A stretch of 64,000 bases of DNA. Source: Asterias rubens (lineage: Eukaryota). A program made the translations under genes and the position numbers. This document shows positions 1 to 64,000 of the stretch, piece after piece. The stretch lies in the NCBI RefSeq assembly GCF_902459465.1, contig NC_047064.1, forward strand, positions 2,418,001 through 2,482,000, in the 5' to 3' direction. Below the pieces are notes generated by a model. The model did not search any database, was not told the origin of the DNA, and saw only the letters and a list, made by a program, of their open reading frames with translations. Position 1 is the first letter of the stretch. Every line of letters begins with the position of its first letter.

Positions 1-1553
1 CCACAAGCAGGGCACTGAGGGCTGACCCAGGTGAACCCCGTCAAAGCTATTCGAACGTACAGGGGCAGACCGGGGTAGACCCAGGGAAGCTTAACGAACG
101 CACCCTATGTGTGTTGTGTCGTGTTGTGTTGTCATTCTTAGCATACAGCCTGATAGCTCTTATTCATATGGGTCGAAACGTCAGACCATAAACTATTTTG
201 TTGCACCTTTTAAAAACTTAATTATTTTAATAAACCTACATGATATCATTCAGCAGTGTAACTGCTAAAATAAAATACAAAACTGTTTTTTAAGATTAGA
301 TCAAACATCAGTTATGTCAGTGTTTATTTTTTTTCATGAACCATCACTGGCAGAGAAATTCCGACCAAGTGCAATCTTTTTTAGTAGGCCAATCAACGAA
401 AGTGGCCCAAAACTTCCATCAAAATGTCTCGTGCAAAACAGTGGGGAGATTTCGGGCACACCAAACGGAAAAAACAACTTGTGCAAAGAAAGCAATATAA
501 ATAGGTACTTGCTTGTTATAAATTGGTACCATATGAATTTATATGTGTAAAATTTCGAGGGAAATCAAGCCCCTCTTCCAAGTACTGCATCTGTCCCGCC
601 CCTCCACCATGCGCCCATGGTTTTTACGGTCAACAAACACACAGAAACATATATTATTGTTCACTTTCAGTAATTTTATTTTGTAAACATAGTAGGGATA
701 ATCAGATTTAAATTATTAAGTTTTAAATTACTGATGAATTCAGGAACAATCTTTTCACCACACTCTGAAAAAAAACGTCAGGATAGGAACTTTCACGGGA
801 ACTTAATCCTCAGCTAACTGACCCATTTTGAGTCAAACACCATCATCAGAGAGACGGCTCACCAATTGGTCCAAGACACTAATTGGTCAAAGACACCAAT
901 TGGTCAAAGAGTTCCAATCCCATTAGTCAGAGTGTTTTTTTATAGTATAAATTCCCAAACGTCGTCAACTCACATTTGTTGATGATGTACATTTGAATAC
1001 AATTTACATATATATTATATAATACATAATTTTACAATCCTATATACATAGAGTCGTAATCTGATCCCTCGGATTAGCTCTAATCCCTTGGATTAACGGC
1101 TGGTATACATATCCCCATAATAACATTATCAGATGAATACAACTGGTCATTTTGTTTTTGCAGACCTTAATTATTGAGCAAATTTACGAAGTAACAAAAG
1201 TATCAGTAATCCAAATAATTTTATACATAGTACGTTTTTGTATATAGACTGCATATTCATTAAGGGTTTAATATGTATTACCTTGGCCGTTCTATAATTA
1301 CAAATCAGGCGCAGGGTACACTACTTTGTATTTTGTTTTTAACCTATACTGGCAAGGCGACTGAAAAGAGTATTCTTGATTAATGCAGTTTCAATGATTA
1401 TGATTCAAAATGGGAAGTAAAAGGATTGTATTGAACATTTCTAAAGAAAGATGGTTTTTACAAATATTATTCACAAAAAACTTCGACCCCCCCTTGAAAC
1501 AGTACTTTGAATGCACCATTTATAGACATAATTTTTTCATTTTTACAGAGTGC

Positions 1554-1936
1554 TTGAAGACATTGGACACTATTGGTAATTGTTGAAGACCAGTGTTCTC
1601 ACTTGGTGCATCTCAACATAGGCATAAACAAAATAATGTGAAAATTTGAGCTCAATTGGTCGTCGAAGTTGCGAGATAATAATGAAAGAAAAACACCTTT
1701 GTCACACGAAGTTGTGTGCTTTCAGATGCTTGATTTCGAGACCTCAAAATCTAATTCTGGGGTCTCGAAATCAAATTCGTGGAAAACTACTTCTTTCTCG
1801 AAAACTACGTTATTTCAGAGGGAGCCGTTTCTCACAATTTGTTATACTACCAACAGCTCTCCATTACTCGTCGCCAAGTAAGGTTTTATGCTAAAAATTA
1901 TTTTGAGTAATTACCAATAGTGAACAGTGCCTTTAA
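1554..1936. mobile_element. MITE family A (about 380 bp, TIR about TTAAAGGCAGTGGACACTATTGGTAAT)
   Basis: Terminal inverted repeats. Other copies at about 4150-4535, 17565-17732, 21612-21978, 28765-29063, 38766-39269, 40227-40425, 43785-44287, 53547-53925, 56915-57240, 59905-60277 and 62440-62777. Confidence 0.85.
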
Positions 1937-2994
1937 CACCAAGCCATCCCAACCTCTGCTGAAAAAAATATATATATTAAAACAATTATCAAAAGTTCAT
2001 TCATAACGTTAAAAACGGAAAGAATCAAAAATTAATAAACAACTTCAATGAATCGGGGTGGTTCAACTCAAAATAAGAATAGAAGAAAATAAAAGTAAAT
2101 TTATTTTAAATAAGTAAAATTCTCAACTTTTCCAGAGAGAAACCGAAACTGTTCTTCTAAAAACTGATAGTGAGTTAGGAAAAGATTAAGCGACTGCATG
2201 TCAATATAAACGTTCTAAAAATAGACACCATTAAACAGTTAGTATTTGTCTAATTTTGCCATATGAGTTTTTAAAAGAACCAATTGGTGTCCATTAAAGA
2301 GCATGCACAACATTGGTAAGAGTGAACAAATAATGTGCACATATTTGCACAGGGGAAAGAATGTTCATGCAGGAAATCTTCTCTTGAAATGTGTTTTTCT
2401 GAAATGATATAATTTTTGAGAAATGAAGAAAACAGTGAAGTCCAACACCAAATGTCTGAAATAAATGTTTTTCCCCACTTTTTGTTCATGACTACGATGA
2501 CCGAATGGTTTTAAACTGCATAATGTTTGTTATTTCATGCATGGTTCACATAACGTGTGGGTACTTGCTCTTTTAAAATCCAATGTTGTCCTCTTTCATT
2601 TTTAACAGAAGTTTTGCAAACTGTCCTGTGAAAGAAAATGACTCTGACAACAGGTGATGACAAATTGCTTCTTGTTTAAACAATGTCCGTTTTTTTGTCT
2701 GGTACATTTTGGCTGGTTACCTATTTCTAATGAGTAACAAAAACTATGCTTACCGAACCTGTGAAATTGGACCCTATTCATCAATATAGAGTACTGACAA
2801 ATCTGCAGTCATCTGAGACTTGGCAGATTTAAAAACTTGTGAGTTTTTAAACACTTTAAAGTTTGTTCACGATCATAAAATTATCTGTCATTTTCACAAG
2901 ACAAAGGGCCACAATTTGTCATGATTTCCAACTGAAATAATGTTATGATTAGTATGACTGAGAAATTAATTAGCACCACCAATAAAAACCCTAT

Positions 2995-3362
2995 TTAAAG
3001 CCATTGGACCCTTTCGGTAAACACTATTGTCCAAGGCCCACACTTCGTGTATCACAACTTCTATATCAAATAACAAACCTGTGAAAATTTAGGCTCAATC
3101 GGTCATCGGAGTCGGGAGAAAATAACGGGAAAACCCACCCGTGTATTCGCGCGTTTCGCCGTGTCATGACATGTGTTTAAAATAAATCCGTAATTCTCGC
3201 TATCGAGAATTTATATTGTTTTACTGTTTTCTCAAAAAGTAAAGCATTTCATGGAGTAATATTTCAAGGGAAGTCTTTCACCACTACCTTCTGTAAACCC
3301 TGTAAGTTTTTTGTAAATCTGTGAACTTTTTTTTCTGTACCGAAAGGGTCCAATGGCTTTAA
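2995..3362. mobile_element. MITE family B (TIR TTAAAGCCATTGGACCCTTTCGG)
   Basis: ttaaagccattggaccctttcggt..accgaaagggtccaatggctttaa; second copy at 60866-61238. Confidence 0.85.
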
Positions 3363-3789
3363 AGACTACATTATGTCATAATTTATTGAAATGGCACTAT
3401 TATTGATCTATAATATCAGAACCAAAGTTAAGACAGTAGTGAACCAGAATTCATAAACTGCCTGATAATTCTGTAAAACTTGATCAATTTATAAACAAAA
3501 TGGTTAAAGTTTTACTGGTTCATATTTGCAGCTTAAGAACTCCTGAAATAGCACTGATAAACATGTATAACATAAATGTATATGGCACTGTGGAGGCTAT
3601 AAAAAAATCAATAGTCACTTTGATTATGTGATGATGGAAAAAAAAATGTAGTTCATCTCGATATGTCAGTTCATGTCCCTTATGCACAAAAAGGGGCAAG
3701 CACTACAAAGTTGACCTCACTGTAATAAGGTTAGCAGCTAAAACACAATTCTACTTTTACCATGTGTGGCTGGTATCCTGCTCATTTTT

Positions 3790-4075
3790 TTGCTTATCAA
3801 AAACTATCTAAGCAGTACTTACAAGTCTGTGAAATTGGGCACAGGGCTCAAGTTCATCAAATTGATTAGGCAGAAAATATTGCTTAACAAATTTCTGCTA
3901 AGCATAATTTATTGGGATACAAATCACAGATCCTTAGCACAAACTATCTAAGCAGTACTTACAAGTCTTTGAAATTGGGCACAAGGCTCAAGCTCATAAA
4001 GTTGCTTAGGCAGCAAATATTGCTTAACAAATTTCTGCTAAGCATAAATTATTGGGATACAAATCACAGATCCTA
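3790..4075. repeat. About 145-bp direct duplication
   Basis: aactatctaagcagtacttacaagtc..gggatacaaatcacagatcc occurs twice. Confidence 0.8.
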
Positions 4076-4149
4076 CATGTGGAATAGTATTTCGGTTGGT
4101 AATTTATTAAGGTAAGCATAATTTTGTTGAGCTAAACAAATTGCTGTGC

Positions 4150-4535
4150 TTAAAGACCCTGGACACTATTGGTAATTGTCAAAGACTAGCCTTCACAGTT
4201 GGTGTTCCTCAACATATGCATAAAATGACAAACCTGTGAAAATTTTAGCTCAATCGGTCATCGAACTTGCGAGATAAGAATGAAAGAAAAAAACACCATT
4301 GTCACACGAAGTTGTGTGCCTTTAGATGGTTGATTTCGAGACATCAAGTTCTAAACTTGAGGTCTCGAAATCAAAATTGTGAAAAAATACTTCTTTCTCG
4401 AAAACTATGGCACTTCAGAGGGAGCCTTTTCTCACAATGTTTTATACCATCAACCTCTCCCCATTACTGTCACCAAGAAAGGTTTTATGCTAATAATTAT
4501 TTTGAGTAATTACCAATAGTGTCCACTGCCTTTAA
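4150..4535. mobile_element. MITE family A copy
   Basis: ttaaagaccctggacactattggtaat..attaccaatagtgtccactgcctttaa. Confidence 0.85.
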
Positions 4536-5956
4536 GGGAGTCAATAAAATTGGATGACTGGAGGGGAGGATCTGGGCATACTTGATGACAGTTTCAATGT
4601 TTTTATCACTGATTATTGTTGGAATATAATTTTTATATAAAAGAAATCCAAAATAATGTTAGTTTTGTAAGGAAAAACAAATCATATTATTTGCATCAAT
4701 GGCTTGTTTCTACCCGGTGACAAGGGCAAAGTGAAAGTTCAAAAATCTTTGATTGTTTTGGACTTTTCACTTCAAATGGTTTAAATAATAAACTGTTATT
4801 GCACAGGGGAGCATAAAGAAGTAAAGTGCTTTCAACTAAAAATAAAAAATAAAGCAAAACCAATTCTACAGGCTTTTTGAAATAAAAAAATGCTTGGTGT
4901 GAATTCATGTCTTCTGAAGGAAATGACAAAAGGTAACTGAAAACATAAACTTAAAAAGTATTTACAGATAAATTATAAAGTAATGAATTTCTTTGTACAA
5001 CAGTAACGAAAACCAAAATAATAAAACGGTAAGAACACAAGTCCAGATGAGCTAAAATAAAATATCAAGACATAAACCACAAGGGAACCTTGCTGGGTAA
5101 ATTTTAAAATATGTCGGGTTGGAACAAAGAAAAATTGACTTGAGCAGGACTTGAACTTGGTTGCCGCTTCCCAGGTTGCATCGTAAGCTTGGGTGTGATC
5201 CCTGGCTTCTTGACAGTCAACAATAAATTTGGCTTCTGACTGGCACCCCGAACAAAGATGGAGATTGCCAACATAGTGCTGGATAGCTCAGTTGGCAGAC
5301 TGATGATACAGTAATCCAGAGGTTGTTGGTTCATGTCCGGCTCCAGTCATTGTTTTTCTTTGTTCAAAGCAAAATATTATTCAAAAAATAATCTTGAGAA
5401 ATAGACAATACTACTCAGGTAGAGAAATCATTTAGGATATAGAGTAAAAGTACCTTCCTGAAGGTTAATTTGGCAATATTAATAAAGTCGTAATCTGACT
5501 AATAACAATGATGACAATATCAAATTGCAGTTTTTTTTATAGAAGGTTTAGTAAAAAGTCCTAAATCTGGCTTCACTTAATCTGCATAAATATGCGTATT
5601 ATTCCTGAAACAAACTTCACCATAAAAAAAACATAAGTCAGTTGGTTGCCTATGGCTAGGGTAACTTTCAATTTAAATTTTAAACTTTATTATCATTTTT
5701 CAATTTGATATAAAAGTTAGCATAAGTGAAAGTCAATGGTTAAATTTTCAAAGACATCTTCAGAATGATTTGTTCAACTCGTAACAAAATGTTTCGTTTG
5801 AGAGTGACTCTGCGTGCACAGTGGCCTTTTTTTAAAAAGGTAAATAACACAGTATTATTATTGTCATACAAATCATATTTTTGTGTCAACTTTTTCATTT
5901 CATAAAGATTCAAGAGTTTATTTGACAAATTTATGTACAGAATAATTTACACTTTA

Positions 5957-6028
5957 TCACCTTAGTCTTTTGCATCTTGTTTTCTGTTTCGATGATTTAG
6001 GCACTGGCTTCATTTTGCTTTCTTTGGC
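5957..6028 (-). CDS. MBD5: MBD5-like last coding exon (basic tail)
   Basis: ttgcag|AKESKMKPVPKSSKQKTRCKRLR-TGA, phase 0 as required. Confidence 0.7.
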   Translation of the reverse strand, partial: AKESKMKPVPKSSKQKTRCKRLR

Positions 6029-9000
6029 CTGCAAGGATTGGAGAAAATTGGAAGGAAAATAATCAAGAGGTTGGCAACAATGATCAAGTTACAGAAATAT
6101 AAAAGAGTTGCTTGGACCTAAAGGAAAGTTATACATTTAGTAAAGTAAAGTAATACATTGTTTGCAAACAAGGCTAAAAGCCACTCTTGGTGAAGGGCTA
6201 CAGGAAGAAAAATATTCAAGGGGAAAATAACTTAAGGGAGCTGAAGGTAGGAATTGACATTCCTTTTAAAACAGTCAAGATGTAGGATGGATGGAAACAT
6301 GCACCAGGCATTGAGTTACAAAGAGACGCAGTACGTGGAATAAAGCTGTTGGAATAGCTCTTTCTTCTGCATCTCACCAAAGCAAGAGTGTACGGATGAG
6401 AAGAAGCAGAAAGTCTGGTTACACGCTCAAACATTCTTTGGCACACTGACTGATGGCACATTTACCATTAAAATATCTGTAGAAGAGACAGAGGCTGGAT
6501 ACAGACCTACCTAGGGAAAGAGGATCCCAACCCTCCACCACCAAAAATACACTCCAGCACTCGCGATCATAATAATACCCATCAGGCAGAGCTAGAGTTA
6601 ACTTTGAATACTTTGGAATGTCTAACCCTTAAAATAACTTAAAATCATAGACTACTTTTTGAAATAGTGAAGAAACAAATCTAAAAACAGTATTGCCATT
6701 ATAACTTGGGAGTCTAATCATCCTTACTCGCAACTGAGAAGCTGAATTGTGAAGGACGCAGCTACGACGTTGTTGAGTCGCATGAATATAAAGGCAGCTG
6801 CATGTTTTGATTTTGTTTACAGAAGGCTGCACTCGTAAACCGGGCCCAATTCCATGGCTCTGCTTACAACCAAACTTTGCGCCTACGATGACTATTCTTC
6901 GCTTACTGTGCAAGCGCTAGCTGTGCAAGTGAAAAAGGACTAGTAATGTTGAGTTTGCACGCGCACAAGCAAAAACTCCCTGCTAACGAGTGTGAAATAC
7001 ACTTGACGTAAGTGCGGAATTCCATGCTTCCACACGCGCTAATAGACCTTATGCACATGACGTCATTTCAGTAGTGCGCCCTCACTTCGAGGTCAAAAGG
7101 AGGTTGTTCATTGGCCAATACTGTACGCCGCACGTACAAATCTGTGCGTCTCGATTGTTTCGTCACCGTTTTACCTCTAAGATGGTGGCCGGACGGCTTC
7201 AATGCATAAGGTCTATTCTTTGCTAACAGTAAGCAAAACTGTGAAGGTGGTCCTGATCTTTGCATAGATTCAGGCATACCACCATTCAACAGTTTGGGTG
7301 TTGATTTACCATGATCCTAGTAAACCCCTCAAGAGTTTAATGTAAGATCATGCTCTGAAGGGATGGAGGAGAAGGGATTACACTTACTTGTTCCATCTTC
7401 TTGTCTAATTCATTCATGGCTTCTTGGATGGCGGCTTCTAGTGTACTATTCAACCTACGACCCCTGCTGAAAAACCCAATCAGATGGACAAACATTAACA
7501 TTACAAATACAAACCAGTTAAATTACAATGGTAGTAATCTACATATGTCTGTGACCTGTAAAATATTGTACGAATAATGAATCTTTATGAGTACAATGGA
7601 GAGAATATTTTTATCAGTTAAAAGATGAAACGTCCCATTTAACACAGCTTCGCCATCTTTCAACTTGAGAAAAATATTCTCTCAATCGCAAGAATACAAA
7701 ACATTAATTATTTGCTTTGTCAACAAATTGTATAAGATTCAATAAATACTAACATTTATATATGAACCATATTCCTACAGTCATTGCACATGGCACCATA
7801 CGGTAAGCTCTGTAAACAGGTGAGATTTTAGTGAATTTTGAAAGACTGTATTGTATGTGATTGTCTGACATTGTAAGGAAGACTGTTCCAGATCCTGGGG
7901 CCACGACAGGAAAGGCCCTGCCATGCACAAGATTGTGTTCTTGCATCGGCTATGAGGATTATGTAATGGTTTTAATTATGAATGATGCGTGACCAACAAT
8001 CCTCAAACCAAATGAAAAGGCATTATTTAAAATGAGATGTCTATCGTCAGCATAGGATTGTGGTACCTTCTATTGCTCTGTCGGGCACTATGATGAGCTT
8101 CAAGCCCCTCAGATAACGTCTTTAATTTCTCTGGCTCCACCTGGGTGCAGCTGTGATCTCCAAACCATCTCACCCACATCTGGAAAATGAAAAAGGGCAA
8201 AAACCATACAAGTATATTTTAAATGCATTACTTTTAAATGAATATCCCATATTTGAGGTTGAGGTTTCAATGTATATTGGTTTATGATAACACTATGTGT
8301 TTATCTACTTGCCAGGTAGATTATGCTCTTTTGAGAACTTGCCTTGCTGTATATTCTACTGCCATGGAGTAGATTTTTCAGAATTCGAAAGACTTCTCAG
8401 TTCTCAAAAAAACCATGTCTAGCTTATTAACTACTAAGTGGGCAGAAGGTGGGAAATCGACCAGATATACTACTTTCGCTTGGTGGATCTAGGGGACTTC
8501 TCATTATTATCTTCACTGACAGCAGCTTAACTTGGAACTTCGTTATCAACCTACCTTTCCTTCTTCTCTCCTTGAACGACCTCTGACCTCAGCCTCACTG
8601 ACGAGCTTTCCTGGCCAAGATGGGTAGCCACGAATGGGTCCCCACACAAGGTCACCGATCTCCAAGTGACGAGGGAACATTGATGAGGAAAACTCTGAGG
8701 AAGGATCTGAAACACACAATTGTAAAATAACAAAACAATGTAAATAAACAATATCTCCTAATGAGTTACTTTAAAACTTATTTTGAAGTCAAAATATCTC
8801 TAATATAAAGTTGTCTATTATTTCTTTAGCCAATAAATGAGGGCGCTGCTCTGTGGCAACCACCCTGTGTAAAAATTATCCTTTTACACAGGGAAGACAA
8901 ATTTCATGTTTTTTATCATGACAATAAATATTTTAATCTAATCTTAAATTAATCTTAATTGTGCTGCAAATAATGTTTAAATAGTAAGTTGAATGACACA

Positions 9001-12000
9001 GTCTTTGAAATAACCGTATGCACCCACAGCAATTGCTGGTGCCCTGTGCTTTTGCTGTGGTGCCCTCTGCTTGCAAAGTTCCAACAAAAACTTGCATTTT
9101 CCCCATAGAAGTGCCCCTTATCAGAGGAAAATTGCTGTGCCCCTTCACGAGGGAAGTTCAAGGCCTGATGACCAACATGCAAAGATTTGAGAATCTTTTG
9201 TCTGCGGCGCTGTTTCAATTCATGCACCAATCCTGTTTTTAGAAAAATGTTGTGTCATACCTTTTTCACTTTGACATCCAAAACACTTTTAATAGCCAAC
9301 AATAAGCCATTTTTAGATATGATGAACACAATACTATGACACTATTTGGTTTAGTTAAATTTGTCTGTAGACACCCAAACCACACAGTGCAAACCTAAAA
9401 TGTCCACCATTTCTCAAAAAGGCTAATGTGCTTACCTGTTCGAACATTGCCACGTAGTACTCTTGTAGGTGCCTCCGTGGTCAGGCGTTCCTTCTTGAAC
9501 CCCGCCTCCTTGGCAGACATCATGCTCTTTGGTGTTTCCCCAATAGTCCTCTTTAAGATTGGCTCTCTCCTGACTGTACAGATCTCCTGCACTGATGGCT
9601 CCTCCACCAGAGGCGTGTTCTCTCTATTCTCCTGTTCGTCATCCAACCCCGACTGTCTACCTACACCAGCAACGTCGTCTTGGTTCAAGTGATCTGATGT
9701 CTGCCCTGCTAGAGAACCCACAGGAATATCATCCAAGCGCTGCGGTTCGACCAGCCCATTTGGTAAGCCGCTTTCTTTGTTTGAAGCTGGCTCAAATGGA
9801 CTGGATCTGTCTTTGAAAGGCTCAAGGGAGTTTTCGATAAGAGAATCAGATGCTTCGGCCATTTCACAGTGATTGAAGACTTCAGATGAAGAATCTCTTT
9901 CAATAGTGTCGAGACTTGATGGTCCGTTCGATGCACTTGGAGTTATTAAATCATCAAAAGACAACAGTTCTGATGTTGACTGGGTCGATATATCATCAGT
10001 CCCAAGTTCTTGGCTAGAATGAGTTGTTGGAGACAGTGGGCAGTCATCGCCAACTGCAGGCGATGGGCTACTTCTGTGAGCACCAGAATCACTCTCAGTG
10101 CTCGATAAATCAACTTGAATAGTTTCAAGAGGTTCGACCTCAGGTTTATCAATAGACTCCAATTTAGACTCCAATTCGACGTCAACTTCCTCGATGGATT
10201 TTTCTGGAGCCATTTCAGAATCTTCCTGCAAATCCGAGAGTAAAACATCAGCTGCTGTGTTTGACAAAGCTGGCGTACTTTTACTTTGAAATTCTGAATC
10301 AGCAGACGACATCCCACTCTCAAAATTACCCATGTCTTCATATGGCAAGCTCTCAGTGGATCTGTTGTTGTTTACATTATCCTCTCTTATGTTGTGATTT
10401 GTACGGAACACATTTTCGGAAACAGCTTCATCGACTTTCAACAACTCATTTTGATCCATCGCTTGAACATAAACCATACTGACTTGAACTGGTTCTTGTT
10501 CCTTTTCCAGCGGTTCATCTATTTTCTCTGCTTGAGGGCTCAGAGTAGATTGTCCACCCGTGTCAAAAACTTTTCTCTCTGGTTCCGTGTTGTCTAATTC
10601 TGAGAAACTCTGCTCCACAGATTCACAGCAACCCAAGCTATCTTGTATGTTAGGTTCATCATGCCCTGATGAGCTGTCTCGTTCAGTTTCCTCCAAGTGA
10701 TCTTGAGCAACCGTCTCGGTATTTTCTGCAGACTCTTCTACAGCTGCATCATGTAGCACCACGTGACTTTGCTGATCTTGTCCTAACCCAGATGTGTCCT
10801 CATCATTTTGTGACTCAATATCTACAGATGTGTCTTCCCCCTTTACTTCATGGTTCTCAACAAGGTGCGACTCTAACACAGTTGCTTCATCCAGATCGTT
10901 ACCTTTAACGGTTTCAAGCAAAGGGACTTGATCTAAATGTGTACTATCAGCTGGTTCAACTTCATCACCTTGTTCGCTCTGTTCACCTTCTTGACCAACT
11001 GGATTACTTTCATCGTTTTCCAGGAATGGATTTGTGTCATCTTCCACTGGTGCATTGCTCTCAGTTTCCTCTGGTTGATCATCAGTAACAAGATTTTGTT
11101 TGCCAAGTTCACTTACTGTTAAATGATCTCGAGTTACTGGTCCACTGTCTTGTTTCATAGAGTTACTGATTGTAGATTCGCTGTCCAACCGGACTGGCTG
11201 ATCCGCATGTAATGATTCACCTTCGTCCATTGGTTCAATGTTGTAGTCTTCTGGACACTGATGGCTGTCATCTCTCAAGTTCTCGCTCACAGCCTGTTCT
11301 CTATCCATTGGTTGCACTGAGGTTTTCACTTCTCCGCTTTGTTCAAGGTTCTGGGTGAGATTTGATTGTTCACGACTCGTTATGCAATCGTGGGTCATAT
11401 GTTCAGAGTCTACAGGTTGATCAGTCTCCAATGAATCATGGTCCATGAACTCATCTTCTGACTTTGAATTACCCTCTAACACTTGATCTACTGTCAATAC
11501 TTTATCGTTACTTGTAGATGGATCATAGCCTTCATCTTGCGTCATTGGTTCACTTTTTGATGCCTGGTCTTGTAGAAAAGGTTCACATTCCATCGTTGGA
11601 GCCGACATCACTGCTTCAGATTCAAATGAATGATCCTTTTCCAAAGGTTCACTTTCCGTTGCTCGATCTTGATGAAATGGTTCACAATCCATTACTAGAT
11701 CCTGCTTCACTGGTTCACACTCCATCGCTTGATCAAGCTTCACTGGTTCACACCTCGATGACTCATCGGGATTCACTGGTTCACACTCCGGAACTTGATC
11801 CTGCTTCACTGGTAAACAGTCTGATGATTGATCCGGATTCCCCGAGTCACAGTGTAATGATTCGTCCTGCTTCACTGGTTCACATTCTGGTAATTGATCC
11901 AGCTTTACTGGTGCACACTCCACTGATTGATCCTGCTTCACTGGTTCACACTTCAAAGGGTTGTCCTGCTTCACTTGTTCACAGTCTGATGATTGATCCT

Positions 12001-15000
12001 CCTTCACTGGTGCACGGTCTGAGGATTGATCCTGCTTCACTGGTACACATTTCAATGATTCATCCTGCTGAACTGGTGCACAGTCCACTGATTGATCCTC
12101 CTTCACTGGTTCGCACTCAGATGATTCAACCTGATTCACTAGTTCACACTCCGATAAATGATCTGGATGAACTGGTTCACAGTGTGATGATTGATTTAGC
12201 TTCACTTGTTCGCACTCTAATGATTGATCCTGCTTTAGTGATTCATAGCCCAATGATTGATTCTGCATCTCGGATTTAGACTCAAATCGTTCTTTCACTG
12301 GTTCACACTCCACTGACTGATCCTCATTCTCTGGTTCACAACTCGATGAGGGACTCTGTTTCTCTGGTTCACACTCCGACGATTGTTCCTCCTTCACTGG
12401 TTCACACTCCGGCGATTGTTCCTGTTTCACTGGTTCACAGTCCATTGCTTGATCCTTTTTCACCGGTTCAAGTTCCGATGGTTGCTTTTGTTTTACTGGT
12501 TCACAATCCAAAGATTCGCCCTGTTCTACTGGTTCACATTTTGATGGTCCATCCAACTTGACTGATTCACAATCCATTGATTGATCCTCCTCAACCAGTT
12601 GTTTGTCTATCGTTTCATTCCCTGGTTCACTGTCCATCGTTTCACCTTCCGTCATTGATTGAATGTCTTTTGATTGGTATTGCTCGGCTGGTTCACTCTC
12701 AATCGGTATAGTGTGTGTAGCTGTTTCACTGATCTTTTGGGTTTGCTGTTGATCTTTATCAGTTTTTCCTATAACAGAACCCATTGCCTGATCCTCCATG
12801 ACTGTTACCTCAGTGTCACTACCCTCTGAAGACTTGGGTTCTGTATGCTCTATAAGGCCGCCTGTTTCATCACTGCATTCCCCTAATGCTATGACAAGTA
12901 CTGTATCTTCCTGATCACTGGCATGATCATTCTCATGCTGGGACGCACTGTCTTCTCCCGAACACCAAGCATCAAGATCCCGCTGTACTTCAGCATCTGG
13001 TATCTCAGCTGTGGAAATGTTTAACGACAGATTACCTGAACTCATGTGGCTGTCTTCACCATGTAATGAACCCATATCGCTGCATGAACCAAATACTTCA
13101 GGAACTGTTTCAGGGGAAATTCTTGGCTCTTCAGTGGATTTTGGGACTGTATCCTTTAAAGATTGTTGAGGATCTTCTTCTTTACTGTCAGGATCTATAA
13201 CAACAAGGGAGGATTTTTGCTGCTCAGTACAACTGTCTGATGTGCAATCGTGATCCACTTGTTCACTTGTGGATGTATCAAGAGGTGTGGAACTCGTATT
13301 TGGTATTGCTTCATATGCAGTGAGTCTCTGTTCCTGTGATTTGCTGATTGCTTCCTCTGAAAGTCTTTTTGTCTGATATGAGACTTCAAACTCGTCAGTG
13401 TCCTCTTCGAATTCCAAATGAAGCTGACCTTCACCTGAATCTGTTACAGTACCATCTTCATTTTGGACAATCTCTGAACTCTTCTGATCATCAGCACATA
13501 TATTTGGTGATTGCAGGGTATCAGTTGATGCTGCAAGACTGAGAGTTTCTGTTGGTGTCTGTTGACTGTCGCTTAGTTCTACTAAGGGTTGGTTTGATAA
13601 TGTTTCTAATCCAGCACTCTCACAAGCTACCAGTTCATGTTCCACTGATGGGAAGACAGTTTGTTCAGGCACAGTGTTACAGACTTGGCGATCACCAACT
13701 ATTTCATCACAAGGAGATCTGATGCTTTGCACTTCTCTTAACTCTAAGACCGGAGAACAACTCTCTGATTCCAAAGTAGCTCCATCCTCGGATTTGGTGT
13801 CCATTGGAGTTATTGACATTTCTAGCACTGACTTTTCCTCAATCACAGTCATCCCTTCCCTATCTTTGTTATCCAGATAATTTGGGTTTGAAGAGCCAAG
13901 GTCTAACAAAGTGATTGCTGCATCCTTAGTTTCATCACTCTCTGCAAATTGAGATCCAGATTTGAAAGTTGTTTGCAAGTACTCTTTAGGAGTTTCTCTT
14001 TCATGCCCTGCCCCAGCATTCAGTTCTGTGTTTGGTGAGGAAATCTCTGATTTGTGTAGCTCCGATGGATCAGACAATTCAGCTGATACTTTCTTAACAT
14101 TTATGACGTTAGAGACTTCTGAAGTTTCTGAGGTAGGGATAGTTTCCTTTACAAGGGTCTTTTTTGAGTCGGATCCCTTCCCTTGGTCTGTGCTTCCCTG
14201 CTGCGCTCTTGTGCCTTCTTTAATGATGACCTTCATTCCACCGCTTGCAGAATCCAGAACAGCCTCAAAGATTGCTTCAACCTGTCCAGATTCACTGTTG
14301 TGTTTCTTTAATGACCTTGTCATTGCTAGTATGTCTTTCACTTTCTTCACTCCACCTACTTTAGAAGCTGCCTTCACCCAGTAAGCAGCATCCTTTGGCT
14401 CTTCGTCATCAAGGTCCACAACAGGGGTACCACCTGTTGATGAGCCTCCTGTACTCTTCAAAACCTTTGTAGTTTTTCTGCGCTGTGATGATGTTCCGGA
14501 TTTGTGAGTAGCAGACCCATGTTGGTGAGTTTTAGTCAAATTTACCACATCTGGGAATTGTTTCATTGGCATGGATGGTTCTCCGTGGCACACTTGTTTC
14601 ATACCAGGATGGTGAAAGTTACCCGGAGGTATTCCCAACTGCTGGAGATGTTGCTGTTGTTGCTGCTGTAGCATTGATTGTAAAATGTTACTATTACACA
14701 TATTTGCACCCTGTTGGATCTTAGGATCTATCTGTTCTACCGGTGTATCCAGTCTGAAAGGCCTTGGCATTCCACGCGGGTGTTGCATTACATTCATCTT
14801 AGGATGCACGAATTGTGGATTGATAAAGCGATTTGGAAACTGATGTGTCTGGGCATAGTTGGGATGCTGTTGCATACCTGGCATCCTGGGAAAAGGGCCA
14901 CCACCCATGGCAATGTGTTGGAGCTCCTGTAGACCTCTTGACCTAATGTGGGGAAGTCCCATCTGTGGATCTGTTGGGAATTGCTCAATTTGTGAAACAT

Positions 15001-18000
15001 TTCCGGTACCGTGTTGTTGATTTGCTCTGATCATGGCTGCGCACCATTCCTGCTGCTTTTTTAACCTGGCTAACTCATCCACTGATTGATGCTCACCCAG
15101 GTTTGTTGATTTTCCGGTCGAACACACAACATTGTATGAGCCTGTTACCTTGGTCGACTCATACTGGTGCATTAGGAAAAGTCTGTCCGTGTTCATCTCA
15201 GGCACTTTGTGAGTTGATAAAGCAACTTCTGATTGTATTGTCTCAGATTCAACAGAGGCACGTCCATGTGAGCTGTCACTACTGTGTAATCGCGGTCTCT
15301 TGGTCCAGCCATCGATGGCATCCTCAATGCTCTTTGTGTTTATTCTCTTTCGCTCAGGAGAAAAAGTTGCGCCTTCTGGAAAGGGAACTACGTTCGCTAC
15401 GTGAGGCTGGTCTTCTAAATTGAGTACAGCATTCTCCAGGCACTGTATTGGGGACTCACTGATATTCTCAACGGCAGATGTGCTACCTTCACTGCTGGTC
15501 TCAGTTGCCACAGCAGCGTCAGAGAGTTTTAATGATTCCACACTTTGCTTTCTCTTTGCGCTTATCTGTGAAGGTGCTATTTCATGTTTCGAGCTGTCCG
15601 GTGTTACGTTAGGCGTGTTGTCGTTAAATAAGCCCATACCAGACATCAGGTCGCCTGCATGATGGGGTGCAGGACTTTCAGGAGGTTGAGATTGCTTTGC
15701 TGATTGGGCTTTAGCTGCAGCTGAAAGTAGACTACTTGCTGGGAAGGCACTTCCTTCAAGTGACTGGTTAAATATTTCTTGCAGTGATATATTACCAACT
15801 GGAAGTTTTGGATCTGTTTTTGTGTTGTGCATAGAGCTGGACTTGATGCTATAAGTCGGGTTGCTGTCTTTTGGGGTGACTGAGGTGCTCATTTTATCTG
15901 CTTTAGATTTGTCCACAGGTTTTGTTGACTCAATTGGTGCAGCTTCTTCCGAGTCCTGGCCAGGTACAACAAGGCTCTTTTTCGACCGGTCTTGCATATA
16001 GAAGGCCACATCATTTCTATTGGCAAACAAGGCTGGATTATTGCTCATATTAGCAGCAGTCGAGGAAGCCCTGTTTTGATTATGGTACATGTTGCTGAGT
16101 AATGGAATCACGCTCGGAGAACATCCATCCAGGTGCATGCCGACCATATTCTGTCCGTCCACAACAGGCCCATGTACCTCCCCATGAAAGGGGAATGAGA
16201 AGGAACCATGGTTATGGAGTGTTTGCATTTCATTTGGACTGACGGTAAGTTCACCGCTTGATCCGCTTCTTTTTCTCGACCTTGAAACAGTGTTGTGTGG
16301 ACTTGCAGCAGTAGGTGTGTTCTGTGGTGCTACCTCAGCACCTCGGGTAAACGGTATGTTCGGACAGCGAAGGGTTGGGCTCGAGTGTAGCACCCTTCCG
16401 TCCCAATGTTCAACAGAGCACTGATCAATAGGCGAATGGAGAGATTCCTGGCTTCCCCTGCGTGGGGATGCCTGGCGTGTAAGCTGCTGGTGGTGAAGCA
16501 GAAGCTGCTGCTGCTGGTGCTGCTGCATAAGCTCCTGATGCTGCATGTGCAAGAAGCGCATCTGAGCCTGTCTCTGATGTGACTCGAGGCTGTGCTGCTG
16601 CTGATGCAAGCGATGATCATAAGGGATGGATTCCATTGAAGGCATATGTTTGGTGATGTTTTGCGGATGGTGCTGGTGCCTGCCTTGTTGTAGTGCTAAG
16701 ATCTGCGACACTGAAAGGTTGGGATACTGAAAATCACCGCCAGTCTCGGGTTTCGACTTTGACCTTGCCCTCTTCACTCCTGCTGCATAAAAAACAACAC
16801 AGTAGGAATTTTAGAACAGACCTAGTAAAAGTTACACATCCAATATTCTGTTGACTACTCCTTGGAATTTTCACTTTTTAGAAAAAAGAAAAGAAAAAAA
16901 ATTCATTCAAAAGCATTGTGAACAAATCTAAAGCATACAGTATATACCTTTAAGATTATTTGACAAAACATTTTAATGTACAACCGCACTTTCAACAACC
17001 TGAATTGGGTCATTTTGAGATCATGACATATTGTGTTTAGTAAAAAAAGTTTAGTGTTGAAATGTTTTTCATGACTGCCTAAGGAAAAAACCCCACACCC
17101 AAACACAACAACTTTAGACTTGTTAGGATCACACTAAGTTGGCATTCCATACATATCTCTTTTCTCTTGCTTGGCTTTATCGACAAGTCTTTACAGTGCA
17201 AATTGGTTTTTTTACAATTGAATAGTATGAAATCTGTTAAATCTGTTAAAGTTGATGACAATTAGCATTTTTTGATTCATGTTTTTAATGCCCAGGCTAC
17301 AACTGTAGCAATTTATTATTGCATGGTTTAATAGTGTAACCTTCTTTTGCGATTTTTAATGATACTTTGTTTTTAATTATTCATAAAAAATAAAGAAAAT
17401 TAATAACCAATTTTGTTTATAAATAACCCACTAATTTGTTTTTTTAATTTATTTGCTTTATTTTATTTTCCTTATTTTAATATAGTGGAGGGGAAGAGAG
17501 ACAGGCAACAAGAGAGTGTGATAAATCTTGTCTCTATTAGTTAAAAGGAAGGTACATATTTGGTAATGAAAGCACACAAATTCGTCCAACAAGGGTGTTT
17601 TTTCTTTCATCATTTTCTCGCAACTTCGATGACCAATTGAGCTCAAATTTTCACAGGGTTTTATGCTTATGTTGGGATACACCAAGTGAGAAGACTGGTC
17701 TTTGACAATTACCAAATGTGTTCAGTGCCTAATGAAACTTAAAAAAAATTCAACTTGGAGACTAATACACATGTATACATGTGCATTATGCATAAACAAA
17801 TACTAAACTGTACTCATTGCCATAAAATTACAATACAATACTAGTAAACAGGTATCAAAGTCAAACATCAAAATATCTGATACCGACCTTTGCTTCTCCC
17901 AGGCGCTGCCAAGCCTCCCCCAGGCGGACCGATGTTTGTCAGGCTCTCCTCGTTCCCCTGAAGCCCCGCTGCCATGGCAACTAACTTATGTCTATGCTTG

Positions 18001-20499
18001 CAGAGAGTCTGGAGATGACTCCGCTGAAGGATGTCAGATGGTAGCTTGGGTCTTGCCGGCACCCTAGGGTTGAAGTTGAACACTCTATCGATGATCAGCG
18101 GACATTCTAATCCACATTTGCAAGTGCCTTCTGCAAGGAGGTATCGCTGAAGCTCATCGGCACAATGCAGAAGGTGGCCACTTGGACTGAGGGATATAGT
18201 ATAGGAAACATATGTTGAATTTAAACACTGATGCATGGTGTAGATTAGATTTAAGCCTTTATAATGCAAAAAAAGCATCATTCGAGTGGACTCTACAAAA
18301 AAAAAAACCCATGTCTTATTTGGAAGAGCAAACAAATGCGGAATTGTCTGGTGAAATTTCCTTAAAATCAAACTGACCATAGAACAATTTTACATTAAAT
18401 TATTTGAAAGGAAAACAACACAAATAAAATTTCCTTATTTCCAACCACATTACATTTACTACCGTACAATATATATTTAACTGTACGCACAGTATGTACA
18501 ATTATTAATCAGGTTCATTTAGGAAAACTTGAAAGATTTTGTTTGCGTCCCAATTAACTTTATACATCGATTTTTGAAAGCTTTAAAACAAAATTGGGAA
18601 AAAAAGACAAAAACCAACCAAGGCAAACCCCTCTTAGTCTCCATACACTCCTTATAAAGCATACATGTGCTTACTCTGTTACAAGTGCATTCATTCCTGC
18701 TACGACCTGACGACTGTGAGCACGCATCCAACAAAGTGAATTCAGATTTAACATTCATACTTTGTCAAAATATAAAAACCATAGGCCTACGCTTGGAAAA
18801 ACATTTGCGTTTGTTTGATTGTAAGTAGGATTTGAAACTTTGCATGGTGGAAATACGATATAGAAAGGTTTGCGGAACACCATCAGTCATGTCAGTATGC
18901 TCTGATCGTCTTCTGGGACAATCAGAGCATACTGATCGAAACGTCGAGTTGAAACCAGCGGTTCTTTTCAGAACTACCCCAACTCATTAGAGATAGTCAT
19001 TACTTGGTATTACCGCAAACCTTTCTATATTGTTTAATTGTGTTCATACTTTCATGCGTTGTACATGTATGTCTTTTCATAATTGATAGTTTTGTCTTTC
19101 TTTCCAATCTATACCCCAGATTTTCCCATTTTCCTACCATGAAGTCACTGCCCTCTATACACCGCTGTATTCTTTCAAGGGCATGGTTTTCATTCTCTTA
19201 TCGAATTTGCCATAATGCAAAAATGTTAAAATATTTCAATTTGTCCGACTACATGTACGAAACTTCCGTTTAACGAACTCAAGTGTCAAACACGTAAACA
19301 ATGGTTCCTTATTTTAGTTGATCTGTATTATATTTTCAAACTCAAATCTTTAATTTGGTATTAGGGAAACAAATCAACTGTGCAAATCAATTGACAGATA
19401 ATGTTATTCACTACAAAATAAATAAAACGTGTTATACATGAAAGTGATCACAATGAAATTTATCAAAGGATTTCTAGGCACATTGGAAAACCTTGTGACT
19501 TTCCTGCTGCTTTGAAAGAACTACACATGACGCAAAATTACACAATGTAAAGGTACTTAAAGGAACACGTTGCCTTGGATCGGACGAGTTGGTCTATAAA
19601 AAGCGTTTTGTAACCGTTTTCTATAAAATGCATATGGTTGGAAAGATGTTGTAAAAGTAGAATACAATGATCCACACAAATTTGCCTCGAAATTGCATGG
19701 TTTTCCTTTTACTTTGCGAACTAACACGGTCGGCCATTTATGGGAGTCAAAAGTTTGACTCTCATAAATGGCCGAAGTTTGACTCCCATAAATGGCCGAC
19801 TGTGTTAGTCGACGAGGTAAAAGGAAAACCACGCAATTTCGAGTGATACTTGTGTGGATCAATATATTCTACTTTTAAAATATCTTTCTAAATGCATTTT
19901 ATACCAAACGGTTACAAACGTTTTTCAAAGACTAACTCGACCGATCCAAGGCAACGTGTTCCTTTAAAATAATGTGCGAGTGCTAAATGGTTAAAGCTAG
20001 GCTGACAGAATATCAATGTTTTTACAGCTAATTTATGTCAACAATGGTACATGAAATGTTAAAAGAGTTTTATAAACTGTGTGTACTGTAGTGCTTCCTC
20101 ATAATACATCTAGCCTATAAATACACAAAACCAGGCCTGATTCTTTGTTCTAGAAAGTGCAAGGGCACCAATGCCTTTTTTTCTGTGAGGAAATTGTAAA
20201 TTTTAGTTTAAACGTTACAAGGAGCACCAAGGCAGAAACCAGGGGCAGTGGAGGCAATTGCCCGGTGTTTTCAATAAACATCAGGTCTACAAAACACTGA
20301 GATGTTATTCTCACCTTACGTAGACGACCGAGCCATCTCCCCATATAGTACGATTCCATCCCATAGGTACAGTGGTATACCCCAAGCCTTGGTTCCCAGC
20401 GGCAGCCATTGCAGCATTCATGTAGCCTTGCCCTTCTTGGTTCATGACGCTTTGCCCTTGATGGTTGCCAGGAACATTTTTGCGGTTTGCAGCATTCAT
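5957..20499 (-). CDS. MBD5: MBD5/MBD6-family protein (MBD + PWWP), spliced, about 2748 aa
   Basis: Coding exons on minus: 20499-20315, 18186-17888, 16782-9436, 8706-8555, 8179-8067, 7466-7388, 6028-5957. All introns are GT-AG with compatible phases; total 8247 nt = 2749 codons. MBD: [88 protein letters not shown]. Both match MBD5 as I know it. Confidence 0.92.
6216..6470 (-). mobile_element. Non-LTR retrotransposon 3'-end fragment
   Basis: FERVTRLS..HPYTL..YSNSFIPRTASLCNSMP resembles a LINE ORF2 C-terminus; a related copy lies at about 57886-58090 (+). Confidence 0.7.
7041..7217. mobile_element. Small MITE (TIR AATAGACCTTATGCA)
   Basis: aatagaccttatgca..tgcataaggtctatt. Confidence 0.75.
7388..7466 (-). 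CDS. MBD5: MBD5-like PWWP exon c
   Basis: [26 protein letters not shown], donor gtaagt, NAGNAG acceptor. Confidence 0.88.
8067..8179 (-). CDS. MBD5: MBD5-like PWWP exon b
   Basis: [37 protein letters not shown]. Confidence 0.92.
8555..8706 (-). CDS. MBD5: MBD5-like PWWP exon a
   Basis: [26 protein letters not shown]. Confidence 0.92.
9436..16782 (-). CDS. MBD5: MBD5-like giant internal exon (7347 nt; Q-rich, acidic, 11-aa repeat)
   Basis: Open frame of ORF 9395-16777; acceptor ttttttatgcag at 16783 and consensus donor CAG|gtaagc at 9435, in phase with the PWWP exon. Confidence 0.88.
11500..12640 (-). repeat. Coding tandem repeat, 33-nt/11-aa unit (consensus C-E-P-V-K-Q-D-Q-S-x-E), about 33 units
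   Basis: Recurrent tcctgcttcactggttcacac every 33 nt; CEPVKQDQ units in the translation. Confidence 0.93.
17888..18186 (-). CDS. MBD5: MBD5-like exon 2 (MBD C-half)
   Basis: [39 protein letters not shown]; cag acceptor, gtcggt donor. Confidence 0.92.
19557..19967. mobile_element. MITE family C (long TIR TTAAAGGAACACGTTGCCTTGGATCGG, central palindrome)
   Basis: Near-perfect foldback; second copy at 52445-52834. Confidence 0.88.
20315..20499 (-). CDS. MBD5: MBD5-like coding exon 1 (MBD N-half)
   Basis: MNAAN..VPMGWNRTIWGDGSVVYV, donor AG|gtgag; candidate acceptor at about 20576. Confidence 0.85.
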
Positions 20500-21611
20500 T
20501 TGAGGTTGTTCAGGTTGATCGTATGAGGAATGGTGGTTCTACATGCGTAGGATGCTCAGAGCCATCAGTGCAACTGCTGGGTGAAGAAATTACCCAAACT
20601 TATGAGCAATAATGTCTACTGCATAATAATTAAAATTCCATCAGACTCTTTCAAGAACAGAGTGGTGATAAGGTTAAAAATTTATTCAGACAAAGAGGCA
20701 ATTTTGAACGGCTGTGGTTAAATAATAAATTTTAGTAGTGGAAACTTATCAACTCACAACAACTGGGTTTTTACCCCACTAAAAATGTTAAGAGCAAACC
20801 TTGATCAGGCCTGACACAAAGTTACGCAGATCCAGGAAATGAACTGATGTATTTTTGAGTGTCACTGTATGTTGAAGATAGAAGTCATAACAAATCATGA
20901 AGCGCAGTATGCTGTGTTCATGTAATTACATGCATTCACATTTGTATATATATAATGTACACAAACGTAATAAATTGTTTGTAAATTTGTATTTACTGCT
21001 TGCATTTACAAATTATTTTATTATTGCGACTCCATTTTCCAAATTCAAAGTTTACAAATTTAACACGAAGTTTAAAGCTGAGGGTGCTAGTTAAGTTGAG
21101 GGCTAATGCAGAACCAATCCAGCCCCCCCCCCAACCCTGCCATCTCCCTACATGAATAATAATTGCTTTATCCCATTAGAGACTATAGCGACTGCCAAAA
21201 GCGGCCACATATAAAAAACCTTTGCTTACACAAAGATGTTAGAAAAAAAGGTTTGGGACTGAATTGACTTTTCAAATGCTTCCAAAAAACAAAATTATTT
21301 ATTTCTGTTTTTTCATAAATGTTCTGTTTTTTTAAATTAATTTTCTGTTTTTTTATTAATTTTCCTGACATTTTACCAGGTCGAGGCGGAGTGTTTCATG
21401 GAAATTTCCACCCCACTTAAATGTGAATAATGCAAATGTTAGTAACTCAAATGAATATTATTGTCATACAAGAATTGCTTGTTATAAAAAGTAAAGACAT
21501 TTGTTCACTACATGTAGTGCAACATTTAAACACTCTTCTTTGTTTGTTCCTGACCTAGCAAGGCATAAATAATCTACAAAATATCATATTATGACAAAAT
21601 TACAAAAACTG

Positions 21612-21978
21612 TAAGGCAGTGGACACTATTGGGAATTGTCAAAGACTAGCCTTTACAGTTGGTGTATCTCAACATATGCATAAAATAACAAACCTGTGAA
21701 AATTTGAGCTCAATTGGTCATTGAAGTTGCGAGATAATAATGAAAGAAAAAACACCCTTGTCACATGAAGTTGTGTGCGTTTACATAGTTGATTTTGAGA
21801 CCTCAAGTTCTAAATCTGAGGTCTCAAAATTCAATTCGTGGAAAATTACTTCTTTCTCTAAAACTATGGCACTTCAGAGGGAGCCGTTTTTCACAATGTT
21901 TTATACCATCAACCTCTCCCCATTACTCGTCACTGTCAAGAAAGGTTTTATGCCAATAATTATGTCCACTGCCTTTAA
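21612..21978. mobile_element. MITE family A copy
   Basis: TIRs and shared internal sequence. Confidence 0.85.
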
Positions 21979-23494
21979 TGAATTTTGTTGTCGGTTTGAA
22001 ACACAAAAATCAGTAGAACCACAGGGTTATTCTATCGGCAGCTAATTGCGCCACAGCACCTTGTAAAGCATCTGATTACATGGTGCTATCAGAATTAGGT
22101 CTCATAATTCAAACGTAGTCCCACATCTGGCAGGAAATACTGTATGTTACAGCGCCAGGAGCGTCACTGGGTGACGGACATGTGCGCTATACAAGAAGCC
22201 ACAATTATTAGTATTATTATTATTATTATTATTAAACTATTAAAAAGAGGAGAAGATCTGAACCAGCCAGGTATTTAAATTATCCAAATTGACTACTGTA
22301 TAACGTGCGTAACTTGATTTACTTTTTTGTAACTGATTTAAATCCATGAGAGAGTTGCATTTTTGAGGTTTCCTCTATGAGGAGTATTTAATTTATAAAC
22401 ATACGCAACAACATTTAGTAGAACTTTTGCATTGTCTTTTTCAGAATTTCCCAGGACTTGTTGATAATGCAACAAAACAAAAGTAACATACCACCAAATC
22501 TGTTTTGTTGTTAATAACAAGAGTTATGGCTGTGCTGCAATAAAACAAAATATAAAGACATTCCACACGGGTACCTAGGTCCTAAATTGTGATTATCCCC
22601 ATCAATGGTTGCAGAGGTCTGAGGATCGAGGGTAATGATCGCAACTTACTCCTAGAACTATGAGGTTCATTCCGCAATCGTCTCCACGAACACATTCAAT
22701 GTGTTTCTTTAAAGTGTGACTGTAGTTCAAGTTGCAATGTGACATTGCAACTTGAATTACAGTCATCACACACCACAACTGCAAACAGTGCAAGTGCAAG
22801 TGCAACTCTGTTGAACAGATTTACTTTAGACGGACAATTCCTTTTTTCTTAAAATACCCTTAAGTTTTCGATTCACTAACACTACAGAATCACAAAACAC
22901 AATCCCAAACAAATTTATACTTAGATACCAAAATGCACTTGCATCAAAACACAATGCAGTTTTTAGCATGTTTACTGACTTGACAAGGCCCTGTTCCTGT
23001 GCTGCATTCATCAACCTAAAAATTATAATTCATTTTTGTCTTATTAAAAAATGAAAATGGTAAGCATTTTTAGTCACAAAAATTCACAAATTATCTCACC
23101 ATATTCATCATTAATTGAAGTCCAAACCTTACTGGGAGCTAAAAATGAGCACCAAGAGCAGTTTCGTGGAAAATAAGGACGAACATCCAGCTTAATTTGT
23201 TGTCATAATCTAACATTCTACCCATCTCTCTCACTCAGTGGTGGCAGACATGTCAACCCACAATAAAAAATATAAAAAAATATGCAAATGACTTTAAGGT
23301 CACTCATGATAAATAAACAGTGAAATACCTTTATTTAAATCAACTATTTAATAACAAAATATTTCTTAAAAATATACAAACTATTGTTTTTAGTTTTTTC
23401 AAACGCATAAAGTTTAAGTAAATATTATTTTGTTGCAGTTAATAATGAAGTACCACAATAGTTTTAGATTAATGTCCAACGCAGGAAATCCAAC

Positions 23495-23533
23495 ATGGCG
23501 TTCGCCTGTCAACAGAATAGTTACTTAAAAGAG
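23495..23533 (+). CDS. AARSD1: AARSD1 exon 1
   Basis: MAFACQQNSYLKE|gt. Confidence 0.9.
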
Positions 23534-26500
23534 GTATTATTTTATCATGTTTCTGTGCAACATAAAGAGATTTACCATTATTTGTTTGAAAGTGTTATAA
23601 ATATAGAGTTGGTATTGTTTCACTCGCAAAGTTTGACATGTTTTGAAGGACGCTTTAACACATTTTAAAGGCCACAAAAATACGTAAACACGCCGACACA
23701 TGTCTTTTCGCATTGCTTTTGCACTGACTGCGTGTACGTCCCGTCCTGTACACACACTACACGAGTTGCACACATTCATCGGCACTCGGCAGTAGGGTCA
23801 ACTCGACTCAGGCTAGTCTGGGGTCAACTCGGCCCAAAATCAACTCGGTCCGAAAAATAAAATAAATAGGCCTATTAGTATTATAAATATTTTTTTGTAA
23901 CAATTATTTTTGATTTACTGAAATGTTTAGTTTTTTGGGTTTTTTTTTTCTGTATCTGTATCTGTTTTGTTGAGCCGGCAAACAAATGTCTAAAGACACA
24001 TCACACCAGCTTTGCGCATTGTGTGGATGGGATGGCTTAATTTTTGAAGTGCTTAGCGAGAGTGTCTTTGAATATATCTAATGAGTTGCTGGAAATCACA
24101 CTACCGGGTAAGGCGTTCCAGTCCTTGATGGTAGCCGGGAAAAAACTGTTGCCGTAGATTTTGGTTGAGTGACGAAGTTGATGAAATTGGAGATTGTGTT
24201 TTCTGGAGGGTCGAGTGGAATGTTGAGCAAAGTCTTGAAGAGGGATTTCAACTAAGTTATTAACGAGTTTGTAAAACATAGCTAGTCTTTTAGCTTTCCT
24301 TCTTATTTCTAGTGGTTTCCAGCTAAGTTCTTCTAGTATACTGGTGACTGTACCTGGCGTTCTACTGTAATTATTTGTGGTGAAGCGTGCTGCTTGTCTT
24401 TGAATTCTTTCAGGGCTTGACAGTTCTTTTTAATATGTGGGTCCCAGGCTGCTGTGGCATACTCTAGGATGGGACAAACCAAGCTTGTGTAGGCTAGCGA
24501 TTTTACATGAACAGGGCATTTCTTGAGGTTCCTTTTGATGACACCAAGTACTTGTTGAGCTTTCTTAGTAGCTGAAACTGTTTGAACATCCCAGTTTAAC
24601 GTGTTGGTGATATGAACGCCAAGATACGTGTGAGATTCCACAGATTCTAGTTGTTTGCCACAAAAGGTATAGCTGGTGGGGGTGACTTTTCTTGACGCAA
24701 TTGTCATAGTAAAACACTTGCTGGGGTTGAATTGCATGAACCAAGTGTCTTGCCATTCTTCAAGTCGCTTCAGGTCATTTTGTAGAATGGATCTATCCTG
24801 AGCTGACTTTACTGGTGTGTGGGGTTCACTTTTAAGTTACACTACATGTGGTGGGCTAGACTACAGCCAAATTACTTCCCTCCACTTCCGGCCCTGCGCC
24901 GAGTTGGCTTCAGGCGAGATGATCGGACCGAGTTGTTGACTTCAGCCCAGTTTAATAAAGCTATTATTGTTAAAGCAGAAAATACTGCATGCTTCTTAGC
25001 AAATTTCTAAATAAAGACAAAACATGATGGGGGCACCAGTCACAGCAATGTAATTGTAATTTGTATGGACTTTTGGCTGGTAACCAGTGTCTGTTAAGCA
25101 TTATTTGTCTGTGCTTGGCAGGTTTTAGTGCATACAAATGGACTTTTTGAAATTAGGCCTAGGCTTACTCCATTAATAAACATATTTGCAGCAGTAGGCC
25201 TATGACCCGCCCTATGATCTTCCGGAGCCGCCTGAATCCACTCACCCTCTGATAGTCTACCAAACAGCATCTTTTTACTTGCACATTGACCTCAGTTTGT
25301 AGCACATTTTTTGATATTTGTTCCCAAGACCAAGCACTTTTGCACCCAAGTACGACTATACTCCTCTGGAGGGATGTACTTATTGGAAGATAGATTGGAA
25401 GATAGATGTGTCAAAATGGCTAAAGTTCCATATCTGGCCGCCACTTTGTCTCCCATATTTATTGACATGTGTAAAATATGCAAGCTATTTTCAGGCCTCA
25501 GCAGATTTGTTGCTTAAGCAGCTCCATCTCTTCAATCACAGAAGCGCTTAGAGACTTTATTTTGTATTATGCGCTATATAAGAACTGTTTATTATTATGA
25601 AATTGGGCCCTGGTTTTGACAAAGATCACTGCTGTCCATGTGCTTTAATGTGAACAAAGTTCATTTTAATCATGATGTGTTTATTTGTCCCCCTCCCACC
25701 CCCACCCCCAGTTGACCACCAAAGTGACATCATGTACTCCGGCAGAACTGAAACTTGTTATCAATGGTAAAAAGCAAACTGTCAAAGGCTATGAGATCAT
25801 CACAGAGGATACTGTGCTTTTTCCAGAGGGTGGTGGACAGGTAAATTCATTTTAATTTGAAGTTTTGTTATAATTTAGCTTTCTATTGTCGCACCATTCA
25901 TTAGGCCGAGTAAAAAAAAAACATGTTTCATGTCCGGGTTTTTCAAAAAAAGGAGGAAGAGGGGCTTTTTATTTTTTTATTATTTTTTTTTCAAGATGGC
26001 CGCCATTCTTTGTTAAAATGTCAAATATCCATTTTTTTTTCTACTGCTGAAATACACAAAACATAAATGGAACAATTTAGTCGAGGCATTCAGAAAAGAA
26101 TTCAGATTGTTTTTGCTGAGATCATTTAAAATAACCCTATTTAAAATTTTAAAAAAGAAAAAAAAAAAAGAAAAAAAAATGTGCATAAAAAAATAAAATA
26201 AAAAATAAAATAAAATAAAAAAGGAGGCGGCCTGTAAAAAGGAAGCGGGCGGGGACACTAAACATGTTTCTTTTTTTACTTGGCCTTATCATTTCTACAT
26301 CAACTCAAGGGATACAAAATTACTGCTACATTGGGATGTGCCCCCTTTCTTTGTATCAAAGTTGATGAAAATCAGAAAGCGCAATCTTCAAAAAATAAGA
26401 GTTAATGTTGTCTTCCATTGAGCTGTGCTTAAATCTTGCCTGCACATGAATTCCGATGTGACTTTTTGTAAGCAAGTGATGTAGCTTACATGGTCTTTAA

Positions 26501-29500
26501 ATAGGGTTATTCAAAGTTTATGATGTCCCACTTGCAGGCTTCGGTTGTGAGTGGCTCTGGCTAGATGACTGTAATGGCAGTTTTATCACTGCATCTATTT
26601 CTTCAAACCTATGTTGTGAAACGATTATTTTTCATTGTTGTAATGATTTCTTGTGACTGCTGTTTGATATTGTTTTTTTGTCTTTTGATACTGTGGAAAT
26701 AAAATGAACCTTGAACCTTGAACTGTAGACATAAGCCACAAACAAAAGCCACAGCCATAGCTGAAGTAGTTCAAATTTTGCCCTCACCATTAATCATAGT
26801 TTTTAATTTCTCAATATATATTATTTTATAGACTGCTTTTGTTTCTGTTTAACAAAATGACCTATTGTATCCTCTGACCTTTTCTGAAGACCTACAAATT
26901 AATTCTTTTTTTTCTTTTGTTTTGTTAAAATTTAGCCCGATGACAGAGGAACGGTAAGAGTTTTATTTTCAAATTTGTAACTCTATTTAACTAAATAATA
27001 ATTGACACTTGGGCCCTTGAGCAAGGCACTTGACCACAATTGCTTTGTACAAGTTGGGGAGGTAGTGCATTCTGCTTTACCACCCATGCCTACATCCTTT
27101 AACTACGGACTGTGAAGGGGGTTACCCTGTTTAAGCCCCAGGAGTAGGTGGCAATTTGCACCTGGTGGCAGTTGGTTTGGGTCGATAGCCCAAATCAGTT
27201 AAGTTGAACCCTCACCTTGAAGTGGCCGTCCTTAGCCTTGTGATGCTGGGTGATATCTCATTTAAAGTACTGAGTATACAGTGCTTAATACACATTGGTG
27301 TAAGGGTTCAAATAAATGCTAAATCCCTGATGCAAAGTTAACATCTATTAATGATTATAGATGAATGACATTGAAGTCTTGAGAATCACCAGAAGAGGTG
27401 CAGATGCAGTCCTGTTTGTTGAGACGCCAATAGAACCAGGCACTGAGGTCCTTCAGAAGGTAGACTGGATAAGGCGGTTTGATCACATGCAGCAACATTC
27501 AGGTATTGTGGGTTTTATACTTCATTACTTCACTTACAATGACGTGTGGTCATGGGTGGCAGGGTGGTCAGGCTTCAGTGGTCCGGCAGTGGTCAGTGGT
27601 CCGGTATGACAGTGGTCCGGCCAGGGTTCTAGCTAAGAACCCAATGGAGAAAAGACAAGGAAGGAAGTTTCAGTTTTAGATGTGGGAGGAAAATCCAAAG
27701 AATTATTTTTCAAGGACAAACCCACGGAGTCAGGTAAAACTAAAAACCCGACCCGTGTATTTTCCCCCTTCCCGGCGTGATTTGAACTGGGGTTCTAGAG
27801 GTAGAAGGTGAGGAAAGATACCACTGTGCCAACTAGACCACCAATGGCAAATAACGCTGACAGGACAGACTGAAAGCTTACAAGATGTCTTTGTGAAAAT
27901 TTCAAAAGCCTTTCAAAGTGGAGAACACTAATCTTTTTTTTCCACATCTTTTATTGTCTTTGTGCAGCTCAGCATCTTGTTACAGCCATAGCTGAGGCTA
28001 AGTATGGTTGGCCAACAACGTCTTGGTAAGTGTAATCAATTATTTTGAAACTGTCTATAAATTGCAATTTCAATCTGAGAAACGTTTCATGAGTGAAATA
28101 TTTCTCAGATTATTTATTCCAATTGTGAACTATTCTTCCTTGTTTAAGTCGAGTGATGTCCTCGAATTTTGATGGTTCCCCAAGCCTTTCTGTTCCCCAT
28201 TGCTGACTTGAAATCTGCTGATTCAAGTCCTGTGTCGATTATGAGAATGTCAGTGTAAGTTAGTGCCGGTCAACCAGGTGTCCTCCTTCCATGCTTAGGG
28301 GTCCACAGACCCCACAGACCCCATTCTTCCTGCATGAACAAAACTGCTCCAGATTTTCTTCAATTTCTCAACAATGCTACCACCTTTTGGAATGAAATAT
28401 TCATTGGTTAACATTAGTTTTCCTGTATATTGATTGAAACAATCAAACCGTTCCAAAACCAACTTTGGCTTTAAGCAGCTGTATGATATTGGCCGCACTT
28501 CTTGATATAGATGAGTTGACTTACTTTTATTGTGTAATTCTCCAGGGATCTTGGCCGAGAGAAATCCTCCATTGAGATGGACTGGCCCAAGATCAACATA
28601 GAAGACCTCCAGGTTCTTGAGAGTGAAGTCAATGAGGCAATTCGCAAGCAGCTAGCAATGACGCCAAGGCTGGTTGAATTAGGATCACACGACCTTGATT
28701 GGGTAAGAAGATTATGATCATATGGGTGGTTAGTGTGTAAGGCGCTCGCCTCTCATCACTGTGGCCCTTATCTGTGAAAATCGGTTTGTGAAGTTGCGAG
28801 ATAATAATGAAAGAAAAAAACACCCTTGTCACACGAAGTTGTGTGCTTTCAGATGCTTGCTTTCGAGACCTCAAATTCTAAGTCTGATGTCTCAAAATCA
28901 AATTCGCGGAAAATTACTTCTTTCTCGAAAACTACATTACTTCAGAGCGAGCCGTTTCTCACAATGTTTTATACTATCAACCTCTCCCCATTAATCGTTA
29001 TAAAGAAAGGTTTTATGCTAATAATTATTTTGAGTAATTACTAATAGTGTTCACTGCCTTTAAGCACTCGTCAATAGAGGGCTGCTGTCACAGGAGTGCT
29101 TCATGCCAGTTTTTGTTTTTGTCTGTTAATTTGGTCAGGTACGTACTAGAGGACTACCAGATGATCATGTTGGTCAAGTACGAATAGTCGAGATAGAGGG
29201 AATTGAAGCTAATCTGTGCTGTGGGACTCACGTCTCAAACTTGAGTCACTTACAGGTAAGTAGCTGCCATCCCAGCAAAGAACAATGTTTTGTAATGAAT
29301 GTTAATCTTAACACTATCTTTGATTAAATACTTCAAGTAATAAACCAAAAGGAAACGGACTTGGTTAATTTGATTTACTTTTGGGTTGAACAAAGAAAAA
29401 CAGTAAGCTCTAGTAAGCTGTTAAAAACATGCCTGCGCTCTGCCAACTTAGCCATCTGGCCCTTACACAGCTAGCGCATAGTAAGCAGAGTGGTGATCGT

Positions 29501-30779
29501 AAATGCTGAATTCACTGGTAATCAGAGCCACAGAAATTGGGCCCAGGTCAGTTTGGTTTGTAAGCAGATTGCAACAGCCATTATATTGACTCATGATGTC
29601 AATACATCAATCAACTGATGAGAATTAATATTTTTTTTGTCTTTTTCTTACTAGTCGATAAAGCTTCTCGGAGCAGAAAAGGGAAAGAAGAATAAGACCA
29701 ATGTGTACTTTCTGGCTGGCAATAGAGTTCTAAGCTACCTCAGCAAATGCCTGGCTAATGAGAAACTACTTACAGGGCACCTCAAGTAGGTTTACGGAGT
29801 GATTGAGTGGTCCGTGAGAACAAGTTATTTAACACATATTTAAGCCCTTTTGGGAGGTCAGGTAGGCTTAGTGGTATCTTTCCTCGCCTTCCTGTTTCCA
29901 CCTCTGGGACCAGGGTTCGAATCCTGCTGGGAACACTACATGTATGTGAATTGACGGATCAGCCCCTACCTGACTGCGTGGGTTTTCCCGGAATAATTCT
30001 CTGGGGTTTTCCTTCCACATCTGAAACCGAAATTTCCTTCTTTGTCTTCTCTCGTTGGGGGTTCTTGGCAAGTATAGAGATTACGGTTTTTTTTTCTGAG
30101 AGTCAAATTGGCTTCACAAGCAGAATTTAAAAAAAAAAATGAATGAATTGAGAACCTTAGTGGGAGTATTAAATTGTCCAGATTTTCAGGCTGTGTATTA
30201 GCTGTTTGTATTGCATTTGTATTGGTTACATCACACTGTGTGACTTTAAACAGCTACTTGAGCAAACAGTTGTTAACAGGAATGCTATTTATACTTCAAG
30301 TTTGATTGAAGATAAATTTGTGTATACATTCCTTGACTTTTTTATGTTTTATGCTGGGGTTTTTTATCAATTGAAACACATTAAGTTTTGCGTTACAGAT
30401 GCGGACCAGAGGATCATCCACAGGCCACAGAGAAGATTCAAAAATCTTTAAAAGTAGCAAATAAGGTTAGGATTTAATACTCATATACTCATATAAACAT
30501 GTTTTAGTCACTAAACCAATTTGTACATTTGCTAATTGCTCATGGTTCGATGTATATTGATGGACTAAATTTTTGTATGTTTAATATTTCCATTTTATGG
30601 GTTTAGGCCCTATATAGTATATCTAGGTCTGTTGTTTCTAACGTTTTGTCGGTTATCATTCGGTTTAATAGTATTTTGCCTGTATGATTTTAATTGGTCT
30701 TGTTTCTGTTTAGCCTTTTAGTTTTTATTGTTAGGCACATAGAGGAATCTTTTATTCATAATGCGCCTTATAAATGCTG

Positions 30780-30841
<62 letters not shown>

Positions 30842-33389
30842 ATAGCCCCAAGATGAGCAAGCGTTCCTGAGGCTAGATATTTGACTGCCTTCCAAATTCT
30901 ACCAAAGACTTAACGCAATTTGTAACGAGCAGTTTATTAAGCCTTTGGAGGTGTGTCATTGTGCATGCCGCTCACCAACTTATAACCATGTAGAACTGTC
31001 TGCATCATTTCTTCAAATCTTTGGCTACAAAAGCCATGAAAACTTTACTGAACAATTCCACAGATTGTTGGTTGCAGGAATGGGAGCCTACTTCATGGCT
31101 GAATGCACTCATATTTGTTGAATTTGATAAATTAGTATTAAATTCTGTTTTTTTTTGTTATGGTGCTAAACCATCCGTTTATCAAACTAATGTTGTTTGT
31201 TGTGTCAACATTCATCGAAAGCTTGCACTACAAGCACCACCAATAGACTGTGCATATACCATAATTGGGTTCCCACATCATCATCATAATCATTCTCTGT
31301 GGTCCATCAAGGGGGGCGTAGAGCCGCATACAATGCTTTAATGTGCGAAGGAAACATCCCGCTCACTGTAGCAGGGTCAAACATTCAAATTCCAGCGAGA
31401 CATGCACATCCCATTTTAATATTTCTTGCAAACACAAAGCTCTTAATGAGTGTAATCTGCTATAACTTTTGATACTAAATGATGTTTTATCTTTTAAGAA
31501 TACTACAATGTTATTGCGAGATTTGGCAGTTCTAGAAGCCCATCGCTATAACAACCAGGTCAACAAAGATCCAATCTTCGTTCTTCATCGGAAGGAAGGG
31601 GACTCAGAATTTCTCAACATGGTGGCAAATGAAATCAATTTACAGGTACAATGCAGTAACTTTGCATAGGCATCAGTTGGGAGATTTGTCATCTCATTCC
31701 TGTTGGCGATTTTGTTTGAACTTATCACATGTTTTTGTTTGGGTTAAAATGTCTTGAACTTTAAGTCTCCACCCTGGTCCCAGTTTTATAGAACTGCTTA
31801 AGCAGCAAAAGTAGCTAAGCACAACAAAATATGCCTACCTGAATACAATTATCTGCCAAATGTCACAATGTATCATATTTGATTGGTAGTGCACATAAAA
31901 GAACCCAGAACACTTATCGAGTAAGAGTAGAGGTTAACCCGGTGTTTCTGGCTCACACAACAAGCACACTTGTTGACAGGTTTCCTAGTTCACTTGTGAG
32001 GCATCCTTGGTTGAATTTCCAGAGATATATAGCAAAACAATACAAGATGTTTTTTCTCAGAATGAGGGAGAGTCTCCTGAAAGTGTTCATCATACTTTAA
32101 TAGTTCATATGCTGGTTTTTCTAGTTCAGGCTTGTTTGTTATATTGACTTCAGTTGGTGATGTTTCTAAACAAATTTTGTTTTCTGTTTTTCTGTACAGG
32201 GTACTCTAGCTTTACTTACTGCTGGAGATGAGAAGGGTGTTGGTCTTTTCTTGGTTGCTGGGCCAGATGATATCATCAAGGAGGTTGGGCCCAAGTAAGT
32301 TTTAAAACTTAATAAACTCTTGCAAAAATGGCAAAAACTGTTCTTCTAAAGTCTGGCTTTACATCCCATCTGAAGGATAATTCAATAAATGTTAAGTGTC
32401 TTGCTCAAGTGTCAAGACCAGGACTTAAACCCACTCTCCGCTGGTCAGAAATACCAGTGTGCCTAACTGATGTCATGAGCATGTTTGTTTGTACCAAACG
32501 ATTGGACTTGTGTGTTCTAGTCGTCTTGAGAGATGTTGAGAATAAACCATCTGGTTCTTTTAACAGCAAGCACCTCCTTAACAAAGAGATAACGTACATG
32601 ATGCACTGAAAGATTTACCAAATCACTACCCAACCATAAAATTATTTTTTGGTTTAATTTTATTTTATTTAGTTTTTAGTTTAAGTAACTAATTTTTTAA
32701 ATATTTTTTGATCCTGGTGGTTTTGTTTAGTTTTAACTTTTATCTTTCTTGTGGTTTCTAAACTGCTGTTTCTATATTTTGTGTTGTTTTAAAGTATTGT
32801 TTTTATTTAGTGGTAAGCGCTTTGAGGCCTGGCATAAANNNNNNNNNNNNNNNNNNNNNNNNNNNNNNNNNNNNNNNNNNNNNNNNNNNNNNNNNNNNNN
32901 NNNNNNNNNNNNNNNNNNNNNNNNNNNNNNNNNNNNNNNNNNNNNNNNNNNNNNNNNNNNNNNNNNNNNNNNNNNNNNNNNNNNNNNNNNNNNNNNNNNN
33001 NNNNNNNNNNNNNNNNNNNNNNNNNNNNNNNNNNNNNNNNNNNNNNNNNNNNNNNNNNNNNNNNNNNNNNNNNNNNNNNNNNNNNNNNNNNNNNNNNNNN
33101 NNNNNNNNNNNNNNNNNNNNNNNNNNNNNNNNNNNNNNNNNNNNNNNNNNNNNNNNNNNNNNNNNNNNNNNNNNNNNNNNNNNNNNNNNNNNNNNNNNNN
33201 NNNNNNNNNNNNNNNNNNNNNNNNNNNNNNNNNNNGTACCATTTGACATTTTGCAGGGTTGCAGAGTTGCTTGAAGGAAAGGGAGCATGCAAGAACGGAC
33301 GATTTCAAGGCAAGGCCAACAAGATGAGTAAAAGAACCATTGCTGAGGAAACATTACGTCAATACACTGAGAAACTTGCCTCCAGTTAA
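23495..33389 (+). CDS. AARSD1: Alanyl-tRNA editing protein AARSD1 (AlaXp), 12 exons
   Basis: Exons 23495-23533, 25712-25840, 26936-26953, 27361-27502, 27968-28025, 28546-28702, 29139-29255, 29655-29785, 30399-30465, 31499-31645, 32200-32294, 33257-33389, all GT-AG and in phase. Motifs MAFACQ..SY, EDTVLFPEGGGQPDDRGT, RRFDHMQQHS, NLCCGTHV, LLRDLAV..HRKEGDSEF, LEGKG..GRFQGKA. Zn-editing HxxxH and CxxxH are intact. Confidence 0.95.
23960..24810 (-). mobile_element. 5'-truncated, frameshifted LINE (RT C-terminal region; CR1/L2/Jockey-like) in AARSD1 intron 1
   Basis: ORFs 24333-24737 (FNPSKC..YLGV..Y.SLV.PILEYA..WDP) and 24037-24279 (SFFPATIKDWNALP). Confidence 0.85.
25712..25840 (+). CDS. AARSD1: AARSD1 exon 2
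   Basis: LTTKVTSCTPAEL..EDTVLFPEGGGQ. Confidence 0.95.
25901..26288. mobile_element. MITE (TIR about TAGGCCGAGTAAAAAAAAAACATGTTT)
   Basis: Inverted termini, A/T-tract-rich body. Confidence 0.7.
26936..26953 (+). CDS. AARSD1: AARSD1 exon 3 (18-nt microexon)
   Basis: tttag|PDDRGT|gtaag restores the conserved GGQPDDRGT motif. Confidence 0.9.
27361..27502 (+). CDS. AARSD1: AARSD1 exon 4
   Basis: MNDIEVLRITRRG..VDWIRRFDHMQQHS. Confidence 0.95.
27968..28025 (+). CDS. AARSD1: AARSD1 exon 5
   Basis: AQHLVTAIAEAKYGWPTTSW. Confidence 0.92.
28546..28702 (+). CDS. AARSD1: AARSD1 exon 6
   Basis: DLGREKSSIEMD..VNEAIRKQL. Confidence 0.92.
29139..29255 (+). CDS. AARSD1: AARSD1 exon 7
   Basis: VRTRGLPDDHVGQVRIVEIEGIEANLCCGTHVSNLSHLQ. 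Confidence 0.95.
29655..29785 (+). CDS. AARSD1: AARSD1 exon 8
   Basis: SIKLLGAEKGKKNKTNVYFLAGNRVL. Confidence 0.95.
30399..30465 (+). CDS. AARSD1: AARSD1 exon 9
   Basis: CGPEDHPQATEKIQKSLKVANK. Confidence 0.92.
30779..30841. repeat. (ATT)n microsatellite
   Basis: About 20 units. Confidence 0.95.
31499..31645 (+). CDS. AARSD1: AARSD1 exon 10
   Basis: LLRDLAVLEAH..LHRKEGDSEFLNMVANEI. Confidence 0.95.
32200..32294 (+). CDS. AARSD1: AARSD1 exon 11
   Basis: GTLALLTAGDEKGVGLFLVAGP. Confidence 0.93.
32839..33235. other. Assembly gap (run of N) in AARSD1 intron 11
   Basis: About 397 N. Confidence 0.99.
33257..33389 (+). CDS. AARSD1: AARSD1 exon 12 (terminal)
   Basis: VAELLEGKGACKNGRFQGKANKMSKR..TAA. 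Confidence 0.93.
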
Positions 33390-36283
33390 ACTGATGTCAA
33401 AAAGTCAGACAAAACTCTATCATGAAATCTAAAAACAAATTTCCTTCAACCTTTGATAAGCTGAAGAACTGAAGAACAGCCTGGACAAGGTTTTTACAAT
33501 TTTATTTGATTTAAACCAAATTATAAGGCCAGACGGTGACTTCGAGATGAGAGCTACACTCATTTTGGCTGTGGATCCAAATCAACTGCCACCAGGGACA
33601 CATTGCCACCTACTCCTGGGGCTGAAACGGTAGTCCGTAAGGACGTTGACATGAGTATCATCCACTTGGAGCCTGGCTGGTAGAGCAGAGCAGCGCTACA
33701 CCTGGTCGACATTGCCGGAAAAATGCAAGAAAAAAACTACTTCGAAACAAACAAACAAACAAACTCTTGACTAGGACTTGAATGTACTTGCACAACGTTT
33801 GTTCGATGTTCGATCGAGGCAAAGTCTGCCTCGATTGACGTCACAAAAGGGGTAGGCGGAGTCACCCCCACACAACTTTATCAATTTTTTTAACCATATA
33901 AATCGTTAAAAACAATTACTCAAAAAATTATTTTATTGTTCAGAAACATATACTCTAATGTTTGAAGAAAAAAAAGAGGTATATTTCCAGGTGACTTTAA
34001 TCATGAGTGAGCTGTGTAAACCCAAAACGACAAAATTGTAATTTGGCTGGACTTTGAGATACATAATGGGGTCTAACTTTTCTACACAGAAAATGTTCGT
34101 AATAGAAAAAGCAGAAAGACTGTCACCGACTGTAAAGATTGAAGAATTTCCACTGTGTGACTTCAAATGTTACATAGAAGAAAAACATTCCTAAGCAAAA
34201 GTGTATTTCTTAAACAATAGAAACAATTTGACCGCTTGTGTGTGCGTACACAATGGTTCTGCATTGTTAGGCCATTCATCTTTTTACAGAAATCCCTGAC
34301 AAATTATTATGCCTTTTGCTTTGCTTCTAGTCAGCAATGTTTCTGAAATACAAATTCTGCTTATGGCTGCTTTTTAAATGGAAAACATCTACTCACAGGC
34401 CGTTTGAAATTGGGCCCGGTTGTAAAACTTTGATTTTTTAATCTGACAATTAATTTTATAAAAGAAATAAATTCAGATTTTAACCATTGGCAATTCTTTC
34501 CAGCTAATGTCTATTCATTTGAATTGATAAATAAATTCTAATTATTTATAAATAAAGCTTTGTAAGCCGTGTTAAAGATTTTGTTTCTTCTCTCTCTATT
34601 TCAATAACGGTTTACAGGTTTTCCATTTGTGTCCATATTTGATTTAGAGTGAGTGGCCTGAGGGTTCAACCCAAGCAGAGCCTATGAGAATAGGGAGACT
34701 GCTAACATTAAGGCTATGGGCTGTGTAAAGCTCAGTTGCTTGAACGCTGGCACGGGTATTTTGGAGGTCGCAGGTTCAAATTCCACTCTAGTTCAACCTA
34801 AAATTATTTTCATTTTAGTGAACCCTTCGTAAAGTTATTAATTTCATCTGGTTGATAATTAATAAAGTTGGTATAAAATAGTTTTAAACTTGACAAAATT
34901 CATTGGTTTAATAAAGATACTTCTTCCATCCTCCATGGTCCAGTCTGGGGTAAGTTTAGTAAGTTTGTTCAGTTGGATGTTGTTCAAACACGGATCTAAA
35001 CGTCGGTTTGTTGAACCATGGAGGAAAAATTAGTTGAACTATAACCTCATTGGGTTTACCTATCTTGTGCCTAGACGCAATAAAGTTTAACCGAATCGGT
35101 TTAGGTCTAGAGTTCACAGGAAAAGAAGAAGATGTCTAGTCTGTTCAAACACAGTTTTACAAGTCGGTTTAAATTAAGTTTGTTGAACCAGTTGAACTTA
35201 TTTATAACCTCATTGGAAATAGCTTTTAAAGTGTCTGGACGCAATACAAGTTAGACCTTCCAGGAAAAGACGGAATCCAATCTATATTATGTGCTAAGGA
35301 GATCTCGTCTGGCCTCCGTCTGCCTGCAGTCACGGCTGTGTTGACAAAAATGATTTAACGCCAGTAAAGAACACAACACTACACAACATTGACCGACTAT
35401 TATCCTGTGATTGAGTTTGTACATGCCAATAGTTTGTTGTTTATTGTACAGTTTGGTGCCGATTTCATAAAACCAGTATTAAATCCTGAATGTCTTTATT
35501 TGTTAGCAAATGTTTCATGGTCTATATGCATACACATGACCCTGAAGAAGTTTCCAATCGTAGAGACGGCCTAACTTTACATTAATAAAATAATAGCGTT
35601 GAAGTTAATTATTCATTTAAATGTTGAGAAGTTTTGGTGCAGGTTCAAACATCTTAAACAATTAATCCATTCAAAGTATTAACAAAAAAAATGGATTCCA
35701 GGCTAGATAACTTGCTTTATTTGCACACGTTTCCTCTCAAAACGGGTTTCCTGGTTCATTGACCTTATGTCAGTTCTGTTACATTGTGTAATTATTCGTT
35801 TTAATTGCAGTTGCTAACAAACCCGTTCAAATAATCCCTGTTAATAAAACCCCTGTTAAAAAACACCTAATTTTGATTACGACATAGCACAACGGGCTGC
35901 CAAAATTGTTCAGTGTTCTTATACAACACTCACTTGGCAAAATAATTGGTATCAGACAGCGTCCACAGACCAAGTGAAGATGGCCGGTGAGCTTTTATGT
36001 CGTGAAAAGGAGTTAACGAGTAAGACGAAACTACACCGTTGTATAGTGTCACAGGTGATGCGTTCTCTGCCATACAAACTTGAGGCCAGGACGACCACGA
36101 CGCAATGGAGATCGAGAAAGCTTGAATTGGCTCTAATTTGAATTCCAAGAATGTAATGTTAGGACAGAAAATGGATTGATGTATTTTTGTTTGTTGTAAT
36201 GTCTCCAGGATCAGGCTGTTGGATTTGTCGGTCACATTTAAGAATGTGTGACATTTATTAGACACTTAAAAAAACTTGACACT

Positions 36284-36450
36284 TAAGCCCGGTTCATACT
36301 TCCTGCGAATGCGAATGGGACGTCACAACCCTCCTTTCGGAGCGATATTCGCAAGTGAGTTGAGGGCGGGCAACTCAGGGCGAGTTTCGTTGCGTTGTTG
36401 TGACGTAAACATTCGTATCGCATTTGCATTCTCAGGATGAACCGGGATTT
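36284..36450. mobile_element. Small MITE (TIR about CCCGGTTCAT..TGCGAATGCGAATG)
   Basis: Degenerate inverted termini. Confidence 0.65.
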
Positions 36451-36524
36451 ATATGCGTAATTTCTTGGAGAAGTGTTCGCCTCTAAAAAAAAGTGTATGG
36501 TCTTGACGTTTCAAACATTGATAA

Positions 36525-36640
36525 CCACATGGAGATAACCCAGCTCAGTTGATAGAGCGCCGGCACGTTAAACCGGAGGTCGTAGGTTCAAATCCCGCTC
36601 TAGTCAATTTTTCTTTGTTCAATCCAAAATCATTTATTTT
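36525..36640 (+). mobile_element. tRNA-derived SINE-like repeat
   Basis: cagctcagttgatagagcgccggcacgttaaaccggaggtcgtaggttcaaatcccgctctagtcaat. Confidence 0.75.
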
Positions 36641-37297
36641 AAATCTTCAGAAATACACACAATGATTACAAGTTGGACAGGGACTGTCAAGGTTATACAT
36701 AAAGAATGAAAACTTTCATCATGAGATGTGTAAAACCATGATTAAACATACAATTAAAAACCGCAAGCATTAACATAAAAAAGGTCCACCCTCGGCTTCA
36801 GTAAATGACGAATGAAATATGAAATATAATTATTCTTGTCAGGCTCTAATAAATATAGACTTTTGATTTTCATGACATGCGATTTTCTATAAAGCCGAAG
36901 TTTAGGAAAGCACAACCTTGCAAGATGACTCACTGTCACTCAGATTGGTTCTCATAAAAGACTCAATCTTGCTATTGAAACCCTTGGCACAGAGCGTCAA
37001 GTACCCATGACTTCTTGACAAATCAGTGTAATTACTCCCTTTGTTGGTAAACAAGTTTGCCGGCTCGTGTTTGAAGAAGTCCTAACAATTATAGTCACTG
37101 CTTGGAATCATTGGCTCGTGGCAGATTGTGGGCTTTGGTCATTAACCATCCTATTGAGCCATGCGCCTCAGTAGTTCTGACCATGGAGTGTTCCGACCAA
37201 GCCCCCATCGGGAGCATAGAGTGCGGCCCGAGATCAACGGTATCAATAAAAAGGTGCGACTGTCTTATCTCACCGCCATCCCGAACCAAGACGTTAT

Positions 37298-37340
37298 GGA
37301 TATAAAGTGTGACCGTTTAGATGGGCGCATCACATTTGAT
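37298..37340 (+). promoter_or_regulatory. Candidate TATA box/initiator of nanos A
   Basis: GATATAAAG about 90 nt upstream of the ATG, with CATCACATT about 28 nt downstream, in a block conserved with B/C. Confidence 0.45.
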
Positions 37341-37393
37341 TTGCCCTGCAATCAGTTCACATCAAGTTCTCCCTCAGTCTTAATTTTAGCAAG

Positions 37394-37981
37394 ATGAATT
37401 CCAGTGCGTCTGTCTTCCTTCAAGAAAATGAGCTGGCTATCGAGATGCTCATCAACGAGCCAAGAGAGTTCGATCGCTTCCACGACTACTTCGGTCTTGC
37501 CCGCCTCGTCACTCCAGCTACTCCCGTCTCCAAGCCATTCGTCACTCAAGCTGCTCCCGTCTCCGAGCCACACTTACTCCTGGAACATGGTCAAGAAATG
37601 AAGCAAGATCAAGAATTCACGAAAGACACCGGGTTCCGTCCCTTTACCATCGACGAGCTGTCCCGAGAAAACCGTCCACAGCAAGCAAACCGCTGGGTGG
37701 TTCCCAAGCCGACATGGTGCGTCTTCTGCAAGAATAACGGCGAGAGCGAAGAGGTGTACACATCCCATGTACTAAAGAACAGCCTTGACGTGGTTGCCTG
37801 TCCCAGGCTACGAGCTTACACCTGTCCACTGTGTGGTGTCAACGGAGACACCGCACACACCGTCAAGTATTGCCCATCCAACCTCGGCAGCCTTCATCCA
37901 GCTCCGGTCAAGATTCAACCTCTTGGGGTGTACTTGAGCAGCAAGTTCATCCCCTCTGCAGGAACCAGAATTTCCGTCTGA
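37394..37981 (+). CDS. nanos: Nanos homolog copy A (195 aa, intronless)
   Basis: NOT1-interacting motif-like FDRFHDYFGLARLV and two CCHC fingers CVFCKNNGE..YTSHVLK..CPRLRAYTCPLCG..AHTVKYCP. Confidence 0.96.
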   Translation: MNSSASVFLQENELAIEMLINEPREFDRFHDYFGLARLVTPATPVSKPFVTQAAPVSEPHLLLEHGQEMKQDQEFTKDTGFRPFTIDELSRENRPQQANRWVVPKPTWCVFCKNNGESEEVYTSHVLKNSLDVVACPRLRAYTCPLCGVNGDTAHTVKYCPSNLGSLHPAPVKIQPLGVYLSSKFIPSAGTRISV

Positions 37982-38006
37982 CTCCAAGATGAACATCGTT
38001 TACACC

Positions 38007-38043
38007 GGCTCTTCTCAGAGCCAACACATATTCAAAAAAGAGA
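38007..38043 (+). other. Histone-mRNA-type 3' processing signal (16-nt stem-loop + HDE-like element) in nanos A 3'UTR
   Basis: ACACC-GGCTCT-TCTC-AGAGCC-AACACA..AAAAAAGAGA; stem 38007-38022, 25 nt after the stop; AAAGAGA at 38037-38043. Confidence 0.78.
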
Positions 38044-38765
38044 TTTGTCATGTCTGTCTAAATAAATTTTACAATAAATAGATTATAAGGATCATACCAT
38101 TAAAATAATTAAATGCTTTAACTTTACATCGGGGATGGACTACAGCCAAGACACATAACATAATATTTATTATTACATTATGAAAAAAAATAATGCCGGG
38201 TATAGTAAACTCTGGGCTGCTTTCAATCAGTAAATGTGTGAGAGGGGTTGGCCTTTGAGGGCGGGGGTTACAAAAAGCAACATTAGAGCAAACAAGGGAC
38301 ACAATAGTTTGGGGAACATCATGAATTTAGCAGGATGTACCGTAAGTTTTTTCTTCAATTTTCTTACACCCCATTCTTTGATCTATTTTGGGGGGAAACT
38401 TGCAGGACCCCCGCTATTCCCACAAAAAAAAATTGCATTGACACAATTTTTACATCATTAACTTTTTTTTCTTCCAACCTGTTTAACCATGGTTTAACAC
38501 GCTGCATATTTTGGACGATTGCATCCATTGTTATGCCGGGTGAGTTCTCTTCGGGGCATTTCCCTTTCATGATGTCCCCAACCTATTCAAGCCTTGACTT
38601 CGTATCGTGCCGTCTTCTCGTAATTTGATAAAAACGAGATAACAAACAACATTTCCATTTGTTGCATATTGCTTATTACTGGTATTCAGCTGTTGTTATT
38701 TAAAAGCAATGATCAATGCAAGTTTTTATTCGAAAGCGTAAATAAATGACTGAGCAGCGGCAGAA

Positions 38766-39269
38766 TTTAAAGGCAGTGAACACTATTGGTAAGTGCCAAA
38801 GACAAGCCTTCACAGTTGGTTTATCTCAACATATATGCATATAAATAACAAACCTGTGAAAATTTGAGCTCAATCGGTCATCAAAGTTGCGAGATAATAA
38901 TGAAAGAAGTTGTCACACGAAGTTGTGTGCGTTTAGTTCTAAACTTGAGGTCTCGAAATCAAATTCGTGGAAAATTACTTCTTTCTCGAAAACTATGGCA
39001 CTTCAGGGGGAGCCGTTTCTCACAATGTTTTATACTGATTTTTGGGGTTGAACAAAGAATTGACTAGAGTGGGATTCGAACCAACGACCTCCGGATTAAC
39101 GTGCCGGCGCTCTACCAACTGAGCTATCTAGCCCTATATTGGCGGTGTCCCTATTTTGTCAATATCTTTGTTCGGGGTGCCATACTATACTGTCAACCTC
39201 TCCCCATTACTCGTCACCAAGAAAGGTTTTATGCCAATAATTATTACCAATAGTGTCCACTGCCTTTAA
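38766..39269. mobile_element. MITE family A copy with nested tRNA-like SINE (about 39046-39185)
   Basis: MITE body interrupted after tatact and resumes after tatactatactg; duplicated at 43785-44287. Confidence 0.85.
39046..39185 (-). mobile_element. tRNA-derived SINE-like repeat (cloverleaf head 39133-39061)
   Basis: A-box TAGCTCAGTTGGTAGAGC and B-box GGTTCGAATCC, with a shared non-tRNA tail. Other copies at about 5075-5390, 34700-34800, 36525-36640, 42885-43055 and 44064-44203. Confidence 0.8.
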
Positions 39270-39443
39270 GTGCATGTAAACCCTTCTTGTTTTACAATTA
39301 GTTCCCTTTATATTGACAGTTCAATTGAAATAATTCATCTCAAAATACTTTTACGATAATGATTCAGACTAATTTCCCGTCCACACTCTAAACAAACTCG
39401 CAAAATTTATAAACAAACCGACGAACAAGATTCCTACGTCTGT

Positions 39444-39606
39444 GCAAAGTAATGGTTGACGTAGGCACATTTGCTACATAAATGTTTTCGGTTGCAATTT
39501 TGTCCAGATCAAAACTTTGCGAGCGAAAGTTACAAAGTAATGGTTGACGTAGACATAAATGTTTTCGGTTGCAATTTTGTCCAGATCAAAACTTTGCGAG
39601 CGAAGG
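39444..39606. repeat. Short direct duplication (about 70-80 bp)
   Basis: aaagtaatggttgacgtag..cataaatgttttcggttgcaattttgtccagatcaaaactttgcgagcgaa occurs twice; repeated in the second 5-kb unit. Confidence 0.85.
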
Positions 39607-39643
39607 TTAAATCACAGGAGGGCGGTATTCCGAGAAAGACCGT

Positions 39644-39795
39644 GGGTGCGTTCGTTTAGCTTCCCTGGGTCATCCCCTGTGTGTGACGGTTTTTTTTTCC
39701 AGGACAAACGTGGGTAATTATCTGCACACGTTCGTCCTGGAAAAACAAGTCGTCACACAACGGGGTCGACCCAGGGAAGCTAAACGAACGCACCC
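39644..39795. mobile_element. Small palindromic MITE (TIR GGGTGCGTTCGTTTAGCTTCCCTGGG)
   Basis: Long inverted repeats; duplicate at 44662-44813 and a partial copy at 1-107. Confidence 0.8.
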
Positions 39796-40708
39796 TGGCT
39801 TTATGGAACCAAGTCTTTAAAATTACAGACAAAGTTACATGAAACCCCGGTTTAATAAAAGACTTCGCACGACTTCCACTGGGCTCCTTATTCATAATTA
39901 ATTTCAAGTAGCCTATGTTAATATAACCGGCAATGTGGGAGGGGGTTGGCATTTGGGAAGACGGGAAATTACAAACATTTAAAATTAGAGCAAACAATAA
40001 ACCCTCTAGCTTGGGTGGATAATAAGGGAAAAGCATAATATTGGGACGCGTTCACCGTAACTTTTTTCTTCAATTTTCATCCGTACCCCAAAGGTTTTTA
40101 CATACAATTCCCCCCCCCTCCGGGAAATTTGCATTTCGAAGACCTCCCCCACCTCTCGCTATTCCCACGTACATTGCATTGAAAACACAGAATTAACTTT
40201 TTTGCAACCTGATTTCCCTGTCCTTACTCTATGATTTCAGGAACTGGACACAATTGGTAGTTACTCAAAAAATTGTTAGCATAAAAACTTAATTGTTATT
40301 GATAAATGGAGAGCTGTTGATAAAATAAAACATTGTAAGAAACGGCTCCCTCTGAAGTATCGTAGTTTTCGAAAAAGAGTAACTTTCCACTAAAATAATT
40401 TGTTTATTTGATCTCGAGACCTCAGACCATGGAGCAATTGCTCCATGCTCAGACCCACCCGTACGACTGCCGATCCATCTGAATAAGAAGAAGGACTAAC
40501 GACACCTTTTTTTTTTTTTTAATCATTGTCGGTCGTATTCTATGTGACCCACAAGTTAGAAAGGGGTAGCCAATGGTAACTTAAAAGTGGTGCGTTTATA
40601 AGTTTTGCTCGTCAGAACTGTTTTGAAATCACACTAACTTATATTATTTGTATTCTTTAAAATCGTTATTTGCTTTATTATTTTAAATAATTAGGCAGAC
40701 ATGGCAGA

Positions 40709-40745
40709 TCTCTTTTTGGAATATGTGTTGGCTCTGATAAGAGCC
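40709..40745 (-). other. Histone-mRNA-type stem-loop + HDE-like element in nanos B 3'UTR
   Basis: Minus strand AAACC-GGCTCT-TATC-AGAGCC-AACACA..AAAAAGAGA; stem 40745-40730, 25 nt after the stop. Confidence 0.72.
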
Positions 40746-40770
40746 GGTTTGAACGCTGGTCATCTTGGAG

Positions 40771-41349
40771 TCAGACGGAAATTCTTATTCCTGTAGATGA
40801 GATGAATTTGTTGTTCAAGTAGACCCGAAGAGGTTGAATCTTGACCGGAGCTGGATGAAGGCTGCCGAGGTTGGACGGGCAATACTTGATGGTGTGTGCG
40901 GTGTCTCCGTTGACACCACACAGTGGACAGGTGTAAGCTCGTAGCCTGGGACAGGCAACCTTGTCAAGGCTGTTCTTCAGTACATGGGATGTATACATCT
41001 CTTCGCTCTCGCCGTTATTCTTGCAGAAGACGCACCATGTCGGCTTGGAAACCACCCAGCGGTTTGCTCGCTGTGGGCGGCTCTCTCGGGACAGCTCATC
41101 GATGGTGAAGGGACGGAATCCGGTGTCTGTACTACTGTCTTGATCTTGCTTCATATCTTGACCATCTTTCGGGACGAAGTGTGGCTCGGAGACGGGAGCA
41201 GCTTGTGTGACGAATGGCTCGGAGACGGGAGTGACGAGGCGGGCAAGACCGAAGTAGTCGTGGAAGCGATCGAACTCTCTTGGCTCGTTGATGAGCATCT
41301 CGATGGCCAACTCATTTTCTTGAAGGAAGACAGACCCGCTGGAATTCAT
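40771..41349 (-). CDS. nanos: Nanos homolog copy B (192 aa, intronless)
   Basis: Same NIM and CCHC fingers; about 24 substitutions plus a 3-aa indel versus copy A by manual alignment. Confidence 0.96.
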   Translation of the reverse strand: MNSSGSVFLQENELAIEMLINEPREFDRFHDYFGLARLVTPVSEPFVTQAAPVSEPHFVPKDGQDMKQDQDSSTDTGFRPFTIDELSRESRPQRANRWVVSKPTWCVFCKNNGESEEMYTSHVLKNSLDKVACPRLRAYTCPLCGVNGDTAHTIKYCPSNLGSLHPAPVKIQPLRVYLNNKFISSTGIRISV

Positions 41350-42129
41350 CTTGCATATAAATTTTAGCTTAAGACTGAGAGATGACTTGATGTGAACTGA
41401 TTGCGGGGCAAATCAAATGTGATGACCACTCACTAAACGGCCACACATTTTTATCCATAACGTCTTGGTTCGGGTTGGTGTTTGAAGACAATAGGGACTC
41501 CTCGATGGCGGTGAGATAAGACAGTCTCACCTTCTTATTGATACCATTGATCCCTGGCCGCAGTCAATGCATGATTGCTCCCGATGGGGGCTTGGTTGGA
41601 ACACGGTCGGAACTACTGAGGCGCATGGCTGAATGGGATGGTAATGACCAAAGCCCACAACCTGCCACGAGCCAGTGATTCCAAGAAGTGGCTATAGTTA
41701 GGACTTCTTCAAAGACGAGCCGGCAAACTTGTTAACCAACAAAAGGGAGTAATAAAGCAATCTTGGATATGAAAGACTAAATCAATGACATGATTGGGTC
41801 TTAACTCATCTGAAAAAAACCCCAATAGGCCTACATCAAAGATTGTTATCAAGCCTACTTCGACTATCTTTGCGCAGGAGATGATCAGCGGACTTGAAAC
41901 GGGCGGGAACTCCTTCCCGTTTTTGTGGCGAAAATCCCCTAAATACGAAATATTTATGTACGGAATAACTTACCGTTTGGTATTATAAAGTGAACTAACT
42001 GGTTAAAGTAAGCTACCATAGACTCAGAAAAATGTGAGCGTTCTTTTTGCATTGTCAATCGGTATTGACACAATATCTTTGTTCGGGGTGCCAGTCAGAA
42101 GCCATACAACCGTTAACTGCCGTTTTTTT

Positions 42130-42885
42130 GTTCTTAATCTGAAGCCAAGGACTCACTTAACGGTAGATCATTTCAAACAAGTTGGTTGGCTCCCAGTCCA
42201 GAACCGGATTGATCAATTGAAACTATGTAGTATATTTCGTATCTTGACTTCCTTGGCTCCGGATTATTTTAAAGATTTTTTTCAACTGACAAGTAGTACT
42301 CGCTTCTATAACACCCGATCAAATCACTTTTCTTTTGATATTCCCCATCATCACAGTTATGGTCAACACTCCTTCCGAGTTTCTGGGGCAAAGTTATGGA
42401 ATAAACTTCCCATCATGCTCCGGAACACAAATTCATCCCTAGCCAAATTTAAAAAAACTCTCAAACTGCATTACTTTGATAAGTTGCAGCTCCAGGAGGA
42501 TGCATTGTTTGTAGTCGGTTAATTTATTCTTTTTTTTCATTAGAACAGTACTCGTGGTGACACAGTGGCCGGGCCAGGTGACACGAATCAATTTGTTTGT
42601 TGTTGGGTGTCTTGGTCGCCTATTCCATTTGTTTTATTTCATGTGCAATTTTCTAGTCATAGTTTTATACTTGTATTTTAATGTGTCTTCAGTGTTTCTG
42701 CATTTTTATTTTGTATAGAGGACCACAATGGAAATAAGCTTATTTCAGCTTTTTTGTGTTATCCTCGACAATTCCTCAGATTCAAATGTCTTTTCCCTTG
42801 TATTTTTTATCTGTTTTTGTCCAATTGTTGTATTTTAAAGAATTCTGTGGAGATTGTCTAATAAACAAACAAACAAACAAAGCCA
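42130..42885 (+). mobile_element. LINE (L2/Crack-like) 3' fragment with (ACAA)n tail
   Basis: GWLPVQNRIDQLKL..SFRVSGAKLWNKLP..FKKTLK, then a 3'UTR ending aataaacaaacaaacaaac; duplicated at about 47156-47911. Confidence 0.8.
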
Positions 42886-45730
42886 GGGATCACACCCAAA
42901 TTACGATACAACCTGGGAAGCGGCAGCCAGGGGATCACCTTAAGGGGATGCGACTTTTTGTTTCAGATATCAATGTAAACCACAAGGGAAACTGACTGGG
43001 TAAATTTTGAAATGATTTTTGGGGTTGAACAAAGAATTGACTAGAGTGGGATTCACACTATGGAGCTGGTCACATAAATCTTATTTTCAATGTTTAAAGC
43101 ATGTTTAAACATGGAAGAAGGACGGTGTGGGTCTAACTTTTTTTGACACAACGAGTGACGTTACGAAACTTTTGGCACAACCCTCATAGATAAATGGTCA
43201 ACAGATGGCGCACTTGTTTTTCGTTCGGATATGATTCAAAGGATTTTTAATTGAGTGTTTTGAAGTGTCGTTTCGCTAGATACTGATGTACATGTATAAC
43301 TATTGTAAAACAAAACAAGAAAAACTAAATTAAAGTCAATTGAACTACTTACGACGGAATTGTGGACAAGCATTACTTTTCTTACACCCCATTCTTTGAT
43401 CTATTTTGGGGGGAAACTTGCAGGACCCCCGCTATTCCCACAAAAAAAAATTGCATTGACACAATTTTTACATCATTAACTTTTTTTTCTTCCAACCTGT
43501 TTAACCATGGTTTAACACGCTGCATATTTTGGACGATTGCATCCATTGTTATGCCGGGTGAGTTCTCTTCGGGGCATTTCCCTTTCATGATGTCCCCAAC
43601 CTATTCAAGCCTTGACTTCGTATCGTGCCGTCTTCTCGTAATTTGATAAAAACGAGATAACAAACAACATTTCCATTTGTTGCATATTGCTTATTACTGG
43701 TATTCAGCTGTTGTTATTTAAAAGCAATGATCAATGCAAGTTTTTATTCGAAAGCGTAAATAAATGACTGAGCAGCGGCAGAATTTAAAGGCAGTGAACA
43801 CTATTGGTAAGTGCCAAAGACAAGCCTTCACAGTTGGTTTATCTCAACATATATGCATATAAATAACAAACCTGTGAAAATTTGAGCTCAATCGGTCATC
43901 AAAGTTGCGAGATAATAATGAAAGAAGTTGTCACACGAAGTTGTGTGCGTTTAGTTCTAAACTTGAGGTCTCGAAATCAAATTCGTGGAAAATTACTTCT
44001 TTCTCGAAAACTATGGCACTTCAGGGGGAGCCGTTTCTCACAATGTTTTATACTGATTTTTGGGGTTGAACAAAGAATTGACTAGAGTGGGATTCGAACC
44101 AACGACCTCCGGATTAACGTGCCGGCGCTCTACCAACTGAGCTATCTAGCCCTATATTGGCGGTGTCCCTATTTTGTCAATATCTTTGTTCGGGGTGCCA
44201 TACTATACTGTCAACCTCTCCCCATTACTCGTCACCAAGAAAGGTTTTATGCCAATAATTATTACCAATAGTGTCCACTGCCTTTAAGTGCATGTAAACC
44301 CTTCTTGTTTTACAATTAGTTCCCTTTATATTGACAGTTCAATTGAAATAATTCATCTCAAAATACTTTTACGATAATGATTCAGACTAATTTCCCGTCC
44401 ACACTCTAAACAAACTCGCAAAATTTATAAACAAACCGACGAACAAGATTCCTACGTCTGTGCAAAGTAATGGTTGACGTAGGCACATTTGCTACATAAA
44501 TGTTTTCGGTTGCAATTTTGTCCAGATCAAAACTTTGCGAGCGAAAGTTACAAAGTAATGGTTGACGTAGACATAAATGTTTTCGGTTGCAATTTTGTCC
44601 AGATCAAAACTTTGCGAGCGAAGGTTAAATCACAGGAGGGCGGTATTCCGAGAAAGACCGTGGGTGCGTTCGTTTAGCTTCCCTGGGTCATCCCCTGTGT
44701 GTGACGGTTTTTTTTTCCAGGACAAACGTGGGTAATTATCTGCACACGTTCGTCCTGGAAAAACAAGTCGTCACACAACGGGGTCGACCCAGGGAAGCTA
44801 AACGAACGCACCCTGGCTTTATGGAACCAAGTCTTTAAAATTACAGACAAAGTTACATGAAACCCCGGTTTAATAAAAGACTTCGCACGACTTCCACTGG
44901 GCTCCTTATTCATAATTAATTTCAAGTAGCCTATGTTAATATAACCGGCAATGTGGGAGGGGGTTGGCATTTGGGAAGACGGGAAATTACAAACATTTAA
45001 AATTAGAGCAAACAATAAACCCTCTAGCTTGGGTGGATAATAAGGGAAAAGCATAATATTGGGACGCGTTCACCGTAACTTTTTTCTTCAATTTTCATCC
45101 GTACCCCAAAGGTTTTTACATACAATTCCCCCCCCCCTCCGGGAAATTTGCATTTCGAAGACCTCCCCCACCTCTCGCTATTCCCACGTACATTGCATTG
45201 AAAACACAGAATTAACTTTTTTGCAACCTGATTTCCCTGTCCTTACTCTATGATTTCAGGAACTGGACACAATTGGTAGTTACTCAAAAAATTGTTAGCA
45301 TAAAAACTTAATTGTTATTGATAAATGGAGAGCTGTTGATAAAATAAAACATTGTAAGAAACGGCTCCCTCTGAAGTATCGTAGTTTTCGAAAAAGAGTA
45401 ACTTTCCACTAAAATAATTTGTTTATTTGATCTCGAGACCTCAGACCATGGAGCAATTGCTCCATGCTCAGACCCACCCGTACGACTGCCGATCCATCTG
45501 AATAAGAAGAAGGACTAACGACACCTTTTTTTTTTTTTTTTTAATTATTGTCGGACGTATTCTATGTGACCCACAAGTTAGAAAGGGGTAGCCAATGGTA
45601 ACTTAAAAGTGGTGCGTTTATAAGTTTTGCTCGTCAGAACTGTTTTGAAATCACACTAACTTATATTATTTGTATTCTTTAAAATCGTTATTTGCTTTAT
45701 TATTTTAAATAATTAGGCAGACATGGCAGG

Positions 45731-45767
45731 TCTCTTTTTGGAATATGTGTTGGCTCTGATAAGAGCC
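45731..45767 (-). other. Histone-mRNA-type stem-loop + HDE-like element in nanos C 3'UTR
   Basis: Same as B; stem 45767-45752, purine element 45737-45731. Confidence 0.72.
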
Positions 45768-45792
45768 GGTTTGAACGCTGGTCATCTTGGAG

Positions 45793-46371
45793 TCAGACGG
45801 AAATTCTTATTCCTGTAGATGAGATGAATTTGTTGTTCAAGTAGACCCGAAGAGGTTGAATCTTGACCGGAGCTGGATGAAGGCTGCCGAGGTTGGACGG
45901 GCAATACTTGATGGTGTGTGCGGTGTCTCCGTTGACACCACACAGTGGACAGGTGTAAGCTCGTAGCCTGGGACAGGCAACCTTGTCAAGGCTGTTCTTC
46001 AGTACATGGGATGTATACATCTCTTCGCTCTCGCCGTTATTCTTGCAGAAGACGCACCATGTCGGCTTGGAAACCACCCAGCGGTTTGCTCGCTGTGGGC
46101 GGCTCTCTCGGGACAGCTCATCGATGGTGAAGGGACGGAATCCGGTGTCTGTACTACTGTCTTGATCTTGCTTCATATCTTGACCATCTTTCGGGACGAA
46201 GTGTGGCTCGGAGACGGGAGCAGCTTGTGTGATGAATGGCTCGGAGACGGGAGTGACGAGGCGGGCAAGACCGAAGTAGTCGTGGAAGCGATCGAACTCT
46301 CTTGGCTCGTTGATGAGCATCTCGATGGCCAACTCATTTTCTTGAAGGAAGACAGACCCGCTGGAATTCAT
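45793..46371 (-). CDS. nanos: Nanos homolog copy C (192 aa, intronless)
   Basis: Identical to B except one V/I change (PFVTQ/PFITQ). Confidence 0.94.
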   Translation of the reverse strand: MNSSGSVFLQENELAIEMLINEPREFDRFHDYFGLARLVTPVSEPFITQAAPVSEPHFVPKDGQDMKQDQDSSTDTGFRPFTIDELSRESRPQRANRWVVSKPTWCVFCKNNGESEEMYTSHVLKNSLDKVACPRLRAYTCPLCGVNGDTAHTIKYCPSNLGSLHPAPVKIQPLRVYLNNKFISSTGIRISV

Positions 46372-47155
46372 CTTGCAAATAAATTTTAGCTTAAGACTTA
46401 GAGATGACTTGATGTGAACTGATTGCGGGGCAAATCAAATGTGATGACCACTTACTAAACGGCCATACTTTTTATCCATAACGTCTTGGTTCGGGTTGGT
46501 TTTTGAAGACAATAGGGACTCCTCGATGGCGGTGAGATAAGAAAGTCTCACCTTCTTATTGATACCATTGATCCCTCGCCGCACTCTATGCATGATTGCT
46601 CCCGATGGGGGCTTGGTCGGAACACGGTCGGAACTACTGAGGCGCATGGCTGAATGGGACGGTAATGACCAAAGCCCACAACCTGTCACGAGCCAGTGAT
46701 TCCAAGCAGTGGCTATAGTTAGGACTTCTTCAAACACGAGCCGGCAAACTTGTTAACCAACAAAAGGGAGTAATAAAGCAATCTTGGATATGGAAAGACT
46801 AAATCAATGACATGATTGGGTCTTAACTCATCTGAAAAAAAAAAAACCCAATAGGCCTACATCAAAGATTGTTATCAAGCCTACTTCGACTATCTTTGCG
46901 CAGGAGATGATCAGCGGACTTGAAACGGGCGGGAACTCCTTCCCGTTTTTGTGGCGAAAATCCCCTAAATACGAAATAATTATGTACGGAATAACTTACC
47001 GTTTGGTATTATAAAGTGAACTAACTGGTTAAAGTAAGCTACCATAGACTCAGAAAAATGTGAGCGTTCTTTTTGCATTGTCAATCGGTATTGACACAAT
47101 ATCTTTGTTCGGGGTGCCAGTCAGAAGCCATACAACCGTTAACTGCCGTTTTTTT

Positions 47156-47911
47156 GTTCTTAATCTGAAGCCAAGGACTCACTTAACGGTAGATCATTTC
47201 AAACAAGTTGGTTGGCTCCCAGTCCAGAACCGGATTGATCAATTGAAACTATGTAGTATATTTCGTATCTTGACTTCCTTGGCTCCGGATTATTTTAAAG
47301 ATTTTTTTCAACTGACAAGTAGTACTCGCTTCTATAACACCCGATCAAATCACTTTTCTTTTGATATTCCCCATCATCACAGTTATGGTCAACACTCCTT
47401 CCGAGTTTCTGGGGCAAAGTTATGGAATAAACTTCCCATCATGCTCCGGAACACAAATTCATCCCTAGCCAAATTTAAAAAAACTCTCAAACTGCATTAC
47501 TTTGATAAGTTGCAGCTCCAGGAGGATGCATTGTTTGTAGTCGGTTAATTTATTCTTTTTTTTCATTAGAACAGTACTCGTGGTGACACAGTGGCCGGGC
47601 CAGGTGACACGAATCAATTTGTTTGTTGTTGGGTGTCTTGGTCGCCTATTCCATTTGTTTTATTTCATGTGCAATTTTCTAGTCATAGTTTTATACTTGT
47701 ATTTTAATGTGTCTTCAGTGTTTCTGCATTTTTATTTTGTATAGAGGACCACAATGGAAATAAGCTTATTTCAGCTTTTTTGTGTTATCCTCGACAATTC
47801 CTCAGATTCAAATGTCTTTTCCCTTGTATTTTTTATCTGTTTTTGTCCAATTGTTGTATTTTAAAGAATTCTGTGGAGATTGTCTAATAAACAAACAAAC
47901 AAACAAAGCCA
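47156..47911 (+). mobile_element. Duplicate of LINE fragment 42130-42885
   Basis: Identical peptide in ORF 47060-47548. Confidence 0.8.
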
Positions 47912-48699
47912 GGGATCACACCCAAATTACGATACAACCTGGGAAGCGGCAGCCAGGGGATCACCTTAAGGGGATGCGACTTTTTGTTTCAGATATCAAT
48001 GTAAACCACAAGGGAAACTGACTGGGTAAATTTTGAAATGATTTTTGGGGTTGAACAAAGAATTGACTAGAGTGGGATTCACACTATGGAGCTGGTCACA
48101 TAAATCTTATTTTCAATGTTTAAAGCATGTTTAAACATGGAAGAAGGACGGTGTGGGTCTAACTTTTTTTGACACAACGAGTGACGTTACGAAACTTTTG
48201 GCACAACCCTCATAGATAAATGGTCAACAGATGGCGCACTTGTTTTTCGTTCGGATATGATTCAAAGGATTTTTAATTGAGTGTTTTGAAGTGTCGTTTC
48301 GCTAGATACTGATGTACATGTATAACTATTGTAAAACAAAACAAGAAAAACTAAATTAAAGTCAATTGAACTACTTACGACGGAATTGTGGACAAGCATT
48401 ACTTTTATAAAAGGCTCTTTTCCGATCATGCGAATCCTAAGGACCCGGCATTGCGAGAAGATTTTTCCCATTTAAAAAGATCCGAAACATAGCAATTTTT
48501 TGTTTTGTGCACACATGTGTTTATCGAACGCATCCCATCCATCTCATCACGCTTTCACCACCAACGTCTCAAGTCAAGCCCGAGTACAGTTCTTTGGATT
48601 GCAAATTTGACTGTGTATCCTCAACATTCAACATACATTTCCACAATTACTGGTTGTAGTCTCGTATTCCTCAAAACTTAGACGTATTAAGAGGCAGAA

Positions 48700-55575
<6,876 letters not shown>

Positions 55576-55989
55576 TAAAACCAGGTTCCCTTTGGACTTT
55601 TTCTTATACTGCCATGCCGAAAGTTACCATGACTACATGGCGTTCCCACCTTGACCTATACTTGTGGTCGCGTCTCCATTGGATTTAATTTTGTCTTTTT
55701 ACAGAAATGTCATTTACTTTAAACAAAAAAAAGGCCAATGGGAGCACGGCTTTAATAAGCAAAGATAAATCTTGCCTAGCAGAAATGGGTTACCAGTCAG
55801 AACACTATGTAATGTGCATCACTTGTGACTGGTTTCCTGCTTAATGTTGCTTAGCAGATATTCTTTGTGACTCTGAATTCGGTTATCGGTTCATTTGTTC
55901 CAAATGACTCGAGTTGAGTAGTGACTAGGAAATGTTGAAGACGCTCCTGAAAAATAGTGAAAAACAGGTAGTTTCTAATGCTGATGGAA

Positions 55990-56362
55990 TTAGCTTGGGC
56001 GATACCAACCACGATACTATCGAATATTGCGATACTAATTTGGAAACGATTTTGATATCGGATCAATTTGGTTTTAATCGAAATATCGATATATCGCGAT
56101 ATATCGCGATAACGATTAAGTATCGCAATATCGTGATGTATTTCCTAGCTGAGACATCTTGCACCCCATAGGTTTGGAGTAAAACCAGAAAAATAGGTCA
56201 TTAGAACACCTCTCTTATGCTATGACTGTCTCTTCTACAACTTTCACTTGGAGTTTGAAGACTGATGATGTCAAATTTAGTTAATCGCGATTATATCGAA
56301 TATCGCGATATATTGTCGGCGATATATCGTGAATAAAATAAATCATTATCGCCCAAGCTTAG
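55990..56362. mobile_element. Non-autonomous DNA element with CGATAT/ATATCG subterminal repeats
   Basis: TIR tagcttgggcgata / tatcgcccaagctta; dense ATATCGCGAT motifs near both ends. Confidence 0.65.
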
Positions 56363-56424
56363 ATGGAATGGTGTTCCAATGTTTGGGCTCAGCTTTTGAG
56401 AAAGACCCATCTCCAATGGATGGT

Positions 56425-56770
56425 GTTTCTGATTAGCAGAGTGTGGGTTCGAATACCCAGCCATGACACTTGTGTCCGTAGCAAGACACTTAACCCATTG
56501 CTTCGTCCTTCGGATGGGACGTAAAGCCATTGGTCCCATGTGTTGTGTAACGCATGTAAAAGAACCCAGTACACTTATCGAAAAGAGAAGGGGTTCGCCC
56601 CGGTGTTCCTGGCTGTTGCTGCTATATGCGCTGTAGCACCTTGTAAACCCTTATAAGGTGCTAAATAATTGGGTCTAAGAATTCATCTTTCTGGAAGTTT
56701 GTATATATACTCAGCGCCTTGAGTACCTTGTTTGGTAGATACATACGCTATATAAGACTTTGATATTATT
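56425..56770 (+). mobile_element. SINE (second family) with (ATT)n tail
   Basis: ggttcgaat B-box, core GCAAGACACTTAACC, tail tatataagactttgatattattatt; related pieces at about 27005-27320, 32360-32460 and 33530-33720. Confidence 0.65.
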
Positions 56771-57241
56771 ATTTGGAACTTAAAGGAATATTAAGAAGAA
56801 GTTTGTCCCTAGAGGATCTGAGCACCGCCCTGCATTGTTGATACAAAATGAGAAGGTCACACAGGTACTGAGGGGCAATACCATTTAATGCATGTGTAAA
56901 ACCATCACTTGGTACATCTCAACATATCATACAATAACAAACCTTTGAACATTTTGTGCTCAATTGGGCATCAAGGTTGCAAGAAAATAATGAAAGGAAA
57001 AAACACAATTGCTCCATAGAATGGTTGGCTTTTAGAAGCCCAAGAAAAGGCTTCATGCCCGAAGCCTTTCTCGGATTTAAAATTGCAGGTGAAAAGATAC
57101 TCCTTTCTTACATGTATTTCAAAGGGGGTTGTTTCTATCAATGTTTTATAAAATCAACAGCTCTCCGGTGCTCTTTACCAAGAAAGTTTTTATTGCTATC
57201 AACTTAAGGAGCAATTATCCAAAGTACACTCTGCCTTTAAT

Positions 57242-57375
57242 TTAGGCCGTGTCCGAAACGGCGACTTCGGCTACAGCTACGGCTAGATCGTGCGCGTCTG
57301 CCTATTCTTCAACACTGGTAGACGCGCTGATCTAGACGTAGCTGTAGCCGAAGTCGTCGTTTCGGACACGGCCTA
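57242..57375. mobile_element. Small palindromic MITE (TIR TTAGGCCGTGTCCGAAAC)
   Basis: About 45-bp inverted arms. Confidence 0.8.
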
Positions 57376-57885
57376 AGTTGGGCATGGTAATGTACTGTAC
57401 ACCATGAACATGTTGGTCTAAATGTTCTTCTAGAATTCTCAATTTTATGACCAATTTCACATTCTACCCTTTTCGGAATGTCAAGCTTCCTCTTCAATGA
57501 AGGAATTTTTTTAATAAGAAAAAATAGCGGTCATCTTATGTAAGCAATAAATCAGTCGTTGAGTCATTCTGTCTTGATAGAATCCGCATATTTGTAACCT
57601 GTTTTATATAAAGGAATTAATGTTTGAAGTTAGCACATTTACGTTTTGAAGTTTCTGTGCGACTTTTCAATTATTCTTGTGATTTACTTCTCCCTTGAGG
57701 CAATGGACCTAATTCCGCACTAATTGCTGAAAGGGCAGACGGACAGTATTCTTAATGTTACTTGTTGGAAGAGTGCCCCAGTTATAAATTCTATTAATGT
57801 ATCTGATTTTTATACATAAGCTCACAATTTTCATGCTAAATGTGACACCAGTCTCAGTGTGTCCAACCTAGTTCCTCCTATTTAG

Positions 57886-58090
57886 GGTGTTTGAGCGTGA
57901 AACCAGACTTTCTGCTTGAACTTTTCACCCATACACTCTTGATTTGTTGAGATGAAAAGCAAAGAGTCATTCCAACAGCTTTATTCCATGTACTGCTTCT
58001 CTTTGGAACTCCTTGCCTGGTGGATGTTTCCTACAATCCTACAATCTGGACTGTTTTAAGAGGAATATCAATTCCTGACTCCAGTACTCC
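57886..58090 (+). mobile_element. LINE 3'-end fragment (same family as 6216-6470)
   Basis: gtgtttgagcgtgaaaccagactttctgc..cacccatacactctt..tccaacagctttattcc. Confidence 0.65.
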
Positions 58091-59904
58091 TGAGTTATTT
58101 CCATGTTTAATCATGTTCGTCTTGTAGCCCCTTACCTTGAGTGGCTTATACATATAGCCTTGTTTTGGGCGAACTTCCATAATTTGTTTATTTTTTTTTA
58201 ATAAACAATATCCTACCTCTGACTTGGAAAGCACTTCTTGTATTAAAGAGACATGCAGTGTACAATTCAATATGAGATCTTTATTAAACAAACTGCTGTT
58301 GAACATTCCTAGATCTCATTTTTCATCAGGCGATAGAAGCGTTGACTCATGTCCAACTAAAGCTATGGAATGATCTCCCCTATCAACTTCATACACTTCA
58401 CTTGACTCCTTACCGATCTTCAAAAGCCAGCTTTAGATTCATCTCGTTAAATCTGCTTTTAACATTTAGTCCATTGCAAATTCTGTCAACTCTTTTTGTA
58501 AAAATTTGTCCTTCACTTTGCTAAGCAACGTTAAAATGATGGCACTCTACAAATGCTTGATGATTGATTGATAGATTTTCCAAATAACTGACGGAGCAAA
58601 AACCCAAACCCAAGCGTTGGTTTCGAACAGGGGTGTTTTTTATTCATTCCTCTTAAGTTACAAATGTGAAAAATCCCCTAAACCAGTTATGATATTATAC
58701 CAAAACCATAGCATAACTGGTTAATACGTTTTAACATGCTAAAACTGAGACGAAAATTATTACTTTTACTCATTTCTCAATAACTACAGCACCTCAGTAA
58801 GTAAAATTTAAAGGGAAGCTTTCAATAGTCTTCAAACTGTGTAAGTTTAATGTAAATATGTGGACATTGTGTTTTTTGTTAGGAAAAAGTACATATATAC
58901 CCTTAAAACTGTTAAACCAGTTTGGAGTACAACTTTTCTGTGTTTTGCGCCGCGCAGAGCAACATCAATGTTTGCCTTGAGAGTTATCCACACAGGGTTT
59001 GTTGATAGAGAGTTCCCCTGGTGGGAGGGGGGGGGGGGCTTGTTGATCCAGTCTAAATTGAGGTGAGGGTCCTCTAAGATAAAACTTGAGATAGAAGAAA
59101 GTTTGATATAAATGTACTTGACAGCGGAAAATTGTATTTACACTTGGTGGAGTCTCAAATACAGTTTGCAACAATGTAGCACAATTGTGTCAGATGTCGC
59201 CCAATGCACTATTTAGTTATGGACAGTTTAATGTGGAAAATGAAGAAAAGAAAAAATATATATTTTTTTCCTTTTTAAGATCTATAGTTTCATGGTTAAC
59301 CTGTAGAACACTTACTTTTAGTTAATAAAGCATTTGCTATGAATACAACAATTTTGTGGTCATACTTATGTCTAATTTGTATCCTTTTGCATGAAATGGT
59401 AGTTTAAAATATCATTTTACTTGTAATTTGTTTTTCACCAAAAATGGTGTGGTGGCTTATTTCAAACGGGAGTAACTCAGCAACGCGATACACCCCAAAG
59501 CTTAGACATAATACCAAATTACTGCTGCTGATGTGTTCTTTCCAGCCATGCATTATAACTCAATTCTTGAAATTGCCTACATCTGACTCATTTTCACAGA
59601 GCGGGTCACAATTTACATGTACCTGCATACAGTATGTTGTAATTCCCAACTTTACTTTACCTCCGATTGATATTTCAAGTCCCATGGTCGTGCATCATCA
59701 TCTTAAGAGGAAAACTTTGTCAATATTGTTTTCCTCCTCGTCCAATAAAAATAAATAAATTAGATTTTGCTGTACATATACCAACAGAAGTACCTTTCTG
59801 ATAAGGAAACGTGCACATGAATACATTACACTCTACCACTTTACCTAACTCATTTCAAGCATCTTGAGTCACTGCTCTTTGGTTCAAGCTACCTCCTTGA
59901 TGAC

Positions 59905-60277
59905 TTAAAGACACTGGACACTATTGGTAATTGTCAATGACCAGTCTTATTACTTGGTGTATCTTTAACATAAGCACAAAATAACCAACCTGTGAAAATT
60001 TCAGCTCAATTGGTTGTCGAAGTTACGAGATAAACTATGCAAGACAAAAACACCCTTGTCACACAAAATTGTGTGCTTTCAGATGCTTGATTTCGAGACC
60101 TCAAATTCTAAATCAAATTTGTGAAAAATTACTTCTTTCTCAAAAACTACGTAACTTCAGAGGGAGCCGTTTCTCACAATGTTTTATACTATCATCCTCT
60201 CCCCATTACTCAATACCAAGTAAGGTTTTGTGCTTATAATTATTTTGAGTAATTACCAATAGTGTCCACTGCCTTTG
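59905..60277. mobile_element. MITE family A copy
   Basis: TIRs and body. Confidence 0.85.
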
Positions 60278-60659
60278 AGGCCCTTTCACACAAGACAATT
60301 TTTTAAAAGAGACCTCGACTAAAATTACATTGATGTTAAAACATAGTGACCATTGTTATTTTCAACAGTGATTCAGACTTCCATAGCAACCTTGTTAAAA
60401 TCACCCTGATATGTACGGTAGTGTAGAATTATTACTGTACAAACAAAGTCTCTTGCTATGGGGATATCTTTATTCTTACACGCATGTTACTAGTGTCACT
60501 AGATGAAGAAAGTAATCCTTGCATAAACAATCAAGACCTTCGTTTTTTGCAACAGCAAAGGCACCAAGATGTTTTTTTTTTCTGGTCAAGGGTACCTCTT
60601 TAAGGAAATTTCTATATTGGAATACTTCAAGGGGCAGCAAGGCAATGATCAGGGGCAAT

Positions 60660-60801
60660 GGGAGACTTTCTGGGATGATAGAGGGCAGCAGACTTACCGG
60701 GTAAATCGATTGTTCTCAGAATTATGCGCATGTTCAGAACTCCGTAAACAATGGAAATTTACCCGGTATGTCTGCTGCCGCCTAGCGTTGGAAAGTCTCC
60801 T
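60660..60801. mobile_element. Small palindromic MITE
   Basis: ggagactttc..ggcagcagacttaccgggtaaat / atttacccggtatgtctgctgcc..gaaagtctcc. Confidence 0.7.
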
Positions 60802-60865
60802 ATTGCCCCAGTAAAGTATCAGACCTGTTGATAAAACAAAACTCATGGTATTCCAGGGTTCTCCC

Positions 60866-61238
60866 TTAAAACCACTGAACACTTTCGGTAAACAGTTTGT
60901 CCAAAGGCCCACACTTCGTGTATCACAACTTATATATAAAATAACAAACCTGTGAAAATTTAGGCTCAATCGGTCATCGGAGTCGGGAGAAAATAACGGG
61001 AAAACCCACCCTTGGTTTCGCACGTTTCGCCGTGTCAACACATGTGTTTAAATGTATCCGTAATTCTCGTTAATGAGTATTTTTAATTGTTTTAATGTTT
61101 TCTCAAAAAGTAAAGCATTACATGGAATAATATTTCAAGAGAAGTCTTTCACCATTACCTTCTGTAAACCCTGTCAGTTCTTTGTAAATCTGTGAATTTT
61201 TAATTTTTTTCTGTTCCGAAAGTGTCCAATGGCTTTAA
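60866..61238. mobile_element. MITE family B copy
   Basis: Homologous to 2995-3362. Confidence 0.8.
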
Positions 61239-62439
61239 CAGTGCAGTTAAAACACCTGAGGACTAGTCAAAAGTTTCTTCAAGTGGTTCGGCTGTCTAGT
61301 TTAGTGAAGAATAGAAAATGTTTTTAATGAAAGAGTGATCAGTGAAAATGCTGATGGACTTGTGAAATAACAAGCTAACTGGTCCCCTGGCACTCCACTA
61401 AAAAAGTTACACATGTATCCGATGCAATGTGTCCCTTATAGGATCTGCAGTCGCCCATGCACGACTCACTAGAAATTCTTCACTACCTGTAGTTATTACA
61501 TCTAGCTGTGGTTATTACGTGAAGCTGTAAAAATGTTTTCATAGCTCTGTGGTTATTAGTTTCCTCCACTCTTTTCAAGGCAGCTTCTTGGCTCTCCAAG
61601 TCCCTTGGAGGTTTTAGTGATACAAGAAAGATGTAAGTCGCCAGTCTAGACCGAGTGGAAAAAGGAAGGGGGTTAGTGTGCTCTTGTGTGGCAAAGAATA
61701 GTTGGGTTTTCAAAGTGATGCCTGGTAATAATATAAGCTTTTTCGAGGTGTGGCAGATGTGATACTCGCGCGTCACACACCGCGACTGATGCCAGGCTCA
61801 CCATGTTGGTGGTCATTAGGTTTACGTGTAAACGCCGCGTCGCCTAAAATGCGCACTTCACTGAATAACATACGTTCTATTTCTATGGTCAATACGCACA
61901 AATTTACCACAACTTTACAGTGTTGTAGCATTGTGTTCCCCATATCTCAAAAAGGCTTATTGAGAAAAAAGCGAAAGATCTTTTTCCTAAGCTTTGTGAA
62001 AGACTCGGATAGGATCAAACGTCTGGTAACAACAAGTTTTGCATTTATACCACAAATCATTTGTTTGGTAACTTGGGTTGTGAGGCATTACATGGTTAGT
62101 ATCAATGTATTCGTTTGATGTAAGTGCCTCAGAAAAAAACAGCGGAAAATCATTCTGTGTTCATAAAATACATAGACTGGATTAGGGTTGTGAAGCTTCA
62201 TTGCTATGTATTTTCCATCGTCTTGTTTGGATCGATTCAGTCCATGGTGTGACGTCACAGTGATGTTTTGATTCTCTAGGGGCTTTTTGTGAATCTCTGC
62301 ATTTTTGTTCAGCGTGACACTGATCAAAATGTGTTAATTTCTTTTGAGTTTTCTCAATTATTTAATCATTACACTCTCATTAACGATGATTATTTCATTC
62401 AAGTTGGTCTTTAAAAAGACTTTCCTAGAACGTTTCTAG

Positions 62440-62777
62440 TTAAAGGCAGTGGACACCATTGTTAATAAGTCAAAATTGGTAATTATTAGCATAAAACCTT
62501 TGGTAACGAGTAATGGCCAGAAGTTGATAGTATAAAACATTGTAAGAAACGGCTCCCTCTGAAGTAGCGTAGTTTTTGAGAAAGAATTAATTTTCCACAA
62601 ATTTGAAAGCGCACAACTTCATGTGGCAAGGGTGTTTTTTTCTTTCATTATTATCTCGCAACTTCGACAGCCAATTGAGTTCAAATTTTTAAAGGTTTGT
62701 TATTTTATGCATATGTTGGGATGCACCCAGTGAGAAGAGTGGTCTTGACAATTACCAATAGTTTCAAGTGTCATTAA
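62440..62777. mobile_element. MITE family A copy
   Basis: TIRs and body. Confidence 0.8.
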
Positions 62778-64000
62778 TTGATGACTAATATTGAAAATGA
62801 TACTCAATTTCTTTCAACAATCCGTCTCCACAACCTCCCCAATTGATTCCACAGAAAGATCTTTCACTTTCAGCTTCAAAATTGTTATTTTGTTCACACA
62901 CCATGTGAAGTTGATGATGCGTGTTCACTAGTTGATCGTTAAATTTCTTAATTGCTGACAGACCTGTTCAATTATGCAGGTGTTTCATACAAAACTAGTT
63001 TCAGAAGAAAGTATTTTGACTTTCATTTTAATCACTGTGAGCTGGGTATTTTATTAGGTTTGTACTGAGGGTTTCTTCTTAGAAAGGAGTTAATCTTATT
63101 TTAATGTTTCTTTAATTAAAACTGATGTAGAAAGCATGTAGTTTGTTCTGAAAAGTGCATTAGACTTTTAATATGTTTTCCATGAGATTGGTATTTGATT
63201 ACAGTTGTCAGTTGAGCACAAAGTTAGACTTAATTGATGTTGCAAATCTTTTAAGAGACATTTTAATTAATGTCGCAGTTGCTCTGATCTGTTACAGTAA
63301 TTAAAATACAAGACTGGTAAAGATTACAAATATTGTTTAGTTTAGTCTAAAACCCTACTGATTATAAAGTTAATACTGGAACCTTTTTTTTCTGTGAATT
63401 CTTTTCCACCTCAAATGAAGTTATTTGAAAAACTATTTCTAAAAACCAACTTTTACAAAACATCAGTTAGTATTGTTTGAAGCCTTGCACGTTGGGATAA
63501 ATAGGAAGAACTATAAATAAATAGAAACATGCGGGTACAACCATGTGTAAATTGTGGGAGTGTTGGCTCTGAAAATAGCTGGTGGGTTAACTCTGCTCGT
63601 CTTCAGGAGAATACTCTGCTCGTCTTCAGTTGTTTTCTTGTTCTTCTTTTTTCTGTGAGAGTTGTGGTATTTGGTTGTTTGTCAAATGAGCGCACACCGT
63701 GTGACTTAAATTGATTGGTTTAATAATTTGTGCAACATGCTTTGTTGATGATGGATACTTGTGCATCTTACCATAGTATTTAAAAACAAGTTACACTCGA
63801 CTTATCTCACTTGACTGGAGTAAAGAGTCGTGTCAGATCTTCTCTTGTGGGAACCAGCTGTTTACTCATTGTCTTAAGCCCCTTCTAATTACTCTAAAAT
63901 GCATGCTTTTTATGAGATTTCTCTGAGTGAAATCAACTGTTCTTGGCTTTGTCTTAAAAAGATTTGTAAAGGGCAATGACTAGGGGGCATGGAGGCAATC

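What the first reader, a model, noticed from the sequence alone, without database searches (positions are those of the whole stretch)
37040..46800. Three-gene nanos cluster with histone-gene-like architecture
Seen: three compact, intronless nanos genes within 10 kb. A and B point towards each other (tail-to-tail), and B and C are tandem. A-vs-B homology covers only about 350 bp upstream, the CDS and about 100 bp of 3'UTR, a self-contained cassette of about 1.05 kb. Established: histone genes using U7 processing are intronless, short and clustered. Inference: the cluster may be amplifying a zygotically or maternally high-output nanos cassette. Alternatively, a nanos ORF may once have captured a histone-gene 3' end.
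Basis: partly seen in the sequence, partly recalled or inferred. Interest (0 to 1): 0.72.

Follow-up and report, generated by a model that had tools for sequence, protein, structure and literature searches.

The report
Sea-star nanos genes with histone-type ends
A sea star has two or three small copies of the germ-cell gene nanos side by side, and each ends in the signal that normally ends only histone messages. Sea stars of two distant groups keep this signal, which points to an undescribed way of controlling a germ-line gene.

Summary
There are three intronless nanos ORFs: A on the + strand, B and C on the - strand. A and B converge. B and C lie in a 5.02-kb tandem duplication. A/B homology is a 1.03-kb cassette.

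Each gene carries a histone-type stem-loop plus purine-rich downstream element 25 nt after its stop codon. Rfam scores are 39.7, 32.7 and 31.1 bits; real histone genes scanned here score 33-41.

New here:
- The same signal follows all 12 sampled genes of one nanos clade (the window's three genes, Asterias, Patiria, Acanthaster and two unnamed contigs).
- It is the only conserved 3'-flank block at dS above 1.
- It is absent from the sea-urchin, brittle-star and sea-cucumber nanos genes sampled and from the sea-star nanos1-like paralogue.
- It most resembles H2B-type histone signals.

So "capture of a histone 3' end" is supported, and the capture is ancient. "Amplification for high output" is not supported: B/C is a very young copy-number variant, probably polymorphic.

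I could get no RNA evidence. One paper implies that read-through poly(A) forms exist in Patiria.

The scan had already flagged the stem-loop on this same window. On other DNA of this genome it found histone-type signals only on Penelope-like elements, not on nanos.

The parts
31491..31657 (+). exon of the upstream neighbour AARSD1 (tRNA_SAD family)
   Evidence: blastn match at 77-80% to the tRNA_SAD genes that precede nanos in Acanthaster L003 and Patiria L005
37037..37393 (+). conserved upstream region of nanos A (promoter plus predicted short 5'UTR)
   Evidence: 90.5% identical to the B upstream region and 90% to A. amurensis L001, while synonymous sites differ by 23% between species
37301..37306 (+). 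TATA-like box of A, with an initiator-like CATCACATT about 30 nt downstream
   Evidence: motif scan; conserved in B, C and L010. The start site is predicted, not shown.
37394..37981 (+). nanos A coding sequence, 195 aa, uninterrupted
38007..38022 (+). histone-type stem-loop of A (6-bp stem, loop UCUC), 25 nt after the stop
   Evidence: Rfam RF00032 at 39.7 bits, gathering score 34; folds as predicted
38034..38043 (+). purine-rich downstream element of A (contains AAAGAG)
   Evidence: complementary to the universal UCUUU box of U7 (PMC5054213)
38061..38078 (+). two AATAAA hexamers 39 and 51 nt after the stem
   Evidence: present only in the Asterias-type copies
40771..41349 (-). nanos B coding sequence, 192 aa
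40730..40745 (-). stem-loop of B (loop UAUC)
   Evidence: Rfam 32.7 bits
40709..40717 (-). downstream element of B
40674..40679 (-). AATAAA 51 nt after the B stem
41350..41746 (-). conserved upstream region of B
45793..46371 (-). nanos C coding sequence, 192 aa, one residue different from B
45752..45767 (-). stem-loop of C
   Evidence: Rfam 31.1 bits
45731..45739 (-). downstream element of C
46372..46767 (-). conserved upstream region of C; holds most B/C differences
38359..43380 (.). tandem duplication unit 1 (holds B, a tRNA-Asn-like SINE, a hairpin repeat and other repeat fragments)
43377..48406 (.). tandem duplication unit 2 (holds C); overlaps unit 1 by 4 bp (TTTT)

Best explanation
The window holds the AARSD1-linked locus of a sea-star-specific nanos subfamily. 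Its genes are minimal units: about 0.35 kb of constrained promoter, an intronless CDS of about 0.58 kb, and, 25 nt after the stop, a complete histone-type 3' processing signal. That signal is an SLBP-type stem-loop followed 12-15 nt later by a U7-type purine element.

Inferred: the signal was captured once, before the Forcipulatacea/Valvatacea split, from an H2B-type histone gene or from a mobile element that carries such a signal. It has been kept by selection because at least part of the nanos pre-mRNA is cleaved there by the U7/SLBP machinery. That would give short transcripts (predicted about 0.7 kb) without a poly(A) tail. Read-through to downstream poly(A) sites would give a second form.

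The cluster itself is ordinary gene-family dynamics. A and B are an older convergent pair (dS 0.15). B and C come from a very young 5.02-kb tandem duplication that is probably polymorphic.

Shown: the anatomy, the conservation, the clade restriction and the likeness to real histone signals. Inferred: use of the signal in vivo, the donor, and the biological purpose.
For: Signal present in the window: RF00032 hits follow all three stops (39.7, 32.7, 31.1 bits).

Calibration: real H4, H3, H2A and H2B genes on metagenome histone repeats score 33.4-40.8 bits in the same test.

Breadth: the same stem-loop plus AAAGAG-containing element follows A. amurensis nanos2-like and nanos3-like, two Patiria genes, three Acanthaster genes, a Logan contig (which is cut off before the downstream element) and a Tara contig. 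That makes the stem-loop 12 of 12 and the element 11 of 11.

Conservation: anchored alignment shows this block is the only conserved part of the 3' flank. The stem is invariant. Loop positions 1 and 3 are U in 11 of 12, and only loop position 2 varies freely. CDS dS between the superorders is 1.0-1.2.

Clade restriction: the genes with the signal form one clade with 100/100 support. No signal was found at nanos of S. purpuratus, Amphiura or Holothuria, nor at the A. amurensis nanos1-like gene.

Poly(A) signals: there is no AATAAA or ATTAAA within 400 nt after the stem in either Patiria gene, in A. amurensis nanos3-like, or in Acanthaster b.

Likeness to histone signals: the AACA tail and spacer resemble H2B signals, scoring 12-16 of 28, the best or near-best match.

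Synteny: AARSD1 followed by nanos is shared with Acanthaster and Patiria, and the convergent pair is shared with Acanthaster.
Against: I obtained no RNA evidence. The runs offered as RNA behaved like DNA, with intergenic depth equal to genic depth.

The Asterias-type copies have AATAAA 39-56 nt after the stem.

A P. miniata single-cell study, which I take from memory to use oligo-dT capture, had to lengthen the PmNanos 3'UTR annotation. This implies polyadenylated read-through transcripts (bioRxiv 10.1101/2022.02.04.479164).

B and C score just under Rfam's gathering cut-off.

A. amurensis nanos3-like is annotated with a 10-residue first exon 7 kb upstream. An intron is unusual next to a U7-type end.

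Confidence: 0.6

Rival explanations
1. The stem-loop is kept only as an SLBP-binding regulatory element inside ordinary polyadenylated nanos mRNAs, for storage, translation or decay control. U7 does not cleave there.
For: AATAAA hexamers lie close behind the signal in the Asterias-type copies. The PmNanos 3'UTR had to be lengthened in a single-cell study whose capture I take to be oligo-dT. Drosophila maternal histone mRNAs are polyadenylated in an SLBP-dependent manner (PMC11997800 abstract).
Against: The downstream purine element is needed only for U7 recruitment. It is conserved as strictly as the stem-loop, at the right distance, in 11 of 11 genes where the flank is available. Several genes have no poly(A) hexamer within 400 nt.
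Confidence: 0.2
2. One reading: the cluster is an amplification of a self-contained cassette for high nanos output, in the manner of histone gene arrays.
For: The cassette is self-contained and has been copied more than once. Several sea stars have 3-4 genes of this clade.
Against: There are only two or three copies, in mixed orientation, with spacers of SINE and other repeats. In two other DNA runs, contigs run from the unit end straight into the right flank, and only the C-type variants are seen. That implies one copy there. In the probable assembly sample, unit depth is only 1.3-1.45 times the flank depth. Patiria has a single gene beside AARSD1.
Confidence: 0.1
3. The signal is a neutral relic of a Penelope-like element tail (hammerhead plus histone-type signal) that landed behind nanos, and it has no function for the gene.
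For: Metagenome contigs show abundant tails of this form: a CTGAAGACGAG...CGAAAC motif followed by the same stem-loop, AACA tail and AAAAGAG element. Earlier notes of this scan describe thousands of such tails in this genome. Tail-to-nanos flank scores reach 15 of 28.
Against: No hammerhead family hit with E up to 10 in 36800-47000, and only 25 nt separate the stop from the stem. A neutral relic would not survive intact in 12 of 12 genes at dS above 1 while all surrounding flank is randomised. Such a tail remains possible as the donor, but not as a functionless relic.
Confidence: 0.05
4. Gene C is not a separate paralogue. The B/C pair is an assembly mosaic of two haplotypes of one gene.
For: All B/C substitutions lie in 40524-41953, while 3.2 kb of neutral flank is identical. 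Each copy carries about 8 private derived changes, as two alleles would. The C-type variants are the ones seen in two other runs. Depth is 1.3-1.45 times the flank, not 2 times, and the variant ratio is 175:86 at 41444.
Against: In the short-read graph of run X7, one contig ends at 38388 and the next starts exactly at 38359. That is a k-1 overlap at the first duplicated base, which requires a second left context for that 30-mer in the raw reads, i.e. the tandem junction. Depth fits three unit copies per diploid genome better than two.
Confidence: 0.15

Closest known systems
3' ends of replication-dependent histone genes (stem-loop bound by SLBP, downstream element bound by U7 snRNP; Rfam RF00032)
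   Same: A 6-bp GGCUCU/AGAGCC stem, a 4-nt U-rich loop, an A/C-rich tail, and a purine element with AAAGAG 12-15 nt after the stem. The signal lies 25 nt after the stop of an intronless ORF. Scores are in the range of real histone genes.
   Different: The ORF encodes the RNA-binding zinc-finger protein Nanos, not a histone. Copy number is 2-3, not an array. Use of the signal in vivo is not shown. [quoted passage not shown]
Sea-urchin nanos2 with its 3'UTR control element GNARLE
   Same: An intronless germ-line nanos gene whose restriction to germ cells depends on its 3' end (10.1101/2022.08.12.503758).
   Different: Sea-urchin nanos2 has a 3'UTR of about 450 nt recovered by RACE (PMC6600436). 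The S. purpuratus nanos locus scanned here has no histone-type signal. The sea-star genes form a separate clade.
Penelope-like element tails that join a minimal hammerhead to a histone-type end signal
   Same: The same stem-loop, the same AACA tail and an AAAAGAG element on a non-histone transcript.
   Different: Those are dispersed repeats with a hammerhead motif directly upstream. The nanos genes have no hammerhead, are single-locus cellular genes, and keep the signal at a fixed distance from the stop codon.
Histone variant genes with two 3' ends, such as H2A.X (from memory, not checked here)
   Same: A stem-loop signal followed by poly(A) signals, allowing both a tail-less and a polyadenylated mRNA from one gene.
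   Different: Those are still histone genes. For nanos, dual use is only inferred, from hexamers and from one remark on a longer 3'UTR.

Membership tests
Nanos (Pfam PF05741, zf-nanos) | C-terminal double CCHC zinc-finger domain | tested here: met
   84.4, 85.9 and 85.9 bits against a cut-off of 27, full-length match 1-53 of 54
Nanos (Pfam PF05741, zf-nanos) | N-terminal NOT1-interacting motif | not tested
   FDRFHDYFGLARLV near the N-terminus resembles the motif as I recall it. No model was run.
Histone-type 3' end (Rfam RF00032 plus downstream element) | 6-bp stem with two G-C pairs at its base, 4-nt loop with U at positions 1 and 3 | tested here: met
   A, B and C and 8 of 9 relatives; one Acanthaster gene has A at loop position 1
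Histone-type 3' end (Rfam RF00032 plus downstream element) | score at or above Rfam's gathering cut-off (34 bits) | tested here: inconclusive
   A scores 39.7 (met). B scores 32.7 and C 31.1 (just under). Real H2B genes scanned the same way score 33.4-37.2, so the cut-off does not separate them.
Histone-type 3' end (Rfam RF00032 plus downstream element) | purine-rich element complementary to the U7 5' region, about 12-15 nt after the stem | tested here: met
   AAAGAG is present at +13 to +15 in all 11 genes whose flank is available. It pairs with the universal UCUUU box. The sea-star U7 itself was not available.
Histone-type 3' end (Rfam RF00032 plus downstream element) | mature mRNA ends a few nt after the stem and has no poly(A) tail | not testable with these tools
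   No RNA run held the gene. The runs laid behaved as DNA.
Replication-dependent histone gene | encodes a core or linker histone | tested here: not met
   The ORFs are Nanos.
Histone-type tandem gene array | many head-to-tail units of regular period | tested here: not met
   Two units only, plus one inverted copy. The spacers are repeats.
Young segmental tandem duplication (copy-number variant) | two adjacent near-identical units with a defined junction that is present in raw reads | tested here: inconclusive
   The units and the 4-bp junction overlap are clear. A contig break exactly at 38359 implies the junction in run X7, but no junction-spanning record was listed, and depth is 1.3-1.45 times the flank.

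The most novel reading that the evidence does not exclude
Sea-star nanos mRNAs are true substrates of the U7/SLBP pathway, which would make them the first non-histone cellular gene family known to use it. Their messages would lack a poly(A) tail. They would then be gated by SLBP availability or the cell cycle, and would be immune to the CCR4-NOT deadenylation that Nanos itself directs at its targets. This would give sea stars a different post-transcriptional route from sea urchins for restricting a germ-line determinant.
Probability: 0.5. Interest if true: 0.9.

Novelty: new variant of a known kind. Interest (0 to 1): 0.75.

Why it matters
Histone mRNAs are taught as the only cellular mRNAs that end in a stem-loop instead of a poly(A) tail. 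A developmental regulator that has carried the full signal across sea-star superorders would break that rule. It would also offer a natural experiment on what the pathway can do outside chromatin supply.

For germ-line biology, it suggests why nanos mRNA behaves differently in sea stars (inductive germ line) and sea urchins (inherited germ line). Both groups are laboratory models, so the idea can be tested directly with reporter injections and 3'-end mapping.

For the cluster itself the message is sobering. The copy number is ordinary gene-family turnover, not a histone-like array.

Tried and rejected
1. RNA evidence. The run search by the A cassette returned six runs of guessed kind. When laid, X1 and X2 covered intergenic DNA at the same depth as the genes and X6 covered only repeats, so they say nothing about transcripts.
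2. Logan contig L010. It ends 11 nt after the stem and starts 332 nt before the ATG. That fits neither a clean U7 cut nor a poly(A) site, and could be a graph break between paralogues, so I did not use it as evidence.
3. Conserved tRNA between the convergent genes: rejected. The window has a tRNA-Asn-like sequence inside a very high-copy SINE, while Acanthaster and Patiria have tRNA-Ala.
4. Gene conversion from A as the source of the B/C differences: rejected. There are 8 sites where B matches A and 8 where C matches A, interleaved. At most sites one copy keeps the state shared by A, A. amurensis and L010.
5. Hammerhead next to the nanos stem-loop: none found with E up to 10.
6. Tying the metagenome histone and Penelope-type contigs to this species by shared repeats: no megablast hit, so their hosts stay unknown.
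7. ILF2 downstream: Pfam on ten flanking ORFs gave nothing, so this is not verified.
8. Papers on sea-star nanos (PMC4943673) and on sea-urchin GNARLE (PMC3641670) are not held. Four full-text searches found no paper that links nanos to a histone stem-loop. That is not proof that none exists.
9. Species. The cassette is only 84-87% identical to A. amurensis L001, with no flank homology. L001 is therefore a paralogue, or the window comes from another genus.
Full report
**What is there.** The stretch 37040-46800 holds three uninterrupted ORFs:
- A: 37394-37981, + strand, 195 aa
- B: 40771-41349, - strand, 192 aa
- C: 45793-46371, - strand, 192 aa

All three match Pfam zf-nanos over its full length, at 84-86 bits against a cut-off of 27.

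A three-way alignment and the repeat table show that A/B similarity begins near 37037 and ends near 38066. That covers 357 bp upstream (90.5% identical), the CDS (dS 0.147, dN/dS 0.42) and 85 nt after the stop (86%). Outside these limits the sequences cannot be aligned.

**The 3' signal.** Rfam's histone 3' stem-loop model hits directly behind each stop:
- A: 38002-38048, 39.7 bits (gathering score 34)
- B: 40705-40750, 32.7 bits
- C: 45727-45772, 31.1 bits

There are no other hits in the 64-kb window. In A the stem is 38007-38022, 25 nt after the stop. It is followed by AACA, an 11-nt spacer and the purine run at 38034-43 that contains AAAGAG. B and C have the same layout, with loop UAUC instead of UCUC.

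As a calibration I scanned real histone repeats found in a metagenome search. There, H4, H3, H2A and H2B genes score 33.4-40.8 bits, and one H2B falls under the cut-off. The slightly low scores of B and C are therefore no argument against them.

**Relatives.** The closest named proteins are sea-star Nanos proteins. I fetched the loci of nine relatives.

The signal is present behind every gene of the same clade:
- A. amurensis nanos2-like (34.4 bits) and nanos3-like (39.2)
- two Patiria miniata genes (36.7 and 39.3)
- three Acanthaster genes (31.9, 34.4, 32.5)
- a Logan contig and a Tara Oceans contig

Anchored on the stem, the 3' flanks share only one block: C, the stem-loop, A(A/G)CA, a variable spacer and an AAAGAG core. 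Everything else is randomised. The stem is invariant. Loop positions 1 and 3 are U in 11 of 12 genes and position 2 is free.

Synonymous divergence between the window genes and the Patiria or Acanthaster genes is 1.0-1.2. Asterias belongs to Forcipulatacea and the other two to Valvatacea. A block that survives this divergence in every paralogue is under selection.

**Where the signal is absent.** No such signal lies at the nanos genes of S. purpuratus, Amphiura filiformis or Holothuria leucospilota, nor at the A. amurensis nanos1-like paralogue.

In a maximum-likelihood tree the signal-bearing genes form one clade with 100/100 support on a long stem. The other echinoderm Nanos proteins lie outside it. 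Within the clade, paralogues group by lineage. That means either repeated local duplication or concerted evolution.

**Where the signal came from.** A pattern scan of metagenome contigs for the stem-loop with an A(A/G)CA tail and AAAGAG gave 33 loci of two kinds.

The first kind is histone repeats with H4, H3 and H2B on one strand. In these, H2B alone has the AACA tail and a CATTTCCC spacer before AAAGAGAGA; H4 and H3 have ACCA and H2A has ACCG. The nanos flanks score best, or close to best, against H2B (12-16 of 28), with some overlap with H4 and with one element tail.

The second kind is tails of a dispersed element in which a CTGAAGACGAG...CGAAAC motif directly precedes the same signal. This matches what earlier notes of this scan describe as Penelope-like tails in this genome.

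Both H2B genes and such tails are possible donors, and I cannot decide between them. The nanos genes show no hammerhead.

**Does the signal work?** This is inferred, not shown. In favour of use in cleavage:
- The downstream element has no known role except U7 recruitment, yet it is conserved as strictly as the stem-loop and at the canonical distance.
- It pairs with the universal UCUUU box of U7 (PMC5054213).
- Both Patiria genes, A. amurensis nanos3-like and Acanthaster b have no AATAAA or ATTAAA within 400 nt.

Against exclusive use:
- The Asterias-type genes have AATAAA 39-56 nt after the stem.
[quoted passage not shown] If its capture was oligo-dT, as I assume, polyadenylated read-through forms exist.

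My reading is dual 3'-end formation, with the histone-type cut being the reason the block is conserved (confidence 0.6). The main rival is an SLBP-binding role without cleavage (0.2). The runs offered as RNA turned out to be DNA-like, so I could not test this.

**The cassette.** A TATA-like box (37301-37306) and an initiator-like CATCACATT about 30 nt further on are conserved in A, B, C and L010. They predict a 5'UTR of about 65 nt and a transcript of about 0.7 kb if it is cut after the stem.

The same limits of about 1.1 kb bound the similarity to A. amurensis L001 (L001 9560-10674). There the upstream region is 90% identical while synonymous sites differ by 23%. The cassette is thus a constrained functional unit, not merely the footprint of one duplication.

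Compactness and lack of introns are not special to it. The sea-urchin and brittle-star genes are also intronless without having the signal, whereas the sea-star nanos1-like and the sea-cucumber gene have an intron.

**The cluster.** An AARSD1 exon lies at 31491-31657. AARSD1 followed by nanos on the same strand is shared with Acanthaster and Patiria. Acanthaster also has a second, convergent gene 2.3 kb away, so the A/B layout may be old.

B and C are different. The two units (38359-43380 and 43377-48406, sharing TTTT) are identical over 3.2 kb of repeat-rich flank, and all 21 substitutions fall in 40524-41953. Each copy has about eight private derived changes relative to A, A. amurensis and L010. 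This is the pattern of two alleles rather than of conversion from A.

Evidence from the DNA runs (all):
- In X7, the probable assembly sample, a contig ends at 38388 and the next starts exactly at 38359. That implies the tandem junction is in the raw reads.
- Unit depth in X7 is 201-237 against 164 for the flank, and the two variants at 41444 stand at 175:86. This fits three unit copies per diploid genome.
- In two other runs, contigs pass from 43380 straight into unlike sequence, and only the C-type variants appear.

I conclude that the third gene is a young duplication, probably heterozygous and polymorphic. The differing patch is either an allelic conversion tract or an assembly mosaic. This does not support amplification for output.

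**Verdict.** The histone-like trait is real but lies in the 3' signal, not in the cluster layout. The signal is an old, clade-wide feature of sea-star nanos genes. I found no description of it in four full-text searches. The decisive step is 3'-end mapping of nanos RNA without oligo-dT.

Noticed in passing
window 9395-16777 (-): One open reading frame of 2460 aa without a stop. It is rich in S, E, Q and D, has no Pfam match, and contains a run of repeats of the form CEPVKQD. It is probably a giant exon of a disordered nuclear protein.
   Followed up: partly
window 38750-39350 and 43770-44370: A tRNA-Asn(GTT)-like sequence (56 bits) sits inside a repeat whose summed contig depth is about five orders of magnitude above single-copy in all DNA runs. 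This is a very abundant tRNA-derived SINE, not a plain tRNA gene.
   Followed up: partly
window 39644-39795 and 44662-44813: A 152-nt near-perfect hairpin (arms 69 nt, 88% paired) with weak plant-miRNA-like Rfam hits far below their cut-offs. It looks like a MITE-type foldback repeat.
   Followed up: no
window 42034-42522 and 47060-47548 (+): A 162-aa ORF with no Pfam match, next to high-copy sequence. It is probably the tail of a retroelement ORF carried along in the duplication.
   Followed up: no
L022 882-1075, L033 2177-2369, L047 2139-2331: Metagenome histone repeats (H4-H3-H2B) each carry a full U2 snRNA gene (175-186 bits) inside the repeat unit.
   Followed up: no
L018-L050 (e.g. L019 2280-2400): Many contigs of one metagenome project carry a hammerhead-like CTGAAGACGAG...CGAAAC motif directly followed by a histone-type stem-loop and downstream element. 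This agrees with the Penelope-like tails noted elsewhere in this genome.
   Followed up: partly
L003 18811-19317 and 19520-19561: The third Acanthaster nanos gene loses the reading frame inside the zinc-finger domain, yet keeps an intact stem-loop and downstream element at the spacing expected for a full-length gene. The second gene lies mostly in an assembly gap, which I left as it is.
   Followed up: partly
L004 10001-10030 and 17133-17753: A. amurensis nanos3-like is annotated with a 10-residue first exon 7 kb upstream, although the main ORF has its own in-frame ATG. It has a different promoter from the A/B cassette.
   Followed up: partly
window 38050-38057, 40696-40703; L001, L004; H2B and element tails in L019, L022, L047: A CATG-containing block about 27-32 nt after the stem recurs in the forcipulatid nanos genes, in H2B genes and in the element tails. 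It may extend the U7 pairing region. The A/B cassette ends just after it.
   Followed up: no

What the first reader, a model, noticed from the sequence alone, without database searches (positions are those of the whole stretch)
37982..38050. A nanos gene ends like a replication-dependent histone gene: SLBP-type stem-loop plus U7-type downstream element
Seen: 25 nt after the nanos A stop lies ACACC-GGCTCT-TCTC-AGAGCC-AACACA, then AAAAAAGAGA with the AAAGAG core starting 14 nt after the stem. Established: replication-dependent histone mRNAs end in a 16-nt hairpin (GGCTCT-TTTC-AGAGCC type; 6-bp stem, 4-nt loop, U at loop positions 1 and 3). That hairpin has A/C-rich flanks, sits a few tens of nt after the stop and is bound by SLBP. 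A purine-rich HDE about 15 nt downstream pairs with U7 snRNA to direct CPSF73 cleavage without polyadenylation. Here stem sequence, loop U1/U3, flanks, spacing to the stop and HDE spacing all fit together. Inference: this nanos mRNA may be processed by SLBP/U7 into a non-polyadenylated transcript. That would put a germline determinant under histone-type control (oocyte storage, S-phase-coupled translation and decay). I know no precedent for nanos but cannot check the literature.
Basis: partly seen in the sequence, partly recalled or inferred. Interest (0 to 1): 0.96.

Follow-up and report, generated by a model that had tools for sequence, protein, structure and literature searches.

The report
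Sea-star nanos genes with histone-type ends
A family of sea-star germline (nanos) genes carries, just after the stop codon, the same two-part signal that normally gives only histone messages their tail-less ends; it has been kept across all sea stars examined, so nanos may be the first non-histone gene processed this way.

Summary
Nanos A ends with a perfect histone-type hairpin (38007-38022), 25 nt after the stop. It scores 39.7 bits on Rfam Histone3 (gathering score 34). A purine-rich AAAAAAGAGA follows at 38034-38043.

- **Spread.** Nanos B and C carry the same signal. So does every other member examined of a sea-star-specific, mostly intronless nanos clade: Asterias amurensis, Patiria miniata, Acanthaster planci and four unnamed lineages.
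- **Absence.** It is missing from a sea-urchin nanos, a sea-cucumber nanos and a divergent sea-star paralog.
- **Conservation.** Between families the 37-nt hairpin-to-purine block is 81-95% identical. The coding sequence is 69-76% identical and both flanks are at random level.
- **Match to histone genes.** In histone clusters of an Asterias-like sea star, the purine core is the same (AAGAGA) at the same offset (12-16 nt; 13-15 in nanos).

Best reading (0.65): SLBP binding plus U7-directed cleavage gives a non-polyadenylated nanos mRNA, at least as one isoform. No RNA data could be laid, and no U7 gene was available. One P. miniata paper hints at a longer, oligo-dT-captured form. I found no precedent in the searchable literature. 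Earlier notes of this scan on this same window raised related points.

The parts
37394..37981 (+). nanos A coding sequence: single exon, 195 aa, zf-nanos domain
   Evidence: ORF. Homologs carry PF05741 and sources name them nanos homolog 2-like or 3-like in Asterias amurensis.
37982..38006 (+). 25-nt spacer between the stop and the hairpin, with an A/C-rich 5' flank (ACACC)
   Evidence: The stop-to-hairpin distance is 21-36 nt across the nanos clade and 21-44 nt in 59 histone genes.
38007..38022 (+). Histone-type stem-loop GGCTCT-TCTC-AGAGCC, the presumed SLBP site
   Evidence: Rfam RF00032 gives 39.7 bits against a gathering score of 34. It is the minimum-free-energy hairpin. The stem is invariant, and loop positions 3 (T) and 4 (C) are fixed in 13 of 13 clade members.
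38023..38027 (+). 3' flank AACAC, where cleavage is predicted 4-5 nt after the stem (inference)
   Evidence: The same AACAC flank follows sea-star H2B genes in L047, L060 and L080. The cleavage position comes from established knowledge of histone pre-mRNA processing as summarised in bioRxiv 10.64898/2026.10.14.759114. It was not observed here.
38034..38043 (+). Purine-rich downstream element AAAAAAGAGA (HDE type); the AAGAGA core starts 15 nt after the stem
   Evidence: AAGAGA is conserved in all clade members whose flank is held, at offset 13-15. Sea-star-like histone genes have the same core at offset 12-16. It contains AAAGA, the complement of the universally conserved U7 box UCUUU (PMC5054213).
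38049..38056 (+). CATGTCTG, a second downstream motif kept in all five Asterias-group nanos genes
   Evidence: Similar TGTCTG motifs follow the purine element of several histone genes, for example L034 H1, L064 H2A and L066 H1. Its function is unknown.
38061..38078 (+). Two AATAAA hexamers (38061-38066 and 38073-38078), possible back-up poly(A) signals
   Evidence: The position of the first such hexamer is not conserved across the clade: 38 to 614 nt after the stem.
40771..41349 (-). nanos B coding sequence (192 aa)
40709..40745 (-). nanos B signal: stem-loop 40730-40745 (loop TATC), spacer, then AAAAAGAGA at 40709-40717
   Evidence: RF00032 gives 32.7 bits. Coordinates were verified.
45793..46371 (-). 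nanos C coding sequence (192 aa), a near-identical tandem copy of B
45731..45767 (-). nanos C signal: stem-loop 45752-45767 (loop TATC), spacer, then AAAAAGAGA at 45731-45739
   Evidence: RF00032 gives 31.1 bits. Coordinates were verified.

Best explanation
The three nanos genes in this window belong to a sea-star-specific nanos clade. Every member examined ends with a complete replication-dependent-histone 3' processing signal. That signal is an SLBP-type stem-loop 21-36 nt after the stop, followed 13-15 nt later by a purine-rich AAGAGA element of the kind that pairs with U7 snRNA.

The likely mechanism has three steps. SLBP binds the hairpin on the nascent transcript. U7 snRNP pairs with the AAAAGAGA element. 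The U7-associated CPSF73 endonuclease then cuts 4-5 nt after the stem, near 38026-38027 in nanos A. The product would be a short nanos mRNA that ends in the hairpin and has no poly(A) tail.

Such an mRNA would depend on SLBP for export, translation and decay. It would escape deadenylation-based control. Downstream AATAAA hexamers could give a minor polyadenylated read-through form.

Shown here: the signal, its deep conservation, and its identity with sea-star histone signals. Inferred: SLBP binding, U7 pairing, the cleavage site and the missing tail.
For: - **Model score.** Rfam Histone3 gives 39.7 bits (gathering score 34) for nanos A, and 32.7 and 31.1 for B and C. Relatives score 34.4 and 39.2 (A. 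amurensis), 39.3 and 36.7 (P. miniata), 31.9 and 34.4 (A. planci), and 38.1, 27.9 and 24.0 (unnamed relatives). Real sea-star histone genes score 32.8-40.2.
- **Clade-wide presence.** All 13 members examined of a strongly supported nanos clade (100/99 support) have the signal. A sea-urchin nanos, a sea-cucumber nanos and an intron-bearing sea-star paralog do not.
- **Island of conservation.** Between families, coding DNA is 69-76% identical. The stop-to-hairpin spacer is 42-64% and the next 60 nt are 52-67%, against a random baseline of 58%. The 37-nt hairpin-to-purine block is 81-95% identical.
- **Pattern of change fits SLBP binding.** The stem is invariant. Loop position 2 takes all four bases, while position 3 is always T and position 4 always C. 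[quoted passage not shown]
- **Match to histone genes.** Histone clusters from an Asterias-like sea star were identified by H2B 98% and H1 84-86% identical to A. rubens. Nine histone genes in them that my search pattern did not select all have AAGAGA 12-16 nt after the stem. Their H2B reads hairpin-AACACATTTCCCAAAGAGAGA; nanos B reads hairpin-AACACATATTCCAAAAAGAGA.
- **U7 complement.** The U7 histone-binding region has a universally conserved UCUUU box (PMC5054213), the complement of AAAGA.
Against: - **No RNA evidence.** No served RNA run holds these genes. The four runs that were laid cover both flanks like DNA, so they say nothing about 3' ends.
- **No U7 or SLBP test.** The sea-star U7 sequence could not be obtained. 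SLBP binding was not tested.
- **Poly(A) signals nearby.** AATAAA lies 38-55 nt after the stem in the Asterias group.
- **A longer form in P. miniata.** A single-cell study using oligo-dT-primed 10x libraries had to lengthen the PmNanos 3'UTR annotation (bioRxiv 10.1101/2022.02.04.479164). At least some longer transcripts, probably polyadenylated, therefore exist.
- **One off-consensus loop.** One A. planci copy has A, not U, at loop position 1.
- **Ascertainment.** The histone contigs were fetched with a pattern that required AAAAGAGA, so only the non-selected genes in those clusters are an unbiased comparison.
Confidence: 0.65

Rival explanations
1. The hairpin is a conserved SLBP-binding element that stays inside a polyadenylated nanos mRNA. 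The transcript ends at a downstream poly(A) site, and U7 cleavage is absent or minor. SLBP would then act on translation, storage or stability. Known parallels are the long H2A.X transcript and Drosophila maternal histone mRNAs, which are polyadenylated in an SLBP-dependent way.
For: AATAAA lies 38-55 nt after the stem in the Asterias-group genes. The PmNanos 3'UTR had to be lengthened for oligo-dT-primed single-cell data. Polyadenylated, hairpin-containing histone mRNAs are known (titles and abstracts of PMC11997800 and PMC5100578).
Against: The purine element is conserved at a fixed offset of 13-15 nt in every lineage, which an internal SLBP site would not need. The position of the first poly(A) hexamer is not conserved: 38 to 614 nt, and 398 and 614 nt in P. 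miniata. The sequence right after the purine element is at random-level identity between families.
Confidence: 0.25
2. The signal is a passive leftover with no present role in nanos expression. It would come from the tail of a retroelement or from a histone-gene fragment captured when the intronless nanos copy arose. Earlier notes of this scan report Penelope-like retroelement tails carrying a hammerhead and a histone hairpin in this genome.
For: Scan notes s1-150093 and s1-172673 report dispersed histone-type hairpins in this genome. A dispersed repeat carrying hairpin-AACACTCCCTC-AAAAGAGA is seen in sea-star-associated metagenome contigs. DNA-run depth spikes over the hairpin bin.
Against: The block is 81-95% identical between families whose neighbouring sequence is randomised, and it is better conserved than the coding DNA. 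Changes avoid the positions SLBP needs. No hammerhead appears near the nanos hairpins at E <= 1. An origin by capture would not exclude present function.
Confidence: 0.05
3. The conserved block works at the DNA level or binds some factor other than SLBP and U7. Examples would be a transcription terminator or a site for an unrelated RNA-binding protein.
For: There is no direct evidence. It is listed because neither SLBP nor U7 binding was tested.
Against: The sequence equals the metazoan histone hairpin consensus. It is always on the nanos sense strand, with a T-rich loop. The purine element matches that of sea-star histone genes in sequence and spacing.
Confidence: 0.05

Closest known systems
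3' processing signal of replication-dependent histone genes (Rfam RF00032 hairpin plus histone downstream element), as seen in sea-star H1, H2A, H2B, H3 and H4 genes
   Same: The stem is the same GGCTCT/AGAGCC with a TNTC loop and A/C-rich flanks. The hairpin lies 21-36 nt after the stop, and the AAGAGA purine core 13-15 nt after the stem. The genes are mostly intronless and tandemly repeated. Rfam scores fall in the same range.
   Different: The host gene encodes the germline RNA-binding protein Nanos, not a histone. Loop position 2 varies more than in the histone genes seen here (C, A, T, G). Processing and the lack of a tail are not shown.
Histone genes with dual 3' ends, such as H2A.X, replication-dependent histone mRNAs polyadenylated in differentiated tissues (PMC5100578), and Drosophila maternal histone mRNAs (PMC11997800)
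   Same: A hairpin is followed by usable poly(A) signals, so one gene can give a hairpin-ended form and a polyadenylated form. The Asterias-group nanos genes have AATAAA 38-55 nt after the stem.
   Different: Those are still histone genes. For nanos the existence of either form is not measured, beyond a hint of a longer 3'UTR in P. miniata.
Sea-urchin nanos2 3'UTR control (the GNARLE element, known to me from the literature and named in bioRxiv 10.1101/2022.08.12.503758)
   Same: It concerns the same gene family and the same task: restricting nanos mRNA to future germ cells through its 3' end.
   Different: The S. purpuratus nanos locus examined has a long AT-rich 3' flank and no histone-type hairpin. 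The sea-star clade would use a quite different mechanism.
Dispersed repeats and Penelope-like retroelement tails that carry a histone hairpin in this genome (scan notes s1-150093, s1-172673)
   Same: They are a second non-histone setting for a perfect histone hairpin with an AAAAGAGA element. Both share the AACAC 3' flank.
   Different: Those are multicopy mobile-element tails. The nanos signal sits at a fixed place after a conserved coding sequence and has been kept across sea-star families. No hammerhead lies beside it.

Membership tests
Histone 3' UTR stem-loop (Rfam RF00032, SLBP site) | A 6-bp stem and 4-nt loop that reaches the family's gathering score on the covariance model | tested here: met
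   Nanos A scores 39.7 bits against a gathering score of 34. B and C score 32.7 and 31.1, just below it; real sea-star histone genes score 32.8-40.2. The hairpin is the minimum-free-energy fold.
Histone 3' UTR stem-loop (Rfam RF00032, SLBP site) | [quoted passage not shown] | tested here: met
   Both are present in all 13 nanos hairpins examined. The criterion comes from bioRxiv 10.64898/2026.10.14.759114.
Histone 3' UTR stem-loop (Rfam RF00032, SLBP site) | Location a few tens of nt after the stop codon (median about 30 nt in metazoan histone genes) | tested here: met
   The distance is 25 nt in the window and 21-36 nt across the clade; 59 histone genes give 21-44 nt.
Histone 3' UTR stem-loop (Rfam RF00032, SLBP site) | The host gene is a replication-dependent histone gene | tested here: not met
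   The upstream ORF is a zf-nanos protein. This is the point of the finding: the element fits the family, the gene does not.
Histone 3' UTR stem-loop (Rfam RF00032, SLBP site) | Binding by SLBP | not testable with these tools
   This needs EMSA, RIP or CLIP.
U7-dependent histone pre-mRNA cleavage signal (hairpin plus downstream element) | A purine-rich downstream element about 12-18 nt after the stem that contains the complement of the U7 UCUUU box | tested here: met
   AAAAAAGAGA lies at 38034-38043 with AAGAGA at offset 15. The offset is 13-15 in all 11 distinct nanos flanks that are held. The UCUUU box is from PMC5054213.
U7-dependent histone pre-mRNA cleavage signal (hairpin plus downstream element) | The downstream element matches that of the organism's own histone genes | tested here: met
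   This was tested on histone clusters of a close relative, not on this genome. The clusters are L047, L060, L064 and L080, with H2B 98% and H1 84-86% identical to A. rubens. All 9 histone genes not selected by the search pattern have AAGAGA at offset 12-16.
U7-dependent histone pre-mRNA cleavage signal (hairpin plus downstream element) | Base pairing with this species' U7 snRNA 5' end | not testable with these tools
   No U7 hit came from Rfam on any locus. A pattern scan of the 382 kb held found no candidate. No sea-star genome can be searched here.
U7-dependent histone pre-mRNA cleavage signal (hairpin plus downstream element) | A mature mRNA that ends 4-5 nt after the stem without a poly(A) tail | not testable with these tools
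   No served RNA run holds nanos. The laid runs are DNA-like.
Ordinary polyadenylated nanos mRNA | A poly(A) signal at a conserved position that defines the 3' end | tested here: inconclusive
   AATAAA or ATTAAA first appears 38-55 nt after the stem in the Asterias group. In other lineages it appears at 67, 77, 117, 328, 398 and 614 nt. A longer PmNanos 3'UTR is reported.

The most novel reading that the evidence does not exclude
An entire sea-star nanos gene family has moved into the replication-dependent histone expression regime. Its genes are mostly intronless, tandemly repeated and end in a hairpin plus U7 element. Their main mRNA would have no poly(A) tail, would depend on SLBP, and might be tied to S phase or made in the histone locus body. 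That would be the first non-histone cellular mRNA of this kind in animals, and it would shield a regulator that itself works through deadenylation from deadenylation-based control.
Probability: 0.5. Interest if true: 0.92.

Novelty: new variant of a known kind. Interest (0 to 1): 0.85.

Why it matters
Replication-dependent histone mRNAs are described as the only known cellular mRNAs without a poly(A) tail. SLBP cross-linking in human cells found only histone targets (PMC4604434). A conserved, complete histone-type signal on a germline determinant would break that rule. It would also show that the SLBP/U7 machinery can be recruited by other genes.

For germline biology it offers a concrete mechanism that can be tested. 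Sea-star nanos mRNA is first expressed broadly and then cleared to a small domain. Hairpin-ended mRNAs are degraded quickly when DNA replication stops, and they are not subject to deadenylation, which is the route Nanos itself uses on its targets (established knowledge).

The contrast with the sea urchin, whose nanos locus examined here lacks the hairpin, bears on how inductive and inherited germline specification diverged.

There is a practical point too. A tail-less nanos mRNA would be under-counted in poly(A)-selected and oligo-dT-primed data sets, which most sea-star transcriptomes are.

Tried and rejected
- **RNA 3' ends.** Two searches for sequencing runs found no served RNA run holding nanos A or B, apart from one possible RNA run with 5% of the words. 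The single read-laying run used runs X1-X4. They cover the upstream and downstream flanks like DNA, so they say nothing about transcript ends. Contigs break at the hairpin, and depth spikes there because the hairpin is repeated in the genome.
- **Logan contig L001.** It ends 11 nt after the stem. It also holds 330 nt of promoter-side DNA, so I did not read it as a transcript end.
- **U7 snRNA.** No Rfam hit came from any locus, and a pattern scan of all 382 kb held found no candidate. A blind collection scan for U7 was judged too unspecific and was not run.
- **Retroelement origin.** No hammerhead lies near the nanos hairpins at E <= 1, nor in four copies of the dispersed hairpin-bearing repeat at E <= 0.01.
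- **Linked tRNA gene as a conserved neighbour.** Rejected: it is tRNA-Asn in the window and tRNA-Ala in P. miniata and A. planci.
- **Literature.** Searches combining nanos with SLBP, histone stem-loop or non-histone mRNA gave no paper linking them. Strub et al. 1984 (PMC557769) is not held.

Full report
**What is in the window**

The window holds three single-exon nanos genes: A at 37394-37981 (+), B at 40771-41349 (-) and C at 45793-46371 (-). B and C are near-identical copies about 5 kb apart. The nearest named relatives are Asterias amurensis nanos homolog 2-like and 3-like, at 85% and 80% protein identity. The window therefore comes from an Asterias-type sea star. The species itself is an inference.

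After the TGA stop of nanos A come 25 nt of spacer. Then comes ACACC-GGCTCT-TCTC-AGAGCC-AACACA, with the hairpin at 38007-38022. AAAAAAGAGA follows at 38034-38043.

Rfam's Histone3 model scores this 39.7 bits against a gathering score of 34, with E = 3.5e-8 for the whole window. The relaxed hairpin pattern gives 7 matches (both strands counted) against 0.17 expected by chance. Six of them are the three nanos hairpins. Each nanos hairpin lies 25 nt after a nanos stop on the sense strand. Nanos B and C score 32.7 and 31.1 bits. The hairpin is the minimum-free-energy fold in all three sequences folded.

**The signal belongs to a whole clade**

I fetched the DNA around nanos homologs from other assemblies. 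Every member examined of one strongly supported clade (100/99 support, long stem branch) carries the same signal:

- A. amurensis, two genes: L002 (34.4 bits) and L016 (39.2 bits).
- Patiria miniata, two genes: L003 (39.3 bits) and L017 (36.7 bits).
- Acanthaster planci, two copies in L005 (31.9 and 34.4 bits).
- A Logan contig, L001, which is cut off after the hairpin.
- Plankton-metagenome relatives L006 (24.0 bits) and L009-L015 (27.9 bits).
- An unnamed relative, L018 (38.1 bits), in which nanos forms a tandem array of at least six copies with a 2182-bp period.

The signal is absent from the Strongylocentrotus purpuratus nanos locus (L004). It is also absent from a Holothuria leucospilota nanos (L007) and from a divergent, intron-bearing A. 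amurensis nanos1-like gene (L008). In each of these three, the best match to the hairpin consensus within 400 nt of the stop is only 8-9 of 16 positions. The trait is therefore specific to one sea-star nanos family.

**It is an island of conservation**

Compare the window genes with P. miniata, A. planci, L006, L009 and L018:

| Region | Identity between families |
|---|---|
| Coding DNA | 68-76% |
| Spacer between stop and hairpin | 50-64% |
| 37-nt block from hairpin to purine element | 81-95% |
| Next 60 nt | 52-65% |
| Random baseline (shuffled sequences) | 58-59% |

The block is more conserved than the coding sequence it follows. Part of this is built in, because I located the block with patterns for the hairpin and the purine core. 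The spacer between them was not constrained, and it is conserved too (AACACATATTCC, AACACACATTCC, AACACAACTTCC).

**The changes fit SLBP binding**

The stem never changes. Loop position 2 takes all four bases (TCTC, TATC, TTTC, TGTC). Position 3 is T and position 4 is C in 13 of 13. Position 1 is T in 12 of 13, with A in one A. planci copy. [quoted passage not shown] It puts metazoan histone hairpins a median of 30 nt after the stop (bioRxiv 10.64898/2026.10.14.759114). The nanos hairpins lie 21-36 nt after the stop.

**Comparison with sea-star histone genes**

No sea-star genome can be searched with these tools. I therefore scanned the metagenome collection for the hairpin followed 10-16 nt later by AAAAGAGA. 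The scan returned 73 loci, and many of them are histone gene clusters.

- The H1 of L066 is 84-86% identical to A. rubens histone H1.1.
- The H2B of L080 and L060 is 98% identical to A. rubens H2B, against 92% for P. miniata and 91% for A. planci.

These contigs therefore come from an Asterias-like sea star.

In the four clusters L047, L060, L064 and L080, nine histone genes were not selected by my pattern. All nine have AAGAGA 12-16 nt after the stem. Over 59 distinct histone 3' ends, the hairpin lies 21-44 nt after the stop. AAGAGR lies 12-18 nt after the stem (median 15) in 55 of them. In nanos it lies at 13-15 nt (median 15).

The sea-star H2B gene reads hairpin-AACACATTTCCCAAAGAGAGA. Nanos B reads hairpin-AACACATATTCCAAAAAGAGA. 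Real sea-star histone hairpins score 32.8-40.2 bits on the Rfam model, against 31.1-39.7 for nanos.

By every sequence test available, the nanos signal cannot be told apart from a sea-star histone gene's signal. The U7 histone-binding region has a universally conserved UCUUU box (PMC5054213), which is the complement of the AAAGA within the nanos element.

**What is not shown**

- No RNA-level evidence could be had. No served RNA run holds nanos A or B. The four runs I laid cover both flanks like DNA.
- The sea-star U7 sequence is not in reach.
- AATAAA hexamers lie 38-55 nt after the stem in the Asterias-group genes. Elsewhere the first hexamer is at 67-614 nt, so its position is not conserved.
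[quoted passage not shown] Those libraries are oligo-dT primed, so a longer and probably polyadenylated form exists. This does not exclude a hairpin-ended main form, which such libraries would largely miss. It does support the dual-end rival.

**Rivals**

- *Hairpin kept inside a polyadenylated mRNA, without U7 cleavage (0.25).* This does not explain why the purine element is held at a fixed offset in every lineage.
- *Passive leftover from a retroelement tail or a captured histone fragment (0.05).* Earlier notes of this scan report Penelope-like element tails with a hammerhead and a histone hairpin in this genome. I also saw a dispersed hairpin-bearing repeat in the sea-star-associated contigs. 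The nanos block, however, is conserved between families whose flanks are randomised, and no hammerhead lies beside it. An origin by capture would not argue against present function.
- *A DNA-level role or another binding factor (0.05).* Nothing supports this.

**Mechanism I commit to (0.65)**

SLBP binds the hairpin and U7 snRNP pairs with AAAAGAGA. CPSF73 then cuts 4-5 nt after the stem, giving a short, tail-less nanos mRNA, with read-through to downstream poly(A) signals as a minor route. The signal and its conservation are shown. Binding, cleavage and the missing tail are inferred from the known sufficiency of such signals (established knowledge).

**Novelty**

Replication-dependent histone mRNAs are called the only known non-polyadenylated cellular mRNAs, and SLBP cross-linking in human cells found only histone targets (PMC4604434). 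My searches found no paper linking nanos with SLBP or a histone hairpin. The library is limited to open-access papers and preprints. I class this as a new variant of a known kind: a known machinery with a new type of client gene. Related points on this same window were noted earlier in this scan (s1-170781, s1-170792, s1-170805).

Noticed in passing
L018:1-11920 (ENA ERZ26222911 contig): In an unnamed sea-star relative (68% protein identity to nanos A), nanos forms a head-to-tail array of at least six identical copies with a 2182-bp period. Each copy has the hairpin and purine element. The layout resembles tandem histone repeats.
   Followed up: partly
L018:6935-6995: Within each repeat unit, the stretch from the purine element onward (CACATATTCAAAAAAGAGATATTTCGCATTTTG...) occurs a second time about 350 nt downstream, without a hairpin.
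   Followed up: no
L026, L027, L037, L038, L043, L045, L051, L052, L067, L069, L073, L074, L090 (JACSEG/JACSEK metagenome contigs): A dispersed repeat reads ACCACACC-hairpin-AACACTCCCTC-AAAAGAGA-TTTTACACATGGTTGTACCCGCAAG, with no histone ORF upstream. Its spacer equals that of the H2A gene in L064. Rfam found no hammerhead in four copies at E <= 0.01. It may correspond to the hairpin-bearing retroelement tails noted earlier in this genome.
   Followed up: partly
L047:2177-2369 (-) and L064:3436-3628 (+): Full-length U2 snRNA genes (184 and 179 bits) sit inside histone gene clusters of the Asterias-like sea star.
   Followed up: no
window 39061-39133 (-), 44079-44151 (-), 36542-36598 (+): Two identical tRNA-Asn(GTT) genes lie in the two copies of the ~5-kb duplication, and a truncated tRNA-like piece lies upstream of nanos A. 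P. miniata and A. planci have a tRNA-Ala gene near nanos instead.
   Followed up: partly
window 39642-39797 and 44660-44815: A long, near-perfect inverted repeat gives sub-threshold hits to plant microRNA precursor models. It is probably a small foldback (MITE-like) element, present once in each duplicated unit.
   Followed up: no
window 37280: Relatives' DNA contigs carry a 30-nt insertion here (GAGGAGTCCC[A/T]ATTGTCTTCAAACACCAAA). It matches the extra segment that nanos B and C have upstream of the start codon, so nanos A carries a deletion in its upstream region, or the others an insertion.
   Followed up: no
window 9395-16777 (-): A 2460-aa open reading frame, rich in glutamine and in repeated CEPVKQDQS-like units. 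It is probably one giant exon of an unrelated gene.
   Followed up: no
window 38049-38056, 40696-40703 (-), 45718-45725 (-); also L002 and L016: CATGTCTG lies 5-9 nt after the purine element in all five Asterias-group nanos genes. TGTCTG-like motifs follow the purine element of several histone genes too (L034 H1, L064 H2A, L066 H1). This may be a second shared downstream element.
   Followed up: partly

What the first reader, a model, noticed from the sequence alone, without database searches (positions are those of the whole stretch)
40700..45775. The histone-type signal is retained in nanos B and C, with change confined to the tolerant loop position
Seen: B (40745-40709) and C (45767-45731) carry GGCTCT-TATC-AGAGCC-AACACA..AAAAAGAGA at the same 25-nt and 14-nt spacings as A. 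The 12 stem nucleotides, loop U1/U3/C4, the AACACATATT tail and AAAGAGA are invariant between A and B/C. The spacer before the stem has several substitutions (gaacatcgtttacacc vs gaccagcgttcaaacc), and only loop position 2 differs (C vs A). Inference: this pattern suggests selection on the SLBP-recognised features. The UCUC vs UAUC loops might also tune SLBP affinity between paralogs.
Basis: partly seen in the sequence, partly recalled or inferred. Interest (0 to 1): 0.8.

Follow-up and report, generated by a model that had tools for sequence, protein, structure and literature searches.

The report
Histone-type mRNA ending on starfish nanos
Two more copies of a sea star germ-cell gene (nanos) carry the RNA ending that normally marks only histone genes, and every sea star nanos gene examined has it too, so it is kept by selection, although no RNA data yet show the cell uses it.

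Summary
Nanos B and C (minus strand) each carry GGCTCT-UAUC-AGAGCC 25 nt after the stop codon, then AACACATATT, with AAAGAGA 14 nt after the stem, as in copy A (loop UCUC). B and C belong to one 5.0-kb tandem duplicate, so they count as one witness.

A versus B alone does not show selection: 2/37 versus 8/45 differences, p about 0.1. Species comparison does.
- In 12 sea-star nanos 3' ends (at least 4 named species), all 12 stem bases and loop positions 3 and 4 never change.
- Flanks are 33-47% identical; invariant columns 14/16 versus 5/105, p=2e-12.
- Loop position 2 shows all four bases. Loop position 1 changed once (A in Acanthaster).
- The UCUC and UAUC types, with their own spacers, are each shared with another species, so both predate that split.

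Brittle star, urchin, sea cucumber and a second sea-star nanos lineage lack the signal.

Published assays show position 2 (U to C) does not alter SLBP binding but weakens 3'hExo binding. "SLBP tuning" is therefore unlikely.

No RNA evidence could be obtained. AATAAA lies 51 nt downstream, and a Patiria study reports a longer 3'UTR, so dual ends remain possible.

The scan already reported copy A on this same window (s1-170776).

The parts
40771..41349 (-). nanos B coding sequence (192 aa, intronless; coordinates include the stop codon)
   Evidence: ORF. Pfam zf-nanos E=2e-24. 84% identical to the Asterias amurensis protein named nanos homolog 2-like.
40746..40770 (-). B-type 25-nt spacer between the stop codon and the stem
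   Evidence: It has 4 differences from A. It is 23/25 identical to the Logan contig L006 of another species, which also has the UAUC loop.
40730..40745 (-). B histone-type stem-loop: 6-bp stem GGCUCU/AGAGCC with loop UAUC
   Evidence: Rfam Histone3 32.7 bits, E=7e-8; centroid fold.
40709..40729 (-). B 3' flank AACACAUAUUCC followed by the purine box AAAAAGAGA (HDE-like). It contains AAAGA, the complement of the universal UCUUU box of U7.
   Evidence: The universal U7 box is from PMC5054213.
40674..40679 (-). AATAAA hexamer 51 nt after the B stem; a possible poly(A) signal for read-through transcripts
   Evidence: The same offset is seen in A and C, and +56 in A. amurensis L001.
45793..46371 (-). 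nanos C coding sequence (192 aa), the tandem duplicate of B
   Evidence: (1 nt difference from B in the coding sequence).
45752..45767 (-). C histone-type stem-loop, loop UAUC
45731..45751 (-). C 3' flank and purine box, identical to B. The first B/C difference is the base just after AAAGAGA (T in B, C in C).
45696..45701 (-). AATAAA hexamer 51 nt after the C stem
37394..37981 (+). nanos A coding sequence (195 aa), the paralogue convergent with B
   Evidence: It forms a 559-nt inverted repeat with B/C at 90%.
38007..38043 (+). A stem-loop (loop UCUC), AACACAUAUUC flank and AAAAAAGAGA box; the reference copy for the comparison
   Evidence: Rfam Histone3 39.7 bits, above the gathering score. The 16-mer equals a human histone stem-loop listed in PMC7807067.

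Best explanation
Nanos B and C carry intact copies of a complete histone-type 3'-end signal: a stem-loop 25 nt after the stop codon, an A(A/G)CA flank and a purine box 14 nt further on. A sea-star-specific nanos lineage acquired this signal once, and purifying selection has kept it since (shown). The most likely mechanism is inferred, not shown. SLBP binds the stem-loop on the nascent nanos transcript. U7 snRNP pairs through its UCUUU box with the AAAGA-containing box. CPSF73 then cuts a few bases after the stem, giving a nanos mRNA that ends in the stem-loop and has no poly(A) tail. A read-through polyadenylated form may exist beside it, as for H2A.X. The B/C loop difference (position 2, U/C to A) lies at the one stem-loop position that SLBP does not read. 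It is an old, paralogue-specific state. Any functional effect would more plausibly fall on 3'hExo trimming or decay than on SLBP affinity.
For: The element is present at exact spacings in A, B and C. Rfam Histone3 gives 39.7 and 32.7 bits. All 12 sea-star nanos 3' ends have an invariant stem and invariant loop positions 3 and 4; these are the window x3, A. amurensis x2, Patiria miniata x2, Acanthaster planci x2, Logan L006, ENA L007 and Tara L008-L014. Mean pairwise identity is 0.94 in the stem-loop and 0.76 in the flank plus purine box, against 0.47 upstream and 0.33 downstream. Invariant columns are 14/16 versus 5/105, p=1.7e-12. The core AAGAG is invariant, and AAAGA, the complement of the universal U7 box UCUUU (PMC5054213), is present in 11 of 12. 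The copies bearing the stem-loop form one clade with 100/100 support. The sea-star nanos1-like lineage, brittle star, urchin and sea cucumber nanos have no Histone3 match within 3 kb. The five 3'UTR sites that distinguish A from B, loop position 2 among them, sort A with A. amurensis L001 and B with L006, so both loop types predate that species split. In histone genes the stem-loop typically sits 23-31 nt after the stop and is followed by a purine-rich element (bioRxiv 10.64898/2026.10.14.759114). Loop positions 1 and 3 determine SLBP binding, while a U-to-C change at position 2 binds like wild type and lowers 3'hExo affinity (PMC4604434).
Against: There is no RNA evidence. The four runs laid cover intergenic DNA evenly and behave as low-coverage DNA. 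RNA-labelled runs of the same species label hold almost none of the sampled words. AATAAA lies 39-56 nt after the stem in the asteriid copies. A 10x (oligo-dT) study of P. miniata had to lengthen the PmNanos 3'UTR annotation (bioRxiv 10.1101/2022.02.04.479164), so polyadenylated read-through transcripts probably exist. B and C score below Rfam's gathering threshold. A at loop position 2 is absent from the human histone stem-loop list in PMC7807067. The sea star's own U7 and its histone downstream elements were not available for comparison.
Confidence: 0.6

Rival explanations
1. The stem-loop is an internal element of an ordinary polyadenylated nanos 3'UTR. It binds SLBP, or an oocyte-type SLBP paralogue or another protein, for storage or translational control, and U7 does not cut there.
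For: AATAAA lies 51 nt after the stem in A, B and C and at +56 in A. amurensis L001. The PmNanos annotation needed a longer 3'UTR for oligo-dT-primed 10x reads. Nanos is detected in sea star single-cell data (PMC13407887).
Against: The purine box is conserved at a fixed distance and carries the complement of the U7 UCUUU box in 11 of 12 copies. Binding of the hairpin alone would not require that. P. miniata and A. amurensis nanos3-like copies have no AATAAA or ATTAAA within 400 nt. Histone genes themselves often have downstream poly(A) sites used only on read-through (PMC7807067).
Confidence: 0.25
2. The identity between A and B/C is not selection. It reflects recent duplication and gene conversion, and the hairpin is a neutral relic.
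For: A versus B alone is not significant: 2/37 versus 8/45, p=0.10. B and C are a very recent tandem duplicate. Synonymous divergence between A and B (0.157) is lower than to the orthologue-like copies (0.276-0.284), and site patterns in the coding sequence are mosaic, which suggests conversion.
Against: The stem is invariant in 12 copies from at least four named species of two orders, while the flanks are unalignable. Type-specific differences lie on both sides of the hairpin, so no recent conversion tract explains its identity.
Confidence: 0.04
3. The loop difference (UCUC in A, UAUC in B/C) is adaptive and sets different SLBP affinities for the paralogues.
For: Each loop type is kept in a second species together with its own spacer.
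Against: A U-to-C change at loop position 2 binds SLBP like wild type; positions 1 and 3 are the determinants; position 2 contacts 3'hExo (PMC4604434). Position 2 shows U, C, A and G, with at least four changes in the clade, like an unconstrained site.
Confidence: 0.1

Closest known systems
3'-end processing signal of replication-dependent histone genes (Rfam RF00032 Histone3: stem-loop plus histone downstream element; SLBP, U7 snRNP, CPSF73)
   Same: It has a 6-bp GGCUCU/AGAGCC stem and a 4-nt loop with U at positions 1 and 3. It has an A-rich 5' flank and an ACA-type 3' flank. It lies 25 nt after the stop codon. A purine box with AAAGA follows about 14 nt after the stem. The A 16-mer is identical to a human histone stem-loop.
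   Different: The gene encodes Nanos, a germ-line zinc-finger RNA-binding protein, not a histone. Histone mRNAs are described as the only known cellular mRNAs without poly(A), and SLBP bound no other RNA in HeLa cells (PMC4604434). B and C have A at loop position 2 and fall just below Rfam's gathering score. Use of the signal has not been shown.
H2A.X (H2AFX) hybrid gene with dual 3' ends (PMC7807067)
   Same: A stem-loop and downstream element are followed by a poly(A) signal, so one gene can give both a stem-loop-ended and a polyadenylated mRNA. AATAAA lies about 50 nt after the nanos stem in the asteriid copies, and Patiria shows hints of a longer 3'UTR.
   Different: H2A.X is still a histone. 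Neither isoform has been demonstrated for nanos. The Patiria copies have no canonical hexamer within 400 nt.
Sea urchin nanos2 3'UTR control (the GNARLE element; named from my own knowledge, not read here)
   Same: In both cases the 3'UTR of an echinoderm nanos mRNA carries the information that controls its stability or retention.
   Different: The urchin nanos locus examined (Lytechinus variegatus, L017) has no histone-type stem-loop. The sea-star element is a different kind of signal.

Membership tests
Histone-type 3' processing signal (RF00032 stem-loop plus downstream element) | 6-bp stem with G-C at the second pair, and a 4-nt loop with U at positions 1 and 3 | tested here: met
   B and C: GGCUCU-UAUC-AGAGCC. 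A: loop UCUC.
Histone-type 3' processing signal (RF00032 stem-loop plus downstream element) | Score at or above the Rfam gathering threshold (34 bits) | tested here: not met
   B scores 32.7 bits (E=7e-8 in a 301-nt search), and C is the same sequence over the element. A meets the threshold at 39.7 bits. Orthologues score 23-39 bits.
Histone-type 3' processing signal (RF00032 stem-loop plus downstream element) | Position shortly after the stop codon (typically 23-31 nt) | tested here: met
   25 nt in A, B and C.
Histone-type 3' processing signal (RF00032 stem-loop plus downstream element) | Purine-rich downstream element at a fixed distance, complementary to the 5' region of U7 snRNA | tested here: inconclusive
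   AAAGAGA lies 14 nt after the stem and holds AAAGA, the complement of the universally conserved U7 box UCUUU. The core AAGAG is invariant in 12 copies. The sea star's own U7 and its histone downstream elements could not be obtained.
Histone-type 3' processing signal (RF00032 stem-loop plus downstream element) | The mature mRNA ends a few bases after the stem and lacks poly(A) | not testable with these tools
   The only read-laying run returned DNA-like contigs. RNA-labelled runs held almost none of the locus.
Histone-type 3' processing signal (RF00032 stem-loop plus downstream element) | Sequence of the stem conserved for protein recognition, not only its pairing | tested here: met
   12/12 stem bases are identical in 12 copies. 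There is no compensatory change and no break, while the flanks are 33-47% identical.
Replication-dependent histone gene | Encodes a core or linker histone | tested here: not met
   Pfam finds only zf-nanos. The nearest named proteins are sea star nanos homologues.
Hybrid gene with dual ends (H2A.X type) | A poly(A) signal downstream of the stem-loop and downstream element, with both isoforms made | tested here: inconclusive
   AATAAA at +51 in B and C and at +39 and +51 in A. The isoforms were not observable. A longer PmNanos 3'UTR is mentioned.

The most novel reading that the evidence does not exclude
Sea-star nanos mRNAs are truly processed by SLBP and U7 into tail-less, stem-loop-ended messages. 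That would make them the first non-histone mRNA class known to use the histone pathway. The paralogue-specific base at loop position 2 (U, C, A or G) would set how readily 3'hExo trims or degrades each paralogue's mRNA. Such an mRNA would also escape the deadenylation that Nanos itself recruits.
Probability: 0.4. Interest if true: 0.85.

Novelty: new variant of a known kind. Interest (0 to 1): 0.62.

Why it matters
Histone mRNAs are described as the only cellular mRNAs that end in a stem-loop instead of a poly(A) tail (PMC4604434), and SLBP is thought to serve them alone. Here a germ-line determinant has kept the complete signal across sea-star orders. If the signal is used, the histone pathway has been recruited for a developmental regulator. 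That would tie nanos mRNA stability and translation to SLBP, to oocyte storage or to S phase, rather than to poly(A) length. It would also make nanos mRNA immune to CCR4-NOT deadenylation. Sea stars specify germ cells by induction, so this may be part of how nanos is restricted there. The natural series of loop variants (UUUC, UCUC, UAUC, UGUC, AUUC) on one conserved stem is a ready-made panel for separating SLBP recognition from 3'hExo recognition.

Tried and rejected
- RNA evidence: both run searches returned runs of unknown kind. The four best, laid in the single read-laying run, covered intergenic stretches evenly at low depth and repeats at enormous depth. They are therefore DNA and say nothing about 3' ends. 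The RNA-labelled runs held about none of the locus.
- Logan contig L006 ends 11 nt after the stem. This is neither the expected cleavage site nor a poly(A) site, and the run type is unknown, so no inference was drawn.
- A versus B substitution contrast: computed and found not significant, so it was dropped as evidence in favour of the multi-species test.
- Covariation: none is possible because the stem never varies, so pair counting was not run.
- Origin from the hammerhead-plus-histone-stem-loop repeats that the scan noted elsewhere in this genome: no hammerhead or other Rfam family lies near the nanos genes, and the sequence look-up was blank. This was not pursued.
- A GGTTCT-CTAA-AGAACC palindrome 2 kb upstream of the brittle star nanos is a chance match. 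It has no ACA flank, is not in the 3'UTR and has no Rfam hit.
- Literature strings for a UAUC histone loop: none found.
- Papers linking nanos with the histone stem-loop or SLBP: none found.
Full report
**What is there**

The window holds three intronless genes whose products match only the Pfam Nanos zinc-finger domain (E about 1e-24).
- A is at 37394-37981 on the plus strand.
- B is at 40771-41349 on the minus strand.
- C is at 45793-46371 on the minus strand.

The nearest named proteins are sea star nanos homologues: Asterias amurensis at 84%, and Patiria miniata and Acanthaster planci at 57-62%.

B and C sit in the two units of a tandem duplication with a 5,018-5,026-bp period. Their coding sequences differ by one base. 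A and B/C form a convergent inverted repeat of 559 nt at 90% identity.

**Check of the observation**

- B (40745-40730) and C (45767-45752) read GGCTCT-TATC-AGAGCC. A (38007-38022) reads GGCTCT-TCTC-AGAGCC.
- The stop-to-stem distance is 25 nt in all three.
- AAAGAGA begins 14 nt after the stem in all three.
- The stem, loop positions 1, 3 and 4, AACACATATT and AAAGAGA are identical.
- Loop position 2 differs (C versus A). The spacer has four substitutions.

The motif occurs three times in the window and never in 100 shuffles. Rfam's Histone3 model scores A at 39.7 bits, above its gathering score of 34. It scores B at 32.7 bits, just below, with E=7e-8 in the local search. The hairpin is the centroid structure of each 69-nt stretch.

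**Is it more than shared ancestry of recent paralogues?**

On A versus B alone the answer is no.
- The 37-nt element has 2 differences and the other 45 alignable UTR bases have 8 (Fisher p=0.10).
- Against the synonymous difference of the coding sequences (pS 0.141), the binomial probability of 2 or fewer is 0.09.
- B and C add nothing independent.

I fetched the DNA around sea star nanos homologues. Every one has the same hairpin a few tens of bases after its stop codon.

| Copy | Loop |
|---|---|
| A. amurensis nanos2-like | UCUC |
| A. amurensis nanos3-like | UUUC |
| P. miniata, two copies | UUUC |
| A. planci, copy a | AUUC |
| A. planci, copy b | UUUC |
| Logan contig L006 | UAUC |
| ENA contig L007 | UGUC |
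| Tara Oceans contigs L008-L014 | UAUC |

- In all 12 copies the 12 stem bases and loop positions 3 (U) and 4 (C) are invariant.
- The 3' flank is AACA in 11 copies and AGCA in one.
- The purine core AAGAG is invariant.
- In an alignment of nine independent copies, 14 of 16 stem-loop columns are invariant, against 5 of 105 flank columns. Three of those five are the stop codon. Fisher p=1.7e-12.
- Mean pairwise identity is 0.94 in the stem-loop and 0.76 in the flank plus purine box. It is 0.47 upstream and 0.33 downstream.

**Age and history of the two loop types**

The five UTR sites that separate A from B are four in the spacer plus loop position 2. At all five, A groups with the A. amurensis copy L001, whose spacer is 25/25 identical. 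B groups with L006, at 23/25. Both UTR types therefore existed before those species split, and each has been kept since.

The coding sequences tell a different story.
- Synonymous divergence between A and B is 0.157.
- It is 0.276 between A and L001, and 0.284 between B and L006.
- Site patterns in the coding sequence are mixed.

This suggests gene conversion between the paralogues that stopped short of the 3'UTR.

The identical A-type spacer across species, at pS 0.23, also means the spacer is not simply free to drift.

**Extent of the signal among echinoderms**

In a protein tree the copies bearing the stem-loop form one clade with 100/100 support on a long stem branch. No Histone3 match at E of 1 or less was found within 3 kb of four other nanos genes:
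- a second sea-star nanos lineage (A. amurensis nanos1-like, L015);
- brittle star (Amphiura, L016);
- urchin (Lytechinus, L017);
- sea cucumber (Holothuria, L018).

The single pattern hit in L016 is a chance palindrome 2 kb upstream of the gene. The signal was therefore gained once, in a sea-star-specific nanos lineage.

**The loop**

Position 2 takes all four bases. Given the tree, it changed at least four times. Position 1 changed once, to A in Acanthaster. "Change confined to position 2" is therefore true for A versus B/C but not for the whole clade.

Published binding assays explain the pattern (PMC4604434).
- Loop positions 1 and 3 determine SLBP binding.
- The U-to-C change at position 2, which gives the UCUC loop found naturally in human HIST1H2BI, binds SLBP like wild type.
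- Position 2 is the main cross-link site of the 3'hExo nuclease, and the change lowers that enzyme's affinity.

The A 16-mer is one of the human histone stem-loops listed in PMC7807067. No loop with a purine at position 2 is in that list. The data fit a site that is free with respect to SLBP. If the paralogue difference does anything, 3'hExo is the likelier target than SLBP.

**How it most likely works**

Three things are shown: a complete histone-type signal, at the histone-typical place, under strong purifying selection.

The mechanism is inferred. SLBP binds the hairpin. U7 snRNP pairs with the purine box. That box contains AAAGA, the complement of the universally conserved UCUUU box of U7 (PMC5054213), in 11 of 12 copies, and GAAGA in the twelfth. 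Cleavage after the ACA flank would give a tail-less nanos mRNA.

Evidence against exclusive use of the signal:
- AATAAA lies 39-56 nt after the stem in the asteriid copies.
- A 10x study of P. miniata lengthened the PmNanos 3'UTR annotation, which points to polyadenylated read-through transcripts.
- A dual mode as in H2A.X (PMC7807067) is the natural reconciliation.

I could not get RNA evidence. The runs laid were DNA, and the RNA-labelled runs lacked the locus.

**Comparison with what is known, and novelty**

The element works like, and by sequence is, a histone stem-loop and downstream-element signal. The gene is not a histone gene.

Histone mRNAs are described as the only cellular mRNAs without poly(A), and SLBP CLIP in HeLa cells found no other target (PMC4604434). 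My searches found no paper linking nanos to this signal.

The same scan already reported the A copy on this window and stated that other sea stars share it (s1-170776). I re-derived that independently. This report adds:
- the statistics;
- the correction that the A versus B comparison alone is not significant;
- the ancient origin of the UCUC and UAUC types;
- the position-1 exception in Acanthaster;
- the 3'hExo reading of position 2;
- the limits of the clade.

**Verdict**

Selection is supported. The SLBP-tuning idea is not supported. Use of the signal for processing is likely but unproven.

Noticed in passing
window 39061-39133 and 44079-44151 (minus strand); L004 4605-4679; L005 4897-4969: A tRNA gene lies about 1-1.6 kb downstream of the nanos stem-loop in three sea stars. 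It is tRNA-Asn(GTT) in the window, once per tandem unit, but tRNA-Ala(AGC) in Patiria and Acanthaster. A degenerate tRNA-like match is at 36542-36598.
   Followed up: partly
window 38500-39340, 39505-39840 and 40173-40506: The stretches between nanos A and B reach word depths of 1e4 to 4e6 in low-coverage DNA runs of several organisms, so they are very high-copy dispersed repeats. Many contigs skip about 155-170 bp around the tRNA-Asn gene (39029-39196), as if the tRNA sits inside, or interrupts, a repeat family.
   Followed up: no
window 38023: Contigs of two DNA runs (X10 of organism A, X3 of organism B) lack one A directly after the stem of nanos A, giving ACACA instead of AACACA. This is the only listed variant inside any of the three elements.
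   Followed up: no
window 37394-37981 versus 40771-41349: The A and B coding sequences are closer to each other (dS 0.157) than to their UTR-defined orthologues in other species (dS 0.28), and informative sites are mosaic. This suggests gene conversion between the convergent paralogues that spares the 3'UTR.
   Followed up: partly
L005 3619-3634 (plus strand) and 5951-5966 (minus strand): Acanthaster has two nanos 3' ends facing each other 2.3 kb apart with a tRNA between them, the same convergent layout as A and B in the window. The second gene is cut by an assembly gap.
   Followed up: partly
window 9395-16777 (minus strand): This is a single open reading frame of 2,460 aa, rich in Ser, Glu, Gln and Asp, with no Pfam match. 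It is probably a giant disordered exon of an unidentified gene.
   Followed up: partly
window 38062-38078; A, B, A. amurensis L001 and L002 about 25-33 nt after the stem: The motif CATGTCTG follows the purine box in all asteriid copies, including the divergent nanos3-like one, but not in Patiria or Acanthaster. It could be an extended U7 pairing site or a second element.
   Followed up: no
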